IMG/VR virus record: IMGVR_UViG_3300027816_000052
Coordinates: 186,001-250,000 of that record
Reading direction: 5' to 3' (one strand)
Length of the DNA: 64,000 nt
This document shows, piece after piece, positions 1 to 64,000 of the stretch. A model generated the notes under the pieces. The model did not search any database and had not been told where the DNA came from. It saw nothing but the letters and a program-made list of their open reading frames with translations. Made by a program: the position numbers and the translations under genes. How positions within the stretch are numbered: position 1 is the first letter of the stretch; every line of letters begins with the position of its first letter.

Positions 1-2
1 TT

Positions 3-806
3 TTTCAATCCTCATTACCTAGAGCGGGGTCAACTTTATTACAAAATATAATAGGACAAAATCCAAATTTTTATGTAACACCGACTTCTGGTGTTCTTGA
101 ATTGGTTTATGCTGCTAGAAATAATTATACAAATTCACCAGAATTTAAAGCACAAGAATATGAATTAATGAAAAGTGGTTTTAATAAATTTTGTCATGAC
201 GGTATGTTTGGTTTTTTTAATGCAATTACAGATAAAAAATATGTTTTAGATAAAAGTAGAGGGTGGGGAATACATTACAATTTTTTAGATGGATTTTATC
301 CAAATCCAAAAATAATTTGTATGGTTAGAGATTTACGAGACATATTTTGTTCTCTTGAAAAAAAGTTTAGGGAAAATCAGCATATGGATTCCGGTTTAAT
401 AGACCACTCAAAAATGCTAGGCACAACAACCGAGAAAAGAGTTGATATTTGGGCAAATAGTCAACCAGTTGGTTTAGCAGTTGAAAGACTATATCAAATT
501 TTTAGGGAAGGAAATAATCAAAAAATGCTTTTTATAAGATACGAAGATTTGGTAACTAACCCAAGAAGAGAAGTTGAAAGGATTTATAATTATTTTGAAT
601 TACCAACTTTTTATCACTCTTTTGATAGAATTGATCAAATAACAAAAGAAGATGATTCTGTATATGGAATATATGGCGACCACACAATCAAAACAAAACT
701 TGAATTACCAAAAAGTAACGCAAAAGAAATCTTAGGTGAGGGTGTTTGTAATTGGATTCAAGACCGTTATAAATGGTATTATGATATTTTTTATAGAAAC
801 CTTTGA
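3..806 (+). CDS. Sulfotransferase family protein (5'-partial; the frame is open from the window edge)
   Basis: Frame 3 is open from base 3 and reads FQSSLPRAGSTLLQNII (PAPS-binding motif), upstream of the track's TTG start at 102. It also has LDKSRGW, IICMVRDLRD and FIRYEDLV. Confidence 0.85.
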   Translation, partial: FQSSLPRAGSTLLQNIIGQNPNFYVTPTSGVLELVYAARNNYTNSPEFKAQEYELMKSGFNKFCHDGMFGFFNAITDKKYVLDKSRGWGIHYNFLDGFYPNPKIICMVRDLRDIFCSLEKKFRENQHMDSGLIDHSKMLGTTTEKRVDIWANSQPVGLAVERLYQIFREGNNQKMLFIRYEDLVTNPRREVERIYNYFELPTFYHSFDRIDQITKEDDSVYGIYGDHTIKTKLELPKSNAKEILGEGVCNWIQDRYKWYYDIFYRNL

Positions 807-1783
807 GTGAATTATTATTTGTATCGGCACAACATGATGTACCTTACTTCCATTGGCAAGCAGAGGTATATATAAATAATTTTATTGAAAAGGGAGTACC
901 CCCAGAAAATATTCATGTTATTTTTTCTCTTCATAATGGCGCGGACAAACCATCTAAGGGTGCTAGGACGCTAAAATTAAAATATGGTAATGTTCATTTT
1001 TACAAAGATGATAGAGAAAAAACTCATTATATTCCAAGCATAAAACCATTTTTAATTTCAAAGTGGTTAAAAGAAGAACCAAGCAGAGGTAATTTATTTT
1101 TTTTACATGATTCCGATATTCTATTAACCAGAATTCCTAATTTTTCAAAACTTTTAGATGACGATATTATTTATATGTCTGATACTGTTGGATATATAGG
1201 TTATAGTTACTTAAATGAATGTTCTAAAAGATATGAACAAAAACATCCAATATTATCTGAAAATAAATTAATCGATGAAATGTCGGAAGTTATTGGATTA
1301 CATCCTGAAACAATAAGGATAAATCAAAAAAATTCAGGCGGTGCTCAATATGTTTTTAAAAAACAAGAATGGAAATTATGGGATAAAATCCATAAAGATT
1401 CAACTGAATTATATGATAAACTTTTAAGTTTTCATAAAAAATATCCAATTTCTCCCGGTGAAATACAATTTTGGACCGCTGAAATGTGGTCCATTCTATG
1501 GAATATGTGGTATGCGGGGTATAAAACCGAAGTGGTGAATGAATTAAATTTTTCTTGGGCAACCGATGACATTCACAAATATGAAACAAACCCAATTTTT
1601 CATTTAGCTGGAATTACCGAACAACAAAAAAACGAAAGATTTTATAAGGCGGATTTTATTAATAAAAATCCGTTAGACTCATTAAGAAATAATATTGATT
1701 TTTTTGATTATGTTGATAAAAATAATGCAACATATAAATACGTTGAAAATATGAGGTTGCTTGTTAAAAAACAAGGTTACTGA
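803..1783 (+). CDS. Putative O-glycosyltransferase resembling plant hydroxyproline O-arabinosyltransferase / peptidyl-serine galactosyltransferase (HPAT/SERGT)
   Basis: Motifs PYFHWQAEVY, YIPSIKPFLISKWL, DxD-like HDSD and WTAEMW match my recollection of that family. Confidence 0.55.
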   Translation: MSELLFVSAQHDVPYFHWQAEVYINNFIEKGVPPENIHVIFSLHNGADKPSKGARTLKLKYGNVHFYKDDREKTHYIPSIKPFLISKWLKEEPSRGNLFFLHDSDILLTRIPNFSKLLDDDIIYMSDTVGYIGYSYLNECSKRYEQKHPILSENKLIDEMSEVIGLHPETIRINQKNSGGAQYVFKKQEWKLWDKIHKDSTELYDKLLSFHKKYPISPGEIQFWTAEMWSILWNMWYAGYKTEVVNELNFSWATDDIHKYETNPIFHLAGITEQQKNERFYKADFINKNPLDSLRNNIDFFDYVDKNNATYKYVENMRLLVKKQGY

Positions 1784-1807
1784 TTATTTATGTTTAAAGA
1801 ATAGAAT

Positions 1808-3658
1808 ATGGCTGATTATCAACTTAGAGATTGTGCAAATAATGATTATCTATTCATTTTAAGTGCATATACGTTAACCTCCCTATCAACAGGGTCAACA
1901 TATTTTATTGAATATACCGGAAACACATCGAATGGAGCGCAACCATACTCTGGTTGTTCTACTGTCGTAAATTTTTCAGGCTCCGGATATACCTTTGAGG
2001 GTTCTTTTGTTACAGTAACAGCGACATATACTTCATGTGAAGAGTGTTTAAGTGCTAATACTCTTTGTGATATTGGAAAATATTGCTTAAATACAAATTT
2101 TGTAGATACAATAAGTTATGACGGTGATTATCAAGTGGTTGGTTCATATAATGGTAATTATTTTTATACTGCAACAACAAGTGGAGTAACCGCAGTTGTT
2201 TATTATGACGGTAATAAATGGTGTTTGTCTAGTTCATTGGGTGGTTCATGTATTTTATTTGGTGCTGAACCTTGTCAATCAATATGTCCAGATATATGTG
2301 ATGATATATTTTTTACAGGTCAATGCCCAACGACAACCACAACAACTACGTGTCTAATTAATTTTGATGCGATTTTTGATTGCACACCAACGCCAACACC
2401 TTGTCAAATATGTTGTATATGCTCACCATCTTCTTGTGATTGGCAACCATATACTGGTACATCATGTGTTTGTATTCAGACAACGGCGGCAACAACACCA
2501 AATTCAGCAACCACTTACAGTGCAATTAGTCAAACTTATTTTGAATATTCAGAATTTGGAACTTTTATTTATGATTCGGGTTATTCAATTGACGGTACTG
2601 GTACCACTGTTTCATATTTAACAGGAACAACAGTTTGGGAAAATACGGGAAATACTTCAGGAAATACTATAATAGATGGTCCATTAAATAGATCGGGTAT
2701 TTGGACAACATTAACAGGTGGAACAGATTTACCAGAGGATACTTGGATTGGTTATTCTTTCTGCATTGAATCAACATCGGCAAAAACTTATTATGTTGGT
2801 CTAGGTGCTGATAATAAGTTCTCATTTAGACTTAACGGGCAAACAGTTGTTCAATCTATTTGGAATGATACAACATCATTCAAATATTGGCATGTTTATC
2901 CTATTGATGTTCCTCAGGGAACAAACGTCATTGAATTATTTGGTTTAAATACTAGTTCCGATGCGGCATTTGGTTGCGAAATTTATGATAATACATTATC
3001 TGAATTGACCGCAGCAACGGTTTATAGTGATTTAAATATTATTTATACAACATCTTCACAAATTGGCGGTATTTTTGATTTGGTTGCTGATTCTGGGTTT
3101 ACTTATTTAACTTCAGGCTACACATGTCCATCTGGTTATGTCTATCAATCTTGTAGTGGTAATTGTTTATCATACACAATATGCGATAACGCCATTACAC
3201 CCACACCAACACCGGTACCAACATCGACACCATTACCAAATCCATGTTCAGCAACAAGTATTGATATAACAATTACAGCAATAACATCAATTACAACGAC
3301 AACAACCACATCAACAACAACAGTACCAACAGTTGGACTTAGCGGTAGTAGTGTATTTGAATTAGTTAATACCGTATTTATTTGTCCTGATGTTGTTAAA
3401 AAATTACAAAGTTGTACAACAGGACAAATTTATTATACTGTTGATAATTTAGTTACCGGAACAACATACGTTCAGACTGGAGAAACGATTAATGCATTAT
3501 TTAATGGTGAATATGATTGTGCAACTTATCTTGAGGATGTTATGAATATTTCACCAAATACTGTTGTGACTGAAATTAATGCGGTATTCTGCGATTGTAA
3601 TAACTGCGTTCCGGCAACAACCACAACAACATCAACTACAACAGATTGTTGTCCATAA
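1808..3658 (+). CDS. Cys/Thr-rich probable virion (tail/fibre) protein with a beta-sandwich domain and mucin-like linkers
   Basis: 616 aa with poly-Thr and PTPTP tracts, many Cys, and a YVGLGADNKF...WHVYPI domain. Confidence 0.6.
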   Translation: MADYQLRDCANNDYLFILSAYTLTSLSTGSTYFIEYTGNTSNGAQPYSGCSTVVNFSGSGYTFEGSFVTVTATYTSCEECLSANTLCDIGKYCLNTNFVDTISYDGDYQVVGSYNGNYFYTATTSGVTAVVYYDGNKWCLSSSLGGSCILFGAEPCQSICPDICDDIFFTGQCPTTTTTTTCLINFDAIFDCTPTPTPCQICCICSPSSCDWQPYTGTSCVCIQTTAATTPNSATTYSAISQTYFEYSEFGTFIYDSGYSIDGTGTTVSYLTGTTVWENTGNTSGNTIIDGPLNRSGIWTTLTGGTDLPEDTWIGYSFCIESTSAKTYYVGLGADNKFSFRLNGQTVVQSIWNDTTSFKYWHVYPIDVPQGTNVIELFGLNTSSDAAFGCEIYDNTLSELTAATVYSDLNIIYTTSSQIGGIFDLVADSGFTYLTSGYTCPSGYVYQSCSGNCLSYTICDNAITPTPTPVPTSTPLPNPCSATSIDITITAITSITTTTTTSTTTVPTVGLSGSSVFELVNTVFICPDVVKKLQSCTTGQIYYTVDNLVTGTTYVQTGETINALFNGEYDCATYLEDVMNISPNTVVTEINAVFCDCNNCVPATTTTTSTTTDCCP

Positions 3659-3681
3659 ATGGTTAAAAAAACTAAAATATA

Positions 3682-6318
3682 ATGTCTTATCAATATTGTA
3701 GTGGTGGTTCTTATTGCTTTTCTTCAAACACTACTAGTGTAACAGCAAGTACTATTGGTTGTTTATCTAAAGTAGATAATGTTCAATATAGTATTAATGG
3801 TACAAGAATCTATAATACAAATTTTACTAATGAATCGATTTATGCTGAATTTCCATCTGACCCCGGATTTTTGGGTATTCAAGCGAATTTAACTTCACCA
3901 GCAACTCAGTGGGGATCAACAGGAAATTCAATTTTTGGTCCCATGAATAGACAAGCTGTTTGGTATGACGGAGATTGCAATGGGTCAACAGAAATAATTT
4001 CAGGTGAATTAACTCTTAGTTATTATTTTTATAATTCAGGAACAACAAATCAGTATTATCTAGGTTTTGGGGCTTGGATTTATCCAACAGGACAAATAAA
4101 TTTAACAATAAATAATGATATTATTTTATCTGGTGATGCGTCTATAATTGGTTCAAATTCACAACTCTATCATAGATTTTGGCACATAATTCCAATTACT
4201 TTACTATCTTGTGATAATCATATTAATTTAACAATTACTTCGTCAGGTATTATTCAAAATGCGGTTGGTTTAGTAATATATGATAGCACATATTCTGAAA
4301 TTATTAATGCGACTAATGATAATGATTTGGATATTATTTATAGTACAAATTCTTTATTAACCACAGCAGGAAAAACTGGACCTTTTGTTAAGGCGGGATG
4401 TCCGTCAGGATACATGTTAAGCGCAAATACGCTTACTGCAACTTGTATAACAACAATTTATACTGGTTGTACCTGTAATTGTTGCGATAGATACCAAATT
4501 GGTAGAATATTTGGAAATGATAATTTTGTGTATAATGATTGTAATAATCAACCAAAAATTATAACAAATTTAAATGCTGGTGAATCAATACAAATTTGTG
4601 CATGTTCTATAATAACTCCTAAAACACTATTGGGTAATAATACTTGGAGTGCGGGTAATGGTCAATTTAGAATTGTTTTAATAACATCTTGTGATAGTAG
4701 TTGTATACCAATTCCCGATGGTCCTCCCCCAACACCAACACCAGAACCAACTTGTTCTGATTGTGGATTTACAATGATTTCAGTTGGTGATAGACATACG
4801 GTGGGTATTAGTGGTGATACATTATTTTCTTGGGGAAGCAATTCAGTTGGTCAATTAGGTTTAGGATATACTGGCGGTTCTTTCTATATACCACAACAAA
4901 TGATAGACCCAACAAGTGGTGCATACCCTTGGGTTTATGTAGAAGCTGGTTTAGAATCAACATTTGCAATCAATTCAAATGGGGATTTATTTGTTTGCGG
5001 TAATTCTTCCTCAAATAATGGTGGAGATCAACTAGGATTAAACGATGGTATATCTAATATTGATACATTAACTCAAGTCACCTCACCAACCCCAAATGGG
5101 TGGTTAAAAATATGGTCAAAAAATACAGCAACAATTGCTCTTAGAAGTAATGGTACAATTTGGGGAACAGGTTTTAATGAAAAATATCAATTAGGTTTAG
5201 GTGATAATTTAGATAAAATGCAATTTACACAGATTGGTTCTGATACAGATTGGGAAGAAATTGCTAGAGGATTATTTCATACGCTTGGTTTGAAAAATAA
5301 TGGAACTATTTATTCTTGGGGAACTAATTTAACAATTCCTCAGAGAAACCCATTAGGATTAGGTGCGGGACCAGCTAATCAAGAAGCTCAAATACCAACA
5401 CAAATTACAATACCAACATACCCATTATATTCAAATAGTGTTGTGTTTAATCAAATATCCGCAGGAAATTATCATTCCGTTGCATTAGCTGATAACACAT
5501 CAATATGGGGATGGGGACAAAATACCCAAGGTCAGTTAGATTGCTTTAATTGTGGTTCGGTTGATAATTCAAGACCGTTTCCTATGGATGGTGGAATTTC
5601 TGTAAATCCACCAAGTTCTCAATCTGAAGGTGCTAATACAAATTCAGGATATACATCAGTAATAGCTGTTGGTGATATGACATTAGCCATTACGTCTGGT
5701 ATAACTTTAAATTTTGCACCATTTACTGCACCAAATGGTGTGAATTGGACACCGAATTTAAATGGTGACAGAATTTGGACTTGGGGTGAAGGATATGGAT
5801 CAAATGTAAAAACACTTTTACAAGACAATATTGATAGAATTAATTTAGAAACAAAAAATGATTGGTGTTATGTCTGGGCTGGTGGTCAAGCGGAACAAGG
5901 CGGCATTGGAACTCAAAACTTAGTTTTTTTCGCAAAAGATATTAATGGTACAATATTTACATGGGGTACCAATTCATACGGTCAGTTAGGCGTTGGACAA
6001 AACCCAATTTGTCCTGTTTGTGATAATGACTATGTTAATCCAATTGGGTTGTGTTTTAACTCAATAGATTCGGAATGTCCATGTCCTGATTGCGAATGTG
6101 TTACATATACTTTAAGCAATTATTCTACACTTGAAGTACCGTTTACTTATATTGATTGTAATAACACATTAATAAATTCAATATTAGGTAGAGGTGGTCT
6201 TGGTCCATCGACAACAACTGTCACAATTTGTGCTTGTTTAAATACAATAGTTATTGATGAAAATATCAATCCTAATTTTGTTAATATAACAACAGATCAA
6301 ACCCCTTGTGAATCATGA
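3682..6318 (+). CDS. RCC1-repeat protein, probable virion/adhesion protein
   Basis: Repeated WGSNSVGQLGLG, WGQNTQGQL, WGTNSYGQLG and ISAGNYHSVAL motifs. Confidence 0.75.
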   Translation: MSYQYCSGGSYCFSSNTTSVTASTIGCLSKVDNVQYSINGTRIYNTNFTNESIYAEFPSDPGFLGIQANLTSPATQWGSTGNSIFGPMNRQAVWYDGDCNGSTEIISGELTLSYYFYNSGTTNQYYLGFGAWIYPTGQINLTINNDIILSGDASIIGSNSQLYHRFWHIIPITLLSCDNHINLTITSSGIIQNAVGLVIYDSTYSEIINATNDNDLDIIYSTNSLLTTAGKTGPFVKAGCPSGYMLSANTLTATCITTIYTGCTCNCCDRYQIGRIFGNDNFVYNDCNNQPKIITNLNAGESIQICACSIITPKTLLGNNTWSAGNGQFRIVLITSCDSSCIPIPDGPPPTPTPEPTCSDCGFTMISVGDRHTVGISGDTLFSWGSNSVGQLGLGYTGGSFYIPQQMIDPTSGAYPWVYVEAGLESTFAINSNGDLFVCGNSSSNNGGDQLGLNDGISNIDTLTQVTSPTPNGWLKIWSKNTATIALRSNGTIWGTGFNEKYQLGLGDNLDKMQFTQIGSDTDWEEIARGLFHTLGLKNNGTIYSWGTNLTIPQRNPLGLGAGPANQEAQIPTQITIPTYPLYSNSVVFNQISAGNYHSVALADNTSIWGWGQNTQGQLDCFNCGSVDNSRPFPMDGGISVNPPSSQSEGANTNSGYTSVIAVGDMTLAITSGITLNFAPFTAPNGVNWTPNLNGDRIWTWGEGYGSNVKTLLQDNIDRINLETKNDWCYVWAGGQAEQGGIGTQNLVFFAKDINGTIFTWGTNSYGQLGVGQNPICPVCDNDYVNPIGLCFNSIDSECPCPDCECVTYTLSNYSTLEVPFTYIDCNNTLINSILGRGGLGPSTTTVTICACLNTIVIDENINPNFVNITTDQTPCES

Positions 6319-6527
6319 TACAAGTAACAATAAATAATATAACAGGTCAGACACCATATGATATTTATGTTTGTGATTCTGATGAAGATAACTGTTTTTG
6401 GATAGCAACAATTTCATCATTACCATATGATTTTATTATACCACCACCGTATGATATTATGGAAACTTTTTGTATTAAAGCGGTGGATGGTAATGGATGT
6501 GAAATAATAAATTGTCAAACACCATAA
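6315..6527 (+). CDS. Small Cys-containing probable structural protein
   Basis: 70-aa ORF coupled to both neighbours. Confidence 0.6.
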   Translation: MIQVTINNITGQTPYDIYVCDSDEDNCFWIATISSLPYDFIIPPPYDIMETFCIKAVDGNGCEIINCQTP

Positions 6528-6528
6528 A

Positions 6529-8430
6529 ATGGGATTAATAGGTAGCGGAACAACTAATGAATGTAAAGTGGTAACAATTTTTCCACTGGGTGTTGAGTGT
6601 AATACAACAAATCCGTCAACATCACTTGCACTTGACGGTATCGCGTCATTAATAATTACAGGGGGAACAGCACCATATAATATACAATGGAGTAATGGTG
6701 CAACAAGTCAAACTTTATATGGTCTTGGTGGTGGTGAATATACCGCAACCGTTACAGATTATTACGGTGATTTTACCTCAGTTACCACTTGTGTTTTAAT
6801 ACAACCAACAACAACCACAACAACATATACAACAACGACAACAACAATACCTTATACCTCAGGTGTTACTTTTTGTTTAAGTAGATGTAAAACTAATATC
6901 TGTGATAATTTTACATTCCAAGCCGGAAATATTATAAATGGATATAATTCTTGGACATCAAGCACATTAACAGTTTATTATGATATAATAACTAATAGAT
7001 GGATTTTTGATGGTTATACCGCACCATTAGGCTACAATGCTGGTATTACATATGCAAATGACCCACCAACGGCTAATCCACCATTATCTTGGTTGGTTGA
7101 AGGTTCAAATTATAGACCTGAGGTTTATGCTGTGGTGGGAAATTGCGGTTCTCAGACAGCAACATTTTCTAGGTCGATAACAAATTCAGCTTGTCAATCT
7201 TCAAAAGACGGATCAATAATTGTAACCCCTAATGGTGGTTCCGGTTCTTATTTATTTTCAAAAAATGGTGGATTAACCTATCAATCATCTCCTGTTTTTA
7301 GTAATTTAGATTCTGGGTCATATACAATAGTAATTAAAGATACTGTAACAAATTTAACAAAATCTGATGTTGTGGTTGTATCGAACACAACAAATACAAG
7401 AACTTTTAGTTTGAACTTCTCAACAACAAGTCCAACAACAGTATATACACCACCAACTAATGTTTATGATATAATTCAGCAATTCTCACAAACGAAAGAA
7501 ATTATACCATTTGTAATCACACCAAACCCAATATTACAAGTTGGTGAAACTTTAACTTTTGATTTTGACTTTAGAACTAATACTAGTTTTCAGTCTCCGG
7601 GTAATGCTGTATTTACAAATAACTTATTATTATATAAAAACGGTAATTTATTAACAGGTTTAACGTCTACAATAACTAATACCACCGTTGGTTCCGGCGT
7701 TTGTTCAGCAAATACACTAACATCTGTAACGTCTATAACACAATATAATTCTGTTTCATTAACATATGGTGATACATTAAGTGGTAGTGTATATTCAAAC
7801 ACATCATTATCAGCAACATCGTCTGTATTAGGTTGTACATCGTCAGCAAATAATCTTGTGTCATATGGAACTAAAAATTTAACAATCACACCACAAAAAT
7901 GTCGCTCAATTAGTTCCGGATTGGTAAAAAATACACAATTCACAAACAATTTAAATTATATTTTACCGCCATTAAATATATCATTTACAAACAAATGGTT
8001 AACAAATACCGAATCAGCACTTAGTGGATTTACATATGGCGGAAATGTAAATAACCCAACATCTCCGGGTACAACACCAAAAATATCATATAATTTTACA
8101 ACAGGTTGTTTAATACAAAATACTAGTTGCTTCCCATTAGCAAATACTGTAAATGGTGGACCATTAACCGGAGTTACCACAAATCAATTAACGGTACAAG
8201 CTGGAACAAGAGGGGGTATTATAAATTTATGGTTACAATTAGGTGGGCTTTTAAGTGGTGGTGCATGTGCAAAAATATTTGGAACATTAAAGGTTTCTAT
8301 AAATTCTGGCGCATATACTACTTTAACGACATTAAATGGTGGTTTAGGTACATGCTCAACAACATATTCATATGTTATTCCATTAAATGCAAATTCTATT
8401 GAATTTTTATGGGAACAAACGAGAATCTAA
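6529..8430 (+). CDS. SprB-repeat-containing probable virion/adhesion protein
   Basis: ITGGTAPYNIQWSNGATSQTLYGLGGGEYTATVTD and NGGSGSYLFS...FSNLDSGSYTIVIKD are SprB-type repeats. Confidence 0.7.
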   Translation: MGLIGSGTTNECKVVTIFPLGVECNTTNPSTSLALDGIASLIITGGTAPYNIQWSNGATSQTLYGLGGGEYTATVTDYYGDFTSVTTCVLIQPTTTTTTYTTTTTTIPYTSGVTFCLSRCKTNICDNFTFQAGNIINGYNSWTSSTLTVYYDIITNRWIFDGYTAPLGYNAGITYANDPPTANPPLSWLVEGSNYRPEVYAVVGNCGSQTATFSRSITNSACQSSKDGSIIVTPNGGSGSYLFSKNGGLTYQSSPVFSNLDSGSYTIVIKDTVTNLTKSDVVVVSNTTNTRTFSLNFSTTSPTTVYTPPTNVYDIIQQFSQTKEIIPFVITPNPILQVGETLTFDFDFRTNTSFQSPGNAVFTNNLLLYKNGNLLTGLTSTITNTTVGSGVCSANTLTSVTSITQYNSVSLTYGDTLSGSVYSNTSLSATSSVLGCTSSANNLVSYGTKNLTITPQKCRSISSGLVKNTQFTNNLNYILPPLNISFTNKWLTNTESALSGFTYGGNVNNPTSPGTTPKISYNFTTGCLIQNTSCFPLANTVNGGPLTGVTTNQLTVQAGTRGGIINLWLQLGGLLSGGACAKIFGTLKVSINSGAYTTLTTLNGGLGTCSTTYSYVIPLNANSIEFLWEQTRI

Positions 8431-8452
8431 ATAATTATAGTAAAGGATATTG

Positions 8453-10789
8453 ATGTCATATATTTTAAAAAATACAAATAAAATAGTAAATACCCAGATT
8501 ACAGATGTGGGTAGAAGAAAACTATCACAAGGGAAATTTAAAATAAAATATTTCCAAGTCGGTGATAGCGAGATATTTTATAATGCCATTTCTGGATATA
8601 ATCAAAGTGATAATTTTATTTTACAACCACAATTTAATTCACAAAATGACACAGGTATACCTGAAAGTAATAAAGCAAATATTAAATATCCGTTTTATTT
8701 AGATGAAAATCTAAATAATACTTATGGTTTACCTTATATGAGTTCAGACTTTGATTCTGTATTTGAAAATGTCCCATCTAGAGGATTTTTTACTGGTTCT
8801 AGTGGGTCTTGGTCTGCAATAACTCAAGCGGGATATTTAGTAACATCAAATTATTATATTGATTTATCCTCAGTAACCGGAGGAACAAAAATAACAGTAA
8901 TTAGTGGGTTTTGTAATACAACAACACCAATTGTCTTTACCGGTTGTTGTGATCCAATAACATCAACAACCACAACGACAACAACGTCAACAACCACTCT
9001 TGGTCCTTGTGATTTAACCGGTACAACAGCAACAACTACTTGTGTAATAAGTGGTAATACAAGAGAAGAGGGTGTACCCATCGTTGGTGATTTTGTAACG
9101 ATTATTTTTGATTGTAACGCTGATTGTGGTGAACTTGGTAGTTATCCAATCTTAACATATAGAATATGTTGTATATTAAATGATGTTTTTGTATTGGATA
9201 GGGAAATACCTGACTTAGCATCATTAGGTTATACTGGACAAGCACAATTATTAATTTATCCATCTGGGTTTACGGGATTTTATGATTACGAAACACCCGA
9301 ACAATATTGGAATCCTGAAACTATAAATTTTGAAAGTAGTTGTGACATCTCTAATGATTATGTTAAGATTTGGAATATGGCAATTCCTTGGAGTGAATCG
9401 CCAGCAGGTATTTTTTCTTCAAAAACAAAAGATGTTAATTATTTTGCTAGTAAAAATTATCTAGGTTCAAAAGAATATTTTGGATATCAAACAAACTCTG
9501 GTCAAAAATTTATTAATTCTTCTGGAATTACCACCACAACGGATACTTTTTACTACAATTCTTTTGATGAACAAATTTATGTTGAACCAAAAGACCAGAA
9601 AGCAATTGCAATAATTCATTATACAAATCAAGGAATTGATTTTGAATATGGTGAAAAATTTGCAACACAAGAACTTAATGCTGAAACATCTGGAACAACA
9701 GGATTAGCACAAAACTTTAAATTAGATATTCCTTGGTTATTATGGCACAAAACAACAGGTAACACAATTGGTGAAACATTCTATATTGATCCTCCGGGTT
9801 ATAGTGGATTAAATGTTTGTTATATGGTAACTGAAAGGTATGATATGGTTTCTCAGGGTATGAGGTATTACCATCTTTGGGATTTAAATCCAGATTCGAA
9901 TGGTAATTTGAATAGGGTTGGGAAGGTTTACCCGGATTCTAAAATGGTAATCATTGATGATGAAGAAATTATTGCTGCAATGTCTTATAAAGCAAACAGA
10001 AACTGGACATTACCAGCACCGAATATTAGTTTACTTTCACCAAATTTATGTCAAAACTATTCATCAATTAATGAGGGGTTATTAACTAATAATCAGGAAT
10101 ATTTGTGGTTAACATATCGTTTTGATAATAGTACTTTTACAAATTCATTGCATTGTAACTATTATAGTGTAATACAAGGACCAGACCAAGAATGTGACCC
10201 AACACAAAAAAATATTGTTGTTAGATTTGGTGACGAATTTCCATTCTTAAGAACTGGTACAACATGTAATACCGGATTTTATGCTGAAAAAATAATAATT
10301 TTAGCTCAAAAAGTTATTGGAAATCAGAGACCTTCCCCAACTAACTGGAAAGAAATTGATGTTACTAATCAAGTTTCCGCTTCAACTTTATCATCTGGAT
10401 ATTTAACAGTTAATTCATTAACTACAACTTCATTTATAATTGATAAGATGTTATATGATAATGGTGCAACATATAATTTAGATTCATACATTTCATTACC
10501 CGACCTTAATGAAACCAGTAATTGCTTAAATTTTGGTGATGAATATTATTTCTATGGTAATATTGAAACAGATATACAATCAACCATTTATCAGATGAAA
10601 TATGTTGTTAATTTAACAAATAATCAGTTTAAAATTAGTAGTAACCCAACATGGTCAGCAAATACTTCAACATATGTTACTGAAATTGGTTTATATGATG
10701 AGGATAAAGATTTAGTGGTTATTTCTAAATTACAGTCGCCACAAGTAAGAGAAGGCATACAACAATTCGCAGTTTCATATATATTTTAA
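8453..10789 (+). CDS. Probable baseplate/tail structural protein, paralog A
   Basis: C-terminal YVTEIGLYD...LVVISKLQSP motif typical of tail collar/baseplate proteins. Collinear with the next gene. ATG at 8453. Confidence 0.6.
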   Translation: MSYILKNTNKIVNTQITDVGRRKLSQGKFKIKYFQVGDSEIFYNAISGYNQSDNFILQPQFNSQNDTGIPESNKANIKYPFYLDENLNNTYGLPYMSSDFDSVFENVPSRGFFTGSSGSWSAITQAGYLVTSNYYIDLSSVTGGTKITVISGFCNTTTPIVFTGCCDPITSTTTTTTTSTTTLGPCDLTGTTATTTCVISGNTREEGVPIVGDFVTIIFDCNADCGELGSYPILTYRICCILNDVFVLDREIPDLASLGYTGQAQLLIYPSGFTGFYDYETPEQYWNPETINFESSCDISNDYVKIWNMAIPWSESPAGIFSSKTKDVNYFASKNYLGSKEYFGYQTNSGQKFINSSGITTTTDTFYYNSFDEQIYVEPKDQKAIAIIHYTNQGIDFEYGEKFATQELNAETSGTTGLAQNFKLDIPWLLWHKTTGNTIGETFYIDPPGYSGLNVCYMVTERYDMVSQGMRYYHLWDLNPDSNGNLNRVGKVYPDSKMVIIDDEEIIAAMSYKANRNWTLPAPNISLLSPNLCQNYSSINEGLLTNNQEYLWLTYRFDNSTFTNSLHCNYYSVIQGPDQECDPTQKNIVVRFGDEFPFLRTGTTCNTGFYAEKIIILAQKVIGNQRPSPTNWKEIDVTNQVSASTLSSGYLTVNSLTTTSFIIDKMLYDNGATYNLDSYISLPDLNETSNCLNFGDEYYFYGNIETDIQSTIYQMKYVVNLTNNQFKISSNPTWSANTSTYVTEIGLYDEDKDLVVISKLQSPQVREGIQQFAVSYIF

Positions 10790-10792
10790 GAT

Positions 10793-13144
10793 ATGGCATA
10801 TATAATTAAAAATACTTCAGGTTTATTAAATACAAGATTAACTGACGTTGGTAGAAGAAAGTTATCGCAAGGTAATTTTGTAATTAAGTATTTTCAAATT
10901 GGTGATAGTGAAGTTTGTTATGATTGTGTTCAAAATTTAAATCCAAAAAATAATTATGTAATTGAGCCAGCGTTTAATTCACAAAATAATGTTGGTGTTC
11001 CGGAAAGTAATAAACAAAATATTAAATATCCCTTTAAACAAAGTCCAACAACAACAAATACTTTTGGTATTGGTAATTTTGATTCTGTCGTTTCACCAAT
11101 ATATAATAGTGCAGCACCTAGAGGATTTTTTAAAGGTGAAGAAGGTAGTTGGTCAGCAAATACTGATTATGGATATTTGGTAACACCAAATTATTATATT
11201 GATATTACAACATTAACTGGGGGAACGAATCAAATATTGCTAATTAGTGGTACTTGTGATACATTAATACCACCAACATCAGATGATTGTTGTTCACCCA
11301 CACCAACACCAACTCCTCCACCAACTCCTCCACCAACTCCAACATCCATTTGTGATACGCCAACACCAACACCGTTTTGTACAACAGGACCATCACCGGG
11401 AGTTGGAATACCGCAAGTGGGTGATTTTATTACCATAATTTATGATTGCTGCGGTGATTGTGGAAAGATTAGAAATGGTTATACTATATTAACCTATAAA
11501 ATATGTTGTTTAGATAATTTAGGTACAACCCTAACTTTAGATAGGGATTTACCCGATTTCGCAAGTTTAGGTTTTACGGGTGATGCTAGAGTCTTAATTT
11601 ATCCATCTGAAATATCAGATTTTTATGGTACGTTTATTCCAAATGAAATTACTGACCAAGATTTAATTAACTATGAAATTCCTTGTGATATTTCAGATGG
11701 TGTAATAAAAATATGGAATATGAATATTCCTTGGAGCGAATCACCAGCGGGTATTTTTTCATCGGTAACTCAGGATTATACAACATATAATAGTAGAACT
11801 TATTTAGGGTCAAAAGAATATTTTGGATATCAATCGGCTAATGGACAAACATTCCTAAACTCATCATATGAAAAATTTAGTTCAGATACGTATTACTATA
11901 ATTCGTTTGATGAGCAAGTTTATCTCCAACCCAAAGACCAAAAAGCAATATCGCTAATTCACTATACGAATAATTCTGTGGATTTAATCTACGGTGAAAA
12001 ATTTGCGATGAATCCTATTGACCCAACAGACGAGGGCGCAACAGGTCAAGCAATAAATTTTAAATTAGAAATACCTTGGTTATTGTGGCATAAATCAACT
12101 GATGGTAAAATAGGTGAAACCTTCTATGTAGATCCACCGGGTTATAATAAATTAAGTGTAAATTACATGGTATCATCTAAAAATGATGATATGAATGATC
12201 CGGGTTTAAGATATTATCATCTTTGGGACATAAATCCAGATTCAAATGGTAATTTGAATAGGGTCGGTAAAGTTTTTCCCGACTATAAGATGGTAATTAT
12301 TGACGATGAGGAAATTATTGCAGCTATGTCATACAAAGCAAATAGAAATTGGACATTACCGGCACCTAAACTATCCTTAATTAATTCAAATATTTGTGAT
12401 GGTGATATGGGTACAACAACAGGTATTTTAGAAAATGATAATGAATATCTTTGGGTTACATATCGCTTAGGTAATCAAACAACAAGTGCGTTTACAGAAT
12501 CTTTACACTGTAATTATTATACATCAATACAAGGACCAAAGACCGGTTGTACAATAAATAGTCAAGATGTTTCTATTAGGTTTGGATTAGAATTTCCATT
12601 TTTAAATCAACCGACCGGTAGTTGTACATATGGTTTTTTTGCTGATAGCATGAGTATTTTAGCTCAAAAAGTTACTGGTGATACTAGACCAAACTCTGAA
12701 AATTGGATTGAAATTGATGTAACAAATCAATTAACATCGAGTATGATTGGTGGTTATATTACACAATCAGGACTTACTGCGACAACATTTGTTGTCGATA
12801 TTGATTCATATACCGGAGGAACCACATATGAACTCAATTACGTAAACTTACCATCATTAAATGATAATGGCGAATCCTGTTTAAATTTTGGTGATGAATA
12901 TTATTTCTATGGTAATCTAAAAACAGATATTGAAGCAACCATTTATGAGATGCGTTATGCGGTTAATTTACCAAATCAACAATTTACTGTAAGTACTAAT
13001 CCAACTTGGGGTAATGAAAAAAAATCATTTATTTCAGAAATTGGGCTTTACGATGAAAATAAAGATCTTATACTTTTAACAAAACTACAATCACCACAAT
13101 TAAGACAAGGTGAGCAGCAGTTTTTGATAAAACTTGATTTTTAA
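10793..13144 (+). CDS. Probable baseplate/tail structural protein, paralog B
   Basis: Long identical blocks with paralog A (e.g. GRRKLSQG, IIDDEEIIAAMSYKANRNWTLPAP, CLNFGDEYYFYGN). Confidence 0.6.
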   Translation: MAYIIKNTSGLLNTRLTDVGRRKLSQGNFVIKYFQIGDSEVCYDCVQNLNPKNNYVIEPAFNSQNNVGVPESNKQNIKYPFKQSPTTTNTFGIGNFDSVVSPIYNSAAPRGFFKGEEGSWSANTDYGYLVTPNYYIDITTLTGGTNQILLISGTCDTLIPPTSDDCCSPTPTPTPPPTPPPTPTSICDTPTPTPFCTTGPSPGVGIPQVGDFITIIYDCCGDCGKIRNGYTILTYKICCLDNLGTTLTLDRDLPDFASLGFTGDARVLIYPSEISDFYGTFIPNEITDQDLINYEIPCDISDGVIKIWNMNIPWSESPAGIFSSVTQDYTTYNSRTYLGSKEYFGYQSANGQTFLNSSYEKFSSDTYYYNSFDEQVYLQPKDQKAISLIHYTNNSVDLIYGEKFAMNPIDPTDEGATGQAINFKLEIPWLLWHKSTDGKIGETFYVDPPGYNKLSVNYMVSSKNDDMNDPGLRYYHLWDINPDSNGNLNRVGKVFPDYKMVIIDDEEIIAAMSYKANRNWTLPAPKLSLINSNICDGDMGTTTGILENDNEYLWVTYRLGNQTTSAFTESLHCNYYTSIQGPKTGCTINSQDVSIRFGLEFPFLNQPTGSCTYGFFADSMSILAQKVTGDTRPNSENWIEIDVTNQLTSSMIGGYITQSGLTATTFVVDIDSYTGGTTYELNYVNLPSLNDNGESCLNFGDEYYFYGNLKTDIEATIYEMRYAVNLPNQQFTVSTNPTWGNEKKSFISEIGLYDENKDLILLTKLQSPQLRQGEQQFLIKLDF

Positions 13145-13148
13145 TTTC

Positions 13149-13748
13149 ATGGCAAAAACAACAAAAAATAGCCCAAAAGTTCTTGGTTTAGATGTATCAA
13201 CAAAGACAATTGGATGGGCGTTATTTGATATAAAAAATAAAGAGCTTTTAGAATTAACACATGTTTCACCAATAGTTAAAGAAAAAACTGAAGATAAAGT
13301 TAGAGAGCTATTACTTAAAGCGGACGTGTTTAAAACAAAATTAATTGAATATAAAAATATTGGAATTACTAAAGTAGTAATTGAAGAACCTCTATTAAAT
13401 AGTAATAATATTTATACCATTGGGATATTACTAAGATTTAATAGTTTTATTACAAAAATAATTTATGATGAACTTGGAATTACCCCAGAATTCATTTCAA
13501 CATATGACTCAAGGAAATTTGCATTTCCTGAATTAGTTAAACAAAATGATAAGGGTAAGTTTGTTCTATTTGGTGGCTTACCTAAAGATATTGATAAAAA
13601 ACAAATAATTTGGGATTTAGTATCCAGAAGAGAACCTCAAATTACTTGGTTATACAACAAAAAAAATCTAATAAAAAAAGAGTGTTATGATATGAGCGAT
13701 GCTTATACCTGCGTTTTAGGTAAAATGAATGAGTTGAAGATTTGGTAA
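13149..13748 (+). CDS. RuvC-like Holliday junction resolvase
   Basis: VLGLDVSTKTIGWA, VVIEEP and DMSDAY acidic motifs. Confidence 0.75.
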   Translation: MAKTTKNSPKVLGLDVSTKTIGWALFDIKNKELLELTHVSPIVKEKTEDKVRELLLKADVFKTKLIEYKNIGITKVVIEEPLLNSNNIYTIGILLRFNSFITKIIYDELGITPEFISTYDSRKFAFPELVKQNDKGKFVLFGGLPKDIDKKQIIWDLVSRREPQITWLYNKKNLIKKECYDMSDAYTCVLGKMNELKIW

Positions 13749-13776
13749 TTTAGACTTTCTTTTCTATATTTTATTT

Positions 13777-14694
13777 ATGGAAAATGAAAAAGATGTATTA
13801 TTAGAGATACTAAGAACTATTTTAGGTAAAGAAAAGAATTATTATAATCTTAAACACCAAATTACTTTTGACTGTCCTGTTTGTAGTTATGAAATTAAGG
13901 GGTTAGAACAAGGTGATGGAAAGGGTAATCTTGAAATAAACACTGAAAGACTTATTTATAAATGTTGGTCATGTGGTGATAGTCACGGTACACACGGTCC
14001 AGTAGGTAAACTAATTGATTTATGGGGTAATAAAAAACAAAAAAAGATTTTTGATTTAATTAGACCTAAAGATGATGAGACAGTAAAGCCAATAATTCAA
14101 AAAATTAGGTTACCTGAAGGTTATATTAAATTTAAAGATTCCAATCCGATTCTTATAGCACATAAAGAAGCATATAATTATCTAAAAAAGAGAGGTGTTA
14201 CAGATGATATAATTGAGAAGTTTGATATTGGGTATACAGTAGATGGGGACTTTAAAAATAGAATAATAATTCCTTCATATGATTCAAATAATAATTTAAA
14301 TTATTTTATTGCAAGGTCTTGGGTTAAGACGAAAATGAAGTATAAAAATCCTACAATACCTAAAGAAACTATAATTTTTAATGAAAGTAGGGTTGATTTT
14401 AATAAAGATATTTATCTTTTAGAGGGTGCTTTCGACTCTATTTTTGTTGATAATAGTATACCTTTATTGGGTAAACATGTTAGTCCGTTACTTTTTGAAA
14501 AACTTTATAATGATGCTAAGAAAAATATTATTATCGCATTAGACGGGGACGCATTTAATAATGCACAAAAGTTATTTCATGAATTAAATGGGGGTGTTTT
14601 ATTTGGTAGAGTTAAATTATTAGAATTACCAAAAGATAAAGATGTTGCGGATTTAAGGGGACAAATAAATGAATTTGAAATTTTTATAAAGTAA
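13777..14694 (+). CDS. dnaG: DNA primase (zinc finger + TOPRIM)
   Basis: CPVC...CWSC zinc finger, RIIIPSYD, LLEGAFD and ALDGDA. Confidence 0.85.
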   Translation: MENEKDVLLEILRTILGKEKNYYNLKHQITFDCPVCSYEIKGLEQGDGKGNLEINTERLIYKCWSCGDSHGTHGPVGKLIDLWGNKKQKKIFDLIRPKDDETVKPIIQKIRLPEGYIKFKDSNPILIAHKEAYNYLKKRGVTDDIIEKFDIGYTVDGDFKNRIIIPSYDSNNNLNYFIARSWVKTKMKYKNPTIPKETIIFNESRVDFNKDIYLLEGAFDSIFVDNSIPLLGKHVSPLLFEKLYNDAKKNIIIALDGDAFNNAQKLFHELNGGVLFGRVKLLELPKDKDVADLRGQINEFEIFIK

Positions 14695-15551
14695 TGATTG
14701 ATTTAATTACAGTAAGAGAAGAAATAATAGATATTTTAAAAAATAAGTATGAAAGTCAAAAACTTTCTTTTTTAGAGGAAAATCACATTTATTTTATGAA
14801 TGATATTGACGGTAATTTAAGAAATGATTGGCCTTCAGTGTCAAAAGTTCTTAAATATTTTTATGATGAATTTGATGCAGAATCAATTGCTCATAAGAAA
14901 AGTAAGGGTGATTTAGCAGTTAAACAAGCATTATTAGATGAATGGAGTAAATCGGGTGAATTAGCGGTTAATATGGGTTCTAGGGTTCACTATCTTCTAG
15001 AAAAAGAATCGCTTAAAATTTTCAACATTGAAAAAGAAGTTAGACAACCAACATTTGATTGTGATTTTGACCAAATATTAAAAAGTGATGCTATGATTCA
15101 GGGCGGAATTAAATTTCTTAATTTAATGAAAGAGCGAGGCGCTGTTTTATTAGATACCGAGGTCGTTTTAGGTTCGGCTGAATTAGGATATGTTGGTCAA
15201 GCAGACAAAATTTGGCTAATTGAAAATAAAAATAAAGACGGGTTTGGGGTTATTGTTTCTGACTATAAGAGTAATAAACCAAAAAATTTTATACCAAATA
15301 GTTTTACTAAAAAAATGAAATTTCCATTTATCTTTTTAGATGATACAGCATTGGGTCATTACTCGGTTCAATTACCACTATACGGTAAACTTTTTCTAAA
15401 AATGTTAGAGGGTACAAAATACGAAAATTTAAAACTCTACGGCTGTATAATAGTACTACTTAAGGACGATTCAGATTTTGAAGAATTTAGAGTCGGTAAA
15501 GGTGCTATGGATACCGCATTAACTATGGACGTAAAAAAATACCTGAAATAG
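14694..15551 (+). CDS. PD-(D/E)XK exonuclease
   Basis: PSVSKVL, GSRVH, GQADKI, SDYKSNK and HYSVQLPLY motifs. Confidence 0.75.
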   Translation: MIDLITVREEIIDILKNKYESQKLSFLEENHIYFMNDIDGNLRNDWPSVSKVLKYFYDEFDAESIAHKKSKGDLAVKQALLDEWSKSGELAVNMGSRVHYLLEKESLKIFNIEKEVRQPTFDCDFDQILKSDAMIQGGIKFLNLMKERGAVLLDTEVVLGSAELGYVGQADKIWLIENKNKDGFGVIVSDYKSNKPKNFIPNSFTKKMKFPFIFLDDTALGHYSVQLPLYGKLFLKMLEGTKYENLKLYGCIIVLLKDDSDFEEFRVGKGAMDTALTMDVKKYLK

Positions 15552-15601
15552 TTTTTTTTGTTAGAGATTTTTTCATATCTTTGTAGTTCAAAAAATAAAT
15601 T

Positions 15602-16468
15602 ATGTCAAAAGTATCTGAACTTCAAACAAAATACGCTAAACAAGTTAGTGCAGCTATTTTCCAAAGTTTCTTACATGCTGATAAAACAGAAACTAAGAAA
15701 TATTTGGAATTTATGTGTAAACTTTGGTCGAATAGAGATAAGAACAAACTAACTAGGTCGGCTAAAGTAATTGAACTTGTTAATGATTTTGATAGTTGTT
15801 TAAGTTATCTTACAAATAAAGATATTTACTCTCCTGAATACACTAATCTTAAAATTCTTCAAGATAGGATTGATGATGCGATGAGTCGCAAATTAGAAAA
15901 AGAATTTGAACCCAAAAAACATGGGACAAAAATTTATGAGACCGAAAATATTTTAATTGTAAGACCGTTAACCCAAGAGGGTTCAGATAAATGGGGGGCA
16001 AACACCAAGTGGTGTACTACCGGTAAAAATAGCAGGTTTAAAGAATATTTTAGACGAGGCGTTATCATCTATTTAATAGATAAAAAAGCATCAAGAAATA
16101 GTGGATATAATAAAATAGCTTTTTATATTAATTGGAATAACCATTCTGTTTTTACGAATGATATTGAAGTATATAATCAACTTGATTCAAGAATTTATGA
16201 TAAACATATGTTAAATTCGGGATGGAATAGACAAGATATTATTACAATTTTTAATATTATTAGAACATATATGTTTAATCTTGAGTTCGTTTTTAAAGCA
16301 AAAGAAAATGTGTCAAACACAATCAATACATTAAATAATATTGATATTGATAAATTAATGGAATCTATTCATCTCATTAGTGAGTCAAATGTTGAAGATA
16401 GAGATTATGTTTTAGAAATTAAAAATAACATTGATTTCATTACAAATAAATTAAAGGAAATTATTTAA
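15602..16468 (+). CDS. Hypothetical protein with a PLT/xGxxTKWCT domain (paralog 1)
   Basis: LIVRPLTQEGSDKWGANTKWCTTG, shared with the genes at 17751 and 31895. Confidence 0.7.
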   Translation: MSKVSELQTKYAKQVSAAIFQSFLHADKTETKKYLEFMCKLWSNRDKNKLTRSAKVIELVNDFDSCLSYLTNKDIYSPEYTNLKILQDRIDDAMSRKLEKEFEPKKHGTKIYETENILIVRPLTQEGSDKWGANTKWCTTGKNSRFKEYFRRGVIIYLIDKKASRNSGYNKIAFYINWNNHSVFTNDIEVYNQLDSRIYDKHMLNSGWNRQDIITIFNIIRTYMFNLEFVFKAKENVSNTINTLNNIDIDKLMESIHLISESNVEDRDYVLEIKNNIDFITNKLKEII

Positions 16469-16470
16469 AT

Positions 16471-17250
16471 ATGATAAATAAAATTATTCATTTTAGTGAC
16501 CTACACATTAGGTTATTTAAGGATCACGATTTGTATCGTGAAATTATGTCTGATGCTTTTAAACAGTGGAGAGATATAAAACCAGATAGAATTGTTTTTA
16601 CTGGTGATTTGGTTCATAGTAAGAATCAAATGACACCAGAACTTGTAGAAATGATTCGTTGGGTTTTGACCGAATGTTCAAGTATTTGTAAAACAATTCT
16701 AATTCCGGGAAACCATGATTTTCTTGAAAACAATATGTCGAGACTTGATGCAATTAGTCCTGTTCTTGACGCACTAAATGATTCAAATATTGTTTATTAC
16801 AAAACAAGAGGTGTTTATGAAGATGATAACATTGATTGGGTTGTATATTCATTGTATGAACATAATATACCTCCGGTAATTGAAAAAAATGATAGACTAA
16901 AAATTGGATTATTTCATGGACCAATTGTTGGATTAAAGACTGATGTTGGTTATGAGTTTGATTCGGGTTTTGATAAGAATGGATTTGATGGGTGCGACCT
17001 CGTTTTATGTGGGGATATACACAGGAGGCAAATTTTTGATATCCCAAATGGAAGAAAAGCATATATGATTGGCTCATGCGCTATGCAGAATTTTGGTGAG
17101 AAAATATCCAATCATGGTTATGGGGTTTATGATGTAAAACAAGATAAATATACTACTCACGATTTGACAAATAAGAGACCATTTCTTAAATTTAAGATAT
17201 CGTCAATCGATGATATTGAAAATGGTAATGAAATTTTAGTAAATGAATGA
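16471..17250 (+). CDS. sbcD: Mre11/SbcD-like (T4 gp47-like) nuclease subunit
   Basis: SDLH, TGDLVH, PGNHD, FHG and GDIH metallophosphoesterase motifs. Lies near the Rad50-like gene. Confidence 0.85.
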   Translation: MINKIIHFSDLHIRLFKDHDLYREIMSDAFKQWRDIKPDRIVFTGDLVHSKNQMTPELVEMIRWVLTECSSICKTILIPGNHDFLENNMSRLDAISPVLDALNDSNIVYYKTRGVYEDDNIDWVVYSLYEHNIPPVIEKNDRLKIGLFHGPIVGLKTDVGYEFDSGFDKNGFDGCDLVLCGDIHRRQIFDIPNGRKAYMIGSCAMQNFGEKISNHGYGVYDVKQDKYTTHDLTNKRPFLKFKISSIDDIENGNEILVNE

Positions 17251-17747
17251 CGATTCCAAAAAACATAAAAGATGAAATTAATCAATATTGTAAATTAAAT
17301 AATATTGAAAATGTTGATTCTTTTTTTATTAAAATAATTAAAAGCGGTTTTGATATTGAAAAATATGGTCTTTTGAATGACGTTGAACCAAAAATTATTG
17401 AAAAAGAAATAGAAAAAATAGTTTATCGTGATGTTATAAAAGAAGTACCTGTAATTGAATATGTTGAGATTGAAAAACCGGTTGAAGTTATAAAAGAAGT
17501 GACAAAAGAAATTCCTGTTGAAAATCAAGTTATTAAAGAGGTAATTGTTGAAAAAGAAATTATTATTGAAAATAAAGAAAAACAAAAAGCTCTGGAAGCA
17601 ACAATACAAAAACTTAGAAACGAATTAAATGAGAAAAACAAAAAAATTGGTGAACTAGAAAATACGTTAAACGAAATTAATACAGTTTACAGTAAACCGG
17701 CAATTTTTTTGAATGGCTCAAACTTAAACAATCCAATAAAAAAATAA
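17247..17747 (+). CDS. Hypothetical protein with EKIV/KEVPV repeats and a coiled coil
   Basis: 166-aa ORF in the operon. Confidence 0.65.
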   Translation: MTIPKNIKDEINQYCKLNNIENVDSFFIKIIKSGFDIEKYGLLNDVEPKIIEKEIEKIVYRDVIKEVPVIEYVEIEKPVEVIKEVTKEIPVENQVIKEVIVEKEIIIENKEKQKALEATIQKLRNELNEKNKKIGELENTLNEINTVYSKPAIFLNGSNLNNPIKK

Positions 17748-17750
17748 ATT

Positions 17751-18674
17751 ATGTCTAAAATCGAAGAATTAAAAAAACAAAACCCCAATCTTATAATTGA
17801 TTTTGTTGATGTTATTAAACTTTTATTAGAAAAACCAAAATATGTTGAATTAATGGTTAACTTATCTAAGAAAGATAAAAAATTTGATTCGGAAAAACCT
17901 TATATTAAAAATAATTTAAGAGAAAATTTTTATATTTCGGAAGAAAAAACTAAAGATAAATCATCAATTGAACTTATAATAATTAATTATTTCGTAGAAA
18001 CATTTATTGGTAAAGACAATTACGAAATATTTTATGATTTTATGTCATATAATGAAAGAAAATTAATTGAGAATAACGATTTAAGTAAATATTCATCTTT
18101 TGATGATGTTAGAAATGCGGTTGCTATTGCCGAATTAAAATCAAATACAAAAGAATTTGAAAAAGAAATTGTTAAATTATATGAAACAAATGAGTGGTTG
18201 GTTTTAAAACCATTAAGCTGGGAAGCATCAAAAAAATATGGTAATAGTACGAAATGGTGTACAGCAGCTAGAGGCGAATATTATCAATTTTACCGATACT
18301 CTAAACAGGGTATTCTAATTTATTGTTTAAATAAATTAACAGGTAAAAAAGTTGCGTTCTTTAAAGAACTTGATAATGAAATTTCTTTTTGGAATGCTGA
18401 AGATAGAAGAATCGATTCAATTGAATCTGGATTATCTATAGATGTTCTTGATATTATCAAAAACGAAATTCATAATTGTAAAAATTCTAATTTTTCTTTG
18501 TTTAGTCAAAATGAAATTCTAAATTATAATTCTTTAATGGAGGATAACGTTAAAGATGTGAGTAATGAACTTCAAGTATACGATGAAAATCATTTTAGAA
18601 ACAATACAGCGGAATACGTTGTACGGGATGAGCCAAGAAATCAACTTAGAATTGTATATCCACCAAATAATTGA
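17751..18674 (+). CDS. Hypothetical protein with a PLS/xGxxTKWCT domain (paralog 2)
   Basis: LVLKPLSWEASKKYGNSTKWCTAA. Confidence 0.7.
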   Translation: MSKIEELKKQNPNLIIDFVDVIKLLLEKPKYVELMVNLSKKDKKFDSEKPYIKNNLRENFYISEEKTKDKSSIELIIINYFVETFIGKDNYEIFYDFMSYNERKLIENNDLSKYSSFDDVRNAVAIAELKSNTKEFEKEIVKLYETNEWLVLKPLSWEASKKYGNSTKWCTAARGEYYQFYRYSKQGILIYCLNKLTGKKVAFFKELDNEISFWNAEDRRIDSIESGLSIDVLDIIKNEIHNCKNSNFSLFSQNEILNYNSLMEDNVKDVSNELQVYDENHFRNNTAEYVVRDEPRNQLRIVYPPNN

Positions 18675-18683
18675 TAAAATAGT

Positions 18684-19028
18684 ATGATAACAAAATTAAT
18701 TTTATGGAGTATATTAAGTTACGGCTTAATGAATATAATGGTTTACGGTTCAATCTTTTCCGGATTAAGAAATGACTTAGAATCGTGGGGTAATAGTAAA
18801 TTACCGCTTAATGAACTTGCTAATTTTATAAGCGGAATACTATCATGTCCGATGTGTTTCTCGGTCTGGGGTGGGTTTTTTCTAGGTGTATTTGTATATT
18901 CACCAACAAATGAGTTGTTTGATATATCAAAATATATTTCATGGTTTTTCGATGGAATTTATTCATCCGGAATTGTTTGGTCAATAAACGCCATTGTTGA
19001 ATGGTTTGAAGAATCTAAAAATAAATAA
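18684..19028 (+). CDS. Membrane protein with a CxxC motif (DUF1360-like)
   Basis: Hydrophobic segments and ILSCPMCFSVW. Confidence 0.6.
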   Translation: MITKLILWSILSYGLMNIMVYGSIFSGLRNDLESWGNSKLPLNELANFISGILSCPMCFSVWGGFFLGVFVYSPTNELFDISKYISWFFDGIYSSGIVWSINAIVEWFEESKNK

Positions 19029-19029
19029 A

Positions 19030-19215
19030 ATGGGACAAAAAAAGAAAGAACATAGAAAAAAAATTAAAGCACGTAATGAACGTATTAAACAAGAACGTAA
19101 TCGTGTTGAGAAAATATACAGTGAAATGTATAAAAAAGTAATGATGGAGAGAATTAAGGAGATTAGTGCTAAAACATCAGGTGATACACAAAATGAAGAG
19201 CAAAAAACTATTTAA
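19030..19215 (+). CDS. Small basic hypothetical protein
   Basis: ATG at 19030; Lys/Arg-rich. Confidence 0.6.
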   Translation: MGQKKKEHRKKIKARNERIKQERNRVEKIYSEMYKKVMMERIKEISAKTSGDTQNEEQKTI

Positions 19216-19218
19216 CGA

Positions 19219-21546
19219 ATGAATATTTCAATAGAAAAATTAGATAACCCCTATGTACAGATTGTTTGGGAGGATTCACCAGAAAATTTCACGCAGGAAA
19301 GAATTAAGCGTGTCAAAACATATTTTTCAAAGAAGTATAATACCTCTAATGTTAACATTGTTTTAAAAACAATCCTTGAGAAAGAAGAAGAGGATACAAC
19401 TGTTGACACCTCTTTTAACATTCTAGATAAAAATTATCAACTTGATGTTGTTAAAAATTATTTAACTCAAAAAGGTCTTGAGAATTCTTATGAGGATGTT
19501 GTTGGAATAAACAACATTGTTGAAAATAATTTGGTATTAAGTAACCCAGATATTTCACCATTTAAAAAATGGTATATCAAAAAAATTGAATTTTCAAATT
19601 TTTTATCGTATGGTGAGGACCAAGTTTTGGATTATGAAACATTAAGAGGTATTAGTGTTATTGAGTCGAATCCAAAAAATTTCGGGGGTAAAACAATTTT
19701 AGGGCTGGAATTACTTTTATATCTATTTTTTAACTCAACATCTAGAACTTCAAAAGCTGAAGATATCTTTAATAAATTCTCAGATAAGAATAAGGTCACT
19801 GTAAAGGGAACTATTAATATTGATGGTGAAGATTATGTGATTATTAGAACCGCAGAAAGAAAATTAAATAAAACAGGTGAGTGGAATGTAAAAACCGAAC
19901 TTGATTTTTTTAAAGTTCTTCCAGATGGTGAGCTTCAAAATTTCACAGGAGAACAAAGAAGAGAGACTGAGAAATTTATAAAAACATCAATTGGTGAACA
20001 AGAAGATTTCTTAATGACTATTCTAACAACATCTTCCAATCTAGAAGAACTCTTAGAAGCAAAACCCACCGCTAGAGGTCAAGTTTTAAGTAGATTCCTT
20101 GGGTTAGATGTTCTTAAGAAGAAAGAAGAAATAGCTAAAGAGCTTTACTCGAATTATTCAAAAGGAATGCTTTCAAATGTGTTTAATGTTGAGCAATTAA
20201 AAAATGACAATATTGAACATGAAAAAATGATTGGTATTTTAAACGATTCTAATAAAGAACTTGATGTTAAATTAAATGAGGTTATCGAGAAGATTAAAAT
20301 CGGTGAAAAATACCGCGAAGATTTATTAAAAACAAAACATTCTGATATTGACAAAGATTTGATTATCTTTGAACCCGAAAAAGCTAAAAACGACATTATA
20401 AAGATAACCAAAGAAAAGACTGATTATCAAAAAGAATTATCCGTCCTTAAAGTAGTTGAACCATCGGAATTTTATCATGAGGATAAACATGATGAAGTTA
20501 AAGAAAAAATCACAACTAGAAAAAGTGAAGTTGCTGTTATAGGTAGTCAATTACGAGAAATTGATTCATTAATGTCTAAGTACTCAAATGGGATAAAATG
20601 TGAGCACTGCGGAATTGAATTAATAAATGCAACATATACGCAGGAAAAAATTTCTAGAAAAAATGATTTAACCGACAAATTAAATTTAATTAATAATGAA
20701 CTAAATTCATTATCTGTTAGTGAACAAAGTTTTACTAAATTAAAGAAAGAATTTGATGAATATGAAAAAGCAAAATTAATTAAGGAGAAATTTGAAGTTA
20801 GTATTGATGCTTGCGATATTAAAATAAACTCTATTGAGGAAAAAATTAATCGATATAATGATGCACAAAGTAAAATTGCAGATAATCAAAAGATTGATGG
20901 TCTGCTAATAAAAGCAAAAGTTAGGATTGATGAATTAAATTCGGATAAAGATAGGGTAAACAAAGAAATTAATAACAACAATTTCCAGATTAAATCTTAT
21001 CATCAGAAAATAGATGAGAACAATAAGAGAATTATTAAAATTGCTGAAGAATTTGAAAAAGAGAAAATATATAAAATATATCTTGATATTTACGGTAAAA
21101 ATGGAATTTCAAAAATTATAATGAAATCTATGATTCCATTAATTAATTCTGAACTCCAAAGACTTCTTGAGGATTCCGCATTATTTACTCTTCAAATTAA
21201 AATAAATGATAAAAATGAAGTTGAGTTCTGGATGACGGATAACTCAAGCGGAATTGAAAAACTTATGGTCACAGGTTCTGGTTATGAAAGAACAATTGCA
21301 AGTCTAGCCCTTAGGTCCGTTCTGTCAAAAGTTTGTTCATTACCGAAACCGAATATTATAGTATTCGATGAGATTTTTGGTAAAGTATCTGATGATAATT
21401 TAGAAATGGTTGGAGAGTTCTTCAAGAAAATAAAGGAGTATTTTGACAAAATCTTAATTATTACACATAATCCATTAGTATCAAATTGGGCTGATAGTAT
21501 AATTAAAATTAAGAAAGAAAATAACATTAGTAAGATTGTTAATTAA
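19219..21546 (+). CDS. sbcC: Rad50/SbcC-like (T4 gp46-like) SMC ATPase
   Basis: NFLSY, GGKT Walker A, CEHC zinc hook in a coiled coil, GSGYE signature, IIVFDE Walker B and ITHN H-loop. Confidence 0.9.
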   Translation: MNISIEKLDNPYVQIVWEDSPENFTQERIKRVKTYFSKKYNTSNVNIVLKTILEKEEEDTTVDTSFNILDKNYQLDVVKNYLTQKGLENSYEDVVGINNIVENNLVLSNPDISPFKKWYIKKIEFSNFLSYGEDQVLDYETLRGISVIESNPKNFGGKTILGLELLLYLFFNSTSRTSKAEDIFNKFSDKNKVTVKGTINIDGEDYVIIRTAERKLNKTGEWNVKTELDFFKVLPDGELQNFTGEQRRETEKFIKTSIGEQEDFLMTILTTSSNLEELLEAKPTARGQVLSRFLGLDVLKKKEEIAKELYSNYSKGMLSNVFNVEQLKNDNIEHEKMIGILNDSNKELDVKLNEVIEKIKIGEKYREDLLKTKHSDIDKDLIIFEPEKAKNDIIKITKEKTDYQKELSVLKVVEPSEFYHEDKHDEVKEKITTRKSEVAVIGSQLREIDSLMSKYSNGIKCEHCGIELINATYTQEKISRKNDLTDKLNLINNELNSLSVSEQSFTKLKKEFDEYEKAKLIKEKFEVSIDACDIKINSIEEKINRYNDAQSKIADNQKIDGLLIKAKVRIDELNSDKDRVNKEINNNNFQIKSYHQKIDENNKRIIKIAEEFEKEKIYKIYLDIYGKNGISKIIMKSMIPLINSELQRLLEDSALFTLQIKINDKNEVEFWMTDNSSGIEKLMVTGSGYERTIASLALRSVLSKVCSLPKPNIIVFDEIFGKVSDDNLEMVGEFFKKIKEYFDKILIITHNPLVSNWADSIIKIKKENNISKIVN

Positions 21547-21944
21547 AATTTAGCATCAAATGGATTTGTTAAATCACCAGTTTTAAATGCAACACCGCCC
21601 ACATAATTATTTTCTTTAATTTGGCTGGCAAAATATTCCATCATTTTCATGGCAACATTACGATCAAATTCTTTATCGTCAGTTTCAGGAACAAATAAAT
21701 CAACATATATCGAGCCTCTAGCTCTTCTATGTGGCTTACCATCTGAATCAATATCATCAATGACAGCTTCATCAAATTCATCATTAGAATCTATTAATTG
21801 CTTTAATTTATTAATTAATTCTTGTCTTGGATTATAGTCATCAATCTCTTCATCATTAAACTCATCATTATCAGATTGCTCTAATAAAAATTTTTTTAAT
21901 TCAGTAATTAATTCAGATTCGGTTAATTTAATTTTTTTAGACAT
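21543..21944 (-). CDS. Hypothetical late protein with an N-terminal KLTESEL...LLEQ motif
   Basis: Acidic 133-aa ORF; GATATTTAT lies upstream on the minus strand. Confidence 0.7.
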   Translation of the reverse strand: MSKKIKLTESELITELKKFLLEQSDNDEFNDEEIDDYNPRQELINKLKQLIDSNDEFDEAVIDDIDSDGKPHRRARGSIYVDLFVPETDDKEFDRNVAMKMMEYFASQIKENNYVGGVAFKTGDLTNPFDAKF

Positions 21945-21983
21945 ATTAAATAGTTTTAAACATAAATATCAGAAAAAAATAAA

Positions 21984-22547
21984 ATGGAAACATACTTATT
22001 GTTTATTTATTCGGATTTTAAAGATAACGAAAATAAAATTACTTTAATTACCGAATGTCTTTCACCGATTGTTGTTTCACCAAAATTAAAATTTAATTAT
22101 GGTGATAATTCTATGATTATAAATTTTAAAACTGATTTAGAATTTAATGAATTAAAGGATTATGTTTCTGAAGTTCTCGCATTATTAGTAAATCAATATT
22201 TTTTATTAAATTATTCTGACAAGTTGTCAGTAAATATGCCAAAAAATTTATATAATCATTTATTTGATTTAGAGAACGAAACAGAAAATGTTGATTTGGA
22301 CACTAGAAATTTTATTCCAGAAAAAAAAGGAGTTGGACCAAATTTTTCTATTTTTGAAGGGGAAATTTCATTACCTTTGCCGATAAGCGGCACAACTTTT
22401 GGTGTCACAATTTTTACACCACAAGACAATACCGAAAGTCAAAAAATAAATTATACAATTGATGACATTTTAGATAAGATAAATAAAACTGGTTATGAAT
22501 CATTAACCGAAGAAGAAAAAAATTTTTTAAAAAACTCAAAATATTAA
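21984..22547 (+). CDS. Hypothetical protein with a C-terminal DUF6576-like domain
   Basis: IDDILDKINKTGYESLTEEEKNFLK. Confidence 0.6.
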   Translation: METYLLFIYSDFKDNENKITLITECLSPIVVSPKLKFNYGDNSMIINFKTDLEFNELKDYVSEVLALLVNQYFLLNYSDKLSVNMPKNLYNHLFDLENETENVDLDTRNFIPEKKGVGPNFSIFEGEISLPLPISGTTFGVTIFTPQDNTESQKINYTIDDILDKINKTGYESLTEEEKNFLKNSKY

Positions 22548-22551
22548 TAAA

Positions 22552-23352
22552 ATGAAAGACAAAAACACTACAGTTTCAATTAACCAAGAAGAAATTTATG
22601 GGTACTTAAAAGATATCCGTAAATTTAAAGTAATGACTCCTGAAAGGGAAAGAGAGCTTTCTGAAGTAATGAATAGCGGCATCGCAAATAAAGAGCAGAT
22701 AGATGATATTAAAAAAGAACTCCTTGAGGGTAACTTACGGTTTGTCATTAGTGTGGCAAAACAATATCAAAATCAAGGACTGGAATTGGGTGACTTAATT
22801 GCTGAAGGTAATTTGGGTTTGATTAAGGCAATTGATAGCTTTGATTGGACCAAAAAATTAAGATTTATTTCATATGCTGTTTGGTGGATTAGACAATCAG
22901 TAATTCAATCATTAAATGAAAAATCTAGATCAATTAGAATTCCTGTAAACGTAATTCAAGATTTACAAAAGGAAAAGAAAAAGTCTGAAAAAACTGGTGA
23001 TAACCTGTCAGATAGATTTTCTTCATTACCGTCAATTGTTAAATTAGATATGAATATTAATGAAGATGGTGATTCATTGATTGATGTAATTGTAAACCCA
23101 AATGCGTTATCACCCGACTCAGGGTTCTCAACTCAGGACACATTAAAACAAAAATTATTTGATGTTATGAATATTCTTGATGAGAGGGAGAAAGTTATTA
23201 TTGATGATTATTTTGGTTTAAGTGGATCAACAAGAACACTTGAGGAAATTGGAAATGATTTTAATCTTACCAAAGAACGTATTCGTCAAATAAAAGAAAG
23301 AGCATTGAGAAAGCTTAGAAACCAATCATCAGAGTTATTTGAATATATGTGA
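22552..23352 (+). CDS. rpoD: Sigma-70 factor of the Bacteroidota primary-sigma type (no region 1.1)
   Basis: YLKDI, NLRFVISVAKQYQNQG, EGNLGLIKA, FISYAVWWIRQS and TLEEIG...LTKERIRQIKERALRKLR. Confidence 0.92.
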   Translation: MKDKNTTVSINQEEIYGYLKDIRKFKVMTPERERELSEVMNSGIANKEQIDDIKKELLEGNLRFVISVAKQYQNQGLELGDLIAEGNLGLIKAIDSFDWTKKLRFISYAVWWIRQSVIQSLNEKSRSIRIPVNVIQDLQKEKKKSEKTGDNLSDRFSSLPSIVKLDMNINEDGDSLIDVIVNPNALSPDSGFSTQDTLKQKLFDVMNILDEREKVIIDDYFGLSGSTRTLEEIGNDFNLTKERIRQIKERALRKLRNQSSELFEYM

Positions 23353-23378
23353 TATTTATTAAAAAAAACAAAAAAAAA

Positions 23379-23657
23379 ATGAAAATAATTGAAAAATATT
23401 TTAATATTATTGTTCTGGTATTTCTATTTTTAATCTTCTTTAGAAGCTGTGGTGCTGGTAGCGAAATTTCTAGAGTTAATAAAAAAATAACGATAATTGA
23501 GAATAAAATAGATTCTTTGGAAAAAAGAACAATCACTGAAAAAACATTAAATAAAAACCTACAAAATAATATGTGGGATTTTCTTGAATTGGAGGAATTG
23601 AGCGATAAAAATAAAATACCCATTAATCAATTAAAAAATGAAAGACATAAAAAATAA
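23379..23657 (+). CDS. Membrane-anchored coiled-coil protein (possible spanin/lipoprotein)
   Basis: N-terminal hydrophobic helix ending FRSC, followed by a coiled coil. Confidence 0.45.
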   Translation: MKIIEKYFNIIVLVFLFLIFFRSCGAGSEISRVNKKITIIENKIDSLEKRTITEKTLNKNLQNNMWDFLELEELSDKNKIPINQLKNERHKK

Positions 23658-24069
23658 TGTTTGGATTCCAAATGTTGGTGAGGGAATATTCATAATCGAA
23701 ACAAATGAATGGTATATTGTAAAAAGATTATTAACATTAAATTCTTGGCCCATATATACACCATCATTAGAAGATGAAGATAACGCCATAATTGGTGTTG
23801 AAGTGATCAATAATGCTGGTCGTAAATTAAAATATAGGTTAGATGAAATAAGACAAGAAACATTTTGTCAGTACTTAAAAAGACCGACAGGTGTTGGAAG
23901 AACACCTTGGACAAAAGTAATTATTATGTCCATGATAATGATTTTTGGTCATATCACATCTATTATTACTTGGAATGAGAATGGTTGGGTTGGAACATTG
24001 TTATTAATTATCACTTTAATTGTTTGGTTCTATTCGACATGGCGCAATTATAAAAATATAAATCAATGA
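23638..24069 (+). CDS. Hypothetical protein with two C-terminal TM segments
   Basis: ORF track; hydrophobic C-terminus. Confidence 0.55.
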   Translation: MKDIKNNVWIPNVGEGIFIIETNEWYIVKRLLTLNSWPIYTPSLEDEDNAIIGVEVINNAGRKLKYRLDEIRQETFCQYLKRPTGVGRTPWTKVIIMSMIMIFGHITSIITWNENGWVGTLLLIITLIVWFYSTWRNYKNINQ

Positions 24070-24070
24070 C

Positions 24071-24811
24071 ATGAAAAATTGGATACAAAATAACTTGAAA
24101 AACATAATAGTAACTTGCTTTATAATACCAATTTTATTGGTTGCATTTGTTTCTATTTCTCATGTAACAACTATGTATGAATTATCAAATCCAATTGTTT
24201 GGTCTATCTATTTATCAATAGCAATTGAAATCGCTGCACTATCTGCATTAGCCGCAGTTTCTGTTAAAATGGGTAGATTTATTTATATACCATTTATAAT
24301 CGTAACAATAATCCAATTTCTAGGTAATCTTTTTTTTGCCTACTCATTTATTGATGAAACATCAGTTGCATTTAAAAATTGGGTTGAATTAATTGGCCCT
24401 TTATTTGAACCTATGGGAATTGAGTTGTTAGATATACCATCTCAGAAAAGAATATTAGCTTTCTTTACCGGTGGGTTATTACCATTTATTTCATTGACTT
24501 TTGCACACATGCTGGTTGTTTTTACTGAAAAACAAAAAGAAGATAAAGAAGTTAAAACTAATGATATTAATACCAAATCAATCCAACAAGATACGCAAGA
24601 TATTGAGGAATTGAGTAAAAAGTTATCAAAGTGGGAGAACGAACAACTCCCAGAAGAAAAACCGATTAACCCAACAGAAGAAGAAATTAAAAAAATGGAG
24701 GAAATTTTATTAAAAAAACAATCAATCACAGAAGATTCAGTCATTGATGAAACTCAAAATCAAACAGAACCAACAATAAAAAAATTAGTCTACACCAAAA
24801 ATGGTGAATAA
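24071..24811 (+). CDS. Multi-pass membrane protein with an acidic tail
   Basis: About four hydrophobic segments; lies immediately before the amidase-like gene. Confidence 0.65.
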   Translation: MKNWIQNNLKNIIVTCFIIPILLVAFVSISHVTTMYELSNPIVWSIYLSIAIEIAALSALAAVSVKMGRFIYIPFIIVTIIQFLGNLFFAYSFIDETSVAFKNWVELIGPLFEPMGIELLDIPSQKRILAFFTGGLLPFISLTFAHMLVVFTEKQKEDKEVKTNDINTKSIQQDTQDIEELSKKLSKWENEQLPEEKPINPTEEEIKKMEEILLKKQSITEDSVIDETQNQTEPTIKKLVYTKNGE

Positions 24812-25397
24812 TGAGTTTAAATTAACAACAGATATCTTTGAGAAAAATGAAAGTAAAAAACAAATATTACTTTCAAACTCCTTTAGATATTTTGATGATT
24901 TCAAAAATCAACTAATTTATAGATTTAACGGTAAAAGCAAAAAAATACCTCACTATTTTATAAAGAAAAATGGTGAGATTTTTTGTTTTATAAGCCCAGA
25001 GTGTATTTCTGAATATTTTTTATCAAGTAATAAAAATGATTTAATACATATATGTTTAGAAAATATTGGTTGGGTTGAGAAAGTTCCTATGAAAGATTAT
25101 TATTCAAATTGGTTGGGAATTATTAAAAAACAAGATATTTATGAGAAGAAGTGGAGAGATTATTTTTTTTGGGATACTTATACCGACGAACAAATAAACT
25201 CATTAATTGAATTATGTAAAAATATAACAATGGAAATGTCAATGAAATATAAATTTATTGGACATAATACAAAATCTGTTTCAGTTGAAACTTACGAAGG
25301 AATTACTTGTAGGAGTAATTATAACTCATTTTATACCGATTTAAACCCATCGTTTCCCTTCTCAACCTTTATTAAAAAATTAGAATATGAAAAATAA
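24801..25397 (+). CDS. N-acetylmuramoyl-L-alanine amidase (Amidase_2)-like protein, possibly inactive
   Basis: PHYFIKKNGEI, ICLEN, YTDEQINSL, IGHN and DLNP. The first Zn-binding His appears to be absent. Confidence 0.65.
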   Translation: MVNNEFKLTTDIFEKNESKKQILLSNSFRYFDDFKNQLIYRFNGKSKKIPHYFIKKNGEIFCFISPECISEYFLSSNKNDLIHICLENIGWVEKVPMKDYYSNWLGIIKKQDIYEKKWRDYFFWDTYTDEQINSLIELCKNITMEMSMKYKFIGHNTKSVSVETYEGITCRSNYNSFYTDLNPSFPFSTFIKKLEYEK

Positions 25398-25971
25398 TTA
25401 CGACGAAATAAAAGAATTACTTAAAAAATCTAGATCATTACAGAAAAATGATTTGGTAATGGAAGATATTAAAAAAATTTGGAATAATGCTTCTTTAATT
25501 TCTGAACAAGAAAGAATTAATATGGCTAAAGAAATTGAAAAAGATATCGAAGATGATGAATTACGTGATGAAGTCACACCTAAGGATAAACAACAGAAAT
25601 ATAGAGTTTCTGGTGGGTTTATTGTTGTTCATGGTAAAACAAATTCCGATTTACAGTTAACTATCGATGAAAAAGCTGCATTTCAAGATACAATGAATGA
25701 ATTCATAGAGGAAGTTTCAAATCTAGTTGAATTTTATCCTCTTAATTTATACTCTAGCGATGTTGAATGGTCAGGTAAAATAATTGATATGGATTTAGAA
25801 TTTATTTTTTCTGTCGGTGAAACAAACGGGATTTATGTAAATGGCACTATGAATAAAGTAGATGAAGAATATTTGGCATTTATCGATAAACTTCAAAAAT
25901 TTTATGATAAATTTAAAGTTAGATGGGGTAAAATAATTACAATAAGAAAAAAAACTGAACCTTTAAAATAA
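25387..25971 (+). CDS. Hypothetical protein
   Basis: 194-aa ORF in the operon. Confidence 0.65.
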   Translation: MKNNYDEIKELLKKSRSLQKNDLVMEDIKKIWNNASLISEQERINMAKEIEKDIEDDELRDEVTPKDKQQKYRVSGGFIVVHGKTNSDLQLTIDEKAAFQDTMNEFIEEVSNLVEFYPLNLYSSDVEWSGKIIDMDLEFIFSVGETNGIYVNGTMNKVDEEYLAFIDKLQKFYDKFKVRWGKIITIRKKTEPLK

Positions 25972-25977
25972 TATCAC

Positions 25978-26223
25978 ATGGCACTAACCGATACCGATAA
26001 AAGAGATATTGAAGTAATGATTAGAAAAGAAATTAAAGATTTCTTAAATTCTAACACACTAAATCAGTTTGAGGATAAAATGATTGATGTGATTAGAAAA
26101 GAAATTTCTAGAGGTAAGATTGAAAGCGATGTTAAGGACATTGTTGTAAGAATGTTACGTGAATTTTATGGATTCATGTATACCCAGAGATCTTACTGGG
26201 AATCAAGAATAAAATCAGCATAA
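25978..26223 (+). CDS. Hypothetical protein
   Basis: 81-aa ORF in the operon. Confidence 0.65.
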   Translation: MALTDTDKRDIEVMIRKEIKDFLNSNTLNQFEDKMIDVIRKEISRGKIESDVKDIVVRMLREFYGFMYTQRSYWESRIKSA

Positions 26224-26227
26224 TATA

Positions 26228-26998
26228 ATGGCAAACATTAAAGATACAATAGATAGCGCATTTTCACAAGCAGCAGCACAAAGTGATGTTTCTAGAGGTG
26301 AAATGGCAATAAAAGCATCAGATTTAAAAAATCAGATGAAAGTTAATGCTAACGAAGAAAAAAATAAAAAAACTAAAAAACGAATAACAAAAGAAGCGAC
26401 AACATCGGGGTCATCTGGTGCATATATTCAGTCACTTTCTAATGGTGAAACCAAAGAAGAGACCCTTAAAGGTGGTATGGCAGATAATAAAACGTTAAAT
26501 CAATTAGCAAAAAAACATAATGTTAAAAAAACGACATTAGAAAAACAATTAAAGAAAGGTATGAATGTTGAAAAAGAACATGTTAGTAAAACTGGTTCTA
26601 GAAAAGAAATTGCTATGGATCATCTTACCGAAGATCCAAAATATTACGATAAATTAGAAAAACTGGAAAAAAAAGGAAAGAAAACCGAAACAAAAGAAGC
26701 TACTGGCGCATCATCTGCTGGTCAGTATTCGGGTCCAGCATTCTTAGCTAAAAGCATGAATAAAAAAGATTGGAGAGGAGCCTCTAAAACACAGTACCCC
26801 GGTGGTAAATTTGTTGAAGTTAAGAAAAAATGTAAGACCTTTCCATACTGCAATCAAGGCAACATTAAGTCGTTGAAGTTATTTGAAAATGAACAACTTA
26901 ATAATATTATTAAAAAGATTTCTGAAAAACATAATATATCTGAAAATATAATTAAAAATATTCTCATTTATGAAATGCAAAAAAAAGGAATAATTTAA
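26228..26998 (+). CDS. Hypothetical protein with an internal DUF5661-like module
   Basis: KGMNVEKEH...EIAMDHLTEDPKYYDKL and duplicated KEATT/KEATG motifs. Confidence 0.55.
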   Translation: MANIKDTIDSAFSQAAAQSDVSRGEMAIKASDLKNQMKVNANEEKNKKTKKRITKEATTSGSSGAYIQSLSNGETKEETLKGGMADNKTLNQLAKKHNVKKTTLEKQLKKGMNVEKEHVSKTGSRKEIAMDHLTEDPKYYDKLEKLEKKGKKTETKEATGASSAGQYSGPAFLAKSMNKKDWRGASKTQYPGGKFVEVKKKCKTFPYCNQGNIKSLKLFENEQLNNIIKKISEKHNISENIIKNILIYEMQKKGII

Positions 26999-27006
26999 AA
27001 TATAAC

Positions 27007-27015
27007 GATATTTAT
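27007..27015 (+). promoter_or_regulatory. Putative phage late-promoter motif GATATTTAT (representative copy)
   Basis: Also at 23351 and 49949 (+) and at 21962, 36673 and 41524 (-), each shortly upstream of a start codon. Confidence 0.55.
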
Positions 27016-27029
27016 AATTAAAAATAAAA

Positions 27030-28421
27030 ATGGAGAACGAAAAAAAATATATCACATCCTTAATAAATCAAGTTCTTGAAGAATCCATCCAAGAAAAAGC
27101 TGAATCAATTGTTAAAAAATTAAAAACAGATATGGGTAAAGAGGTTGAAGAAGGTAATGCGTTTACTGGAGCACTAGCCACCGCAAGAAAAGAAAATAAA
27201 AAAGAATTTCAAGTTGACGGTAAAAAATTTAAAGTTGAAGAATATTCCGAATTAGATGAGAAGTGGAAAGGTGATGTTGATGTTGAACAGACGGGTGAAT
27301 ATGTCGATATGTCAATTTCTGAACTTGATGCTGCAATTAAGAAGTTAAAAAATCAAAATGAAAAATATAAAGAAGAAGGTAAAAAAGTTCCTGATTCAAA
27401 CAAAACTAAAATGAGTCAGCTTTATTTTGCTAAAAGAGCTAAACAAGGTTGGAAAGGTAAAGGAAAAGCTAAAGTTAGTGAATCCATTGAAATAATTAAT
27501 GAAATTTCTAAAGAAAAGGAATATAATAATTTAATCAAGTATTTTGAAAAAATTTTAAAGTTCGATATCAGCGAATTAAAAAGCGGTCATAGAATTTGCC
27601 CACCTAAAGAATCAAATGTTGATTGTATCACAACACATAGAAGTGGTGGTGGTTTGAACGATATGTATCGTTTAGTTGGTAAAGTTTATGATGTTACTAG
27701 ACTTGAGGCAGAAAAAGCTTTTAAAGATAATAGAAAACCTAAAAAGAGTGATAAAGTTACAATGACAGAAGAAGAAATGGTCACATTTATCGAAAATATT
27801 GTAAACGAACAAAAATCTGCTAAGGGTTTAGATGTTTATAAAAAATCACATAAAGAGTCTGGTAAAGAAAATGATGACTACATTAAATCGGTCACAAAAA
27901 AGTTTAAAGAATATTTAAAAGACGGTTCAAAAGGTGATTTTGATATGAACCCTAAAACATTTCCAAAAGGAAACGGTCAATTGACTAAAATGACTAAAAA
28001 GGCATATACCCCCTCAAAAGCGGTTGATGAATATATTGAAAACTTTGCACAGACCGCAGGTATGGAGAATATAGACTATGATGAAATTAAACCTAATGAA
28101 GAGTGGGTTGAGATGAACATCAAAGGTTCGTCAAAAACAGGAAATTCGTCAGATTATGCAAATGCTGAAAAAACAGACTTAGGTGAAAAAATAAATGAAA
28201 AGAGAAAAAAGAATTATTTAGCAGCATTAAAGCGACAGTCATATAACAAAGCACCTCAACCGGTAACTGATTTTGCTGGTGAAACTGATGCAAAAAAAGG
28301 AATGGAAGTTAATAAAATCTTTAAAACATTAGAATCAACTGAGGATTCTAAAAAAGATAAAATTAACGAAGAAATGAATAAAATCTTTAAAATGATTAAT
28401 TATAATCAAAAAACACAATAA
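27030..28421 (+). CDS. Large charged late protein (possible head/internal protein)
   Basis: 463 aa, K/E-rich, GATATTTAT upstream. Confidence 0.65.
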   Translation: MENEKKYITSLINQVLEESIQEKAESIVKKLKTDMGKEVEEGNAFTGALATARKENKKEFQVDGKKFKVEEYSELDEKWKGDVDVEQTGEYVDMSISELDAAIKKLKNQNEKYKEEGKKVPDSNKTKMSQLYFAKRAKQGWKGKGKAKVSESIEIINEISKEKEYNNLIKYFEKILKFDISELKSGHRICPPKESNVDCITTHRSGGGLNDMYRLVGKVYDVTRLEAEKAFKDNRKPKKSDKVTMTEEEMVTFIENIVNEQKSAKGLDVYKKSHKESGKENDDYIKSVTKKFKEYLKDGSKGDFDMNPKTFPKGNGQLTKMTKKAYTPSKAVDEYIENFAQTAGMENIDYDEIKPNEEWVEMNIKGSSKTGNSSDYANAEKTDLGEKINEKRKKNYLAALKRQSYNKAPQPVTDFAGETDAKKGMEVNKIFKTLESTEDSKKDKINEEMNKIFKMINYNQKTQ

Positions 28422-28474
28422 AGACTTTAAAACTTTATTAAATTAACTATAAATTCTCCATATGATAAAAACAT

Positions 28475-28951
28475 ATGGAGAATTTTATTAACTGGATATC
28501 TAAACCATTAAATCCTGAGGATATTACTCTTTGGTTTAATATGAATAATATTATTATTGAAAAACTTGATTTGTTTTTCGATTTTACAATTAGTTTAACC
28601 TCTTTAATACAGGAAACGTATTTGGGTAGTTTTGATGAAAAAACCGAAACAACAATTATCTTAAATGATGATGAGAAAATTAAACATTTCGAATGGTGTT
28701 GGAATAAAACTGTTCAAAATTTTAAAAAAGAAAAAATAATCTTTAATTTAACCGGTGAACATAAAGAATATTTTTATAGTTTTTTTATTGACGCATTTTA
28801 TACCCAAAAAAATGAAATAGTTAGAGATTCAATAGATAAATTTTATCATAATATTTTTGATATTAATGCACAATATACAAAATCTGATTTGGATATGTTA
28901 ACCGAATTATATAAAAAATTGGATAAAAACTTAAATATTGTTTACCTTTAA
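28475..28951 (+). CDS. Hypothetical protein
   Basis: 158-aa ORF. Confidence 0.65.
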   Translation: MENFINWISKPLNPEDITLWFNMNNIIIEKLDLFFDFTISLTSLIQETYLGSFDEKTETTIILNDDEKIKHFEWCWNKTVQNFKKEKIIFNLTGEHKEYFYSFFIDAFYTQKNEIVRDSIDKFYHNIFDINAQYTKSDLDMLTELYKKLDKNLNIVYL

Positions 28952-29000
28952 CCTAAAAATCTTATTTTTATATAAATAAACTAAAAAAAGATTAAAAAAA

Positions 29001-29180
29001 ATGGATACTATTGAAATAATTAAGCAATTAGTTGCTGAACTTGAATTGGATACCAATAAATTTTTCCAAAAAGGAAATAACTCTGCGGGTACAAGAGCAA
29101 GAAAAACAGCACAATCAATTAAAGCGACCCTCCAACAACTAAGAGAGGAAATTATTAATCATCGTAAAGCCGAAGCTTGA
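29001..29180 (+). CDS. Histone H1-like nucleoid protein (Hc1 family), missing from the ORF track
   Basis: 59 aa, MDTIEIIKQLVAELELDTNKFFQKGNNSAGTRARKTAQSIK; KGNxxAGTRARK is the Hc1 signature. Confidence 0.8.
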   Translation: MDTIEIIKQLVAELELDTNKFFQKGNNSAGTRARKTAQSIKATLQQLREEIINHRKAEA

Positions 29181-29359
29181 TGATATTTGATGTTGAAAAA
29201 TTCTTATTTGTATTTTCAACATTAGTCCTCATAAGGACAATATTAAACTTTGTGAGTTCCCTACTACAAACTCCACCTAAGAAAATGGATTTTCGTAGTA
29301 GGGAACTTATCTTCATCGGGACTTGCATTAGTTATTTCATAACCTATATAACATCATAA
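29177..29359 (+). CDS. Small membrane protein
   Basis: Two hydrophobic segments. Confidence 0.55.
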   Translation: MMIFDVEKFLFVFSTLVLIRTILNFVSSLLQTPPKKMDFRSRELIFIGTCISYFITYITS

Positions 29360-29362
29360 AAT

Positions 29363-29779
29363 ATGGATTTCTTTAAAGAATTAAATAATATATTTGAATT
29401 TCTATTTTCAATAAGAAAATTAGAGAAATATCTAGCAATAGATGTAAAATTTCCATCTAAATGGGTTATACCAAAATCAGTCATTGAGGATTCTAAAGTT
29501 GTTGAAAATGAGAATCAAGATAGTGAGTTTAGATTTTTTTCATTTGTTTCAGAATTTAAGGAAGAGTCTTTAAGTAATACGCTTAAGAATATAAAAACAA
29601 TAATTAGGATAAATAGGGAACGTGAAGATAAAGAAAAATTATTTAAAAATAAAGTTAATGAATTGAAAGCTTTGTTTGATCAAAATAATTTAGATTCTTT
29701 AAAATTATTGAAAATTGAAGTTATAAAAGAAATATCCGAAGACGATGGAGAACTCAAAATTGATGACGTGGTACAATAA
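29363..29779 (+). CDS. Hypothetical protein
   Basis: 138-aa ORF. Confidence 0.65.
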   Translation: MDFFKELNNIFEFLFSIRKLEKYLAIDVKFPSKWVIPKSVIEDSKVVENENQDSEFRFFSFVSEFKEESLSNTLKNIKTIIRINREREDKEKLFKNKVNELKALFDQNNLDSLKLLKIEVIKEISEDDGELKIDDVVQ

Positions 29780-29924
29780 CCAGATTGAGAAAGATAAAAT
29801 TGAGCTTGAATTTGAAAAGCAAAAAATTATCCAACAACTAAAATTAGTGAAAAAAGAAGAATTAATTCATAAACAAAAACCAATCTCAATATGGAATCGA
29901 ATAATAAAAGTACTAGGATTTTAA
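29763..29924 (+). CDS. Small hypothetical protein (53 aa, not in the track)
   Basis: MTWYNNQIEKDKIELEFEKQK...; fills the gap between two genes. Confidence 0.5.
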   Translation: MTWYNNQIEKDKIELEFEKQKIIQQLKLVKKEELIHKQKPISIWNRIIKVLGF

Positions 29925-30112
29925 ATGATTTAGCAGAAATAACAGATAAACTTCAGAACTTACTGGAGGGTAAAACAACCGTTGTTTTTGAACTAAAAGA
30001 AGGTGTTTACAATAGTGTCTTAACTGAATTAAATGGAATGGTAATAACAAATAATCAATTTAAAATCGATATTTCAGGTACTGATTTCATTTTTTTGAAG
30101 GATGAGTTGTAA
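29891..30112 (+). CDS. Hypothetical protein
   Basis: 73-aa ORF. Confidence 0.55.
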   Translation: MESNNKSTRILNDLAEITDKLQNLLEGKTTVVFELKEGVYNSVLTELNGMVITNNQFKIDISGTDFIFLKDEL

Positions 30113-30728
30113 ATTTTCTATATAATGCTTGTTTATCATAACCAGCATCAATTAATAGGTTATATAAATACTTTCTTTGTAGTGTATCTATATCTCTAAC
30201 AAAAAGAGTATCAACTCTTCGATTCTCCAAAAAAATAGAGCTTAATATTAATATAAATCTATTAGCATCATCTTCACTTTTTAATGAAAAAAGATTAATT
30301 TTTTCTTCATTTTGAACAATAATTTTATGGTTTAGTTTGGAAACCATTTTTATATTTTTTTTAGGTAAATACCGGCCTATAAACTCAGTTAAAAATATTC
30401 TTTTTTGATTTTTAATATCAAAAATTTGTTCTTCTAAGTTATACGGACTTAACTCTATAATTTCTCTTGTATTATCCTCCAACTCAATTTTAATTGACCT
30501 ACCCACAGAATCTCTTTTATATAATATATTATGTTTTGTGTTTTTAATTCCAACAATAGCTAATTCGTGCTCTATTGGTCGTCCAGTTTCAATTAATTTC
30601 GGAAATTTAATTAATTCACTTTCTTTTATTTTTTTCTTAAAAAAATCTTTTGCGCGATTGAAAGTGTTAAATTTCTTTATTATTTTTCTTTGTTTTTTAT
30701 TTTTAAATAAAACTATTAAGTAATTCAT
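30087..30728 (-). CDS. Hypothetical protein
   Basis: Likely start MNYLIVLF at 30728. Confidence 0.65.
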   Translation of the reverse strand: MNYLIVLFKNKKQRKIIKKFNTFNRAKDFFKKKIKESELIKFPKLIETGRPIEHELAIVGIKNTKHNILYKRDSVGRSIKIELEDNTREIIELSPYNLEEQIFDIKNQKRIFLTEFIGRYLPKKNIKMVSKLNHKIIVQNEEKINLFSLKSEDDANRFILILSSIFLENRRVDTLFVRDIDTLQRKYLYNLLIDAGYDKQALYRKFTTHPSKK

Positions 30729-30731
30729 ATC

Positions 30732-31658
30732 ATGAAAGATTATTATCAAATTTTAGGAGTACCAGAAACAGCATCAGTTGACGAGATAAAAAAATCTTAT
30801 CGTAAAATGAGTAAACAATATCATCCAGATGTAAATCCAAATGGTGCTGATAAATTTAAAGAAATTAGTGAGGCGTATGAGAATTTATCCGATTCAGAAA
30901 AAAGAAACGTGTATGATAATCAAAGGAAAAATCCATTTGGTTTTTCTAGTGGTGCTGGAGATATTAACGATTTATTAAATCATCTATTTAATCAAAATAG
31001 AACCAGAAGACCTTCTGCACCTGAGAAAATTATTACTGTTTCTATCGGTGTTGTTGATTCTTTTTTGGGGATAAATAAACCAATTACATATTTAAGAAAT
31101 ATTGCATGTAATTCTTGTAATGGAAATGGTGGAGAACGAAAAAAATGTTCAGATTGTTCCGGTTCCGGTACCAAACTAAAAAGAACTGGAAACGGATTTT
31201 TTTCACAAACAATCCAAACAATATGTGATACTTGCTCCGGTAATGGATCTACCATTGTTAATCCCTGCTTTAGTTGTTCAGGTAATGGATTTAAAACACA
31301 GACAGATAATCTTAATATGAATTTACCAATTGGTGTTCAAAACGGGTCACTATACAGAGTTCAAGGTAAAGGAGATTTTAAAAATAGTATGTATGGAGAT
31401 TTAATAATTAAAGTTAATATTGAACCTCAAAATAATTTTGAACGTATAGATAATGATCTTGTTTATACTAAAATCTTTACATTAGACGAGTTAAATCTGG
31501 ATAAGATAGAAATACCTCACCCAAGCGGTAATCTAACGATTACGCTACCGGAAACATTCGACACGTCAATTCCTCTAAGAGTTAAGGGTAAGGGTTTTAG
31601 AGGAAGTGGACATCTAGGTGACTTATTGATAAAGAAAGTCGTTAGATTTAAAAAGTAA
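30732..31658 (+). CDS. dnaJ: DnaJ chaperone
   Basis: J domain with HPD, four CxxCxGxG repeats and a C-terminal domain. Confidence 0.93.
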   Translation: MKDYYQILGVPETASVDEIKKSYRKMSKQYHPDVNPNGADKFKEISEAYENLSDSEKRNVYDNQRKNPFGFSSGAGDINDLLNHLFNQNRTRRPSAPEKIITVSIGVVDSFLGINKPITYLRNIACNSCNGNGGERKKCSDCSGSGTKLKRTGNGFFSQTIQTICDTCSGNGSTIVNPCFSCSGNGFKTQTDNLNMNLPIGVQNGSLYRVQGKGDFKNSMYGDLIIKVNIEPQNNFERIDNDLVYTKIFTLDELNLDKIEIPHPSGNLTITLPETFDTSIPLRVKGKGFRGSGHLGDLLIKKVVRFKK

Positions 31659-31806
31659 TACTAAGATAATTAATTAATTTTTTAAAAAATAAATAATTAC
31701 CATAAATCGATGTTAGTGATATGTAAATGGCAAGTAAAACCAACGGGTTTTGGAACTTCACCGGCGATTTCTTACATTTGCTACAAGTTTTTTTATTTGT
31801 TTCCAT
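31648..31806 (-). CDS. Small membrane protein with CxxC (52 aa, not in the track)
   Basis: METNKKTCSKCKKSPVKFQNPLVLLAIYISLTSIYG... Confidence 0.5.
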   Translation of the reverse strand: METNKKTCSKCKKSPVKFQNPLVLLAIYISLTSIYGNYLFFKKLINYLSITF

Positions 31807-31894
31807 TTTTTTATAAAAAAATATTTATTTATATAAAAATTTAAAGGGAAATGCTAATATTTATTAATAAATTAATTTAAAATTATAAAATCTA

Positions 31895-33883
31895 ATGAAA
31901 ACATTAGAAGTTCTTAAAAAAATTCTAGTACAAGAATCCACCATTTTGTTAAATGAATTGTCTAGTGGAATTAAAAAAACGATGTTAGACAAATTTAAAC
32001 AAGAAACTGATGATTCCGATGAAAATATCGTTAATATTATTAATTCATTTGAGAATTACCAACAATCACTAGAACCATCACAGAGAGATATTACTAAATA
32101 TAACTATGAGGATTTAAAATCATTAGTTAAAGAAAAAGAAAGTGAAAAAGAATCAAAAAAACAAAAAGAAAATATTATTTCTTACTTTAAGAAAGTAATG
32201 GGCGGAACGGTTGACCCAATGCTAAAGAAAACTGTAAAATATTTTAATGAAATTAAAGACGAATTATCTGAAAAAGATTCGAACTTTAAAAATTTTAAAG
32301 ATTTTGAATCTTTTAAAGAAATGGTTCAAAGTAACTATTCAAAAATAATCTATGATAAGATTTCAAAAAAAATAAAAAATATAGACGAAAACATATTACT
32401 TGCAAGTATAAGTTTTTTTACTGAAAATATGTTTAGTATACCTCTTGAAGCAAAAAGTTTATTAGACTTTAAAAACGAGCAAGAGTTTGAATATTTTTTT
32501 GATGATTTATATCGAACTTTTGGGCAAACTAAAAAAAGTGATTTTTCAGGTGAAGAAAAATATAGTAGTATAAAAAAAATATATAATAAAGATAATTTAC
32601 TTATCTTTGAACCAGAAAGCAAAGAGCAGTGTGTTAGATTAGGTTCCGATAAAGCATCTTGGTGTATATCTAGACCACCTCAAGACTCAAATTATTATTA
32701 TTCATACAGATTTGGTTCGATGGGTAAAGAAAGAACAATGTACTTTGTTTTTGATTTAAATGAGGAAGAGCCAATAAATAAATATTTTGTTATTTTAGTT
32801 GACGATGATACTAATTATTATCTTGCTGACATAACAAATAGTGGTAATTTCTCAGGAAGTCGCATTACCAGTTGGGATACGATTGTAGAAAAAATACCAA
32901 GAATTAAAAATTTAAGAAATTTATTTATTTGGAGACCATTTAGTGAAGAGGAATTAATTATGGTTAATAGACTTCAAAATATATCTAGTTCAGCGGTTGG
33001 AGAAAATCCTATCGAATATTTTAATAGAATAGCGGCGGAAGTTAATAAAAAACCGGAGGAAGTAACGGGAATGTGGCTTGAAATAGGTTCACCAACTTTA
33101 ACTACGGAACAATATTTAAATTTAACATCGGATTTAATGAAAAAATATTTATCCTATGCTAATGATAGAAATATTACTAAAGAAATGATTTCTGGAAGTC
33201 CATCTACTGTTAGAAGTTATTATATCAATAGACGATTTGAGCATATTAAACATGCATCAATAAAAGATTTAACACCTAGCGATTTTGTTCTACTTAAACT
33301 GAACCTTCCAAAAATGAAAGAACTTAGACTTCAGAAAATAAAAGAACTAGCCAACTCGATTAAAACCTCATCAAATAAATTAAGTTCAAATGAAATTGAA
33401 TTCTTATTATTACCAGAAATGGCAACAATAAAAAACTCAATGAGGAAGGAAATAATATCAAGTATTTCAGAATTTAATACTAATAGTGTTGATATAAAAT
33501 TACCGGACGCTGAAATTACAAAAGTAATTAGATTATACCCTGATTACAATATATTTGAAACAATCCCAGAAAGTGTTGAAATTATTAATATTGAAAACAA
33601 TGATAAAAATATAAATATAGCTATAGATATTCCAGATAATATTGGTAACTTTACTAACTTAAGAATTTTAACTCTAAGGAGAGTTTTGAAAACTTTACCA
33701 GAAACAATTGTAAATTGTGAAAATTTAGAATTTTTTAGCATATCAGATAATCCAAACCTAGTAAAATTACCCGAATCGCTATTAGAAATGAAATCTGTTC
33801 AATGGGTGGATTTAGCGGATTTACCTAATTTGGATAAAAGAAGTGAGGAAATTAAAAACATATTAGTTATTAAATATGCATAA
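31895..33883 (+). CDS. Protein with a WCI domain (paralog 3) and C-terminal leucine-rich repeats
   Basis: LIFEPESKEQCVRLGSDKASWCIS; IPDNIGNFTNLRILTL, LPETIVNCENLEFFSI and LPESLLEMKSV. Confidence 0.7.
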   Translation: MKTLEVLKKILVQESTILLNELSSGIKKTMLDKFKQETDDSDENIVNIINSFENYQQSLEPSQRDITKYNYEDLKSLVKEKESEKESKKQKENIISYFKKVMGGTVDPMLKKTVKYFNEIKDELSEKDSNFKNFKDFESFKEMVQSNYSKIIYDKISKKIKNIDENILLASISFFTENMFSIPLEAKSLLDFKNEQEFEYFFDDLYRTFGQTKKSDFSGEEKYSSIKKIYNKDNLLIFEPESKEQCVRLGSDKASWCISRPPQDSNYYYSYRFGSMGKERTMYFVFDLNEEEPINKYFVILVDDDTNYYLADITNSGNFSGSRITSWDTIVEKIPRIKNLRNLFIWRPFSEEELIMVNRLQNISSSAVGENPIEYFNRIAAEVNKKPEEVTGMWLEIGSPTLTTEQYLNLTSDLMKKYLSYANDRNITKEMISGSPSTVRSYYINRRFEHIKHASIKDLTPSDFVLLKLNLPKMKELRLQKIKELANSIKTSSNKLSSNEIEFLLLPEMATIKNSMRKEIISSISEFNTNSVDIKLPDAEITKVIRLYPDYNIFETIPESVEIINIENNDKNINIAIDIPDNIGNFTNLRILTLRRVLKTLPETIVNCENLEFFSISDNPNLVKLPESLLEMKSVQWVDLADLPNLDKRSEEIKNILVIKYA

Positions 33884-34148
33884 AAATATTGAGGTTGAAA
33901 TTTATTTAAATAATATAATTAATTTTTTTGAAAAAAATCCTAATGATTTATTGGCTTTAATTGGTGAGTCCGATAGAGAAAAATTTTATGAAGAAATCAA
34001 GAATAAATCCTATGAAAATTATGCAGAAACCAAAGAAGCCGAATTAACCAAAAAACAATTAATTGAAATTGTGGTCGCATTAACCACAAACAAAAAAATA
34101 GACAAGACATTCATTTCAACTAAGATTGGTCAAATTTGTTTAAATTAA
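33876..34148 (+). CDS. Hypothetical protein
   Basis: 90-aa ORF. Confidence 0.6.
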   Translation: MHKNIEVEIYLNNIINFFEKNPNDLLALIGESDREKFYEEIKNKSYENYAETKEAELTKKQLIEIVVALTTNKKIDKTFISTKIGQICLN

Positions 34149-34153
34149 TTAAA

Positions 34154-34519
34154 ATGTATAACGAAACTACCACTTTATTTTTTAAAAATGATTATGAAAT
34201 ATTGAATCTATTAAAGGGAAATGATAAATTTTTTCATTCCGTCATTAGTTTTGGTGAAAGTTTTAAAATCAAATATCAAGATTTATTAAAGAACGATAAT
34301 AAGTTATATTTTGAATATAAAAATGTTAATAGTATTAATGAATTTAAAATTGATAGTGAGGAGATAATCATAAAAACAACTCAAAATCTGTTTATATACT
34401 TTAAGTCAATTAATGGTGAAACGAAAATTAAAATTTTTTATAAACCAGAAAATATTAATGATTTAAATCTATTCATAATGGGTTTAAAAAAAATTGCAAA
34501 AAATAATGAAAACAAATAA
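34154..34519 (+). CDS. Hypothetical protein
   Basis: ATG at 34154. Confidence 0.6.
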   Translation: MYNETTTLFFKNDYEILNLLKGNDKFFHSVISFGESFKIKYQDLLKNDNKLYFEYKNVNSINEFKIDSEEIIIKTTQNLFIYFKSINGETKIKIFYKPENINDLNLFIMGLKKIAKNNENK

Positions 34520-34784
34520 AATATTGGTTGTTTATACAATGAAAGGTTGTCCTTTTTGCGACATAATGAAAAATATGTTATCTGAGAATAATATTACATA
34601 TCATGATTTGGATATTGATGAAAATGAGTTGGAATATGATTTGTTTAAGGAGGTAACACAAAACGAGTTTGTTCCCGCGTTTATGATAATTGAAGAAGGT
34701 ACAACAAAAGCAGAACTTTTTGCTCCAAGTAGAGATTATAATGAAATAAGTGAGGCTATTGAAATTATTAAAAAAAGAATTTAA
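34506..34784 (+). CDS. Glutaredoxin
   Basis: YTMKGCPFC active site and a VP motif. Confidence 0.85.
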   Translation: MKTNKILVVYTMKGCPFCDIMKNMLSENNITYHDLDIDENELEYDLFKEVTQNEFVPAFMIIEEGTTKAELFAPSRDYNEISEAIEIIKKRI

Positions 34785-34787
34785 TTT

Positions 34788-35546
34788 TTAGTCTTCTTTT
34801 CTCTTGTTCTGATATATATAACTCATAAGTTTTCTTTTAAAAATGGGGGCCAGCGTACCAGAAACAGGGAAGTTCTGTGTTGAAAACATTTCAATAACTG
34901 GTAGTGAGTTAACAACTTCTTGATTAAATGTTGTGTATTTTTTTATAGTTCTTAGTGGACTCTTAATTTCAGTTTCAATCTCAAGAATTAAATTAAATAT
35001 ACATTTGTTATCTATACTTTTTATTTCGTTTTCAATTGAGTATTCCCAAATATAATTTTTCTTATTAAATAAATTCTTATAAATAACAAAACCTTTATTC
35101 AAATCACAATTTGATTTATTTCTTTTAAATCTTAAGTTTGTGGATTCAAACGCTAATGTCCACATTGATTTTGCAACAGAAAAATATTCATAAATTCTGA
35201 GTCCAAAAAATTTATTTATTTTTATTAATTCTAAATTCTCATTTGGTGAAAAATCTGGAATTTTAATACTCTTTAATTCATTTATCAAAAGTTCATCATC
35301 CGCAGATTTGAATACTTTATCTGTATAAAATATTTTGTGTTCTTTTTCAAGAACATGAGCATTTGCAAAATGTAATGACAATTCTATAAAATATGGATAA
35401 ATTTCACCTTGACTGAATTTTTCCTCACATTTCTTTAAAAATGATAAAAGGACATATTTTTTATGTTCAAAATCGATTGGTTGTTGAATAATCCAATCAG
35501 GACTCAACATGAAATTTACTTTAGATTCTTCTTTTTTTGTTTCCAT
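34788..35546 (-). CDS. Hypothetical protein
   Basis: 252-aa ORF, PIDFEHKKYVLL. Confidence 0.65.
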   Translation of the reverse strand: METKKEESKVNFMLSPDWIIQQPIDFEHKKYVLLSFLKKCEEKFSQGEIYPYFIELSLHFANAHVLEKEHKIFYTDKVFKSADDELLINELKSIKIPDFSPNENLELIKINKFFGLRIYEYFSVAKSMWTLAFESTNLRFKRNKSNCDLNKGFVIYKNLFNKKNYIWEYSIENEIKSIDNKCIFNLILEIETEIKSPLRTIKKYTTFNQEVVNSLPVIEMFSTQNFPVSGTLAPIFKRKLMSYIYQNKRKED

Positions 35547-35576
35547 AAAAACAAAATAATTTTTTTGTTAAAAAAA

Positions 35577-36626
35577 TCAATCTATTCTCGCAATATAATA
35601 GTCGTTTAAATTAATTCTTTGTTCACCAATATTATTGTAATATTGATCTAAGAAATCAAAACCATCACTTTCTATAATATCAGCAACAAAATCCTTAAGT
35701 ATTAAGTAATCATTTATCTTATTTTCCATACCATTATCCTTATAAAATTGAATAATATCTTCTCTAGCCAATTCAGAATAAAAATCAATTCTTTCTGAAA
35801 TTACATCTTCATTATATCCACCATCTTCATCAATATCATCAGGATCAATTCCCCATCCTTCTGGGTCATCATATATTGCATCTGAAATATATTCTAATGC
35901 GTCTTTTAACATTTGTTTTTTATTTAAATACGGTTCAATCACATCAATATCAAGACTATCAACAATGGTTTCAATTTCATCTTTTTTAAATTCTATTGCT
36001 GTACCTTCTGTTTCATAATATGTTCCAACCGCCCACTCACTATTATCTAATTTTGGTATTTCAAATCGAAACATTTTTTCGTATTTAGTTGGTTCTGGAA
36101 TGATATCATAAACATCAAAATTATTGATATTATCAAATTCTGAGTCATCAAAGGTTTTGGTTATATATTTGTATAAAGCATTTGCTCTTTCTCCAACACT
36201 ATCTTTAGCTACTAAATCAAGATTCCATTCATTATTGTCTCTTCTTTTTTTACTTCCCAACTCTATACTAGGATAAAAATTACCTCTTATTAATGTTACA
36301 TCTTCAGGTAAATTGACAATACTTGTGTCTCTAGCGTCTATATTTCCACGAACCGTTAAATTTTTTGGTAACTCTATTAAATTTTTTGCCATTAGTATCA
36401 AACTACCATTTATATTTAAGTTATCCGGTAATTTTGTTAGTTCATTGTTATAAATTGATAAAGACATCGGAATATCAATTCTATCATAATTTTTTTTGTT
36501 TAAAAAGTTAATTATTTTATTAATATCATTGTTAAACACCGTCCACATAGGCTGGTTTAGTACAAAAACATTTTTATTGAATTCCTCTTTAATCGCTTCT
36601 TTAATTAATTTTAATCTCTCTTTCAT
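35577..36626 (-). CDS. Protein with N-terminal LP-x-N-L LRR-like repeats and an acidic C-terminus
   Basis: LTKLPDNLNINGSLIL and LIELPKNLTVRGNIDA. Confidence 0.7.
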   Translation of the reverse strand: MKERLKLIKEAIKEEFNKNVFVLNQPMWTVFNNDINKIINFLNKKNYDRIDIPMSLSIYNNELTKLPDNLNINGSLILMAKNLIELPKNLTVRGNIDARDTSIVNLPEDVTLIRGNFYPSIELGSKKRRDNNEWNLDLVAKDSVGERANALYKYITKTFDDSEFDNINNFDVYDIIPEPTKYEKMFRFEIPKLDNSEWAVGTYYETEGTAIEFKKDEIETIVDSLDIDVIEPYLNKKQMLKDALEYISDAIYDDPEGWGIDPDDIDEDGGYNEDVISERIDFYSELAREDIIQFYKDNGMENKINDYLILKDFVADIIESDGFDFLDQYYNNIGEQRINLNDYYIARID

Positions 36627-36654
36627 CGTTTAATCTTTATTTATTCCAAATCCT

Positions 36655-36685
36655 AGAATATTTATTATATAAATAAATATCTTAA
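36655..36685. promoter_or_regulatory. Back-to-back late-type motifs serving divergent genes
   Basis: ATATTTAT on + before 36698 and GATATTTAT on - before 36626. Confidence 0.5.
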
Positions 36686-36697
36686 AAATAATTAAAC

Positions 36698-36835
36698 ATG
36701 GGCTGCGGATGCAAAAATAAGACAACAACTCAACAACAACAGACACAACAGCAAGTTCAACAAGCTGTTCAATCAAATTCTAAAGTTGTAAGTGAATCAA
36801 TTAAGAACACAATTCAAAAGTACTATAAGCGTTAA
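36698..36835 (+). CDS. Small MGCGC/Gln-rich peptide (45 aa, not in the track)
   Basis: MGCGCKNKTTTQQQQ...; TAATG-coupled to the next gene; ATATTTAT upstream. Confidence 0.6.
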   Translation: MGCGCKNKTTTQQQQTQQQVQQAVQSNSKVVSESIKNTIQKYYKR

Positions 36836-37659
36836 TGGGTGACACAATACGTCATAGATTGGATATTGCGACAAAACGCAATATTAAAAACTTAATTCCC
36901 AAAATTTTTAAACTTAAAAAGAAAAAAAAAGTTTTTAATCGGGAAAAAGTTGATGATATTGTTGTTAGGGTTGACGATGGGACAATGTATGAGGTTACTG
37001 TTTATTTGGACACATCTATAAATCATTATGCTCACGTTCAAGATGTAAGTACAAATAAAAAATTGTTTGATATTGAACTTATTGTAAATCCTTTACTAAT
37101 TAAATCTGATAAGGATTTATATAATAAACTATATCATGAGTTTTTACATGCAACGGACCCTGATTTAACAACGTCACAAACTGATGAGTATTTAAGTTAT
37201 TATGATAGTAAAAACGTTGAAACTTATTACGGTACCAGCATAGAATTTAGAGCGTGGACGGGCGAAATTCTAGAAGCATTACATAATGAAATTTTGAATG
37301 AATTAAATTATGTTAATAATAGAGAAGAATTAAATGATTTAAAAAATACTCTAAAAAACATTGTTGTACATCTTGCTGAAGGATATGAAATACTACCAAA
37401 AGCAAAAAAAATAATAAGAAAAATGTCTGGTAGAGAGGAAAATGTTGACGATTTTACTAATTTACTTGAAAAGCTAAAGTTAACATCTGAATTTCAACAC
37501 CTAATTGAACCATTTGATGATGAAATTATACCAGAATATTTAGTCGTTTTAAATTTATTTAAAGAATATAATCAACCTTTATGGGATAATTTTATTAAAC
37601 AATTAAAACATTTATATGATGAGTTATCCGAAATAATTGATAACTTTGAATTTAGTTGA
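36835..37659 (+). CDS. Hypothetical protein with an HExxH motif
   Basis: LYHEFLHATD, a possible zinc-metallopeptidase-like site. Confidence 0.55.
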   Translation: MGDTIRHRLDIATKRNIKNLIPKIFKLKKKKKVFNREKVDDIVVRVDDGTMYEVTVYLDTSINHYAHVQDVSTNKKLFDIELIVNPLLIKSDKDLYNKLYHEFLHATDPDLTTSQTDEYLSYYDSKNVETYYGTSIEFRAWTGEILEALHNEILNELNYVNNREELNDLKNTLKNIVVHLAEGYEILPKAKKIIRKMSGREENVDDFTNLLEKLKLTSEFQHLIEPFDDEIIPEYLVVLNLFKEYNQPLWDNFIKQLKHLYDELSEIIDNFEFS

Positions 37660-37699
37660 CAATTTAAGTTGTTTTTTTTATTTTTCTGTAAAATTTTAG

Positions 37700-37933
37700 A
37701 TGGAAAATAAAGAAATGGTTAACCACCCAAATCATTATGGTGGAAAAGAAAATGTCTATGAAGTGATAAAAGTTTGTGAAGCATGGTCTTTGGAAAAAGA
37801 CGCTTATCTTTTTAACGTAGTTAAATATGTCGCTAGATCAGGTAAAAAAGACCCCAATAAAGAGTTAGAGGATTTAAAAAAAGCAAAATTTTATTTGGAA
37901 AGGAAAATTTATCTTTTGGAAAATAAAAATTAA
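37700..37933 (+). CDS. DUF3310 family protein
   Basis: VNHPNHY, NVVKYVARSGKK and EDLKKAKFYL. Confidence 0.85.
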   Translation: MENKEMVNHPNHYGGKENVYEVIKVCEAWSLEKDAYLFNVVKYVARSGKKDPNKELEDLKKAKFYLERKIYLLENKN

Positions 37934-37975
37934 TAAATTATTCATAACGTCAGTATATTTATACAAAAAGATGTT

Positions 37976-39004
37976 ATGAAAGAATTAGAAATAAAATGGG
38001 GTTTACTATCTCTAGCTGAAAGAGAGTTTGTAGTTGAGACATTATTCTTATTACATCCAGAAAAGAAACAAGTAATTACCGAAGCTGCTTGGTGGAACAC
38101 GCTAGGGGATGTTGTAGGTATTTTTGACCCAACTGGGGTTGTTGATATTGTAAATGGGTTAGATTATATTCGACAAGGTGACCATTTATTTGGTATGTTG
38201 TCGATGATTTCAGCAATTCCCTATCTTGGAGATGTGTTTGCAAAACCCGTAATTGGTGTACTTAAACTAGGTGGTGAAGGAGCGAAGATTTTAAGAGGTG
38301 CTAAAACTAGTTCTGATTTAGCAAATGCTGGTAGAAAAGTACCTGAATTTGGTAAGTTGTTAAAAAATAGCGATGAAATCTTACCGAGACTTATTCAAAT
38401 TCTAAAGAAAGGCGAAAAAATACCCGTCATTGGTGGTCTTATGAAGGTTATTAATGAATGGATTACTCTTTTAGCGAAGGGTGCTAAAGAATATAAATTA
38501 GGTACAACCACAACTAAAACCGCAGCAAAAGGTGCGGTCGCTTCTGGTGAAAAAATAAGTCTTTTAAATACTATAAAAGATATTTTAAAACCCGGAGCAA
38601 AAACAAAAACGTTTAGAACGTACAAAGATTTAGACCCATCATTATGGTCAAAATATGTTGTTGGTGGGGTTGGTAGAATTTGGGGTAATAGATCAGTTAG
38701 ATCTTTGATGAGAAGAACTAAATGGTATTTAGGTTTACTTGATTATCTAGGTGTGGCTAATTTTATTGGTCCAGATGAGCTAGAAGCAAAACTTGGAAAA
38801 AACACAGTCCTTAACGGAATTGAAAAATATGCATCGACACCACAATCTACACAAGCTTGGAATAGTGATTTTTCTGGCTCTGAGATGACTAAAGATTTAG
38901 ATGTTGATAAGGAAGTAAAACCAGAAAAAGAACAAGAGAAATCTAGTTTAATACCTCAGACTGATGATATTCTTGGTATGATAATAAAACAATTATTTTT
39001 ATAA
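37976..39004 (+). CDS. Hypothetical late protein (possible membrane-inserting internal protein)
   Basis: GIFDPTGVVDIVNG and Gly-rich amphipathic helices. Confidence 0.6.
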   Translation: MKELEIKWGLLSLAEREFVVETLFLLHPEKKQVITEAAWWNTLGDVVGIFDPTGVVDIVNGLDYIRQGDHLFGMLSMISAIPYLGDVFAKPVIGVLKLGGEGAKILRGAKTSSDLANAGRKVPEFGKLLKNSDEILPRLIQILKKGEKIPVIGGLMKVINEWITLLAKGAKEYKLGTTTTKTAAKGAVASGEKISLLNTIKDILKPGAKTKTFRTYKDLDPSLWSKYVVGGVGRIWGNRSVRSLMRRTKWYLGLLDYLGVANFIGPDELEAKLGKNTVLNGIEKYASTPQSTQAWNSDFSGSEMTKDLDVDKEVKPEKEQEKSSLIPQTDDILGMIIKQLFL

Positions 39005-39007
39005 AAA

Positions 39008-39373
39008 ATGAAAGACACGATAGTTTTGACATTCGTTGAATTACAACAACAATTAAGAATTTTACATTGGCAAACAAAATCTTATGCAAAACATAACGCA
39101 TATGGTAAAACATATGATGAATTAAGTGGTTTGATTGATGACTTTGTTGAAATCTCTATGGGTAAATATGGAAGATTTGAATTAACAGATGGTACAATTG
39201 AGTTGTTTGACATAAAAAATATGTCACTTCAAGACTTTATAGATTCAGCAGTTGAGTTTTTAATTTCGTTAAGTGGTGAATTTTCAGGCGAAACAGACAC
39301 TGACTTATTAAATATAAGAGATGAAATGCTTGGTCAATTTAATAAACTAAAATATCTATTAACATTAGAATAA
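39008..39373 (+). CDS. DUF5856 family ferritin-like protein
   Basis: QLRILHWQT, HxAY...YDEL, DDFVE and KLKYLLTL. Confidence 0.75.
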   Translation: MKDTIVLTFVELQQQLRILHWQTKSYAKHNAYGKTYDELSGLIDDFVEISMGKYGRFELTDGTIELFDIKNMSLQDFIDSAVEFLISLSGEFSGETDTDLLNIRDEMLGQFNKLKYLLTLE

Positions 39374-39720
39374 TGGCTAAAATTATAATAACAGAAAAAC
39401 AATTAATTGATTTAAGAAAATCAATTGTTAATGAAGATGCAACCGGATTAAAACCGGGGGAACATCGTATTTGCAAGGGCGGTTATTCAGAATCTTGCTT
39501 AATGGAAACCGGTAATTTAAAATATAATGTAAAAGGCGATAAACCATATTTTGCATTAATATATAAAGTCGCATCTGGTGACACTATGAGCGGTATTTTA
39601 TCAAAGTTAAATAAAAAGGGTAATTTTATTATTAAGAATCCGATGGAACTCAATACACTTTTAAAGAATGAAAATGATTTAAAACCTAATGATGTTCTTC
39701 TTTTTAATTTTGAGGTTTAA
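39373..39720 (+). CDS. Protein with an N-terminal ITEKQL motif and a C-terminal LysM-like domain
   Basis: YKVASGDTMSGI...LKPNDVL. Confidence 0.55.
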   Translation: MAKIIITEKQLIDLRKSIVNEDATGLKPGEHRICKGGYSESCLMETGNLKYNVKGDKPYFALIYKVASGDTMSGILSKLNKKGNFIIKNPMELNTLLKNENDLKPNDVLLFNFEV

Positions 39721-40258
39721 TCCACATTTTCTTATAATCTTTAGTATTTGAGCAATACATAGCATAATCGTTTACAAGTACTTTACCAGTATTATAAACA
39801 CCACAAACAATATCCCACTTTTTGTATTTATTGTGGAGATAGCGTAATAACTTCATACTAGTACGCACATTATATTCAATATCGGTTTTTAGCTTTTTTC
39901 CGCCAATTGGTTCTTTATTAATAAATTCAGATGTTGCTGGCATAATTTGCATAGGACCAAGAGCACCGGCTTTTGAACCTTGTGCGTGATTATAACCCCA
40001 ATGAAATGGACCCAAATATCTAGTTTCTTTGTATGCTACATTGTATGCGATATATTTTGGGATATTATATTCATCCGAATACTTCTCGATGAAGTAATAC
40101 ATCTTTAAACAATTTGGGGAATTATCTGTTTCCGCTAGATAAAATAAATCACCATCATCTAATGTAGTTTTTTCCTCAGGTTTAATTATGAAAAACATAA
40201 AGATGGTGAAACAAATAATAATATAGACCCAAACATTTAAGTAAAATTTATGGTTCAT
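39704..40258 (-). CDS. Lytic transglycosylase (SLT domain) with an N-terminal TM anchor
   Basis: AYKETRY, GALGPMQIMPAT and YNTG. Confidence 0.85.
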   Translation of the reverse strand: MNHKFYLNVWVYIIICFTIFMFFIIKPEEKTTLDDGDLFYLAETDNSPNCLKMYYFIEKYSDEYNIPKYIAYNVAYKETRYLGPFHWGYNHAQGSKAGALGPMQIMPATSEFINKEPIGGKKLKTDIEYNVRTSMKLLRYLHNKYKKWDIVCGVYNTGKVLVNDYAMYCSNTKDYKKMWIKPQN

Positions 40259-40559
40259 TTTTTGTCATGATTTGGTTTGCATAACTATTGAAAATTGATT
40301 TTCCTACACTGTCTGAGTAAATCACATAATCACCACTAAAGTTATCAATCAAAATCAATCTATTTCCCTCATCTATTGCAATATTAACATCTTTTTTATT
40401 AACATATTTGATTTTTGTTTTTGGTTGAGGAACAATTTTATTGTAATTAATACCGACCAAAAAACCAACTGTGATTCCACCAGCAACCGCAACAACAAAT
40501 AACATATGATTAATAATACGCTTAATGGTTGTGAAAGTTTCTTTGAATTCTAATTTCAT
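40248..40559 (-). CDS. Single-TM protein next to the transglycosylase
   Basis: Hydrophobic MLFVVAVAGGITVGFLVG. Confidence 0.6.
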   Translation of the reverse strand: MKLEFKETFTTIKRIINHMLFVVAVAGGITVGFLVGINYNKIVPQPKTKIKYVNKKDVNIAIDEGNRLILIDNFSGDYVIYSDSVGKSIFNSYANQIMTKNEP

Positions 40560-40590
40560 GTTTCTTAATTTTTTAGGTTAGACCGCAAAA

Positions 40591-40947
40591 TTAAGAAGAT
40601 TTTTTGAAATATGCAACTTTATCACCAACTTTTATATCATGATGCGAACAAGAACCTCCGGGTAGCTCAAGAACTATGTTACCTTGACCTGAATATGTTG
40701 GACAGTCATTTGATTTGCAAGGAGGACAATTTTCATGAATTTTTGATATAGTATCATTTACTATAAATATGATATCAAGATTTACAATGCAATTTTTCAT
40801 CCAAAATGATTGTTCTTCATTTTTGTCCATTATAAATAACATTCCATCAAAACCATTAAATCGTTTACCCATCATACCTTCAGTTCTTCCTTCTACAGAA
40901 GTTTTAAGTATTACGTTAAAGTTTTTGTTATTTATTTTTATTTTCAT
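40591..40947 (-). CDS. DUF192 family protein
   Basis: GMMG, GMLF, FWMKN, LDIIF and VLELPGG. Confidence 0.85.
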   Translation of the reverse strand: MKIKINNKNFNVILKTSVEGRTEGMMGKRFNGFDGMLFIMDKNEEQSFWMKNCIVNLDIIFIVNDTISKIHENCPPCKSNDCPTYSGQGNIVLELPGGSCSHHDIKVGDKVAYFKKSS

Positions 40948-41519
40948 TATTTAACAATTATATATTTTTTTCTATAGTTCGCAACTAATTCATCATTTTT
41001 ACTTAATGGTGTATTGATAATATCAATTTCTAATCCAGTCCTAAGATTATCCGGTAAGGATTGAATTGGTGTTCCATTTAACCACAAACTTCCCCCAACA
41101 CGAAGATTATCCGGTAAGGATTGAATTGGTGTTCCTCTTAAATCCAACAATCCCTTAACGTCAAGATTATCCGGTAAGGATTGAATTGGTGTTCCTCGTA
41201 AATACAAACTTCCCCCAACATGAAGATTATCCGGTAAGGATTGAATTGGTGTTCCATTTAACCACAAACTTCCCCCAACTTTAAGATTATCCGGTAAGGA
41301 TTGAATTTGTGTTTCACTTAAATCCAAATGCCCATTAACAACAATCTCATCATATTTGTTATTAAGATGTTTAACAAATCTTTCACCTGATGATGATGTT
41401 ATAAAAGATGCAAATGCTCCCGGAGAAAATGTAAAACTTCTCTTTTCTTCCTCCTGTTCAAGAAGAACCTTTCTAACAATTCTATATAAATCCGATTCTG
41501 TTAATTTTATCTTTTTCAT
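40947..41519 (-). CDS. LRR-like repeat protein with an N-terminal KLTESDL...LLEQ motif
   Basis: Five 20-aa units of the form (P/Q)IQSLPDNLxVxGxLxLxxT. Likely start at 41519. Confidence 0.8.
   Translation of the reverse strand: MKKIKLTESDLYRIVRKVLLEQEEEKRSFTFSPGAFASFITSSSGERFVKHLNNKYDEIVVNGHLDLSETQIQSLPDNLKVGGSLWLNGTPIQSLPDNLHVGGSLYLRGTPIQSLPDNLDVKGLLDLRGTPIQSLPDNLRVGGSLWLNGTPIQSLPDNLRTGLEIDIINTPLSKNDELVANYRKKYIIVK
41043..41342. repeat. Five tandem 60-bp coding repeats
   Basis: AAGATTATCCGGTAAGGATTGAATT recurs at 41043, 41103, 41163, 41223 and 41283. Confidence 0.95.
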
Positions 41520-41538
41520 AACCATAAATATCATTAAA

Positions 41539-41569
41539 TTGACATTGTACTGAAATTATCGTATCTTTA
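41539..41569 (+). promoter_or_regulatory. Bacteroidota-type promoter (variant -7 box)
   Basis: TTG-N20-TATCTTTA upstream of 41582. Confidence 0.6.
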
Positions 41570-41581
41570 CCAAAAAAAAAC

Positions 41582-41986
41582 ATGAAAATTTACTTGGATG
41601 ATATTCGTACACCATTAGATGGTGGTTGGGAAGTTGTTAGAACTTGCGACGAATTTAAGAATTTAATTAAAAAAATTGAACTTAAAGATGTTGAGTTAAT
41701 TTCTTTGGATCACGATCTTGGTCCCGAATCAATGAAAGAATATTTTAAAAATGTTGCAACCAATTACATATTAGATTACGATAACATTAATGAATGCACT
41801 GGTTATGATTTAATTAAGTGGTTAATTCATCATGTTGAAGATACAAACCAAGAACTTCCATTGGTATATTCACATAGCGCAAATCCGATTGGTGCGAGTA
41901 ATATAATCGGGGTGGTTAATAATTATTTGAAAAATAAACGTAGACCACAAACTTCAATAAGACATAATCCACCTCATACAACATGA
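41582..41986 (+). CDS. Cyclic-phosphate-processing receiver domain protein
   Basis: KIYLDDIRTP, ISLDHDLG, TGYD and HSANPIG. Confidence 0.8.
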   Translation: MKIYLDDIRTPLDGGWEVVRTCDEFKNLIKKIELKDVELISLDHDLGPESMKEYFKNVATNYILDYDNINECTGYDLIKWLIHHVEDTNQELPLVYSHSANPIGASNIIGVVNNYLKNKRRPQTSIRHNPPHTT

Positions 41987-42399
41987 AGAAAAATAAAAGA
42001 TATGCTGGAATTTTGGTCAAATGTGATGACAAAGTTCTTTTATGTAAACGCTCTTTAAAAAAAATAAGAGGAGGTGAATGGAGTATACCATCTGGAGGAA
42101 TTGAAGAAGATGAAGCACCAATCGATGCAGCATATAGAGAATTTTTTGAAGAAACTGATATTGAAATAAACGAAGATATTGAATTAATTTCATTAATTGC
42201 AAAAATGACAAGGAATGGCGAAAAAATGAAAGGTCTTTTGTATGTTTATTTTTGTGAGGTTGATAATGAATTTGATGTTAATTTGGAAACAGCACAAGAT
42301 GGTCATGAACATTCACAGTGTGGTTGGTTTGGAATAGATAACCTACCAGAACCAATTGGTGAGCAGTTAAGAAAAATTGTTATAAAAAAATTATCGTGA
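41983..42399 (+). CDS. NUDIX hydrolase
   Basis: GGIEEDEAPIDAAYREFFEETDI Nudix box. Confidence 0.9.
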   Translation: MKKNKRYAGILVKCDDKVLLCKRSLKKIRGGEWSIPSGGIEEDEAPIDAAYREFFEETDIEINEDIELISLIAKMTRNGEKMKGLLYVYFCEVDNEFDVNLETAQDGHEHSQCGWFGIDNLPEPIGEQLRKIVIKKLS

Positions 42400-43469
42400 A
42401 TCATAATAAAATAAAGCAATATGTTATTGATGGTTGGGTAGAAGAAACAAAACACCCAACCAAAAATCTTTTTATTTATAATTACTCAAGAAAAACTCAG
42501 TTTGATAATAAGTGGGACGATATTACGCTTAATTGTCGTGGTCTCATTCTTGATGAGAACGGTAATTTAATTGCTAGAGGATTCTCAAAGTTTTTTAATT
42601 ATGAAGAATTACCACAAAATCACTCCGCGTTTAATATTATTGTAAAAGAAAATCCGATTGTGCAAGATAAATGTGATGGATCACTTGGAATTATTTATTA
42701 TTATGATAATAAGTGGAATGTAGCAACCAGAGGTTCTTTTATGTCTGAACAAGCGCAAAAAGCTGAGGAAATATTACATAATTTGTATCGTGTTGATTTG
42801 TTAAATCCGGAATACACATATCTAGTTGAAATAATTTATGTTGAAAACACGATTGTTGTGGTTTATAATGAGGAAAAACTATTTTTCTTATCCATCTATC
42901 ATAAAGATAAGGAACTTTCTTGGTCTCAGTGCAAAGAAGAATTTAATCGTTGTCAAATACCCAATTCACATATTGTTAAAGAATATGGAAATGTATTTGA
43001 TTATAAATCATTAAAGAATTCTTTTGAAGAAAATAGAGAGGGTTATATTATTAAATTTGAACCATCTAACTATCGAATCAAAATTAAATTTGATGAATAT
43101 GTTCGTTTGCATAAATTAATAACCAATTTTTCAAACGTTGATATTTGGGAATGTTTGAAAAACGAAGATGATATTTATGCGTTCTTGAATAAAGTTCCAG
43201 ATGAATTTGATAAGTGGGTTAGAGGTAAGATATTTGACTTGAACAAGTCTTTTGATTACATTTTATCAGTCTGCAATACAAAAAAAGATGAACTCAATAA
43301 TCAACAACTTGAAAATAGAAAAGATAAAGCATTATGGATACAATCGAATGTGATTCCAAGATATCAAAAAATATTGTATTCGATGTTGGATAATAGAAAT
43401 TATAAACCACTAATTTGGGATTTGGTAAGACCAAAATATCAAAAACCTTATTGGAATAAAGAAGATTAA
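42396..43469 (+). CDS. T4 Rnl1/RnlA-like RNA ligase
   Basis: CRGLIL, FSKFFNY, DKCDGSLG (KxDG), TRGSF, EGYII and KIKF. Confidence 0.85.
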   Translation: MNHNKIKQYVIDGWVEETKHPTKNLFIYNYSRKTQFDNKWDDITLNCRGLILDENGNLIARGFSKFFNYEELPQNHSAFNIIVKENPIVQDKCDGSLGIIYYYDNKWNVATRGSFMSEQAQKAEEILHNLYRVDLLNPEYTYLVEIIYVENTIVVVYNEEKLFFLSIYHKDKELSWSQCKEEFNRCQIPNSHIVKEYGNVFDYKSLKNSFEENREGYIIKFEPSNYRIKIKFDEYVRLHKLITNFSNVDIWECLKNEDDIYAFLNKVPDEFDKWVRGKIFDLNKSFDYILSVCNTKKDELNNQQLENRKDKALWIQSNVIPRYQKILYSMLDNRNYKPLIWDLVRPKYQKPYWNKED

Positions 43470-43472
43470 AAA

Positions 43473-43751
43473 ATGATTGATAAAAATTTAGTAAATTACT
43501 ATAAAGATGAATTAACTAATATTGAGGGACTTATTCGAATCTTAGAAAGATTAAATAAAATCCAATCAAATAATATAAGAATTGATATTACATTATCTGC
43601 TGATGGTATAGATGCATTTGATAAACCATATTGCAACCTTCATAATCAAGAAGTTGATTTCTTAAAAAGAATTTTCGAGCAATTCTTGGATACCTCTAAT
43701 AAGAATATAAATGAATTGGACGAACAAATTAAACTACAATTAAATGGATAA
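43473..43751 (+). CDS. Hypothetical protein
   Basis: 92-aa ORF. Confidence 0.55.
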   Translation: MIDKNLVNYYKDELTNIEGLIRILERLNKIQSNNIRIDITLSADGIDAFDKPYCNLHNQEVDFLKRIFEQFLDTSNKNINELDEQIKLQLNG

Positions 43752-44202
43752 TCACAAAACATTAGCAGATATGTTAATTGACGGTCAATTAGCGGAAGCA
43801 AAAATTATTGACATGCTTTTTGATGCTTTCGAGAAATATGAACCGGAAATTAAACTTGATGACCTTAAAATAGGTTGTGATTATTATGATTGGAGTATTG
43901 AAATTTATTTTCGGGAATCTATTCCATATCCTTGGGAACCATGCAAGGAAATTCGTGACATGATTTATGAAATGGGATTCAAAAATGTTTATTGGAATTT
44001 CACCAAAGATACTAGGGATGTTATGTGCGATAGATACATCGGAGAAATAGAACAGTTGGTGAAGGACTCCAAAGATGAAATTCGCAATTGGGAACCTCGA
44101 CATACGGAACACGCTAAGTGGATTGAGACAAAGTATGGTTATGTTGATGAGCGATTTAATGAAGAGGAATGGTGCAAAAAATATAACTTCTTGCATAAGT
44201 GA
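43744..44202 (+). CDS. Hypothetical protein
   Basis: 152-aa ORF. Confidence 0.6.
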   Translation: MDNHKTLADMLIDGQLAEAKIIDMLFDAFEKYEPEIKLDDLKIGCDYYDWSIEIYFRESIPYPWEPCKEIRDMIYEMGFKNVYWNFTKDTRDVMCDRYIGEIEQLVKDSKDEIRNWEPRHTEHAKWIETKYGYVDERFNEEEWCKKYNFLHK

Positions 44203-44221
44203 AATTTATTAATTATATTTG
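44191..44221 (+). promoter_or_regulatory. Bacteroidota-type promoter
   Basis: TTG-N20-TATATTTG upstream of 44252. Confidence 0.75.
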
Positions 44222-44251
44222 CATTAAATTTAAACATAAAATCAAGTTAAC

Positions 44252-44866
44252 ATGCCAACAGCATTCACGGAAAGAATTGAAAAGGGTGAAATTACGAATT
44301 TTAAAGATTTTGCTAAATTATGTACAAGAGCATTCAGCGCAGCTATTCATATGCGAGATGAGTCGTTAGATTCTTCTTATCGGAAGAGATATGTTGACCC
44401 ATATTATCTAGAAAGTCTTGATGAGGTTAAACATGAATTATTGTTTTTAGAACAATATCCACATGAAGCATATGAAAGTGAGAAGAAAAAAATTATTGAA
44501 GATTTAGAATTTTGTGAAAAAGAAATTAGTAAAAGGTTAGAAAATAAAAAATTAGTTGATAAAATTTTTAAAGAAGCAAATGAGTGGGTAGTACCAACTG
44601 ATGAACATATTGGTTTTAGAAATTTTGTTATGGAACAGCTTTCATATGCTCAAAAAGATTGTGATATAAGTTATTATGACGAAAGAATTTCTGAATTAAA
44701 AAATCGACTTGAAACAATGTCCTTGGATGTTTTTTTAAAAGAAAAATATGATGAATTGAAAAAAGATTTTGAATATTCTTCCAAAAAATTAAAGGAACAA
44801 GAAGAAAACTGTGAAGAGTCGAATATTTGGATTGAAGCTTTATTTAAAAGTTTGGGTGAACTATAA
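44252..44866 (+). CDS. Conserved phage hypothetical protein (MPTx(F/Y)T family)
   Basis: MPTAFT...FAKLCTRAF..IHMRD; promoter upstream. Confidence 0.65.
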   Translation: MPTAFTERIEKGEITNFKDFAKLCTRAFSAAIHMRDESLDSSYRKRYVDPYYLESLDEVKHELLFLEQYPHEAYESEKKKIIEDLEFCEKEISKRLENKKLVDKIFKEANEWVVPTDEHIGFRNFVMEQLSYAQKDCDISYYDERISELKNRLETMSLDVFLKEKYDELKKDFEYSSKKLKEQEENCEESNIWIEALFKSLGEL

Positions 44867-44897
44867 AATAATTATAGATAAAAATATTTTAATTAAA

Positions 44898-45272
44898 ATG
44901 GAATTTATTGAATATAATGGTAAGAGCGAGGATTTTCCGGGATCTTGGGATCACGTTCTAGCTGATGATGTAAAAACGTATGTTCCGGTTGTGGAACGAT
45001 TACATTGGGCATATGGATACCCAATCATAAGAAATATTTTTTATATGTTAGGCACAAATAAAAATCGTGATATATACTATGTTTATCCGGATTTTGGTAA
45101 CAAATATTATATATACGCATCTGAGGATTTAAATAAGGCTAAGTTCTTTGTTGAAAATTTTATAGTAAAGGGGTTAAATAACGAATTACTAACATCAGAG
45201 ACACGTATATTTGATTTACAAGAATATACGCAAAAATTAAGTCAAATCATTAAAATTGTTGAAGAAAAATGA
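44898..45272 (+). CDS. Hypothetical protein
   Basis: ATG at 44898. Confidence 0.55.
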   Translation: MEFIEYNGKSEDFPGSWDHVLADDVKTYVPVVERLHWAYGYPIIRNIFYMLGTNKNRDIYYVYPDFGNKYYIYASEDLNKAKFFVENFIVKGLNNELLTSETRIFDLQEYTQKLSQIIKIVEEK

Positions 45273-45778
45273 ATATAGTAAATAAAGCAAGGGAGTTTGC
45301 AATCAAAGCACACAATGCTGTGAATCAAAAATATGATAATCAACCTTATGAGGTTCATCTTAAAATGGTCAGTGAATTTGCAAGTCAGTTCCAATATCTC
45401 CTTAAAGATGATGATTTGGAAATAGCGCAAGCATCCGCATGGTTACACGACACACTAGAGGATATTTACTTTATAAGTTACAACGACATCAAAAAGGAAT
45501 TCGGTGAGCAAATTGCAGAAGCTGTCTATGCATTAACGAATGAAAAAGGTAGGACGCGAAAAGACCGAGCGAATGCTAAATACTATCAGGGTATTCGCGA
45601 TATTCCTGTTGCTAGATTCGTTAAGGTCTGCGATAGACTTGCAAATGCGAGTTATTCTATAAGTAATGATAGTTCAATGGTGAATGCGTATCGTAAAGAA
45701 AATGAGGAATTTAATCGTGAGTTATATTGCGATGAATTAAAACCCATGTTTGATTATTTAAACCAAATATTAAAATAA
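45269..45778 (+). CDS. HD-domain hydrolase, RelA/SpoT (Mesh1-like) type
   Basis: AH...QKY...PYEVHL, AWLHDTLED, FGEQIA and VKVCDRLAN. Confidence 0.85.
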   Translation: MNIVNKAREFAIKAHNAVNQKYDNQPYEVHLKMVSEFASQFQYLLKDDDLEIAQASAWLHDTLEDIYFISYNDIKKEFGEQIAEAVYALTNEKGRTRKDRANAKYYQGIRDIPVARFVKVCDRLANASYSISNDSSMVNAYRKENEEFNRELYCDELKPMFDYLNQILK

Positions 45779-45786
45779 AATGTTTA

Positions 45787-46149
45787 ATGAAAGTAATAAT
45801 AGCGGGTAGTAGAGACTTTAATGATTATGAATTATTAAAGAAAACTTGCGATAAAATTTTAATAAATCAAAAGGATATCGAGATAGTGAGTGGAGGCGCT
45901 AAAGGTGCCGATGCTCTTGGTGAACGATATGCAAATGAAAGGAGATATGGTCTTAAGATTTTTTTGGCGAATTGGGATGAATATAAAAAAAAAGCTGGTT
46001 ATCTTCGAAATATTAAAATGTCTGAATATGCTGACGCTCTAATAGCATTTTGGGATGGCGAATCTAGAGGGACGAAACATATGATTGATATAGTAACTGA
46101 AAAGGGATTAAAAACTAGAATAATTAGATATGGAATACAAAATAAATAA
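45787..46149 (+). CDS. SLOG (YspA/DUF2493-like) protein
   Basis: KVIIAGSRDF, VSGGAKGAD, AGYLRN and AFWDGESRGT. Confidence 0.85.
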   Translation: MKVIIAGSRDFNDYELLKKTCDKILINQKDIEIVSGGAKGADALGERYANERRYGLKIFLANWDEYKKKAGYLRNIKMSEYADALIAFWDGESRGTKHMIDIVTEKGLKTRIIRYGIQNK

Positions 46150-46669
46150 AAGTTTCTTCATAGATAGAGATAAAAATTCCCATTATTATTTAATTAATAA
46201 TGAATTTCGTGAGCAATGGGAAGAATGGAATAATTTAAGTGAAGATGATGAAAGAAGTTGGAATATTCCAGATTTTGTAATTCCGGTTAATAAACATCCA
46301 AAACATTTAACATTTTCAGAACCAAAACTTGGTGATGAATATTTTGATGATGGTCCAATCAGAGAATTTATTAATGATAATGGTGAGGGTTTCTCAGTTT
46401 ATCCAGAATATAATCATAGTGGTGGATTTTATTTTTCTTGGTTAGAAAACGGTGAAAGATGGTCAACAAAATATGGTTGGCAAGATATCATTGATATTAT
46501 TAATGAACACGATGAAATGCTAAATAGAAAACCTGTTGCATGGTATGTACAAAGAACAGGAGGTCTTACAGAAAGGGAAAGAAATATTAAATACGGTCCA
46601 TTTTTTAAGGAATCTGAAGCAGATGGGTGGGTTGACGAAAATCACACTAAAATTCCGTTATTTAGATAA
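46130..46669 (+). CDS. Hypothetical protein
   Basis: 179-aa ORF. Confidence 0.55.
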   Translation: MEYKINKSFFIDRDKNSHYYLINNEFREQWEEWNNLSEDDERSWNIPDFVIPVNKHPKHLTFSEPKLGDEYFDDGPIREFINDNGEGFSVYPEYNHSGGFYFSWLENGERWSTKYGWQDIIDIINEHDEMLNRKPVAWYVQRTGGLTERERNIKYGPFFKESEADGWVDENHTKIPLFR

Positions 46670-47039
46670 TACTATCTAAAAATATATTTGCAACCTCGTT
46701 ATAAAATAAATTAGCGATTTCATCATCTTCCATATTCTTATCTTTGATTTCATCATAACCCAAAGCATACATTAAATGCTCAATATCATAATAAGAATAC
46801 GGTAAACTAATCCAACTTGGTAAACCTTGCAAATACTCAATAAATGCTCGTTTCATACCACGTCTTTTGATTTCAAAATCATATTCATTCACGAATATTT
46901 CCAAACCGGTTTTTAATGGATTTTTTGTTGGTCTAATATCATACCCATCAAAATCTATATTATCCACAATAAAATCTTTTAAATTATTTTGTCTATCCGA
47001 TTCCTTTAAAAGTTTTTTAATTTTTGTTCTTATATTCAT
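46662..47039 (-). CDS. Hypothetical late protein
   Basis: MNIRTKIKKLLKES; GTATTTAT upstream on the minus strand. Confidence 0.65.
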   Translation of the reverse strand: MNIRTKIKKLLKESDRQNNLKDFIVDNIDFDGYDIRPTKNPLKTGLEIFVNEYDFEIKRRGMKRAFIEYLQGLPSWISLPYSYYDIEHLMYALGYDEIKDKNMEDDEIANLFYNEVANIFLDSII

Positions 47040-47095
47040 TTTATTTTTTATATATAAATACTTATGTTTATAAAAACATTCTTTCGCTTAAAAAT

Positions 47096-48166
47096 ATGCA
47101 AATAATAAATAACAAATTAAAATATATATTTATAATAATTTTTGGTTTTGTTTTCAACATTAAAACTTTCTCACAAACAGATTTGGTATTTTATGATTTT
47201 AATGTATGTAATAATAATCCTGATTATATTTTTCCATATTTTAATGCAACACCTGTGACAACAACTTTACCACTTGGTTCGGGATGTAGTAGCATTAATG
47301 ATGGATGTGCAGCCGGATGCCCCGATTTGATTTGTACAAATAACAACACATCCTTTATAACAAAATCTTGGACTAGTCCAGCAATAAATCTCGCTCATTA
47401 TTATGAGTTTACAATATCAACATATCCAAATGTTTCGTTTTATTTAAATCAATTAAGTTTTAGTTTCAGAAGATCATCCACTGGACCCACCAACCTTGCT
47501 GTATATATGAATGGTGTTTCTCAATCAATATTTAATTCAACATCAACAAGTTGCGTTTCACTTGGTGCGGGAATTAATCAATTGGTGACTGGTTCAGCAA
47601 ATTTTAAAATTTATTTTTGGGGTGGCTCGGTCGATGGGACAGTAAGAATTGATAATGTGAAACTCACACATTCGTTTACAACTTTACCAATTGAGTTAGT
47701 TTATTTTAATGTGAGGTCAATTGAAAATAAAATTAATTTAGAGTGGTTGACATCATCAGAAGTGGATAATTCGCATTTTGAAATTGAAAAGTCATTTGAT
47801 GCGTTTAATTTCTATAAAATAGCCAATATAATTTCAATTGGTTACTCACAACAAAATATATTGTATAATTATACAGATTTTAATGTAAATAATGATAAAA
47901 TAATATATTATCGCTTAAAACAAGTTGATTATGATGGTGATTATACATATTCACCAATAGTTTCAGTTAATAATAATTTTGATGCAATTTTAATACAAAA
48001 TGGATTGGTTTCATTAACCAACCAACATGAATACAAAATAGCTAATATTTGTGATATCTCTGGGAGATTTATTCATGATTTGAATAATGGATCAGTTCAG
48101 CTAAATGCTGGAATATATTTATTAAGATTAAACGATAAAACCAAAAAAATTGTTTTAAACAATTAA
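47096..48166 (+). CDS. Secreted protein with a T9SS type-A C-terminal sorting domain
   Basis: Signal peptide ending TFSQ, an LPIELVYF...YYRLKQVDYDG module, and C-terminal ICDISGR...LNAGIYLLRL...KKIVL. Confidence 0.8.
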   Translation: MQIINNKLKYIFIIIFGFVFNIKTFSQTDLVFYDFNVCNNNPDYIFPYFNATPVTTTLPLGSGCSSINDGCAAGCPDLICTNNNTSFITKSWTSPAINLAHYYEFTISTYPNVSFYLNQLSFSFRRSSTGPTNLAVYMNGVSQSIFNSTSTSCVSLGAGINQLVTGSANFKIYFWGGSVDGTVRIDNVKLTHSFTTLPIELVYFNVRSIENKINLEWLTSSEVDNSHFEIEKSFDAFNFYKIANIISIGYSQQNILYNYTDFNVNNDKIIYYRLKQVDYDGDYTYSPIVSVNNNFDAILIQNGLVSLTNQHEYKIANICDISGRFIHDLNNGSVQLNAGIYLLRLNDKTKKIVLNN

Positions 48167-48198
48167 TTTGTTTTTCTAAACATTTTTATTTATATTTG
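48167..48198 (+). promoter_or_regulatory. Bacteroidota-type promoter
   Basis: TTTG-N20-TATATTTG upstream of 48215. Confidence 0.8.
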
Positions 48199-48214
48199 CA
48201 TATAAATACAAAAA

Positions 48215-48889
48215 ATGTTAATTACAATAATATCTGATACCCACACAAAACATCATCACATTCCGAAAGAACATCTTCCGGGTGGAGACATGATTATTCA
48301 TTGTGGTGATATTTCTTCGCGTGGTTATAGAGAAGAGGTTAGATTGTTCCTTGAATGGTTTACCGATTTAGATTCCTATACACACAAAGTATTCATTGCT
48401 GGTAATCACGATTTCTTCTTTGAAGATAACCCACTCCAATCAAAGGAATTGGTTCAAGAATATTCAAATATAATTTATCTTCAGGATAATATGGTTGAAA
48501 TTGAGGGGGTCAAAATTTATGGCTCACCTTGGCAACCAGAATTTTATAATTGGGCGTTTAATCTTCCAAGAAACGGTGAAAAACTTAAAGAAAAATGGAA
48601 AGCAATACCGGAGAATATTGATATATTAATTACACATGGTCCACCGTTTGGTTGTTTGGACAAAACAATTCAGGGACAATCCGTTGGATGCGAAATTTTG
48701 ACCGAAGAAATTAAAAGAATTAATCCAATAATTCATTGTTTTGGTCATATTCATTATTCTTATGGTTATATGCAAAGAGACAATATTAATTTTATTAATG
48801 CGTGTTCTCTTGGTGAAAATTATGTTTATCAAAACAAACCTTTGAACATTGATTTGGATATGTCAAATAGAATGATTAGCTTTGTCTAA
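48215..48889 (+). CDS. Metallophosphoesterase
   Basis: SDTH, HCGD, AGNHD, THGPP and FGHIH. Confidence 0.9.
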   Translation: MLITIISDTHTKHHHIPKEHLPGGDMIIHCGDISSRGYREEVRLFLEWFTDLDSYTHKVFIAGNHDFFFEDNPLQSKELVQEYSNIIYLQDNMVEIEGVKIYGSPWQPEFYNWAFNLPRNGEKLKEKWKAIPENIDILITHGPPFGCLDKTIQGQSVGCEILTEEIKRINPIIHCFGHIHYSYGYMQRDNINFINACSLGENYVYQNKPLNIDLDMSNRMISFV

Positions 48890-48900
48890 ACAAAAAACAA

Positions 48901-49047
48901 ATGAAAAAATTAATTTTTGCACTTATTATTGTTATTTTTGCATCTTCCTGTGCATCACAAAGATGTCATGGTGTTGGAAACACAACACATGCACTTAAAG
49001 CGAAAAAGCAGCAACAACAAAGAACGTTTTCACAATTTCCTTTCTAA
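48901..49047 (+). CDS. Small lipoprotein (48 aa, not in the track)
   Basis: MKKLIFALIIVIFASSC lipobox; TAATG-coupled to the next gene. Confidence 0.65.
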   Translation: MKKLIFALIIVIFASSCASQRCHGVGNTTHALKAKKQQQQRTFSQFPF

Positions 49048-49622
49048 TGTTTAAACATAGTTTTTCATATTATTTTAGAAATACTTGGGAATTTATCCGA
49101 TGGGATATTCCAAGATTTTTTAAGAACATTTGGAGGTTCAGGAGAGAACTTAAATCCTTTGGTGGTTGGGACCGGTATTATACTATCTCAATGCTAAGAA
49201 GGTCTTTGATTACACAGAAAGAATCAATGGAAAAGTTCAGCAATGAATATGAACCAACACTTAGATTGAAACTTTATTATATGAAGAGAGCAATTTATTT
49301 AACGGATTGCATTCTCGAAGATAAATTTCATGATATGGCGGAAGCTAGACTTGGTTATAAAACAGTTTTTAGAGATTTTAAATTTGAACCAATTGAAGGT
49401 TCTACCAGTAAAAGATTGGTTTTTGATGAAGAAAGCGAAGAAGAAAGACAAGCGAACTGGAAAATTTTTGAGGAATCTTCAAAAATTGAGAAAGAAGTTT
49501 GGAATGAACTTTTTGATATTTTAAAAGGCGATATCTATAATGTTGATATGTATACCGAACATAAAGGTAAAGCATATGAAGATGTTCACAATGGTAAGGG
49601 TTTAATTAATTGGTGGTACTAA
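49047..49622 (+). CDS. Hypothetical protein
   Basis: 191-aa ORF. Confidence 0.65.
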   Translation: MFKHSFSYYFRNTWEFIRWDIPRFFKNIWRFRRELKSFGGWDRYYTISMLRRSLITQKESMEKFSNEYEPTLRLKLYYMKRAIYLTDCILEDKFHDMAEARLGYKTVFRDFKFEPIEGSTSKRLVFDEESEEERQANWKIFEESSKIEKEVWNELFDILKGDIYNVDMYTEHKGKAYEDVHNGKGLINWWY

Positions 49623-49634
49623 AAAAATAAAAAC

Positions 49635-49949
49635 ATGTCAGGAGGTTATTTTGATTATAAAAAATATCAACTTAATGATATCATTGATGATATTGAAAGA
49701 GTTTTAAATAGACAAGGAAAAGAAAGACCAAAAGAAGAACGTTGGTGTAGTGATGAATATCTTGAAAAATATCCAGAAGAAAAATATTATCCAACCTATT
49801 CAAAAGAAATTCAAGAAAAATTGCAAGAAGCAATTAAATCATTAACAATTGCAAGAATTTATGTACAAAGAGTTGATTGGTTTTTATCGGGTGATGATGG
49901 CGATGAATCATTCTTGAGAGAATTGTCTGAAGAATTGGATAAGGTATAG
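49635..49949 (+). CDS. Conserved phage hypothetical protein (MSGG family)
   Basis: MSGGYFDY...RVDWFLSGDDG. Confidence 0.65.
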   Translation: MSGGYFDYKKYQLNDIIDDIERVLNRQGKERPKEERWCSDEYLEKYPEEKYYPTYSKEIQEKLQEAIKSLTIARIYVQRVDWFLSGDDGDESFLRELSEELDKV

Positions 49950-49972
49950 ATATTTATTGAAAAATAAAAATC

Positions 49973-50236
49973 ATGAGTACTGAAATGAGAAAACTCATAA
50001 ATGAGTTTAATAACATTAACGAATCAAGTTTAAATAGAATATATAGTCATATTCAAAAATATGAATGCGCAATTATAACAGCGTTTAAAGGTAAGTTAAC
50101 TAACTGTAGAACCGAAAATGATAATGAAAAAAGAATATATATTAGACAGAACAAGGATAGAAATAAACTTTTAAAATCAGCTTTATTATTTTTTGGATAT
50201 CAAATTACAAAAGTAAAAGGTACTTATGTTGAATAA
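49973..50236 (+). pseudogene. Probably 3'-truncated late gene (ESSLNRIY...CAIITAF family)
   Basis: The frame stops at KGTYVE* exactly where a half attC-like site begins. Confidence 0.5.
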
Positions 50237-50274
50237 ACCACAAACCCGCCACTTGCATATACACGCTGTTATAA
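50232..50274 (+). repeat. Truncated attC-like site (right arm only)
   Basis: ATAAACCACAAACC...TATACACGCTGTTATAA resembles the right half of the 54977-55069 site. Confidence 0.65.
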
Positions 50275-50364
50275 GCAGGTGCGGTATTATAGCACAGAAC
50301 TTGATTTGAAAGACGAAACCTTTTTCTTTTCTTTTTGTGTGGTGGGAAAATAAAATTTAAAATA

Positions 50365-52338
50365 ATGAATAAAGTATTATTACCAAAAGAAGAAATTACA
50401 CAGAAGTTAGATAGAGATAAACTTACTTTATTGAACGCTTCTATCAAAGATTATGTGAACAACTTGTATGAAAATTCAAATGATGAATACATTATACAAG
50501 ATGGTGAACCATACGCCAATGGAGAATTACATTTGGGACATTTTTTAAACAAAACCTTGAAAGATTTTGTTGTAAAATATTACTTAACAAAAGGTAAGAA
50601 AGTTAGGGTTTCATTTGGTTGGGACTGTCATGGTTTACCCATTGAAAATAAAGCAAAAGAAATGAGTGGTGATTTAATTCAAAATGCTAAATTAGTCGCA
50701 ACCAAATATTGTGATATTCAAAATAAAACTCTTGAACTTTTCGGGATTTATCCAACTGAAGGTAGGTTTAAAACTATGGATATTGATTTTATAGAAAGAG
50801 AATTATATATATACCACCAACTACTAAATGCGGGTCTAATTCTTAAAAAGAATAAGCCTACTTGGTACTCACCAACATTAAAAACAGTATTGGCTAACTC
50901 AGAAATTGAATATAAAAAAATAGAAGATGAATCTTTGTATTTTCTATTCAACTCTGATAGTTTTAAATTACTTGTTTGGACAACAACAGAATGGACTGTA
51001 AACGGAAATCAGGCAGTATGTTTAAGTAATAATATAAAATATGTTAAAACTGTTGACAATATTATTTGTAGTGAAAGTTTTGCTATTGAAAATAATTTAG
51101 ATTATGATTTGTTTGATGTGAGTAATATTAAGTCATATCATAACCACAATGGAGATTTATGTCCAATTATTTATGATGACTACGTTTCAGATGATAAAAC
51201 AGGTATAGTACATCTTTGCGGTGGACACGGTGATGAAGATTATCGAATTTTAATGGATAATAACATAACCCCCAAAAATGTGTGCGATAAAATCGGCTTA
51301 TTAAAACACATAGAAGATTTTAAAATTGATGAAAAGTTTGTATATAAACGTGAAATTTACACACACGATTATCCAATTGATTGGCGTGAAGGGAATAAGG
51401 TGTATAAAGTATTAACGGAACAAACGTATCTTGATTTTGATTTAAACAAAATAAAGACTTGTTTAAAAGAAATAAAGTTATCATCAAAAGACAGAAATCG
51501 TTTATCAACGACAATATTTTCACGCAAAGATTGGTGTATTTCAAGACAAAGAAAATGGGGTGTTAAAATACCTAATAGTAATGATATATTGGATGTTTGG
51601 TTTGATAGTGGTTCTACATTTATGATGTATGATAAACCTGCCGATATATACATTGAAGGTTCAGACCAACACAGAGGGTGGTTTCAAAGTTCGATTATAT
51701 TAGCATCAATGATTGGTCGAGTACCAACAAAAAGAATAATAACACACGGATTTATTGTTGATAACACATTAGAAAAACTATCAAAATCAAAAGGTAATGG
51801 CGGAAGTTTGGAAAAGCTGTATGAAACATATAACCCTGATGTATTAAGACTATGGGTTTTACTGTCAGATTTTAAAAACGATATTGTCTTTTCGGAAGAT
51901 TCATTAAAAAACTCTGGTAAACAATATTTTAAAATAAGAAACTTTCTCCGTTATTTATTTAATAATCTATATATATATGATTATGATGAAACAAAAGTTG
52001 ATGAAAATATTTTTTTTAAAGTAAAAGAGTTGGAAAATAAATTTGATTTACTTGTCAATGAATTTGATTTGAATAAAGCAGTAAGGGGTTTTGTTGAATT
52101 TATAAACTATTATTCATCTTTGTTGACGGAGGATATTAAAAATGAATTTTATGAATCTGACACAAATTCCAATATGAGAATTAAATATGAAACAGAGTTT
52201 TACTATGTTTTAAAACACTTAAATAAACTACTTTTTTCGATTTTACCATTTCTTTCTATGGAAATAAAAAAAGCGTGGGAAGAAAAAAGAAAAGAAAAAG
52301 ATTTACATGTAGGGACTATATTTGGAAACGAGATGTAG
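50365..52338 (+). CDS. ileS: Minimal isoleucyl-tRNA synthetase (cassette 1)
   Basis: DGEPYANGELHLGH, GWDCHGLPIE, WTTTEWT, DWCISRQR, DVWFDSG, EGSDQHRGWFQS and KLSKS. Likely start at 50365 (657 aa). Confidence 0.9.
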   Translation: MNKVLLPKEEITQKLDRDKLTLLNASIKDYVNNLYENSNDEYIIQDGEPYANGELHLGHFLNKTLKDFVVKYYLTKGKKVRVSFGWDCHGLPIENKAKEMSGDLIQNAKLVATKYCDIQNKTLELFGIYPTEGRFKTMDIDFIERELYIYHQLLNAGLILKKNKPTWYSPTLKTVLANSEIEYKKIEDESLYFLFNSDSFKLLVWTTTEWTVNGNQAVCLSNNIKYVKTVDNIICSESFAIENNLDYDLFDVSNIKSYHNHNGDLCPIIYDDYVSDDKTGIVHLCGGHGDEDYRILMDNNITPKNVCDKIGLLKHIEDFKIDEKFVYKREIYTHDYPIDWREGNKVYKVLTEQTYLDFDLNKIKTCLKEIKLSSKDRNRLSTTIFSRKDWCISRQRKWGVKIPNSNDILDVWFDSGSTFMMYDKPADIYIEGSDQHRGWFQSSIILASMIGRVPTKRIITHGFIVDNTLEKLSKSKGNGGSLEKLYETYNPDVLRLWVLLSDFKNDIVFSEDSLKNSGKQYFKIRNFLRYLFNNLYIYDYDETKVDENIFFKVKELENKFDLLVNEFDLNKAVRGFVEFINYYSSLLTEDIKNEFYESDTNSNMRIKYETEFYYVLKHLNKLLFSILPFLSMEIKKAWEEKRKEKDLHVGTIFGNEM

Positions 52339-52345
52339 CACTTGC

Positions 52346-52465
52346 TTATAACGGTTGCAAATATAAAACGTTTTAAACTAAACTTAAATTGAAAAACAGT
52401 ATATAAATATAAACCAACAATAAATTTGGAACGCTGAAATAAATGTTTTATATTTGTTGTTATAA
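52346..52465 (+). repeat. attC-like hairpin (120 bp)
   Basis: TTATAAC-GGTTG-CAAATATAAAAC...GTTTTATATTTG-TT-GTTATAA. Confidence 0.85.
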
Positions 52466-52485
52466 ACACGTTAAATTATTTTATT

Positions 52486-52764
52486 ATGAAAACATATAAT
52501 GTAAAGTATGATGTTGGACAAGAAGTATATATACTTTTATCCAAAAAAATATTTAAAAGTAAAATTGAAAAGATTAGAATTGTTCATGGGGTACCTTATA
52601 TCAAAGGCGAAACAATGGAACAAATGGATGGAATTGAAATTGATTACTTGGTTGTAGTTAATGAACAATTCTATCCTTCAGGTGGACATTTATCTAGTTA
52701 TGATTGGTATAAACAGGATGATATTTTTTTGGATAAAGATGAACTGTTGCGGAAAATAATTTAA
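52486..52764 (+). CDS. Cassette 2 hypothetical protein
   Basis: ORF between the 52459 GTT and the 52775 AAC. Confidence 0.7.
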   Translation: MKTYNVKYDVGQEVYILLSKKIFKSKIEKIRIVHGVPYIKGETMEQMDGIEIDYLVVVNEQFYPSGGHLSSYDWYKQDDIFLDKDELLRKII

Positions 52765-52768
52765 TTGT

Positions 52769-52822
52769 TTATAACGTCTGATGATAAACAATCGTTTTAA
52801 TGTGTTTTATTTGCTGTTATAA
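52769..52822 (+). repeat. attC-like hairpin (54 bp)
   Basis: TTATAAC-GTCTGATGATAAACAATCG...GTTATAA; near-copy of 57404-57457. Confidence 0.8.
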
Positions 52823-52846
52823 GTATGTAATTTACAATTTATACCT

Positions 52847-53092
52847 ATGAAAAAAACGAAAAGAAAAATACATATTGGAAATGACCTATGGTTTTATTGG
52901 GTTGGTTCTGGTAGATGGGGTGAGGTAACTCATGTAACGATATGTTCACCAGATGAACAATATTATAAAATAGATGCAAGTGATGTTGCAAGTAGTGAAA
53001 TGTATGTTGGTGCGGAAGGGTCATTTCCAACACAAATATTACCGTCAAAAGTTAAAGAATATATTGAAAATAAAATAATAAATAAATTTTAA
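52847..53092 (+). CDS. Cassette 3 hypothetical protein
   Basis: ORF between hairpins. Confidence 0.7.
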   Translation: MKKTKRKIHIGNDLWFYWVGSGRWGEVTHVTICSPDEQYYKIDASDVASSEMYVGAEGSFPTQILPSKVKEYIENKIINKF

Positions 53093-53100
53093 ATTATTAC

Positions 53101-53195
53101 TTATAACGGTTGGGTGTATGAGAAGGTTTGCTTAGATGAACTTTCAAATTAACCACTGAACTTTATAGCAAACTTTCTTATACACCTTGTTATGT
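53101..53195 (+). repeat. attC-like hairpin (95 bp)
   Basis: GGTGTATGAGAAGGTTTGCT / AGCAAACTTTCTTATACACC stem. Confidence 0.88.
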
Positions 53196-53263
53196 GTAGG
53201 TGTGGTTAATTAAGGTAGAATGTTAAATAGTAGAAATGAACAAAAATTTTAAAAGAAAAATAT

Positions 53264-53674
53264 ATGAATTATAAACAAAAAATTACAACTATCAATTATT
53301 TTGAAAAGGTGGTTAAAATTTCTCTAACAAGAGAAGAGTGGAATTCATCTGGAACTTGGGTAGAGTCAATGATGAAAAAAGGTTGTGAAAGACTGAGTAA
53401 GGATTGGTTTGAAGATTTACATCACTTAGTTATGCGACCAATAAGTGACGAAATAAACTTTTCTGGTAAAAACTATACTTATGATGTGGATATAACATTT
53501 GATATACCAAGAGAATTACTGAGAATGTTTGTATATTCAATCGGTCAAATTGCTTATGATTTTGATGTTAAAGGTATAACTTCGGTTACTGCTCAAAATA
53601 TAGTGGGAAAAATAAACAAACAATTAAAAGAACAACTACCAAATGATGATAAATGGTTTCATTATGGATTTTGA
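53264..53674 (+). CDS. Cassette 4 hypothetical protein
   Basis: ORF between hairpins. Confidence 0.7.
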   Translation: MNYKQKITTINYFEKVVKISLTREEWNSSGTWVESMMKKGCERLSKDWFEDLHHLVMRPISDEINFSGKNYTYDVDITFDIPRELLRMFVYSIGQIAYDFDVKGITSVTAQNIVGKINKQLKEQLPNDDKWFHYGF

Positions 53675-53732
53675 TTTTTCTTTTAAAATTTTCAACCGAA
53701 ATGTTGATTAGAACGATGAACGGAACGCTTAC

Positions 53733-54208
53733 ACATAACGTATATCGGCTAAACGCAGTATTTAAAAACTTTTGCGAGGGAAATAATTAATCAATTAAAT
53801 AATAATAATTAAAAACAAAAAGTAAAATGGAAATCAAAACAAAATTTGACGTAAACAATTTGGTGAAAAGAAAATTCGACACCAATTCAAAGAACCAGAT
53901 GAGTGCTTTGGAAGTAATGGAAGTGATTGCACAAACTTGCTATGCAGGAACGCAGGTATTTTATTTGTGCAAACATGTAATTGCTCAAAAGGAATTTGTA
54001 GAAAAGTATTCTGAAAAAGGAGAATTTACTTGGGTGATTGCTCACAGTATTTCACAAGAAGAAAATCAGGCAGGATGGAGAAAATACCGTGAAGATGAAT
54101 TGATAGAAGCACCAAAAGAAGTGATTGACATTATACTTGGTAATTCTTAATTGTTCAATTGTGCGGTGGGAAAGTTTTTAAATATTGTCGTTTTAGCCGT
54201 TGTTATGC
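53733..54208 (+). repeat. attC-like hairpin with a gene in its loop (476 bp)
   Basis: CGGCTAAACGCAGTATTTAAAAACTTT pairs with AAAGTTTTTAAATATTGTCGTTTTAGCCG. Confidence 0.8.
53827..54150 (+). CDS. Hypothetical protein inside the attC-like loop
   Basis: 107-aa ORF with an A-rich leader. Confidence 0.7.
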   Translation: MEIKTKFDVNNLVKRKFDTNSKNQMSALEVMEVIAQTCYAGTQVFYLCKHVIAQKEFVEKYSEKGEFTWVIAHSISQEENQAGWRKYREDELIEAPKEVIDIILGNS

Positions 54209-54273
54209 GAAGGTGTGGCAACTCCAAAATTTCAAATTATAGACAAAACTTTCTTGCCACACTTTTGCATAAC
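54202..54273 (+). mobile_element. Empty cassette body (cassette 5, 72 bp)
   Basis: GTTATGCGAAGGTGTGGCAA...TTGCCACACTTTTGCATAAC with no ORF between. Confidence 0.8.
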
Positions 54274-54351
54274 GGTTGTAAATATGAGAAGTAAATTTTA
54301 CCTATAAAAATTAGATAAATCAAAATTTATTTCTTATATTTGTTGTTATAA
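54267..54351 (+). repeat. attC-like hairpin (85 bp)
   Basis: AAATATGAGAAGTAAATTTT / AAAATTTATTTCTTATATTT stem. Confidence 0.85.
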
Positions 54352-54382
54352 GTATGTAAAACAAACTAAATAATAATTAAAT

Positions 54383-54613
54383 ATGAAAATTGAAGGTCAA
54401 ATTACGCTAGATGGTATATTATATACACTGTTTATTTTATTCTGTTTATTTTTAACAATAGGTAGTTCTATTAGTGGGTGGTGGTATTTATCACACTTTG
54501 GATTCAGTGTAAAACAATTTTTGGTAAATATTTTAGTTTCGTCTTCAACTTTATTTATGATCTGGATGATTTTCACTAAAATATTTATTATAAAAATAAA
54601 CAGAATAAAGTAG
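54383..54613 (+). CDS. Cassette 6 small membrane protein (2 TM)
   Basis: Two hydrophobic helices. Confidence 0.7.
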   Translation: MKIEGQITLDGILYTLFILFCLFLTIGSSISGWWYLSHFGFSVKQFLVNILVSSSTLFMIWMIFTKIFIIKINRIK

Positions 54614-54626
54614 TTTGTTTTATTAC

Positions 54627-54757
54627 TTATAACGGTTGAGTATAACCGAAGGTGGGGATTAGAAGTGCCGAACCCTGACTTACCTACAAAAGTAAATTAG
54701 AAGCACAATATCTGAATGTTGGAACTACACCCCACTTTTGGTTATACTTTGTTAGGT
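54627..54757 (+). repeat. attC-like hairpin (131 bp)
   Basis: AGTATAACCGAAGGTGGGG / CCCCACTTTTGGTTATACT stem. Confidence 0.88.
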
Positions 54758-54777
54758 GTATGTAAATTTTACGGATT

Positions 54778-54966
54778 ATGAAAGATATACAACTGTTAAT
54801 TGATATGAAAGTTTCTTTAGGTAGGGAAACATTATTATTTCAGATACTTGGTAAGTATGGTGATAAAATACCAATGGAACTTCAAGAAGAACTACGAAAA
54901 TTGGCAGAAGAAGAAAGAAACTTTGGTGAAATGAAGAAACGAACTTTGAAGGGTGTGTTGGAGTAA
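54778..54966 (+). CDS. Cassette 7 hypothetical protein
   Basis: 62-aa ORF between hairpins. Confidence 0.65.
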   Translation: MKDIQLLIDMKVSLGRETLLFQILGKYGDKIPMELQEELRKLAEEERNFGEMKKRTLKGVLE

Positions 54967-54976
54967 AATTTATTAC

Positions 54977-55069
54977 ACCTAACGGTTGGGTGTATGAAAC
55001 GTAGCCACGCACAATACTTAATATAAACCACAGACCTTAATTGGCTATGTTTTATACACGATGTTAGCA
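54977..55069 (+). repeat. attC-like hairpin (93 bp)
   Basis: GTGTATGAAACGTAGCCA / TGGCTATGTTTTATACAC stem. Confidence 0.88.
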
Positions 55070-55175
55070 GTAGTACGGATTTAAACTACAAATGCTCATT
55101 CGGAGAACTGAACCTTTTTCTTTTCTTTTTTGTGGGTTGGACAAAATAAATTTGAAAAATTTAAAAATAAATAAT

Positions 55176-55409
55176 ATGAAATTAGAAACAATTGTAAAAG
55201 TTACACCAGATGGTGGAGTTGAAATTCCTTCTGATATGAAAGTTGGAACTGGATTGATGAATATGGTAAAAGAATTACGTGATAATGAATGGAGAACATT
55301 TGAACATCACGATAATTGGATTAAAAACGAACATTATCCAAATCCAACATTTGAACAACAATTTGATACAGGTAATGCTTATAAAGAAATGTTAAAAACT
55401 AAAATTTAA
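55176..55409 (+). CDS. Cassette 8 ORF a
   Basis: Likely start at 55176; the track's start at 55092 lies in the cassette flank. Confidence 0.6.
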   Translation: MKLETIVKVTPDGGVEIPSDMKVGTGLMNMVKELRDNEWRTFEHHDNWIKNEHYPNPTFEQQFDTGNAYKEMLKTKI

Positions 55410-55413
55410 AACT

Positions 55414-56013
55414 ATGATGAAAATTGAAGCAAAAAAAGACGGTAAAGGAAACATTGTAATATCGGAAGATTCCTTTGAAATGATACTGGCTTGTTTAGAT
55501 AATCAAAAATTTGTTGGTGAACAGCCACAAAATGGTGATTCGCTTTCGGTAGGCGAAGACAACTATTGGAAAGGACAAGAAGATATTCAAAACACTATTG
55601 ACCATTATAATAGAGAATGTAGAAAAATATTACATCAAAAATATGTTTTAAGAACAGAATCTGATGGTTATTTTCTTGCTAAAAAATATGAACATCAAAC
55701 AGAAGATACTGAATGGACTGGTGAAGATGTTGGATTAGTGTATGAACTATTCAAAGATACAAGAATAATTTATAATGAAACAAGAGATTTATTACCATTA
55801 GATGGTAGTGAAGAAATTAAGGAAGGAAGTACTCCAATTGGTAAAACAAAAGATGGGTGGATTGCAGTTGAACAAGAATCAAGACCTTGGTTAATTGAAA
55901 GAGCATTGGGATATGATGGTGATTATTTAACAATTTCTGAAGATGGCAGTAAGAATAGACCTTGGAAACAAGATGAAATTCGAAAAATTATAAACATATT
56001 TAATAATAAATAA
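55414..56013 (+). CDS. Cassette 8 ORF b
   Basis: 199-aa ORF. Confidence 0.7.
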   Translation: MMKIEAKKDGKGNIVISEDSFEMILACLDNQKFVGEQPQNGDSLSVGEDNYWKGQEDIQNTIDHYNRECRKILHQKYVLRTESDGYFLAKKYEHQTEDTEWTGEDVGLVYELFKDTRIIYNETRDLLPLDGSEEIKEGSTPIGKTKDGWIAVEQESRPWLIERALGYDGDYLTISEDGSKNRPWKQDEIRKIINIFNNK

Positions 56014-56014
56014 A

Positions 56015-56422
56015 ATGGGAATATTTGATTGTTTAATAGATAAAGACAATGGAAAACCAAAATCTGATATGGAATATATTTACAGATTAGATATGGTTTG
56101 GATACCTAACAAACTTGAAAGTAAACCAATTAAAATTGGAACGATAATGAATAATGTTATTCAACGAGATAATGGCAGTTATGAATTTACTTGTAAAGAA
56201 ACTGGTGAAAGATTACAAGCAACTTATTCTTGGGCTTTGGCTGAAAACACACCAGAAAATGTTGAAAGAATAAAAATATATGATGATGAATATTTAAAAT
56301 TCAAAGAATACGAAAGAAAAATAAATTCTTTGAGAAATAATATTATTACTCTTAAAGAGCGTGGAGAAAAAAGAAAAGAAAAAGATATTGCAGATGAAAC
56401 TCAAATCGGAGAACAAATGTAG
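56015..56422 (+). CDS. Cassette 8 ORF c
   Basis: 135 aa; the C-terminus reads through the cassette 3' flank. Confidence 0.7.
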   Translation: MGIFDCLIDKDNGKPKSDMEYIYRLDMVWIPNKLESKPIKIGTIMNNVIQRDNGSYEFTCKETGERLQATYSWALAENTPENVERIKIYDDEYLKFKEYERKINSLRNNIITLKERGEKRKEKDIADETQIGEQM

Positions 56423-56428
56423 TATTAC

Positions 56429-56487
56429 ACATAACGGTTCGGCGGGTTGCCGTTGTGCATTCAATAACGGCAACCCGACTGTTATGC
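56429..56487 (+). repeat. attC-like hairpin (59 bp)
   Basis: CGGGTTGCCGTT / AACGGCAACCCG perfect stem. Confidence 0.88.
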
Positions 56488-56527
56488 GGGGTCATTCTTT
56501 TTCACTCGGTAAAAAGCAAAAGGTACA

Positions 56528-56830
56528 ATGGCAAAAAGGAAGTTAGGCCCATCGAGCGGCAAGTGCTCCAAGTGCGGAGGTCACATCAGCATCAATCCAC
56601 CAAGACCGTGCCGCCGCTGCTCAGGCGAAAAGCCTCAGGCGAGCTCGGAAAAGAAAGAGCGCGTGTTCACCGAGAGCGAGGTGAAGGCGATGGTGCGAGA
56701 GATTCTCGCAGAACAGGAACGACTGCATATAAGCGATGGATCCGGAGGACACGATATTGTGTGGGCGGTCGGGATCGGAGAGGTCGAGGCGGTGTTTAAA
56801 GCGCACGGCATTGTTCTCGATCCCGCATAA
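56528..56830 (+). CDS. Cassette 9 GC-rich zinc-ribbon protein
   Basis: CSKC...CRRC; the stop codon TAA lies inside the GCATAAC core. Confidence 0.7.
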   Translation: MAKRKLGPSSGKCSKCGGHISINPPRPCRRCSGEKPQASSEKKERVFTESEVKAMVREILAEQERLHISDGSGGHDIVWAVGIGEVEAVFKAHGIVLDPA

Positions 56831-56954
56831 CGGTTGACGGTATGAAAAGTTGGGGATTAAAAGATATAAACTTTCGCACCGATACAATGATAATTAATAG
56901 TACAAACCTTCGGGAACGCACACACGCCCCAATTTTTTATACCGTGTGTTATGC
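56825..56954 (+). repeat. attC-like hairpin (130 bp)
   Basis: ACGGTATGAAAAGTTGGGG / CCCCAATTTTTTATACCGT stem. Confidence 0.88.
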
Positions 56955-56975
56955 CCCGTTTTTATCCAATTTTTT

Positions 56976-57398
56976 ATGTTACAAGACGAATTAGCATTAC
57001 AATATAAATACAAAAAACTTCCATCAGAATTATCTGACAAGGTAAGAAACCAATATTTGTCTGAAATACCAAAATGTTTGAATATCAATGGTGATTCTGA
57101 ATTTGAGTTAAAAACAGCAAACGGTACAATAATTTCAAAAGGATATGAAAGAATTGTAATTGGAGATTATGGAGCGTTTATTGAATTTAACAGAAATCAA
57201 GTTATTGACGAAAATATTTGTATTCAAAAGGGGCAAGAATATAGAATTAACGATGAAAAATATAGTAAGAATGTGAAATATTTTTGGTTGACTGCAAAAG
57301 ATTCATCGTGTATAAAGATATATTTACAACAGAAAACGGTATCATACGCAGATTATAAACCAAATATGTATTACGTGTCTCCATTTGAGGTTTTTTAA
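56976..57398 (+). CDS. Cassette 10 hypothetical protein
   Basis: GYERIVIGDYGAFIEF; likely start at 56976. Confidence 0.7.
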   Translation: MLQDELALQYKYKKLPSELSDKVRNQYLSEIPKCLNINGDSEFELKTANGTIISKGYERIVIGDYGAFIEFNRNQVIDENICIQKGQEYRINDEKYSKNVKYFWLTAKDSSCIKIYLQQKTVSYADYKPNMYYVSPFEVF

Positions 57399-57403
57399 AT
57401 GGG

Positions 57404-57457
57404 GAATAACGTCCGATGATAAACAATCGTTTTAATGTTGTTTATCATTTGTTATGT
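57404..57457 (+). repeat. attC-like hairpin (54 bp)
   Basis: ATGATAAACA / TGTTTATCAT stem. Confidence 0.85.
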
Positions 57458-57536
57458 GTAGGTGTGGATTATTAAGGTGGAATGTTTAATCGGAGAACTG
57501 AACAAAAATTTTAAAAGAAAAATTAATATATAGATT

Positions 57537-57761
57537 ATGGGAAACATAGTTAAAAAATTTGAAAACTTTAAAGATGGGTTATACGTCACATGTAAAAACG
57601 CACCAGAAGATAATTACCAACTTCATAATAAAAAGGATTATTTGGTTATTAAATATGATAACCAACCGTATGGTGTTGGACGAGTAACTATATTTAACCC
57701 TTCAAGTAGAAAGGAAGAAACATATCCTAAAACTATGTTTAGTGAACCATTTAACAAATAA
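57537..57761 (+). CDS. Cassette 11 hypothetical protein
   Basis: 74-aa ORF. Confidence 0.65.
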   Translation: MGNIVKKFENFKDGLYVTCKNAPEDNYQLHNKKDYLVIKYDNQPYGVGRVTIFNPSSRKEETYPKTMFSEPFNK

Positions 57762-57819
57762 TTTTTCTTTTAAAATTTTAAACATAGATGTTGATTAGAA
57801 CGATGGGTGGAACACTTAC

Positions 57820-57952
57820 ACATAACGTTTCGCAGCTTGGCGAGGTGCGGGATTTACAGCACTAAAGACGATTAGAATTACAAATTTTTAAATAAAAAAC
57901 AATATGTCAAACGAAGTACAAAACCCCGCATCTTGCCAAACTGCTGTTATAT
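57820..57952 (+). repeat. attC-like hairpin (133 bp) containing the start codon of the next gene
   Basis: GCAGCTTGGCGAGGTGCGGG / CCCGCATCTTGCCAAACTGC stem; ATG at 57904. Confidence 0.88.
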
Positions 57953-58185
57953 GCCGCCTTTTTGATTTGGGAAGGAAAGGGTTAACATGGGATTGGTCAA
58001 AATTGGAACTGAAAAAACAATACTTTATCAGTCGTGAAGATGTTTTGAATATGAATATGCTTTGGCAACTTGCACAAGGTGGTATAACTGAACAAGCACA
58101 ATCTTTGAATGCAGAAGTATTGATTTGGGAAGATGTCATAAAAAACGGATGGTACTTGTTGCTGAGACCGCAAGGTGGCATATAA
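57904..58185 (+). CDS. Cassette 12 protein starting within the upstream hairpin
   Basis: The first ~15 codons (MSNEVQNPASCQTAV) are hairpin sequence. Confidence 0.65.
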   Translation: MSNEVQNPASCQTAVICRLFDLGRKGLTWDWSKLELKKQYFISREDVLNMNMLWQLAQGGITEQAQSLNAEVLIWEDVIKNGWYLLLRPQGGI

Positions 58186-58313
58186 CGGTTTGCGTATTGC
58201 TGACGTTGCCAATTTGAAACACAAATGTTGAATTAAAAACAAAAAAATAAATATGAAAATCAGAGTTGAAGTTAAAGACGAAGCTGGCAATGTTCAGCAA
58301 TACGTTGTTAGGC
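58180..58313 (+). repeat. attC-like hairpin (134 bp) containing the start codon of the next gene
   Basis: CGTATTGCTGACGTTGCCA / TGGCAATGTTCAGCAATACG stem; ATG at 58253. Confidence 0.88.
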
Positions 58314-58471
58314 GCAGTTACTTGGTCAAATTTGTTGACCCGAAGAAAGAGTATCCTGTTACCTACACAATTAAACACGATGGCACAAGAGTAAATGAAC
58401 CTGCAATGCTCAAAGGCGAAGATTTAACCGAAAATCAAATTGCACAACTTTTCTCGAAGGGTTTGTTGTAA
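58253..58471 (+). CDS. Cassette 13 protein starting within the upstream hairpin
   Basis: The first ~19 codons (MKIRVEVKDEAGNVQQYVV) are hairpin sequence. Confidence 0.65.
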   Translation: MKIRVEVKDEAGNVQQYVVRRSYLVKFVDPKKEYPVTYTIKHDGTRVNEPAMLKGEDLTENQIAQLFSKGLL

Positions 58472-58475
58472 TTGC

Positions 58476-58570
58476 GCCTAACGATTGGGTGTATATGTAG
58501 TTTTTTATTTGGAAATGTCAAAACTTATTCGTACCTTTGTAAAAAAAATTACATATACACCTTGTTATGT
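58476..58570 (+). repeat. attC-like hairpin (95 bp) with a promoter in its loop
   Basis: GGTGTATATGTAGTTTTTT / AAAAAATTACATATACACC stem. Confidence 0.88.
58508..58539 (+). promoter_or_regulatory. Bacteroidota housekeeping-type promoter inside the attC-like loop
   Basis: TTTG-N20-TACCTTTG. Confidence 0.75.
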
Positions 58571-58601
58571 ATAGTTTATTCACAAATTAAAATAAAAGTT
58601 T

Positions 58602-58808
58602 ATGAAACAACCAAAAATTAAAATAACCGACATTCACGGTAAAGACTGGGGTATTAAAAAAGTAAAAACACTTCATTGGAATTTGGACGGAAAATTAAAC
58701 ACAATTCAAGTTGATTTTTCTGGAACTATGGATATGTATGATTTAGATGATGAAGGCGTTTTTACTAATCCACATGGTAATATGAAAGGCGTTATCATTT
58801 GGGAATAA
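58602..58808 (+). CDS. Cassette 14 hypothetical protein
   Basis: 68-aa ORF. Confidence 0.65.
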   Translation: MKQPKIKITDIHGKDWGIKKVKTLHWNLDGKLNTIQVDFSGTMDMYDLDDEGVFTNPHGNMKGVIIWE

Positions 58809-58813
58809 ATTAT

Positions 58814-58866
58814 ACATAACTAGTATATATAAGTAAGTATAATCTAACCACTTAAAAATAAAGGAC
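58814..58866 (+). other. Candidate attI-like half-site between the last cassette and the recombinase
   Basis: ACATAAC is followed by TAGTATATATAAGTAAG rather than by a hairpin; no partner GTT arm. Confidence 0.5.
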
Positions 58867-59667
58867 TTGAATAATAAAATTATTAAGATTTGTGAAGAAA
58901 AGTTTATATATTTAAACTATTCACCAAGAACAAAAGATAATTATCTTTCACATATAAAAAATTTCTTAAATCACATTGGTAGTAAACAAGTAATACATTG
59001 TAATGCTCAAGATTTTCAATCCTATTTAGATAATTATAAATTCACTTCAACAGCACAACAAAACCAAATCATTAACGCAATAAGATTTCTCTACAAATTT
59101 GGTCTTAATAAAAAATATGATAAAATATCGTTTAAAAGACCTAAATCTGAGAAGAAACTACCAAAAGTAATTGATTCAAATTCAATCATTGATAAATTAA
59201 ATAAGATTGATAATCTCAAACACAAAGCAATTCTCACCTTAACTTTTTCAGTTGGTCTACGAGTCTCAGAAATAATTAATCTTAAAATAGAGGATATTGA
59301 TTCCAAGCGAATGTTAATCCACATTAAGAACGCAAAAGGAAGAAAAGATAGAGTTGTTCCATTATCTCAAAATGTATTAAGACTATTAAGAACTTATTAT
59401 AAAAATTATATCCCAAAGGAATATCTCTTCAATGGACAAAACAGTACTAAATATTCAATAGGTAGTTGTCAGAAAATATACAAAAAATATATTGAATCTG
59501 ATGGACATATACACACACTTAGACACAGTTTTGCAACATCCTTATTAGAAAATGGAACAGATTTAAGAATTATTCAAAAAATTCTTGGTCATTCAAATGT
59601 TAAAACCACAGAAATATACACACACGTTTCAAATCAAATTTTGAACAAAATTAATTTGCCAGTTTGA
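58867..59667 (+). CDS. Compact tyrosine recombinase (integron-integrase-like, lacking the IntI insertion)
   Basis: SAM-like N-terminus YSPRTKDNY, GLRVSE (R), AKGRKDR (K), HTLRHSFAT (HxxR), LGH and TEIYTH (Y). TTG start. Confidence 0.92.
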   Translation: MNNKIIKICEEKFIYLNYSPRTKDNYLSHIKNFLNHIGSKQVIHCNAQDFQSYLDNYKFTSTAQQNQIINAIRFLYKFGLNKKYDKISFKRPKSEKKLPKVIDSNSIIDKLNKIDNLKHKAILTLTFSVGLRVSEIINLKIEDIDSKRMLIHIKNAKGRKDRVVPLSQNVLRLLRTYYKNYIPKEYLFNGQNSTKYSIGSCQKIYKKYIESDGHIHTLRHSFATSLLENGTDLRIIQKILGHSNVKTTEIYTHVSNQILNKINLPV

Positions 59668-59686
59668 AAAGTTTTAGTTATCTTTG
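59655..59686 (+). promoter_or_regulatory. Bacteroidota-type promoter
   Basis: TTTG-N20-TATCTTTG upstream of 59702. Confidence 0.8.
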
Positions 59687-59701
59687 TCAAAAATAACAAA
59701 A

Positions 59702-59983
59702 ATGAAAAAAGAAGTTTTTGAAATTATCATCTGGAATGATACATTTGGAAAAGTGGTTGATGAAAGATTTGTTGATGAAACACAATTTTCGATTTTTTTG
59801 AAAGCGATTAAGGGTTGCTTGGATACAACACAAGATTTTAGTTATTTTAATGGAAAAAACTTTTTAATCCACATTCCTTTTGCAGTTTTGAAAAATAGCG
59901 TTATCTTTACCAAAGAAAATGAAATTGGTGTAAGTGAAATCATTAAATCAAAAGCTGAAGCTCTAACAACTAAAACAAAATAA
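59702..59983 (+). CDS. Hypothetical protein
   Basis: ATG at 59702, downstream of a promoter. Confidence 0.65.
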   Translation: MKKEVFEIIIWNDTFGKVVDERFVDETQFSIFLKAIKGCLDTTQDFSYFNGKNFLIHIPFAVLKNSVIFTKENEIGVSEIIKSKAEALTTKTK

Positions 59984-59987
59984 TAAA

Positions 59988-60137
59988 ATGGGAAAACTTT
60001 TCAAAATCATTCTTGGTGTTATTTTGGTATACATTGGCGGAAAAATGGTTTACAACAATGTAAAAGGTAAAAAAGATGAAGAATTTAATTTTAATGATTT
60101 TAAAGACTTGAAAGCAATTAAAGATATTGAATTTTAA
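59988..60137 (+). CDS. Small single-TM protein (49 aa, not in the track)
   Basis: MGKLFKIILGVILVYIGGKMV... Confidence 0.55.
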   Translation: MGKLFKIILGVILVYIGGKMVYNNVKGKKDEEFNFNDFKDLKAIKDIEF

Positions 60138-60141
60138 AAAA

Positions 60142-60384
60142 ATGATAGAAAAAATTTTAGAGATATATGATGATGCTAGCTTTATGAAAGCTGACGGATT
60201 TGATAATGCAATAATCGGTATTGATGAGGTTGATATGCGATTAATATATTCGGTATCAAAATGTATTGACATTCTGAAAAAAGATGGTATGAATTATGAA
60301 GAAGCAAGAGAGTTTTTTGATTTTAATGTGAGCGGTTCTTATGTTGGTGAAAAAACACCAATATGGTGTTATGATGATTTTTAA
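60142..60384 (+). CDS. Conserved phage hypothetical protein (ADGFDxAIIG family)
   Basis: MKADGFDNAIIG...EEAREFFDFNV.GSYVGEKTP. Confidence 0.7.
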   Translation: MIEKILEIYDDASFMKADGFDNAIIGIDEVDMRLIYSVSKCIDILKKDGMNYEEAREFFDFNVSGSYVGEKTPIWCYDDF

Positions 60385-60442
60385 TTTCTTGGTTTTTTAA
60401 ACCAAGTGGTGGAGCGACCTGCAAGCGTTTGGTCCCAAATAT

Positions 60443-60478
60443 AAATGGTGATAGAAATATCACCATTTTATTTTTTTG
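60443..60478 (+). terminator. Intrinsic terminator
   Basis: AAATGGTGATA-GAAA-TATCACCATTT followed by a T run. Confidence 0.8.
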
Positions 60479-60507
60479 TTATATTTATATATAAAACACT
60501 TCAAAAA

Positions 60508-60825
60508 ATGGCAAAATTCATTCTTACCGAAAAACAAATGGCGGAAGTTCTTCAGCATATTGAGAAAACAAAAAAACAAGTTAATGAAGATAAGGACGGT
60601 TCTTATATGGCAAAACAACAATTATTTACAATTGCAACATTAGCATATAAAATGTGGGAGCAATTGGGTGATGATGAACAACTTGATGATTGGATGGAAT
60701 CAAAGATAGCACAAGCTGAACAATCCGTTGTTGCTGTTGTTAAAGCATATATGTATGATGAGGTTGAAGATAAAATGAAGGGAATGGATAAGTTGGACCA
60801 TAATGATTTAATTATTGGGAATTGA
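60508..60825 (+). CDS. Late protein with an N-terminal ILTEKQM motif
   Basis: ATG at 60508; ATATTTAT upstream; C-terminal QLDDWMESKIAQA. Confidence 0.7.
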   Translation: MAKFILTEKQMAEVLQHIEKTKKQVNEDKDGSYMAKQQLFTIATLAYKMWEQLGDDEQLDDWMESKIAQAEQSVVAVVKAYMYDEVEDKMKGMDKLDHNDLIIGN

Positions 60826-60852
60826 CCTTTTGACTTTTTCTTTTTATCTTTA
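60822..60852 (+). promoter_or_regulatory. Bacteroidota-type promoter (variant -7 box)
   Basis: TTG-N20-TATCTTTA upstream of 60866. Confidence 0.6.
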
Positions 60853-60865
60853 TGGTGTTAAACCA

Positions 60866-61081
60866 ATGGAAAAAAGAAAACTAAAAATAGAATTAAACGA
60901 ATATTGTTATAATTGCGCTGATGGCTGTTGTACTCATTATGGTACAATAACCAAAGTTAATGGTCAAGAATTGGAATTGCATAATGATGATACAGCAACA
61001 ATACTTAAACAAGTATTGAAACATTTGGGTTATGAAGTCGAAATAACAACTAATGTAGCAGATGATTATGGGAATGTTTGA
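60866..61081 (+). CDS. Small Cys-containing hypothetical protein
   Basis: YCYNCADGCC; promoter upstream. Confidence 0.6.
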   Translation: MEKRKLKIELNEYCYNCADGCCTHYGTITKVNGQELELHNDDTATILKQVLKHLGYEVEITTNVADDYGNV

Positions 61082-61370
61082 TGATTTATATATTGATAAA
61101 AAACATCTACCTGACGAGTTAAAAGATTATGAATTTGGTTGGAAAACCAAAAGTCATCATAGACTTCTTAATTTATTGAAAATCGATGAAAATGGTAATC
61201 TATTATTGGTTGATGTTGATGAATATGGTAATCATGGAGAAACTGAAAAACTAAATTATACTGGTGAGATTAGATTTTATCAAAATATTAACTCAATATG
61301 GTACGAATTTGTTGCTTTTTTTGTGAAAGGTGAAATGTTAAAAATAATTAAATTAGAAGAAAATGAGTAA
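61068..61370 (+). CDS. Hypothetical protein (MGMFD family)
   Basis: MGMFDDL...YTGEIRFY. Confidence 0.65.
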   Translation: MGMFDDLYIDKKHLPDELKDYEFGWKTKSHHRLLNLLKIDENGNLLLVDVDEYGNHGETEKLNYTGEIRFYQNINSIWYEFVAFFVKGEMLKIIKLEENE

Positions 61371-61572
61371 AGAACTAAAACCAGTTGAATATAAAATTAC
61401 AACAAAAGCTGATGTTGTGTTATATGAAGGATTTGATATTAAATTAGCGGTTAGAGCATATTCAGATCTTAGTGCGGATAAACGGTTTGAAAGACGTGGC
61501 GATGATGAATGGAAACTAAAATTCTACAAACCCGAAAATAATGAGTTCTTTAAACCAAAAGTTTTTAGATAA
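61363..61572 (+). CDS. Hypothetical protein
   Basis: 69-aa ORF. Confidence 0.55.
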   Translation: MSKELKPVEYKITTKADVVLYEGFDIKLAVRAYSDLSADKRFERRGDDEWKLKFYKPENNEFFKPKVFR

Positions 61573-61576
61573 TCTT

Positions 61577-61608
61577 TTTGGAATTTGAAATTTTTTTTCT
61601 TAGATTTG
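61577..61608 (+). promoter_or_regulatory. Bacteroidota-type promoter
   Basis: TTTG-N20-TAGATTTG upstream of 61629. Confidence 0.8.
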
Positions 61609-61628
61609 CATAATAAAATAAGCAAAAT

Positions 61629-62609
61629 ATGAAAGACGCAACGATTGAAATTATTTCTGAAGTCAAAGCTCATCCTGATGCAGATAGACTTGATCTTGTT
61701 AAGATTCTTGGGTTTCAATGCGTTACACAAAAAGGACTTTATAAGGGTGGTGAGAAAATTGTTTATATTCGACCTGATGCGGTTCTTCCTATTGAACCTT
61801 GGACTGAAGAGTATCGAAAATATTCACCAAAACGAATCAAAGCTGTAAAACTTCGTGGCGAATTTAGTGAAGGTATTATTGTTAGGTTTGAACAACTTCC
61901 AGTTGATTTATCAAATCTTCAAGTTGGCTCTGATGTGAGTGAACAAATTGGTGTTGTTCATTATGAAGCACCACAACCACAAGATCTTCAAGCAAAAGGT
62001 TATCTTCCGGTTGGAATTGGTCCCACTGATGAAATTCGATTTGAGAATATCATTGATGAACTTCCATTCGGTTCAATTGTTGATGTTACATCTAAAGTTG
62101 ATGGACAAAGTTGTAGTTTCTATTATAACATTGAAACTGATGAATTTGGTGTTCTTGGAAGAAACTTGGAAATGAAGTTGGATGCGGTAAATAACTATAC
62201 CGCACATGTTGCTCGTTACAACATTAAAAATAAGCTTATTGACTATTGCAAAAAACATAATGTTTCTTTGTGCATTCGTGGTGAGTCGTTTGGTCAAGGG
62301 ATTCAAAGTTCTGGAAACAATCCACATTCTCAAAAACCAAAAGGGTGGGTAATGTTTTCTGTATATAACATTAAAGAACGTAAATATCATAGAAAGAACG
62401 ATAGATTCTATTTTAGAAATGTTGCGCAAGAATTGGAATTACCATTCGTTGATATCATTGAATTGGATGTCGAATTAACTAATGAGTTGATTCAAAAATA
62501 TTCGGTTGGTATTGATAAAATTGAAGGTAAACCTTTTGAGGGTGTTGTAATTAATCATGAAAATGGTTCTTTTAAAGTTATTAACAAATCTTATGATTCT
62601 AAAAAATGA
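61629..62609 (+). CDS. RNA ligase, DRB0094/Rnl5-like family
   Basis: N-terminal HPDADRL...RIKAVKLRGEFSEG module, SKVDGQS (KxDG), RGE, EGVV and SFKVIN. Confidence 0.85.
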   Translation: MKDATIEIISEVKAHPDADRLDLVKILGFQCVTQKGLYKGGEKIVYIRPDAVLPIEPWTEEYRKYSPKRIKAVKLRGEFSEGIIVRFEQLPVDLSNLQVGSDVSEQIGVVHYEAPQPQDLQAKGYLPVGIGPTDEIRFENIIDELPFGSIVDVTSKVDGQSCSFYYNIETDEFGVLGRNLEMKLDAVNNYTAHVARYNIKNKLIDYCKKHNVSLCIRGESFGQGIQSSGNNPHSQKPKGWVMFSVYNIKERKYHRKNDRFYFRNVAQELELPFVDIIELDVELTNELIQKYSVGIDKIEGKPFEGVVINHENGSFKVINKSYDSKK

Positions 62610-62800
62610 ACAATCGAAGAAATTCATTGTTTGGTAAAAAAGTAGTTGTTGGTCCTTGGGGATGGGGTAAAATTGGCGAAGTAAGTGTTCAAAAAACAGA
62701 TGTTACTGTTTTTTATTATGTGTTTGGTATCTTAGTACATTGTGTAACAGCACATAATGTTTCTTATGATACAGCAGTAGAAATGGGTTATAAAAAATAA
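62606..62800 (+). CDS. Hypothetical protein
   Basis: 64-aa ORF. Confidence 0.55.
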   Translation: MNNRRNSLFGKKVVVGPWGWGKIGEVSVQKTDVTVFYYVFGILVHCVTAHNVSYDTAVEMGYKK

Positions 62801-62804
62801 AAAA

Positions 62805-63185
62805 ATGACTGATAATAAATATATACCAATAGTGACAGATGAGACCATTGAAAAATGGTCAGAAGGAGATAGTTTTGCTGCGGTTATTGCTGAAGAGGTT
62901 AGAGATGTTTATGAGATTCATATCTCAGAAGGTCGATTGAAGTGGGTCGAATATGTGGAAGTTCATCATCCATCAGTACCCGAAGAAGAATGGAAAAAAT
63001 GGGTTGATGGTAATGATGTTGAATTTTCTATGTTGGTGACTAAATGTTGTAATAAAAATCCTTGGATTCCACCTTGGGCATATAAAAATGCAGAATTAGA
63101 CCATATTAATAAAAGAATTGTTTATCCGAATAAGTGTTGGGTTTGTCCGGGATGTGGTAATCAAATTAAAAAACTAATAAAATGA
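62805..63185 (+). CDS. Hypothetical protein with a C-terminal zinc ribbon
   Basis: KCC...CPGCG. Confidence 0.6.
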   Translation: MTDNKYIPIVTDETIEKWSEGDSFAAVIAEEVRDVYEIHISEGRLKWVEYVEVHHPSVPEEEWKKWVDGNDVEFSMLVTKCCNKNPWIPPWAYKNAELDHINKRIVYPNKCWVCPGCGNQIKKLIK

Positions 63186-63397
63186 ATTTAAGAATCGTTG
63201 AAAGAACCTATCCAAGTGGAAATATCTTATATGTTATACAGAAGAAACATTGGTTATTTAAAGATAAGTGGGTGGATTGTGAAATAGCTTCTTTTGGTTT
63301 TTATGAGACCGCAAGATTTAAAACTTTAGAAGAAGCAAAAAAGAATCTTTATCTATTTAGTAAAACTAAAATTATTGATAAAGTTGTTTATCCATGA
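63182..63397 (+). CDS. Hypothetical protein
   Basis: 71-aa ORF. Confidence 0.6.
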   Translation: MNLRIVERTYPSGNILYVIQKKHWLFKDKWVDCEIASFGFYETARFKTLEEAKKNLYLFSKTKIIDKVVYP

Positions 63398-63543
63398 TTT
63401 GTTTTGAATCACCAAAATGTTCGGAATGTTTAGAATCCGCTGGATGGGCATTAGCTTGTGGATTCGATATTTTATTTTTTGTTGGTGGTTTATTCATCTT
63501 AATTCTAATGATAATTCGTCTTAAAAATGAAAATAAAAAATGA
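63394..63543 (+). CDS. Small membrane protein (49 aa, not in the track)
   Basis: ATGA overlaps with the genes on both sides. Confidence 0.5.
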   Translation: MICFESPKCSECLESAGWALACGFDILFFVGGLFILILMIIRLKNENKK

Positions 63544-63899
63544 AAAAATTTGTTATTGAAAATATAGGTTGGCAAAGTATGAATATATTTGAATATTCGC
63601 ATCCAAATAAAACAAAAATTGATTTTGAAAATGATGTTAAAATTGCGATTAAGAATGCTGCTGAATTTTTAACATCTAACTCAAATGATTATTTAATTTC
63701 GGTTGATGATTTGTTAAGGATAACTGATAAAGAATTGTTAGCATTAGGATATAATCATCCACAAATACCTGATGTGATAATTTCGATTGATTCTGAAAGT
63801 TTAATTGATTCCAATTGTAAAGATATTGAGAATTTAGTTGGAAAAGAATTGTTCGATAAAATTAATTCACATAATAATGAACATAATCCATATTTATAG
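63540..63899 (+). CDS. Hypothetical protein
   Basis: 119-aa ORF. Confidence 0.6.
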   Translation: MKKFVIENIGWQSMNIFEYSHPNKTKIDFENDVKIAIKNAAEFLTSNSNDYLISVDDLLRITDKELLALGYNHPQIPDVIISIDSESLIDSNCKDIENLVGKELFDKINSHNNEHNPYL

Positions 63900-63901
63900 T
63901 T

Positions 63902-64000
63902 ATGAACAAAAATTTTTTATATATAATTTTAATTATTGTTAGTTTATTGGGTATTTCTTATGTAGTTTTGCCTGATAAATGGAAGATTGTATTGGGTAAA
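63902..64000 (+). CDS. 3'-partial membrane/secreted protein
   Basis: MNKNFLYIILIIVSLLGISY..., open to the window edge. Confidence 0.45.
   Translation, partial: MNKNFLYIILIIVSLLGISYVVLPDKWKIVLGK

Follow-up and report, generated by a model that had tools for sequence, protein, structure and literature searches.

What does a jumbo phage do with a glycosyltransferase-like gene placed immediately before a row of large proteins rich in threonine and proline tracts, and which of these tracts, if any, would the enzyme act on? The window, that is, the whole stretch of 64,000 nucleotides analysed (positions 186,001 to 250,000 of IMG/VR record IMGVR_UViG_3300027816_000052), starts inside a sulfotransferase gene, which is followed by the gene for a 326-aa enzyme and, on the same strand, by five large proteins, here named B1 to B5 (Table). 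A sequence-only reading had noted this arrangement, with the two enzymes translationally coupled and the tracts flanked by Cys, and all of its elements could be confirmed at the positions it had given, so that the observation holds. Two corrections were needed. A third enzyme gene, encoding a 292-aa weakly GT9-like protein, precedes the sulfotransferase with a TAATG overlap but lies just outside the window, and the term "mucin-like" overstates the tracts, which are 6-18 residues long inside proteins of 600-880 aa.

Table. Features at the start of the window (positions are those of the window).
Position	Strand	Feature	Observations
1..806	+	Sulfotransferase, 273 aa	Cut by the window edge, window 3-806 being its 3' part; ATG 16 nt upstream of window base 1 (L001:1485). 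Pfam Sulfotransfer_3 2.4e-19, Sulfotransfer_1 7e-14; phrog_27463 1.4e-41; NCBIfam NoeE-like 1.8e-7
803..1783	+	Predicted GT-A glycosyltransferase of the phrog_4417 family, 326 aa; proposed poly-Thr O-glycosyltransferase	TTG start overlapping the sulfotransferase stop as TTGA; homologs begin at the same residue
1808..3658	+	B1, 616 aa	17.7% Thr, 5.8% Cys. Poly-T runs at 2327-2350, 3293-3322 and 3617-3643 (the last C-terminal); (PT)3 at 2384-2401 and 3197-3214. Homologs in 60 of 80 related loci, all with tracts
3682..6318	+	B2, 878 aa, RCC1-type beta-propeller	One PPPTPTP tract at 4723-4743. Pfam WD40_RLD 6.6e-46 and RCC1 repeats. Found only in the clade that has the three-enzyme cassette
6315..6527	+	Small Cys-rich ORF, 70 aa	Paralogs interspersed among the large proteins in relatives
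6529..8430	+	B3, 633 aa, SprB repeats	17.4% Thr. Two T6 runs at 6805-6846. Pfam SprB 4.9e-9
8450..10789	+	B4, 779 aa, paralog of B5	Poly-T insertion at 8960-8998, between conserved Cys
10793..13144	+	B5, 783 aa, 57% identical to B4	(PT)n insertion at 11294-11374, between conserved Cys

The five large proteins hold 12 of the 14 [TPS]6+ tracts found in all 271 ORFs of the 256-kb myovirus genome, and are Cys-rich, with 2.1-5.8% Cys against a genome median of 0.9%. Every tract in the window has a Cys within 8 residues on at least one side, while across 78 related loci 73% of 955 tracts have a flanking Cys on at least one side, and 197 have one on both sides against 65 expected. Codons within the runs are mixed ACN, so the runs are not simple DNA repeats. 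In an alignment of the B4/B5 family, which is virus-only, two hypervariable T/P insertions bracketed by conserved Cys were seen in a well conserved core, with PT and poly-T swapping at the same site. The sequence-only reading took the five proteins to be tail parts, but this role is inferred from their position and domain types and is not a demonstrated structural one: Pfam hits to sheath, gp25 and Baseplate_J lie upstream in one long same-strand block, and SprB, PKD and RCC1 domains occur in the neighbours. A model of B5 gave only weak fold matches to phage tail-tube, baseplate and tail-tip domains (Z 6-8), and the model itself was poor (pLDDT 53).

As regards the enzyme, the 326-aa protein has no Pfam hit, but its AF2 model is of high confidence (pLDDT 95.7) and shows a Rossmann-like GT-A fold. 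A search of the PDB with Foldseek returned 291 matches at E<=0.001, the listed ones being glycosyltransferases, although with TM-scores of only 0.40-0.45. The closest solved folds are retaining GT8/GT24 enzymes, several of which act on proteins or protein-linked glycans: glycogenin (Z 14.9), Skp1 AgtA (14.1), UGGT (14.0), LgtC (13.6) and GlyE (13.1). Over 138 diverse homologs at about 30-46% identity, D103 and D105 of a D-x-D motif are invariant and H267 is nearly so. Moreover, family members are fused to other glycan-building domains, namely Glyco_transf_7C, PF11397, O-FucT, GT6, GT2, GT25, a methyltransferase and Sulfotransfer_2. The nearest annotated look-alikes carry the HPAT domain PF23452, since a fold search of an atlas of predicted structures gave a TM of 0.72 over 290 residues to a Chlorophyta (green-algal) cluster that is 99% PF23452, as well as a viral cluster with 10% PF23452 members, and 19 of the 30 nearest named clusters by protein-language-model features, with scores of 0.96-0.97, carry this domain. 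Nevertheless, the Pfam HPAT model itself gave no hit at E up to 10 for the window protein, for 42 close homologs or for 72 diverse homologs, and none in a six-frame scan of the genome, so the placement in this superfamily rests on predicted structure and language-model features.

The interpretation offered by the sequence-only reading is supported in part. It suggested that an HPAT/SERGT-like enzyme may decorate the T/P tracts of the tail proteins with (sulfated) O-glycans, and both the glycosyltransferase fold and a genomic tie to Thr-rich tracts of virion proteins in many phage lineages were borne out, whereas the mimicry of Bacteroidota polysaccharides and the shielding against proteases that it suggested are suggestions only. 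If the enzyme worked like plant HPAT proper, prolines in the (PT)n tracts would first be hydroxylated and the hydroxyproline then glycosylated. In favour of this are the similarity to HPAT-domain proteins, the Pro that often precedes the Thr runs, and a PF11397 transferase encoded elsewhere in the genome, this being the family that starts glycosylation of hydroxylated Skp1. However, no 2OG-Fe(II) prolyl hydroxylase (PF13640) was hit in the 85%-complete genome, many acceptor candidates are pure Thr runs without Pro, as in Lactococcus phage 1706, and (PT)n tracts do not co-vary with the enzyme. A hydroxyproline acceptor is therefore very unlikely.

Co-occurrence of the enzymes with T/P-rich genes across related phages had been named beforehand as a check, and five separate comparisons link the enzyme to poly-Thr; it co-varies with homopolymeric Thr runs and not with (PT)n. 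First, in 8 of 9 cultured-phage lineages with a homolog (Enterococcus, Staphylococcus, Clostridium, Lactobacillus, Lactococcus, Chryseobacterium), capsid, tail-tube, portal or decoration proteins carry poly-T, and the gene usually lies directly after such a protein; the exception was Lactobacillus phage 521B, with no poly-T within 20 kb. Second, a scan of a sample of IMG/VR contigs for ten ACN codons found the family in 8 of 118 loci, against 0 of 117 control loci holding ten GAN codons (Fisher p 0.0036), and in all 8 the gene starts between -144 and +16 nt from the end of a protein with several poly-T runs. Third, among B4/B5-centred loci of related jumbo phages, T6+ runs occur in 17 of 18 loci with the gene and in 6 of 50 without it (odds ratio 125, p 3.6e-10), these six having a single T6 run each, while (PT)3+ tracts occur in 18 of 18 and 49 of 50. 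The co-variation counts in general are not corrected for shared ancestry, and within the jumbo phages they may reflect only a few gain or loss events. Fourth, five 90-100% complete relatives lack the family entirely, in searches whose positive controls were detected, and show no T6+ run in that locus, although their (PT)n tracts persist. Fifth, in orthologous tail-tube and capsid proteins of Firmicutes siphoviruses, phiFL1A and R3.3, which have the gene, carry poly-T tails, while Javan47, 315.6, cIP1 and phiJL-1, whose whole genomes lack it, end at the same core motifs with no tail; R3.3, cIP1 and phiJL-1 are all in one genus.

The persistence of (PT)n tracts without the enzyme also speaks for a second alternative, in which all tracts are plain flexible or rigid linkers, never modified, and the glycosyltransferase acts on phage DNA bases, a host envelope polymer or a small molecule, its position among structural genes being incidental. 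Phage glycosyltransferases are best known for DNA glucosylation and serotype conversion (reviewed in PMC12619734), and the gene block ends next to a RuvC-like resolvase and a primase. This alternative, however, cannot explain why poly-Thr runs appear and disappear with the gene in unrelated lineages, nor why the gene sits directly after the poly-T protein in 8 of 8 sampled loci. In the Firmicutes phages the gene lies inside head and tail modules, not DNA-metabolism modules, and the model starts with a beta-strand at residue 5, with no N-terminal membrane helix such as a wall-polymer enzyme would often have. We consider this explanation unlikely.

With respect to the sulfotransferase, the full reading would be that the GT-A enzyme starts an O-glycan on the T/P tracts, the GT9-like enzyme extends it and the sulfotransferase sulfates the sugar, giving the tail proteins a sulfated, polysaccharide-like coat. 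The stop-to-start overlaps of the three genes, the conservation of their order in relatives at 65-75% identity from four independent assemblies, the fusion of one distant GT-A family member to a Sulfotransfer_2 domain, and the NCBIfam hit to NoeE, a glycan sulfotransferase, speak for it. Furthermore, in a complete relative (G001) the sulfotransferase and GT9-like genes sit inside an island of glycosyltransferases and methyltransferases next to a (PT)n-rich protein. Nevertheless, the sulfotransferase is always adjacent to a GT9-like gene in relatives and is linked to it rather than to the GT-A: the pair occurs directly upstream of B1 without the GT-A in one type of relative genome (G007-type), and 80 kb away from it in G001. 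Most phages with the GT-A have no such pair within 10 kb, since 78 of 80 GT-A-centred loci lack it, and three of four relative genomes with the GT-A searched whole lack it entirely. The sulfotransferase scored well above the Sulfotransfer_3 (PF13469) cut-off (70.9 bits against 27, and 70.4 bits in a genome scan), but its nearest solved relatives by sequence are tyrosylprotein sulfotransferases (TPST1/2, E 6.5e-5). The GT9 assignment is weak, the 292-aa protein scoring 16.5 bits against a PF01075 cut-off of 22 (E 0.0056), over its C-terminal 50 residues only, with PDB hits at E 0.69 and no similarity to the other GT9/TibC-like protein of the genome. Sulfated O-glycans are therefore one option among several, and the full three-enzyme reading remains doubtful.

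Taken together, we propose that the 326-aa protein is a soluble, metal-dependent GT-A glycosyltransferase of a phage-borne family, a divergent branch of the superfamily holding the plant peptide O-glycosyltransferases HPAT and SRGT1, and that it transfers a sugar from a nucleotide sugar directly onto the hydroxyl groups of consecutive threonines in poly-Thr tracts of virion proteins, in the infected cell before or during assembly. A rough probability of 0.6 is given to this reading. In this jumbo myovirus the acceptors would be the poly-Thr runs of B1, B3 and B4, which sit in loops, linkers and a C-terminal tail of Cys-rich proteins encoded at the far end of the baseplate and tail-fibre gene block, while in small Firmicutes phages they would be the poly-Thr tails of the major capsid and tail-tube proteins. 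In this view, the (PT)n tracts are ordinary linkers that do not depend on the enzyme, and the sulfotransferase and GT9-like genes form a separate two-gene accessory module, which has landed next to the glycosyltransferase in this clade and may extend and sulfate a glycan, this last step being the weakest. The analysis itself shows the predicted fold, the conserved catalytic motif, the gene order and overlaps, and the co-variation of the gene with poly-Thr runs; the acceptor, the donor, the timing and any sulfation are inferred, and the attachment of glycans to virion proteins rests on genomic association only, without biochemical evidence of any kind. No paper reporting glycosylation of these proteins was found for any phage carrying this family, in a literature search which largely excluded subscription journals.

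A broader reading, about as likely as not, is that homopolymeric Thr runs are a portable glycosylation tag in phages, read by a single, so far uncharacterised family of cytoplasmic peptide O-glycosyltransferases which coats capsids, tail tubes and tail-fibre proteins with sugars. This family, phrog_4417, which has about 950 clusters at 50% identity and occurs in phages from 36-kb Firmicutes siphoviruses to 300-kb aquatic jumbo phages, would be a viral and bacterial branch of the plant HPAT/SRGT1 superfamily, and in the present clade the paired GT9-like enzyme and sulfotransferase would further elaborate the coat. Glycosylated phage particles are documented only for a few groups, such as mycobacteriophages, where they affect antibody recognition. 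If the family really writes sugars on poly-Thr tags, virion glycosylation would be common in phages of enterococci, staphylococci, lactobacilli and lactococci, which are used or feared in therapy and dairy work, and in abundant environmental jumbo phages. In addition, a Thr run plus this gene would be a simple sequence rule to predict glycosylated virion proteins from genomes, the plant extensin-glycosylating enzymes would be linked to a large prokaryotic and viral branch, and a compact enzyme-and-tag pair would be offered for glyco-engineering, the proposal itself being directly testable in cultured phages that already exist.

Among known systems, the closest annotated family is that of the plant hydroxyproline O-arabinosyltransferases and peptidyl-serine galactosyltransferase (HPAT/SRGT1; CAZy GT95/GT96), with which the phage protein shares the GT-A fold and, as proposed, the addition of a sugar directly to a peptide hydroxyl in a low-complexity, extended tract. 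The plant enzymes are membrane-anchored Golgi proteins acting on hydroxyproline or on serine of extensin-type Ser-Hyp motifs, whereas the phage protein has no membrane anchor, would act in the bacterial cytoplasm, and has threonine in homopolymer runs as its likely acceptor. The GT8/GT24 retaining enzymes are the best solved structural matches (Z 13-15 over 210-245 residues), with a conserved D-x-D and a later His as in Mn-dependent GT-A enzymes; glycogenin glycosylates its own tyrosine, while AgtA, GlyE and the UGGT catalytic domain extend glycans already attached to proteins. The similarity is in fold only, as sequence identity is 7-12%, there is no Pfam GT8 (Glyco_transf_8) hit, and no solved chain was matched at the sequence level, even with a profile. 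For the Sulfotransfer_3 enzyme, the PAPS-binding (5'-PSB) loop PRAGST is shared with TPST1/2, but the match is weak (25 bits), covers the cofactor motifs and gives no indication of the acceptor, and the phage homologs are unstudied cyanophage and marine virus genes. Finally, mycobacteriophage virion glycosylation (Freeman et al. 2023, as cited in PMC12619734) reportedly involves phage-encoded glycosyltransferases and glycans on C-terminal parts of capsid and tail-tube subunits, and the Firmicutes relatives of the present enzyme sit next to capsid and tail-tube genes with C-terminal poly-T tails; in the phages studied here there is a recognisable sequence tag, the homopolymeric Thr run, and in the jumbo phage the putative acceptors are internal loops of tail-module proteins rather than capsid tails.

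The 256,029-bp IMG/VR virus record, of which bases 186,001-250,000 were analysed, has about 29% GC and is estimated to be 85% complete. Pfam identifies a tail sheath, a gp25-type wedge protein and a Baseplate_J protein upstream of the window, so this is a contractile-tailed jumbo phage, and from the baseplate genes onward a long run of large same-strand ORFs, several of them with PKD and SprB repeats and weak Por_Secre_tail hits, leads into the window. The SprB repeats, the fact that the nearest cultured carrier of the key enzyme is a Chryseobacterium phage, and the Bacteroidota homologs found in the ESM Atlas hint at a host among the Bacteroidota. An assignment to the 'moraphage' lineage was also considered, but heat-shock genes are reported in all members of that lineage (PMC12619734) and no HSP70 hit was obtained in this genome, so no such claim is made. 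No alternative genetic code was needed and no tRNA or tmRNA genes were detected in the window, which beyond 14.7 kb is a dense run of mostly plus-strand ORFs. The structural block ends abruptly at a RuvC-like resolvase (phrog_159/827) and a DnaG-type primase (phrog_47, 4e-42), a junction which is conserved in most relatives.

The sequence-only reading had described a sulfotransferase and an HPAT/SERGT-like transferase, translationally coupled and directly preceding five large proteins with poly-Thr and (PT)n tracts flanked by Cys, and this observation is accurate. The window opens inside a 273-aa sulfotransferase (Sulfotransfer_3, 2.4e-19) whose start lies 16 nt before the window and whose stop overlaps, as TTGA, the TTG start of a 326-aa ORF. 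After a 24-nt gap come five ORFs of 616, 878, 633, 779 and 783 aa, here called B1-B5, which hold 12 of the 14 T/P/S-only tracts of six or more residues in the whole genome and are two to six times richer in Cys than the median ORF. In the window every tract has a Cys within eight residues on at least one side, and the Thr runs use mixed ACN codons, while in 78 related loci 926 of 955 tracts lie in homologs of these proteins and of two neighbours, with Cys on both sides three times more often than expected. Nevertheless, the tracts are short (6-18 residues), so that the term 'mucin-like' was too strong, and a third enzyme gene could not be seen from the window, since it encodes, just outside it, a 292-aa protein with a weak GT9 hit that ends in TAATG with the sulfotransferase start.

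As regards the large proteins themselves, Pfam, PHROGs and NCBIfam gave nothing for B1, B4 or B5, and the Atlas search returned only unannotated viral clusters for B5. The structure prediction of B5 was poor (pLDDT 53), and its best fold matches, insertion domains of phage tail-tube, baseplate and tail-tip proteins at Z 6-8, fall within the stated noise range of the method and are not used as evidence of a fold. B2, an RCC1-propeller protein, occurs only in the clade that also has the trio of GT9-like gene, sulfotransferase and GT-A enzyme, which may reflect either a functional link or shared ancestry. In addition, the small Cys-rich ORF wedged between B2 and B3 has homologs (86 ORFs in 78 loci) scattered among the large T/P-tract proteins, some of them fused to larger proteins.

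Locations of features in the window, elsewhere in the same genome and in one relative
Sequence	Position	Strand	Feature
Window	3682-6318		B2
Window	6315-6527		70-aa Cys-rich ORF
Window	13134-14694		End of the structural block (resolvase and primase junction)
Own genome, outside the window	97,060-105,931		Second glycosylation island
Own genome	91,139		Multi-copy ORF family
Own genome	116,421		Multi-copy ORF family
Own genome	146,925		Multi-copy ORF family
Own genome	151,556	-	Multi-copy ORF family
Own genome	152,088	-	Multi-copy ORF family
Own genome	161,166	-	Multi-copy ORF family
G002 (294,914-bp relative, 98% complete), C1	268619-269587		Ortholog of the glycosyltransferase

The 326-aa protein has no Pfam or NCBIfam hit and belongs to PHROG 4417, of unknown function. 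A word search found 1,243 relatives, all unnamed, on contigs up to 329 kb, and with an alignment of 42 of them AlphaFold gave a model at pLDDT 95.7. Although sequence and profile searches against solved structures found nothing, Foldseek and VIA-align both place the predicted fold among GT-A glycosyltransferases, the best matches being glycogenin (Z 14.9), the Skp1 galactosyltransferase AgtA (14.1), the UGGT catalytic domain (14.0), LgtC (13.6) and GlyE of the pneumococcal serine-rich-repeat pathway (13.1). Residues D103 and D105 are invariant, and H267 nearly so, across 138 homologs of 30-46% identity, which is the pattern of a metal-dependent GT-A site. Since family scans left the protein open, an exhaustive profile search was carried out, and 952 clusters were found at E<=0.001, many of them 500-600-aa fusions. 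Of 72 members scanned against Pfam, 4 carry Glyco_transf_7C and single members carry PF11397, O-FucT, GT6, GT2, GT25, a methyltransferase or a Sulfotransfer_2 domain, which fits an enzyme that works within multi-step glycan building. The ortholog in the relative G002 carries one in-frame TAG, which could represent a pseudogene, a sequencing error or recoding.

The proposed relationship to HPAT enzymes, and with it the interpretation given by the sequence-only reading, was only partly supported. The Pfam HPAT model (PF23452) matches neither the window protein, nor 114 homologs, nor the genome in six frames. However, two other lines, both based on predictions, point the other way, since a fold search of the ESM Atlas returned a green-algal cluster that is 99% PF23452, at TM 0.72 over 290 residues, as well as a viral cluster with some PF23452 members, and a language-model feature search found PF23452 in 19 of the 30 nearest named clusters, at scores 0.96-0.97. 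The protein is therefore filed as a divergent relative in the HPAT superfamily, not as a member of the Pfam family. The model shows no membrane anchor, and neither a prolyl hydroxylase (PF13640), which was searched for in the 85%-complete genome, nor a nucleotide-sugar epimerase (PF01370) was found. A true HPAT-like mechanism thus lacks its hydroxylase and, moreover, does not fit pure Thr tails, so hydroxyproline is an unlikely acceptor.

The main result concerns which tracts go with the enzyme, and it rests on five comparisons. First, homologs of 30-37% identity occur in 77 cultured phages, and in eight of the nine lineages examined structural proteins (major capsid, tail tube, portal, protease or scaffold, and decoration proteins) carry poly-Thr runs, often at the very C-terminus, the gene usually following such a protein directly. 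Lactobacillus phage 521B was the exception. Cultured phages that carry the gene include Enterococcus phiFL1A and VPE25/vipetofem, Lactococcus 1706, Lactobacillus PLE3 and Chryseobacterium MA9V-3. In Lactobacillus phage LpeD, the 134-aa ORF directly upstream of the homolog is made of (PTTTTTTSSTT) repeats and is annotated in GenBank as 'major tail protein; GP2_EHV1B glycoprotein gp2', which looks like a similarity hit to a mucin-like herpesvirus glycoprotein caused by the Thr repeats. In a second step, working in the opposite direction, IMG/VR was scanned for ten consecutive ACN codons, and 8 of the 118 loci returned contain the family, against none of 117 loci with ten GAN codons (p 0.0036). 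The eight enzymes are only 32-57% identical to each other, and in every case the gene begins within -144 to +16 nt of the end of a large protein with several poly-T runs spaced about 90-100 residues apart.

Third, loci of related jumbo phages centred on the B4/B5 homolog were collected regardless of the enzyme. With the enzyme within 10 kb, 17 of 18 loci have T6+ runs (60 runs in all), whereas without it 6 of 50 loci do (one run each), while (PT)3+ tracts occur in 18 of 18 and 49 of 50, respectively. Fourth, five relatives that are 90-100% complete have no copy of the gene anywhere, although four genomes known to carry it were recovered in the same search, and their B1 and B3 homologs are full of (PT)n but have no T6 run, while their B4/B5 homolog lacks both T/P insertions. 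Fifth, a matched control in Firmicutes siphoviruses used tail-tube proteins 50-60% identical to that of phiFL1A. These end at the same core motif in Streptococcus Javan47 and 315.6, Pediococcus cIP1 and Lactobacillus phiJL-1, whose genomes lack the gene and have no poly-T tail, whereas phiFL1A and Lacticaseibacillus R3.3 carry the gene and have poly-T tails on both the tail-tube and capsid proteins, R3.3, cIP1 and phiJL-1 belonging to one genus. In addition, the alignment of B4/B5 homologs showed the tracts to be two hypervariable insertions between conserved Cys in an otherwise well conserved protein, with (PT)n and poly-T replacing each other at the same site.

Although these counts are not corrected for shared descent, the pattern recurs in lineages that share nothing else, and it is concluded that the enzyme's partner is the homopolymeric Thr run and that the (PT)n tracts, which the sequence-only reading had included among the candidate acceptors, are linkers independent of it. 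A role in DNA modification or in host-envelope modification does not explain the gain and loss of Thr runs with the gene, nor its fixed position after poly-T proteins. What the analysis itself establishes is the predicted fold, the gene order, the conserved residues and the co-variation of the gene with Thr runs, whereas glycosylation of those runs and the presence of B1-B5 in the virion are inferred, without biochemical evidence. A complex prediction of the glycosyltransferase with residues 70-130 of B3 scored 0.01, which counts neither for nor against binding.

The sulfotransferase and the GT9-like gene are adjacent or within 3 kb of each other in every arrangement seen. The order is GT9-like, sulfotransferase, GT-A in this phage and in relatives of 65-75% identity from four assemblies; it is sulfotransferase then GT9-like, directly upstream of B1, in genomes that lack the GT-A; and in a complete 318-kb relative both lie within 3 kb in a glycosyltransferase and methyltransferase island, 80 kb from the GT-A. 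So they form a module of their own that has been placed beside the GT-A in this clade. The first impression that these two genes were recent additions unique to this phage proved to be wrong, since the GT9-like gene has thousands of homologs at 62-84% identity and the pair recurs in other arrangements. Although the acceptor cannot be regarded as settled, the association with glycosyltransferases and a weak NoeE hit favour a sugar acceptor, while the nearest solved relatives of the sulfotransferase by sequence are tyrosylprotein sulfotransferases. In this context, the full sulfated-glycan pathway remains possible but is supported only by gene adjacency in one clade.

The genome also holds a second glycosylation island, with a 910-aa GT4 plus FkbM-methyltransferase protein, a 911-aa methyltransferase plus GT9 protein with a TibC N-terminal-domain hit, and a 415-aa PF11397 'GlcNAc' transferase (2e-76), followed by a 422-aa collagen-triple-helix-repeat protein with 38% Ser, and this may be a separate enzyme-and-fibre pair. 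Furthermore, a multi-copy ORF family whose members share the N-terminus MKKIKLTESDLYRI... is scattered through the genome.

In the literature searched, which omits most subscription journals, no description was found of this enzyme family, of its kinship to HPAT-type enzymes, or of poly-Thr runs or tails as its likely tag or as glycosylation sites. The finding is attractive, since cultured phages that carry the gene allow a direct test. Phage virion glycosylation is known in principle from mycobacteriophages (as cited in PMC12619734).

What the first reader, a model, noticed from the sequence alone, without database searches (positions are those of the whole stretch)
47096..48166. Phage-encoded cargo for the host type IX secretion system
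Seen: a Sec signal peptide, a Cys-containing beta-rich domain, the LPIELxxF...YYRLKQVDYDG module and a compact type-A CTD. Known: such CTDs route proteins through the Bacteroidota T9SS, which also exports SprB. Inference: the phage places its own protein on the infected cell surface (superinfection exclusion, receptor masking or T9SS jamming).
Basis: partly seen in the sequence, partly recalled or inferred. Interest (0 to 1): 0.65.

Follow-up and report, generated by a model that had tools for sequence, protein, structure and literature searches.

The report
Phage gene for a T9SS-exported binding protein

Summary
The ORF at 47096-48166 (+) is real. It encodes 356 aa in four parts:
- a Sec signal peptide ending FSQ, with an invariant Gln at +1 (the Bacteroidetes "Q-rule");
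- a six-Cys jelly-roll domain with a carbohydrate-binding-module-like (CBM-like) fold;
- an FN3-fold module (LPIEL...YYRLKQVDYDG);
- a compact 60-aa C-terminal beta-sandwich.

The tail misses the curated HMM cut-offs (TIGR04183 18.2 vs 23 bits; PF18962 no hit). Five other results identify it as a type A CTD:
- 12 of 14 orthologs give the same sub-threshold hit;
- hhalign against bona fide CTDs gives 94% probability;
- the top PDB sequence hits are the HBP35 and RemA CTDs;
- the top structural hits are the RgpB, HBP35 and RemZ CTDs;
- bacterial homologs with the same three-domain layout carry a passing PF18962 at that position.

The genome is an IMG/VR virus record with a terminase and 22 tRNAs. 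It also encodes a type B CTD protein that passes its cut-offs, and a paralog with the same FN3 module. Orthologs sit on other phage contigs, and dN/dS is 0.23.

Routing through the host T9SS is therefore well supported but inferred. Superinfection exclusion, receptor masking and T9SS jamming remain speculation. Phage T9SS cargo has been reported before (Bellas 2020; de Jonge 2019), so this is a new member of a known kind.

The parts
47040..47095 (.). 56-bp AT-rich divergent intergenic region between the minus-strand 125-aa ORF (46662-47039) and the target gene. It is the presumed promoter region. No convincing promoter was called.
   Evidence: the sigma-70 scan found no more sites than shuffled sequence; the Bacteroidota promoter type is not covered by the tool
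47096..47173 (+). Sec/SPase I signal peptide, residues 1-26, with predicted cleavage ...T-F-S | Q27. There is no lipobox Cys.
   Evidence: Q27 is invariant in 14 orthologs, which fits the Bacteroidetes Q-rule (PMC5837995).
47174..47683 (+). Passenger domain, residues 27-196: a beta jelly roll with a CBM-like fold and six conserved Cys (three putative disulfides). The Cys-rich loop at residues 63-85 is modelled poorly.
   Evidence: AF2 model. VIA-align: CBM22 2w5f Z 11.5, rmsd 2.7 over 130 residues; also CBM61, CBM27 and reelin repeats. ESM Atlas TM 0.72-0.81 to domains of PF18962 or PEP-CTERM proteins. Profile search: 351 distant relatives.
47684..47983 (+). FN3-fold module, residues 197-296 (LPIELVYF ... 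YYRLKQVDYDG). No Pfam model covers it. It is widespread directly upstream of type A CTDs.
   Evidence: (FN3 matches at Z 10-11)
47984..48166 (+). Compact T9SS type A-like C-terminal domain, residues 297-356, a seven-strand beta-sandwich, plus the stop codon. Motifs D (DISGRFIH) and E (GIYLLRL...KKIVL) are present. The PNP motif is replaced by QNG.

Best explanation
The gene is an accessory, non-structural gene of a huge freshwater phage that infects a T9SS-bearing Bacteroidota host. It derives from a common bacterial surface-protein layout: jelly-roll domain, FN3-like module, type A CTD.

Proposed pathway; every step is inferred from sequence and fold:
1. The preprotein crosses the inner membrane through Sec.
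2. Signal peptidase I cuts after Ser26 and exposes Gln27, which the host glutaminyl cyclase can convert to pyroglutamate.
3. The passenger folds in the periplasm and forms up to three disulfides.
4. The 60-residue C-terminal beta-sandwich is recognised by the host PorV/SprA translocon.
5. The protein reaches the cell surface, where the CTD is removed. The protein is then either anchored or released.

The passenger has no catalytic domain and has a CBM-like fold. It therefore most likely acts by binding a glycan or another surface ligand, changing the surface of the infected cell or its surroundings for the phage's benefit. Masking a receptor or blocking superinfection is one plausible version of this, but no data single it out.
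For: Phage origin:
- Virus record, terminase hit at 38.8 bits, 22 tRNAs.
- Orthologs at 41-90% identity lie on phage-like contigs with Terminase_6N, IF3, SmpB and RNA ligase.

Gene under selection: dN/dS 0.23 against the 90%-identical ortholog.

Signal peptide with invariant +1 Gln.

Evidence for the CTD:
- TIGR04183 is the only consistent family hit, found in 12 of 14 orthologs.
- hhalign of the ortholog tails against 19 bacterial PF18962 CTDs gives probability 94.1%, E 1.3e-7.
- A profile of the tail searched against PDB sequences ranks the HBP35 CTD and the RemA CTD first and second, at non-significant E 0.11 and 0.51.
- The tail alone folds at pLDDT 91 with seven strands.
- Foldseek ranks 1, 3, 4, 5 and 6 are the RgpB, HBP35, RgpB, RemZ and NucA CTDs.
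- VIA-align over 48,161 chains ranks the RgpB CTD first (Z 7.2, rmsd 2.6 over 60 residues) and HBP35 second (Z 6.3). These values lie within the spread among genuine CTDs (PMC11285876).

Bacterial and phage counterparts:
- Bacterial proteins P0146 and P0153 share 33-35% identity over the jelly roll and FN3 module and carry a passing PF18962 at the same position. P0146 lies on a bacterial contig that also carries GldH.
- The same phage has a type B CTD protein: PF13585 at 53.3 bits and TIGR04131 at 38.2 bits, both over their cut-offs.
- Four huge phages carry the same cassette, and one of them passes TIGR04183 at 32.7 bits.
Against: - The curated thresholds for the CTD are not met by this protein or by any of its 13 orthologs, and PF18962 gives no hit.
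- The structural scores are modest (Foldseek E 0.03, Z 7.2), and small Ig-like sandwiches are common folds.
- An HMM that I built from 19 bacterial CTDs did not hit the ORF.
- The host is unknown, so the presence of a T9SS is inferred only from the phage's own genes.
- Expression evidence is weak. Contigs from one of four metatranscriptomes cover parts of the gene, and DNA carry-over cannot be excluded.
- No ligand or binding site was identified.
Confidence: 0.65

Rival explanations
1. Secreted nutrient-acquisition helper, in the style of an auxiliary metabolic gene. The protein is released through the T9SS as a soluble or loosely attached polysaccharide-binding protein. It tethers the infected cell to particles or polymers and so sustains host metabolism during the long infection cycle of a huge phage.
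For: - CBM-like fold of the passenger.
- Many type A CTD proteins of Bacteroidota are polysaccharide-utilisation proteins (my own knowledge of the field).
- The previously reported phage cargo included an endoglucanase and a GH39 (PMC7468147).
Against: - There is no catalytic domain.
- The closest bacterial relatives are uncharacterised.
- The fold alone does not show sugar binding.
Confidence: 0.2
2. Virion protein. The FN3 and CBM-like domains decorate the capsid or a tail fibre, and the C-terminal sandwich is just another Ig-like domain rather than a secretion signal.
For: - FN3/Ig and CBM-like domains are common on phage tails.
- Lower-ranked BFVD matches include minor tail proteins.
Against: - A cleavable signal peptide with +1 Gln is conserved in all orthologs.
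- The immediate neighbours in G000 and in the close ortholog's contigs (L003-L005) are an HD hydrolase, a SLOG protein, a metallophosphoesterase, an RNA ligase and an IleRS-like gene, not structural genes.
- The position relative to the terminase is not conserved.
- The best BFVD and PDB matches of the tail are secretion CTDs.
Confidence: 0.07
3. T9SS decoy or jammer. The shortened CTD, which lacks the PNP motif, engages PorV/SprA unproductively and so blocks export of host cargo such as adhesins that serve as phage receptors.
For: - The CTD is unusually short and scores below the family cut-offs in all orthologs.
- A paralog has an even more truncated tail.
- T9SS and gliding-motility mutations give phage resistance in Flavobacterium (titles and abstracts listed).
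Against: - HBP35, a genuine secreted cargo, has an equally compact CTD core of 59 residues with a QNG-like start, and it is the best PDB sequence match.
- Bacterial relatives with the same layout are ordinary cargo.
- Nothing indicates stalling.
Confidence: 0.05
4. Passenger DNA. A recently captured host gene with no role for the phage.
For: - Bacterial homologs have the same architecture.
- The gene's position varies among phages.
Against: - At least 14 orthologs are retained on phage contigs down to 41% identity, with intact frames and an invariant Cys pattern.
- dN/dS is 0.23-0.3.
Confidence: 0.03

Closest known systems
T9SS type A CTD cargo of Bacteroidota (TIGR04183 / PF18962), e.g. P. 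gingivalis HBP35 and RgpB, F. johnsoniae RemA
   Same: - N-terminal Sec signal.
- The terminal domain is a seven-strand Ig-like sandwich.
- Motifs D and E are present.
- These CTDs are the best sequence and structure matches in the PDB.
- An Ig/FN3-like domain precedes the CTD, as in RgpB.
   Different: - The protein is encoded by a phage.
- It scores below the curated HMM cut-offs.
- PNP is replaced by QNG.
- The core is only about 60 residues.
- Secretion is untested.
Phage-encoded T9SS cargo reported in 'Cryophage' (Bellas et al. 2020, PMC7468147) and in crAss-like BACON ORFs (de Jonge et al. 2019, PMC6949934)
   Same: - Phage genes carry a T9SS type A sorting domain.
- They are interpreted as hijacking the host T9SS.
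- The function is only proposed.
   Different: - Those passengers are an endoglucanase, a GH39, a PA14 protein and BACON repeats. This one is an unnamed six-Cys jelly roll plus an FN3-like module.
- This family is conserved across a clade of huge freshwater phages.
- It co-occurs with a type B CTD gene in the same genome.
Bacterial three-domain proteins P0146 / P0153 (metagenomic Bacteroidota, uncharacterised)
   Same: - Similar length (357 and 365 aa).
- Same order of jelly roll, FN3-like module and CTD.
- 33-35% identity over about 200 residues.
   Different: - They are chromosomal: P0146 sits next to GldH and purine-synthesis genes.
- Their CTDs pass PF18962 at 41-49 bits.
- BLASTP did not align the N-terminal part of the phage domain, which includes the Cys-rich loop, with these two proteins.
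CBM22 / CBM61 / CBM27 carbohydrate-binding modules
   Same: Beta jelly-roll fold, Z 10-11.5 over 130-139 residues.
   Different: - Sequence identity is only 8-14%.
- There is no family HMM hit.
- Ligand-binding residues were not identified.
- This is fold-level resemblance only.

Membership tests
T9SS type A sorting domain (TIGR04183 Por_Secre_tail / PF18962) | Score over the curated HMM cut-off | tested here: not met
   TIGR04183 scores 18.2 bits against a cut-off of 23, E 0.0018, residues 307-353 on model positions 15-70 of 72. Twelve of 14 orthologs hit, all below the cut-off. PF18962 gives no hit at E<=10.
T9SS type A sorting domain (TIGR04183 Por_Secre_tail / PF18962) | Profile-level homology to bona fide CTDs | tested here: met
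   hhalign of A2 against A3 (19 PF18962 CTDs) gives probability 94.1% and E 1.3e-7 over 35 columns. The two best PDB sequence hits are the HBP35 and RemA CTDs, but at non-significant E 0.11 and 0.51.
T9SS type A sorting domain (TIGR04183 Por_Secre_tail / PF18962) | Seven-strand Ig-like beta-sandwich at the extreme C-terminus | tested here: met
   The tail model has pLDDT 91.3 and seven strands. The RgpB CTD is rank 1 in both Foldseek and VIA-align (Z 7.2, rmsd 2.6 over 60 residues). The HBP35, RemZ, NucA, RemA, PorZ and FspA CTDs are also listed. The scores are modest.
T9SS type A sorting domain (TIGR04183 Por_Secre_tail / PF18962) | N-terminal Sec signal peptide on the same protein | tested here: met
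   Read by inspection and with a hydropathy script. The cleavage motif T-F-S|Q is conserved in orthologs. No dedicated predictor was available.
T9SS type A sorting domain (TIGR04183 Por_Secre_tail / PF18962) | Producer cell has a T9SS, and export and CTD removal depend on it | not testable with these tools
   The host is unknown. Indirect support comes from a passing type B CTD gene in the same phage and from the restriction of the FN3+CTD cassette to Bacteroidota, Ignavibacteriales and Chloroherpetonaceae.
Fibronectin type III domain (PF00041) | HMM hit and FN3 fold for residues 197-296 | tested here: inconclusive
   There is no Pfam hit. The fold matches many FN3 domains at Z 10-11 and rmsd 2.0-2.6.
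Carbohydrate-binding module (CBM22-like) | Family HMM hit or conserved ligand-binding residues | tested here: not met
   There is no HMM hit. Only fold similarity was found, Z 11.5 at 9% identity.
Phage (virus) genome | Hallmark genes and virus-type gene content | tested here: met
   IMG/VR record with CheckV completeness 85%. Terminase_6N scores 38.8 bits against a cut-off of 22. There are 22 tRNAs on one 256-kb contig. Other phage-type genes are an RnlA-type RNA ligase and an SbcC-like protein.

The most novel reading that the evidence does not exclude
A clade of huge freshwater phages carries a small toolkit of T9SS-addressed proteins: this type A cargo, a paralog and a type B cargo. The phage uses them to re-dress the surface of the infected Bacteroidota cell. 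The CBM-like protein would bind and mask a surface glycan or a T9SS-delivered adhesin that serves as a phage receptor, giving superinfection exclusion or protecting progeny from adsorbing to lysing cells.
Probability: 0.2. Interest if true: 0.7.

Novelty: new member of a known kind. Interest (0 to 1): 0.45.

Why it matters
No phage-encoded T9SS substrate has been functionally characterised in the literature I could search. In Flavobacterium, mutations in T9SS and gliding-motility genes accompany phage resistance (titles and abstracts listed).

This is a conserved, small and easily expressed phage protein with a clear Sec signal and CTD. It gives a tractable test of whether phages use the T9SS to alter the host surface. 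The FN3+CTD cassette, which no Pfam model covers, may also be a portable export tag of practical use.

The idea itself has been published, and automatic annotations already name "secretion system C-terminal sorting domain" in uncultured phages. The advance would therefore be incremental unless a function is shown.

Tried and rejected
- The longer TTG start at 47024 was rejected. It overlaps the divergent ORF and no ortholog has an equivalent.
- PHROGs and Pfam gave nothing for the protein.
- megablast of 15 kb of the window against the phage collection found no match.
- A word search with the N-domain found only the phage orthologs. The full profile search overturned that impression of clade restriction by finding 351 distant bacterial relatives.
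- My own HMM of 19 bacterial CTDs did not detect the tail, so that test gave no support.
- Whole-model Foldseek gave only generic multi-domain beta-sandwich matches, such as GH2 enzymes with TM about 0.2. Per-domain searches were needed.
- The sigma-70 promoter and terminator scan was no better than shuffled sequence.
- No PorP/SprF partner for the type B cargo is encoded in the phage.
- Host identification through genome contigs gave only a broad distribution across Bacteroidota, Ignavibacteriales and Chloroherpetonaceae, not a host.
- The metatranscriptome contigs were too sparse to show transcription of the gene.
- No complex prediction was attempted, because no host PorV or SprA sequence is known.

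Full report
**The ORF.** The window is bases 186001-250000 of a single 256,029-bp contig with 29.9% GC and 22 tRNA genes. The ORF runs from ATG 47096 to the stop at 48164-48166 on the + strand and encodes 356 aa (P0001). A longer TTG start at 47024 would overlap the divergent 125-aa ORF (46662-47039, minus strand), and no ortholog has a counterpart to it.

**Is it a phage?** Yes.
- The genome tool labels the contig an IMG/VR virus record, linear, with CheckV completeness 85%.
- A Terminase_6N match lies at C1:50972-51724, at 38.8 bits against a cut-off of 22.
- The neighbours of the gene are typical huge-phage accessory genes: an RnlA-type RNA ligase (42396-43469), an HD hydrolase (45269-45778), a YspA/SLOG protein (45787-46149), a calcineurin-like phosphoesterase (48215-48889) and a shortened IleRS-like gene (50335-52338).
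- tblastn against the phage collection found only partial matches in four uncultured phages of 462-642 kb.

**Family.** The word-index search returned 13 full-length orthologs of 329-353 aa at 41-90% identity. None has a Pfam annotation. It also returned hundreds of bacterial "T9SS type A sorting domain" proteins that match only the C-terminal 25-60% of the query.

Ortholog contexts are phage-like:
- one lies three genes from a Terminase_6N on a 45-kb contig;
- the 90%-identical one is syntenic with the window (RNA ligase, the small reverse ORF, the phosphoesterase);
- a more distant one lies on 48-52-kb contigs with IF3, SmpB, RNase T and an RNA ligase.

The alignment of 14 proteins (A1) has 66% mean column identity. 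Codon analysis against the closest ortholog gives dN/dS 0.23, and about 0.3 or saturated against the more distant ones. The gene is therefore maintained by selection in phages.

**Signal peptide.** All 14 proteins begin with a short basic n-region and a hydrophobic core, followed by small residues at -3 and -1 and an invariant Gln at +1 (T-F-S|Q27 here). A +1 Gln after signal peptidase I cleavage is the Bacteroidetes "Q-rule" (PMC5837995). It has already been used as a host-adaptation signature for P. gingivalis phages (PMC10367356). There is no lipobox. No dedicated predictor was available, so this rests on inspection and a simple hydropathy script.

**Passenger domain (residues 27-196).**
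- Six Cys are conserved (38, 64, 71, 75, 80/81, 153).
- AlphaFold2 with the 14-sequence alignment gave mean pLDDT 76.8, all beta. Only the Cys-rich loop at 63-85 is poorly modelled.
- VIA-align over 48,161 chains matched residues 26-195 to carbohydrate-binding jelly rolls: CBM22 2w5f at Z 11.5, rmsd 2.7 over 130 residues; also CBM61, CBM27, a pectate-lyase CBM and reelin repeats.
- The ESM Atlas gave TM 0.72-0.81 to domains of proteins that mostly end in PF18962, or in PEP-CTERM.
- The word search saw this domain only in the phage orthologs. The exhaustive profile search found 351 relatives at E<=1e-3, 28 of them at E<=1e-10.
- Ten of these were scanned with Pfam. Six end in Por_Secre_tail (four over the gathering cut-off) and one in PEP-CTERM. 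The matched region itself carries no Pfam family.
- Two relatives, P0146 (357 aa) and P0153 (365 aa), have the same three-domain order as the phage protein. They share 33-35% identity over about 200 residues and carry PF18962 at 41-49 bits at the C-terminus. P0146 sits on a 61-kb bacterial contig next to GldH, PGI and purine genes.

The phage gene therefore looks like a captured and diverged copy of an ordinary, uncharacterised Bacteroidota surface or secreted protein.

**FN3-like module (residues 197-296).** The LPIEL...YYRLKQVDYDG motif is real and conserved.
- It has no Pfam model but an FN3 fold, with Z 10-11 and rmsd 2.0-2.6 against many FN3 domains.
- In phmmer alignments, most bacterial homologs match residues about 190-295 and then have 60-90 further residues, which is their PF18962 CTD.
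Many alignments run through to query residues 345-355.

The module plus the CTD behaves as a widespread cassette of T9SS lineages.

**The C-terminal domain (residues 297-356).** This is the crux of the finding, and the straightforward test fails.
- TIGR04183 gives E 0.0018 and 18.2 bits, below the cut-off of 23.
- PF18962 gives nothing.
- None of the 14 orthologs passes, although 12 give the same hit.
- An HMM that I built from 19 bacterial CTDs did not detect it either.

Five other lines agree that it is a type A CTD:
1. hhalign of the ortholog tails (A2) against 19 bacterial PF18962 CTDs, whose similarity to the query had stopped before the CTD (A3), gives probability 94.1% and E 1.3e-7. It aligns the DxxG+xh and GxYhhxh motifs.
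2. A profile of the tail searched against all PDB sequences ranks the CTD of HBP35 (5y1a, residues 292-336 of 344) first and the CTD of RemA (8gl6_D) second, though at non-significant E 0.11 and 0.51.
3. The tail alone folds at pLDDT 91.3 into seven strands.
4. Foldseek ranks 1, 3, 4, 5 and 6 are the RgpB (7pq4), HBP35, RgpB (5ag8), RemZ and NucA CTDs. VIA-align ranks the RgpB CTD first (Z 7.2, rmsd 2.6 over 60 residues), HBP35 second (Z 6.3) and RemZ fourth. The RemA, NucA, PorZ and FspA CTDs appear further down.
5. The rmsd and identity values fall inside the range reported among genuine CTDs (1.8-3.0 A, 0-30% identity). Structural CTD cores can be as short as 59-65 residues (PMC11285876).

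The PNP motif is replaced by QNG, as in HBP35. I conclude that the tail is a compact, divergent type A CTD, with about 80% confidence.

**Other T9SS-linked genes in the same phage.**
- A 505-aa protein at C1:37782-39299 (minus strand, outside the window) has a signal peptide and a type B CTD that passes curated cut-offs: PF13585 at 53.3 bits against 27, and TIGR04131 at 38.2 bits against 35. No PorP/SprF partner is encoded in the phage.
- A 248-aa paralog at C1:15047-15790 has a Q-rule signal peptide, a Cys-rich N-domain and the same FN3 module (64 bits with my HMM), but only about 23 residues after it.

Four huge phages also carry a signal peptide, a variable N-domain, the LPIEL module and a tail. 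The LR756500 protein passes TIGR04183 at 32.7 bits. The LR745206 copy is split across two frames. BFVD lists similar uncultured-phage proteins, one already named "Secretion system C-terminal sorting domain".

**Expression.** Contigs from one freshwater metatranscriptome cover 47219-47715 and 47890 onward at 100% identity. Three other metatranscriptomes cover the neighbours, especially the minus-strand ORF at 46662-47039, but not the gene. Contigs cannot show strand or level, and DNA carry-over is possible, so this is weak evidence.

**Mechanism.** Shown here:
- the domain architecture;
- conservation in phages and purifying selection;
- homology to bacterial T9SS cargo.

Inferred:
- Sec export and cleavage before Gln27;
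- periplasmic folding with disulfides;
- recognition of the CTD by the host translocon, followed by surface display or release.

The passenger lacks any catalytic signature and has a CBM-like fold, so a binding role is the most economical reading. Whether it masks a receptor, excludes superinfecting phages, tethers the cell to polymers or does something else cannot be decided from sequence. T9SS jamming is unlikely, because an equally compact CTD (HBP35) is a normal substrate.

**Novelty.** Phage-encoded T9SS cargo has been described before: an endoglucanase, a GH39 and a PA14 protein in "Cryophage" (PMC7468147) and sorting-domain ORFs in crAss-like phages (PMC6949934). This is a new, conserved family of that kind in huge freshwater phages, with an unnamed passenger domain. 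Interest is moderate, because the claim is sound but not surprising and the function is open.

Noticed in passing
G000:C1:37782-39299 (minus strand; outside the window; locus L007:1444-2961): A second T9SS substrate in the same phage. It is a 505-aa Cys-rich protein with a signal peptide and a type B CTD that passes PF13585 (53.3 bits) and TIGR04131 (38.2 bits). No PorP/SprF-like partner is encoded in the phage.
   Followed up: partly
G000:C1:15047-15790 (+; outside the window): A 248-aa paralog with a Q-rule signal peptide, a Cys-rich N-domain and the same LPIEL FN3-like module, but only about 23 residues after it, so the CTD is truncated or absent. A crude scan also flagged several other ORFs with Q-rule signal peptides, e.g. 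15797-16423, 21975-22544, 70072-70506 and 250312-250827.
   Followed up: partly
window 47684-47983 compared with L003: Between this phage and its 90%-identical relative, synonymous divergence in the FN3-like segment is far lower (dS 0.036) than in the flanking N-domain (0.30) and CTD (0.25). This hints at recent recombination or gene conversion of that module. The counts are small.
   Followed up: no
window 50335-52338 (+): A 667-aa class I aminoacyl-tRNA synthetase most like IleRS (TIGR00392 at 385 bits against a cut-off of 621). It matches model positions 32-476, and the C-terminal part matches separately, so it appears shortened relative to bacterial IleRS.
   Followed up: no
window 45269-46149 and 48215-48889 (+): An HD-domain protein resembling the RelA/SpoT hydrolase part, a YspA/SLOG-family protein, and a calcineurin-like phosphoesterase that flanks the target gene. 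The phosphoesterase is syntenic in the closest relatives.
   Followed up: no
window 46662-47039 (-): A 125-aa ORF of unknown function, divergent from the target gene. It is conserved in the syntenic relatives and covered by contigs in all four metatranscriptomes examined. One RNA contig ends at 47049, inside the divergent intergenic region.
   Followed up: no
G000:C1:1-100 and about 116494; contig 3' end: The first 100 bases of the contig recur exactly at about position 116494, and the contig ends in a poly-C run. These may be assembly artefacts or a repeat. IMG/VR classes the record as linear with no terminal repeat.
   Followed up: no
L011 (LR745206.1) 1188-2866: In this 635-kb phage the homologous gene is split. 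A 424-aa ORF (signal peptide, Cys-rich) and a 145-aa ORF (FN3-like module plus a short tail) lie in different frames and overlap. This is a frameshift, an assembly error or a decaying copy.
   Followed up: no
window 3682-6318 and 19219-21546 (+): An 878-aa protein with RCC1-like repeats (phrog_7220) and a 775-aa SbcC-like protein (phrog_77). Five other large ORFs between 1.8 and 13 kb and at 27-39 kb have no PHROG match.
   Followed up: no

Follow-up and report, generated by a model that had tools for sequence, protein, structure and literature searches.

Integrons, especially sedentary chromosomal integrons, combine an IntI integrase, an attI site and attC-bounded cassettes. The cassettes form same-orientation arrays of small, mostly single-gene, hypervariable units separated by imperfect palindromes with AAC...GTT cores. 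Integrons have also been reported in phages (Qi et al. 2023, PMC9892861), with attC-like sites and cassettes found among others in a Polaribacter (Flavobacteriia) phage. That study describes 3 complete integrons and an In0 in temperate phages, including fragments of host chromosomal integrons and class 1 integrons, and 17 CALINs without an integrase; the illustrated examples have 2-3 predicted attC sites. None of them is a phage-native array of 13-20 sites with its own non-IntI recombinase.

Other systems share features with the locus described here. In shufflons, the gene of the Rci tyrosine recombinase lies at the end of a cluster of sfx repeats, but these repeats are inverted and produce inversions within one gene. 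PeSL (promoter-early stem-loop) cassettes of T4-type phages (Arbiol, Comeau and Krisch, 2010) appear to be stem-loops that lie 5' of small accessory ORFs in hyperplastic regions of large phage genomes and are linked to modular gene shuffling. Finally, XerCD is understood to integrate the folded single-stranded CTX phage genome at dif, so that a simple Xer-type recombinase without the IntI insertion acts on a hairpin folded from one DNA strand.

We examined an array of small gene units in a large uncultured phage (IMG/VR record IMGVR_UViG_3300027816_000052). The window, i.e. the whole stretch of DNA that was analysed, is 64 kb long, and all positions refer to it. An earlier note, made from the sequence alone, had interpreted the array as a working integron-like cassette-capture platform. 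Our analysis supports the integron-like reading, with several corrections. We found no prior description of such a system.

Anatomy of the array

All counts and coordinates given in the earlier note were confirmed. Fourteen units start with GTTA (G at 50268, 52459, 52816, 53189, 54202, 54345, 54751, 55063, 56481, 56948, 57451, 57946, 58307 and 58564) and end with TAAC (C at 52352, 52775, 53107, 53739, 54273, 54633, 54983, 56435, 56831, 57410, 57826, 58186, 58482 and 58820). Thirteen hairpins lie between them, twelve measuring 48-128 nt from TAAC to GTTA (54-134 with the 3-nt margins used in the note) and one of 470/476 nt. One refinement concerns the ends: two are incomplete, not one. The left end (50237-50271) is the 3' half of a hairpin, whereas the right end (58817-58866) is not a hairpin but a conserved attI-like junction. 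The individual parts are as follows, each unit being given together with its upstream hairpin.

50237-52352 (+): unit 1, distal end of the array; truncated hairpin (3' half only, 50237-50271, resembling hairpin H7 on reading) plus body 50268-52352, with a 667-aa IleRS-like class I aminoacyl-tRNA synthetase ORF (50335-52338); ends GTTATAAGCA / TGCTTATAAC are complementary for 10 nt
52349-52775 (+): unit 2; hairpin H1 (52349-52462) plus body with ORF 52486-52764 (92 aa, no family hit)
52772-53107 (+): unit 3; 48-nt hairpin H2 (52772-52819), of the type that recurs widely in relatives, plus ORF 52847-53092 (81 aa)
53104-53739 (+): unit 4; hairpin H3 (53104-53192; DNA fold z-score -6.1) plus ORF 53264-53674 (136 aa), also flanked by a 19-nt perfect inverted repeat (53243-53261 / 53674-53692)
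53736-54273 (+): unit 5; 470-nt hairpin H4 (53736-54205), whose loop contains ORF 53827-54150 (107 aa), plus a 72-bp ORF-less body (54202-54273) that is itself a hairpin
54270-54633 (+): unit 6; hairpin H5 (54270-54348) plus ORF 54383-54613 (76 aa)
54630-54983 (+): unit 7; hairpin H6 (54630-54754) plus ORF 54778-54966 (62 aa)
54980-56435 (+): unit 8; hairpin H7 (54980-55066) plus a 1373-bp body with three ORFs (55092-55409, 55414-56013, 56015-56422); its ends do not match (complementary run of 4), so it is probably a fusion of units that lost internal hairpins
56432-56831 (+): unit 9, of foreign origin; GC-rich hairpin H8 (56432-56484) plus GC-rich ORF 56528-56830 (100 aa)
56828-57410 (+): unit 10; hairpin H9 (56828-56951) plus ORF ending at 57398 (listed as 56946-57398); the unit ends have one mismatch
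57407-57826 (+): unit 11; 48-nt hairpin H10 (57407-57454) plus ORF 57537-57761 (74 aa), with the same shell of flanking inverted repeats as unit 4 (57505-57525 / 57759-57779)
57823-58186 (+): unit 12; hairpin H11 (57823-57949) plus body; ORF 57904-58185 starts inside the hairpin loop and reads through the GTTA core
58183-58482 (+): unit 13; hairpin H12 (58183-58310) plus body; ORF 58253-58471 starts inside the hairpin loop
58479-58820 (+): unit 14, nearest the recombinase; hairpin H13 (58479-58567) plus ORF 58602-58808 (68 aa); it ends at TAAC and is joined directly to the attI-like site
58817-58866 (+): attI-like insertion site, TAAC|TAGTATATATAAGTAAG..., with no hairpin
58867-59667 (+): tyrosine recombinase, 266 aa, Xer-like

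The ends of each unit were compared with one another and with the ends facing them across the hairpins. Own-unit ends are perfectly complementary for exactly 10 nt in 11 of 14 units (mean run 9.0), while ends across a hairpin match for only 4-7 nt (mean run 5.4). When the pairing was permuted 100000 times, the observed value was never reached (maximum 8.0). The sequence TAACGGTT occurs 8 times in the window, always inside the array. All 12 short hairpins have invariant TAACG and TGTTA. In the 10 hairpins whose minimum-energy DNA fold closes the outer TAAC/GTTA box, an unpaired stretch of 3-5 nt on the 5' arm precedes the long stem.

The cassettes of the window are ORFans apart from the IleRS-like gene, which matches TIGR00392 (ileS) with 385 bits, below its cutoff of 621, as well as Pfam tRNA-synt_1. 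Unit 9 is also exceptional: its GC content is 0.45-0.63 (55-60% for the unit) against 0.29 for the window.

This bacterial-like GC content could point to an assembly chimera, or to a bacterial integron fragment mis-binned as viral. We regard this as highly improbable. The same 13-kb sequence, including both flanks, was assembled independently in three metagenomes, the array has the 29% GC of its flanks apart from unit 9, and about 80 related IMG/VR contigs show the same arrangement. The closest recombinase relatives in genome collections lie on small MAG contigs. Moreover, the window encodes T4-like RNA ligases and an SbcC-like protein whose nearest relatives are 484-735 kb uncultured phages. 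The origin from a huge Bacteroidota phage proposed in the earlier note is consistent with the data, although only indirectly supported.

The recombinase and its relatives

Profile searches assigned the recombinase to PF00589 (1.9e-37) and PF13495. It has the SAM-like N-terminal domain and a catalytic domain with intact HxLRH...H...Y motifs. The best NCBIfam hit is XerA_Arch at 195 bits (cutoff 220), whereas the integron integrase model TIGR02249 gives 161 bits (cutoff 265), split in two stretches. The best structural relative by sequence is P. abyssi XerA (4a8e). In comparison with VchIntIA (2a3v), 34 residues stand where IntI has 82. The enzyme is thus not an IntI: it is Xer-like, lacks the IntI-specific insertion and scores below every curated IntI cutoff. 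Since integron integrases need this insertion to recognise folded attC sites (Escudero 2016, PMC4792948; Smyshlyaev 2021, PMC8138268), hairpin recognition would require another solution.

We wondered if similar recombinases are generally accompanied by hairpin arrays. At least 92 recombinase relatives (55-100% identity) were found in IMG/VR contigs of up to 362 kb. All 41 loci with at least 5 kb upstream carry a same-strand hairpin array there (1-20 hairpins), with the recombinase in the same place and orientation at the array's end. In these loci, 267 hairpins lie upstream on the + strand, whereas only 12 lie downstream on the + strand and 26 lie on the - strand. Of 603 cassettes elsewhere, 265 have a complementary run of exactly 10 and none has more; position 11 is always G or T opposite T.

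In contrast to the cores, hairpin stems are diverse. Among 615 hairpins there are 330 distinct 10-nt arms, with all Watson-Crick pair types at every position. Stem positions 11-16, which were not used for detection, pair in 85-90% of cases, against 42-65% with a random partner. The + strand is the more stable in 613 of 675 hairpins; part of this asymmetry is built in, because our detection allowed G·T pairs. To control for this, independent stem positions were examined, and 612 G·T/T·G pairs were found against 48 A·C/C·A pairs. This bias on the sense strand fits an RNA-level role equally well. An ORF starts in the upstream hairpin in 156 of 515 units.

The attI-like motif TAAC|TATnATATATA lies 46-73 nt upstream of the recombinase start and is conserved in most of 67 loci. 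It marks the junction where relatives carry different units.

Movement of units between arrays

Identical units sit between unrelated neighbours, and 26 homologous cassette pairs have at least one non-homologous neighbour. In 6 of 9 independent pairs, the upstream hairpin matches closely (0.9-1.0 identity, 0.7 in one pair) and the downstream hairpin less well (0.41-0.77). Several shared-unit boundaries are, however, uninformative, because one 48-nt hairpin type recurs in many units. Among the related loci (designated L with a number), cassettes L031_c09 and L054_c03 are 100% identical from the TAAC of the upstream hairpin to the TAAC at the unit's end, and nowhere else. L033 and L088 share two units in different order. 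L004, L017 and L018 have flanks 97-99.6% identical; one unit is internal in L004 and attI-proximal in L017 and L018, with junctions exactly at TAAC. L004 and L005 are 94% identical from immediately after the last TAAC and share no cassettes.

The foreign unit 9 provides further support. The same hairpin and a homologous ORF occur in arrays of 51-53% GC (L281-L284), with identity bounded by AAC and TAAC, which shows transfer of a unit between 29% and about 52% GC genomes. A further homolog has a compensatory change in the outer box.

These observations bear on the possibility that the hairpins are regulatory stem-loops shuffled by homologous or microhomology recombination, as proposed for PeSL elements, and that the recombinase is an unrelated lysogeny integrase. 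Hairpin types recur many times (56 copies of one stem arm) and could support homologous exchange, the G·T bias fits RNA, and the nearest cultured relatives of the recombinase are annotated as integrases of Flavobacteriia phages. Nevertheless, breakpoints fall exactly at TAAC even where the adjoining hairpins are of unrelated types or where the partner is the hairpin-less attI-like site. The constant position of the recombinase also speaks against this possibility, and the 10-nt complementarity of unit ends with compensatory change has no role in homologous exchange. Sigma-70-like promoters and intrinsic terminators are not enriched. We therefore consider this explanation very unlikely.

Recent exchange of 99-100% identical units shows only at the level of the family that the platform works. 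The array of this particular phage is identical in the three metagenome assemblies that hold it, and it might be a fossil that no longer recombines. The distal hairpin is truncated, unit 8 has mismatched ends, and a second decayed copy, consisting of attI plus the first 47 nt of the recombinase gene, lies elsewhere in the genome. On the contrary, the recombinase ORF is full length with its catalytic motifs, eleven of 14 units keep perfect 10-nt boxes, and the attI-like site matches the family consensus. The three samples may also hold a single clonal population. A frozen array thus remains possible but rather doubtful.

Proposed mechanism and comparison with integrons

Taken together, the locus is best explained, with good though not full confidence, as a phage-borne, integron-type site-specific cassette platform, although there is no direct evidence of excised circles, junction reads or recombinase activity. 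The crossover maps to the TAAC on the 5' side of each hairpin, so the mobile unit is a hairpin followed by its gene, bounded by ...TAA|C on both sides. The hairpin consists of the core TAAC-G, a 3-nt bulge (usually GTT), a 12-20 bp stem of free sequence, a loop of 10-100 nt, and T-GTTA. The 10 nt at the start of the body (GTTA+N6) are complementary to the 10 nt at its end (N6+TAAC). An excised circular unit would therefore fold into a hairpin with a perfect 10-bp outer box, closed by an obligatory mismatch at position 11.

The adjacent recombinase is inferred to exchange strands within the invariant TAAC, with folded single strands as inferred substrate and circles as inferred intermediates. 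Alternatively, it might act on duplex or cruciform DNA in the ordinary Xer/Cre way, the hairpins serving mainly as RNA or expression elements. The plain Xer-like protein without the IntI insertion, the G·T-rich stems on the transcribed sense strand and the ORFs starting inside hairpins are in agreement with this view. However, the hairpin sites and the attI-like site share only TAAC, which is too little for a 6-8 bp homologous overlap with two conserved binding arms in duplex DNA. Stem sequence is free while pairing, the bulge and the spacing are conserved, which indicates recognition of structure. The CTX phage example suggests that a Xer-type enzyme can use hairpin substrates. This alternative thus seems unlikely.

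The array resembles integrons in that each cassette's outer core bases are complementary to its own other end rather than across the hairpin, unpaired bases give the hairpin a polarity, folding is strand-biased, and a dedicated tyrosine recombinase gene is adjacent to a hairpin-less attI-like site where new cassettes appear. Cargo is exchanged between unrelated genomes in both. Apart from the enzyme itself, the differences are as follows. The hairpin is 5' of its ORF, a polarity opposite to that of integron cassettes, and often contains the start codon. The folded strand is the coding (+) strand, not the bottom strand. The outer box is 10 bp with a mismatch at position 11 instead of 7 bp, and the polarity mark is a 3-nt bulge beside the core rather than two separate extrahelical bases. 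The recombinase lies downstream of, and co-directional with, the cassettes, and the host replicon is a large phage. In contrast to shufflons, all sites have one orientation, and whole gene units are gained, lost and moved. In contrast to XerCD/dif and archaeal XerA, where a single site and a single element are served by host-encoded recombinases with no attI-like site next to the enzyme's gene, a cassette array is present.

Under this model, recombination between two hairpin sites excises or reshuffles units, and recombination between a unit's site and the attI-like site, about 50 nt upstream of the recombinase gene, inserts the unit next to the recombinase. The array is co-directional with the surrounding phage genes. 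Because the hairpin lies 5' of its ORF and often contains the start codon, each unit probably carries its own translation start. The anti-defence cargo presumed in the earlier note has support at the level of the family, whose cassettes are hypervariable: 5 DNA methyltransferases, Tad6 (a Thoeris inhibitor) and an ADP-ribosyltransferase were identified among 40 cassette ORFs of relatives.

Structure of the array, its hairpins and its recombinase

Between 50232 and 59667 we find exactly the elements listed in the earlier note, which described an integron-like array ending at a tyrosine recombinase. There are 14 units that begin with GTTA and end with TAAC, and thirteen hairpins separate them. 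The hairpins measure 48-128 nt from TAAC to GTTA, and one measures 470 nt. Features of this region referred to in the text are as follows.

50335-52338, ORF of unit 1, the distal cassette, encoding a 667-aa IleRS-like class I aminoacyl-tRNA synthetase
53189-53739, unit 4
53827-54150, ORF in the loop of the 470-nt element
54202-54273, 72-bp ORF-less unit body following the 470-nt element
56432-56831, unit 9, with GC-rich ORF 56528-56830
57451-57826, unit 11
57904-58185 and 58253-58471, ORFs starting inside hairpin loops and reading through the GTTA core
58817 onward, attI-like site
58867-59667, 266-aa tyrosine recombinase ORF, on the same strand at the right-hand end of the array

In 11 of the 14 units, the 10 nt at the start (GTTA+N6) are the perfect reverse complement of the 10 nt at the end (N6+TAAC), whereas the two sides of a hairpin agree for only 4-7 nt. 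When left and right ends were re-paired at random, the observed mean was never reached (9.0 observed, 8.0 at most in 100000 permutations). Position 11 is never complementary: the right end always has T there, and the left end has G, T or C. The sequence TAACGGTT occurs eight times in the 64-kb window, all inside the array. Since the flanks are inverted complements across the genes and not direct duplications across the hairpins, insertion of the hairpins in the manner of MITEs or REPs was rejected.

All 12 short hairpins share invariant TAACG on the 5' side and TGTTA on the 3' side. Folded as single-stranded DNA, 10 of the 12 close the outer TAAC/GTTA box in the minimum-energy fold. In those, TAAC(G) pairs with (T)GTTA, 3-5 unpaired nucleotides (usually GTT) follow on the 5' arm, and then comes a long uninterrupted stem and a variable loop. 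The 470-nt element is the same structure with a whole ORF in its loop. A scan of 49500-60000 against Rfam 15 at E ≤ 1 gave no family. The hairpins are not intrinsic terminators, and sigma-70-like sites are not enriched (79 sites against 65±7 expected), although Bacteroidota and phage promoters are not covered by that scan.

Some units share further sequence. Units 4 and 11 have nearly the same 5' and 3' non-coding shell, with GTTATGTGTAGGTGTGG… at the start and …CTTACACATAAC at the end. The shell includes perfect 19-21 nt inverted repeats directly flanking the ORF (AAAATTTTAAAAGAAAAA and its complement), while the enclosed ORFs differ (136 aa and 74 aa). The 72-bp ORF-less unit body looks like an empty version of this shell. 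This suggests a second, nested level of modular exchange, for which we have no explanation. Units 1 and 8 share a conserved leader of about 45 nt upstream of their first ORF (50300-50345 and 55110-55165; …GAACCTTTTTCTTTTCTTTTTTGTG…AAAATAAA…), which may be a shared promoter or translation signal.

We next examined the recombinase. The protein has the SAM-like N-terminal domain and the phage-integrase catalytic domain, and the HxLRH, GH and Y motifs are present. Its best curated-model hit is archaeal XerA (XerA_Arch, 195 bits), below the cutoff of 220. Scores for XerC (161 bits, cutoff 335), XerD (159, cutoff 330) and XerS (79, cutoff 267) are also below their cutoffs, and the gene is linked to an array of 13 sites on a phage, not to a single dif site as in chromosome-dimer resolution. 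The integron-integrase models TIGR02249 and NF011946 give 161 bits (cutoff 265) and 107 bits (cutoff 435), the former in two stretches. Against solved structures the best match is P. abyssi XerA. Aligned to VchIntIA (2a3v), query residues 17-174 match 17-177 and 209-257 match 260-308. The alignment thus breaks exactly where IntI carries its extra domain (with the I2 helix), leaving 34 residues here where IntI has 82. The same split of the TIGR02249 match is seen in five relatives, namely the recombinases of related loci L004, L077, L204, L220 and L238. It is therefore a catalytically plausible, simple Xer-like recombinase and not an IntI.

Related arrays and exchange of units

We wondered if similar recombinases and arrays occur in other viruses. 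A scan of IMG/VR with the recombinase found 92 relatives at 55-100% identity, on contigs of up to 362 kb. One hairpin 16-mer alone hit more than 118 viral stretches, one of them on a 465-kb contig. Three contigs from three metagenomes are 100% identical to the window over 13 kb. This excludes a chimera, but it also means that the array of this phage shows no variation in the available data. A metagenome scan for the attI-like 30-mer, performed to find alternative attI-proximal cassettes, returned only the same phage, plus a second partial copy in its own genome. This decayed copy of the array end (contig L290 of the same phage genome, 3743-4493, outside the window) consists of two hairpin-gene units followed by a 94-nt exact copy of the attI-like site plus the first 47 nt of the recombinase gene, after which the sequence is unrelated. 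The last unit joins the attI-like site at …GTTGCACATC|TAG rather than at TAAC, and its two ends are complementary in the reversed sense (…CAAC at the left, GTTG… at the right). This may be a secondary-site event.

To survey the hairpins, a simple detector was written (TAAC, 4-6 nt, a 10-bp stem, the matching stem arm, 1-3 nt, GTTA). It recovers 11 of the 12 short hairpins in the window's array and almost nothing elsewhere. In the 41 related loci with at least 5 kb upstream of the recombinase, every locus has an array on the recombinase's strand, upstream of it (267 hairpins in total, 1-20 per locus). Only 12 hairpins lie downstream on that strand and only 26 lie on the other strand. Shared units always have the same orientation in the plus-strand search performed. 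This is unlike shufflons (Rci), where inverted repeats mediate inversions. Of 603 cassettes from those loci, 265 have an own-end complementary run of exactly 10 nt and none has more, and position 11 is always G or T opposite T.

Hairpin stems are free in sequence but conserved in pairing. Because a MAFFT alignment of the 12 short hairpins aligned only the cores, anchored position-by-position counts were used. There are 330 distinct 10-nt arms among 615 unique hairpins, with all four Watson-Crick pairs at every position. Stem positions 11-16, which the detector did not use, pair in 85-90% of cases, against 42-65% with a random partner.

Units of the family are hypervariable. By tblastn, none of the window's cassette ORFs recurs in the 77 other loci, apart from a weak aaRS match outside an array, so that synteny of cargo cannot be used. 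Cassette proteins of the family fall into 221 clusters, of which 192 are singletons. Even so, some units are shared at 99-100% nucleotide identity between different contigs, with unrelated neighbours. In related loci L031 and L054 the only shared DNA is 315 nt at 100% identity, beginning at the TAAC of the hairpin upstream of the gene and ending at the TAAC at the end of the gene. Loci L033 and L088 share two units in different positions and order. Among nine independent shared-unit pairs, the upstream hairpin matches closely (0.9-1.0 identity, 0.7 in one pair) and the downstream hairpin less well (0.41-0.77) in six, and both hairpins are shared in two. The single apparent exception to the rule that the hairpin travels with the downstream ORF (cassettes L054_c07/L107_c00) involves a recurrent 48-nt hairpin and a cassette with a replaced left end, and is uninformative.

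The clearest case is a trio of phages, L004, L017 and L018, whose recombinase and downstream flank are 97-99.6% identical. A 960-nt unit lies three cassettes from the distal end in L004, whereas the same unit lies directly against the recombinase-proximal site in L017 and L018, and both junctions fall exactly at TAAC. L004 and a further related phage, L005, are 94% identical from the base after the last TAAC onward, and their arrays share nothing.

The sequence between the last TAAC and the recombinase start is not a hairpin. It is conserved across the family as TAAC|TATnATATATA…, 46-73 nt upstream of the start codon, in most of the 67 loci that have enough upstream DNA. The window has TAAC|TAGTATATATAAGTAAG at 58817 onward. 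On this comparative, not experimental, evidence it corresponds to an attI site next to the recombinase gene where cassettes are inserted. The array therefore reads [hairpin-gene]n followed by the attI-like site and then the recombinase. This is the mirror image of intI-attI-[gene-attC]n, with one difference: the ORFs point towards the recombinase, and each hairpin thus lies 5' of its own ORF. Three further observations agree with this polarity. Two ORFs of the window (57904-58185 and 58253-58471) start inside hairpin loops, the same holds for 156 of 515 units in the family, and the GC-rich ORF of unit 9 is preceded by a GC-rich hairpin and followed by an AT-rich one. Many cassette ORFs that start in hairpin loops (in L031, L033, L006, L010, L012 and other related loci) share an N-terminal …(L)NISDV(S) motif, encoded by the conserved 3' stem arm and the core (…ATATCTGAT-GTTAG). 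The recombination site therefore imposes a common peptide on otherwise unrelated proteins.

We also asked which strand folds. At stem positions not used for detection, G·T or T·G pairs on the + strand number 612, while A·C or C·A pairs, which would be wobble pairs on the other strand, number 48. The + strand folds more stably in 613 of 675 hairpins, including all 11 array hairpins recovered in the window. The coding strand is therefore the one selected to fold, which is the opposite of integron attC sites. The same bias would also suit a role in the mRNA, and the two roles are not exclusive.

Unit 9 has 45-63% GC, in a window of 29% GC. Homologs of its protein are encoded on 51-53% GC contigs, preceded by an essentially identical hairpin, and identity with the window starts right after AAC and stops at TAAC. 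Those GC-rich contigs carry arrays of the same architecture (AAC, G, a bulge, a stem, T-GTT, and complementary unit ends). A more distant homolog has GTTAGGCGGG…CCCGCCTAAC where the window has GTTATGCGGG…CCCGCATAAC, a compensatory change in the outer box.

Cargo and genomic context

Pfam and PHROGs searches of the window's cassette ORFs gave nothing beyond the IleRS-like synthetase of unit 1. This protein is much shorter than bacterial IleRS (the ileS model gives 385 bits against a cutoff of 621, in two stretches), and an aaRS as a phage cassette is unusual. Among the 40 longest cassette ORFs of related arrays, Pfam finds five DNA methyltransferases, Tad6 (a type I Thoeris inhibitor, E = 4.6e-41), an ADP-ribosyltransferase, an RNA ligase, an Rv2179c-like exoribonuclease, phosphoesterases, acetyltransferases and a helicase. 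At the level of the family, but not yet for this phage, this fits the suggestion of the earlier note that the cargo serves counter-defence. Two genes that flank the array in the window (48215-48889 and 61629-62609) are a metallophosphoesterase and a PHA02142-type RNA ligase. Their homologs lie upstream of the recombinase, within the range of the array, in several other phages (L006, L010, L031), and both protein families also turn up among cassette ORFs of relatives. Cassettes may become fixed next to the array once they lose their hairpins.

The window is AT-rich, densely coded and nearly unidirectional. It encodes T4-type RNA ligases, an SbcC-like protein and a 633-aa protein (6529-8430) with SprB repeats, which are typical of the gliding-motility adhesins of Bacteroidota. 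The latter could be a host-derived or host-binding module. The nearest relatives of the SbcC-like protein are uncultured phages of 484 and 735 kb. A huge phage of Bacteroidota is the likely source, on indirect evidence only, although no capsid or terminase gene lies in the window. A megablast of 48-62 kb against 50,697 phage records found nothing. The recombinase's nearest cultured relatives are integrases of Cellulophaga and Polaribacter phages, the best hit being 41% identical, in Cellulophaga phage Ingeline. Ingeline has no such array. A single GTTAG…CTAAC palindrome, ACGTGTTAG…CTAACACGT, lies about 80 nt upstream of its integrase gene (8880-8925 of Ingeline_1, MT732435.1), shares the GTTA/TAAC core and may be that enzyme's own site.

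Relatives of the recombinase in genomes are almost all from Bacteroidota, and related arrays were also found in bacterial genome records. In a cultured strain, Aquimarina sp. 2304DJ70-9 (NZ_JBFMKQ010000005.1, locus L238, 9485-19311), a longer recombinase ORF (430 aa as listed) precedes an array. Its cassettes have 10-nt complementary ends (GTTGTACACC…GGTGTACAAC), and its hairpins have the opposite polarity relative to the ORFs, that is, the canonical integron arrangement. In contrast, L204, a 109-kb contig in a Bacteroidales MAG, has the phage-type arrangement. A further related array is that of L220. None of these recombinases passes an IntI cutoff.

Relation to integrons

The system works like an integron with respect to its sites: it has palindromic AAC/GTT sites with polarity marks, own-end complementarity of the cassettes, an attI-like site next to the recombinase, and cassette turnover. 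On the contrary, the protein lacks the IntI insertion and scores below the cutoffs. Cassette design also differs, since the site is 5' of the ORF, the coding strand folds, the outer box is 10 bp with a fixed mismatch, and the polarity mark is a 3-nt bulge. The insertion is described as essential for integron function (PMC8138268; PMC4792948). However, the folded single strand of CTX phage appears to be recombined by XerCD, so a plain Xer-type enzyme acting on hairpins has a precedent. Integrons are regarded as a bacterial device defined by IntI and its special insertion, and their occurrences in phages so far are host-derived fragments or tiny integrase-less clusters, CALINs (PMC9892861). We found no paper describing the present family, within a literature search that did not cover many subscription papers.

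It is likely, on comparative evidence and without demonstration of catalysis, circles or current activity in this particular phage, that the array is an integron-type platform served by the adjacent recombinase. The single-strand mechanism is inferred from the conservation of structure and the strand bias. Most of the remaining doubt concerns variants of the same idea, namely duplex substrates or an array that is frozen in this phage.

With at least 92 members in IMG/VR, on contigs of up to several hundred kb, the family combines hairpin sites, an attI-like site, cassette turnover and capture of cargo from genomes of very different composition with a different recombinase and an inverted cassette design, inside viruses. 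It offers a natural test of which features are really needed for recombination of folded single strands, and the cultured Aquimarina strain may provide an experimental entry point. Its arrays are a catalogue of hundreds of small phage genes which can be screened for anti-defence functions. It also gives a concrete mechanism for the hyperplastic accessory regions of huge phages and for the spread of counter-defence genes among them.

About as likely as not, these arrays represent a separate lineage of integron-type gene-capture machines, either independently evolved or ancestral to IntI, that runs on a plain Xer-like recombinase and is native to large phages, with chromosomal cousins in Bacteroidota such as Aquimarina. 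In this view, cassettes carry their folded recombination site at the 5' end, where it doubles as translation start or leader, and units, including counter-defence genes such as methyltransferases and Tad6, are traded between phages of very different GC content and hence probably different hosts. If so, the IntI insertion is not required for hairpin-based cassette recombination, and phages have their own "adaptation on demand" platform that mirrors the defence-gene integrons of bacteria.
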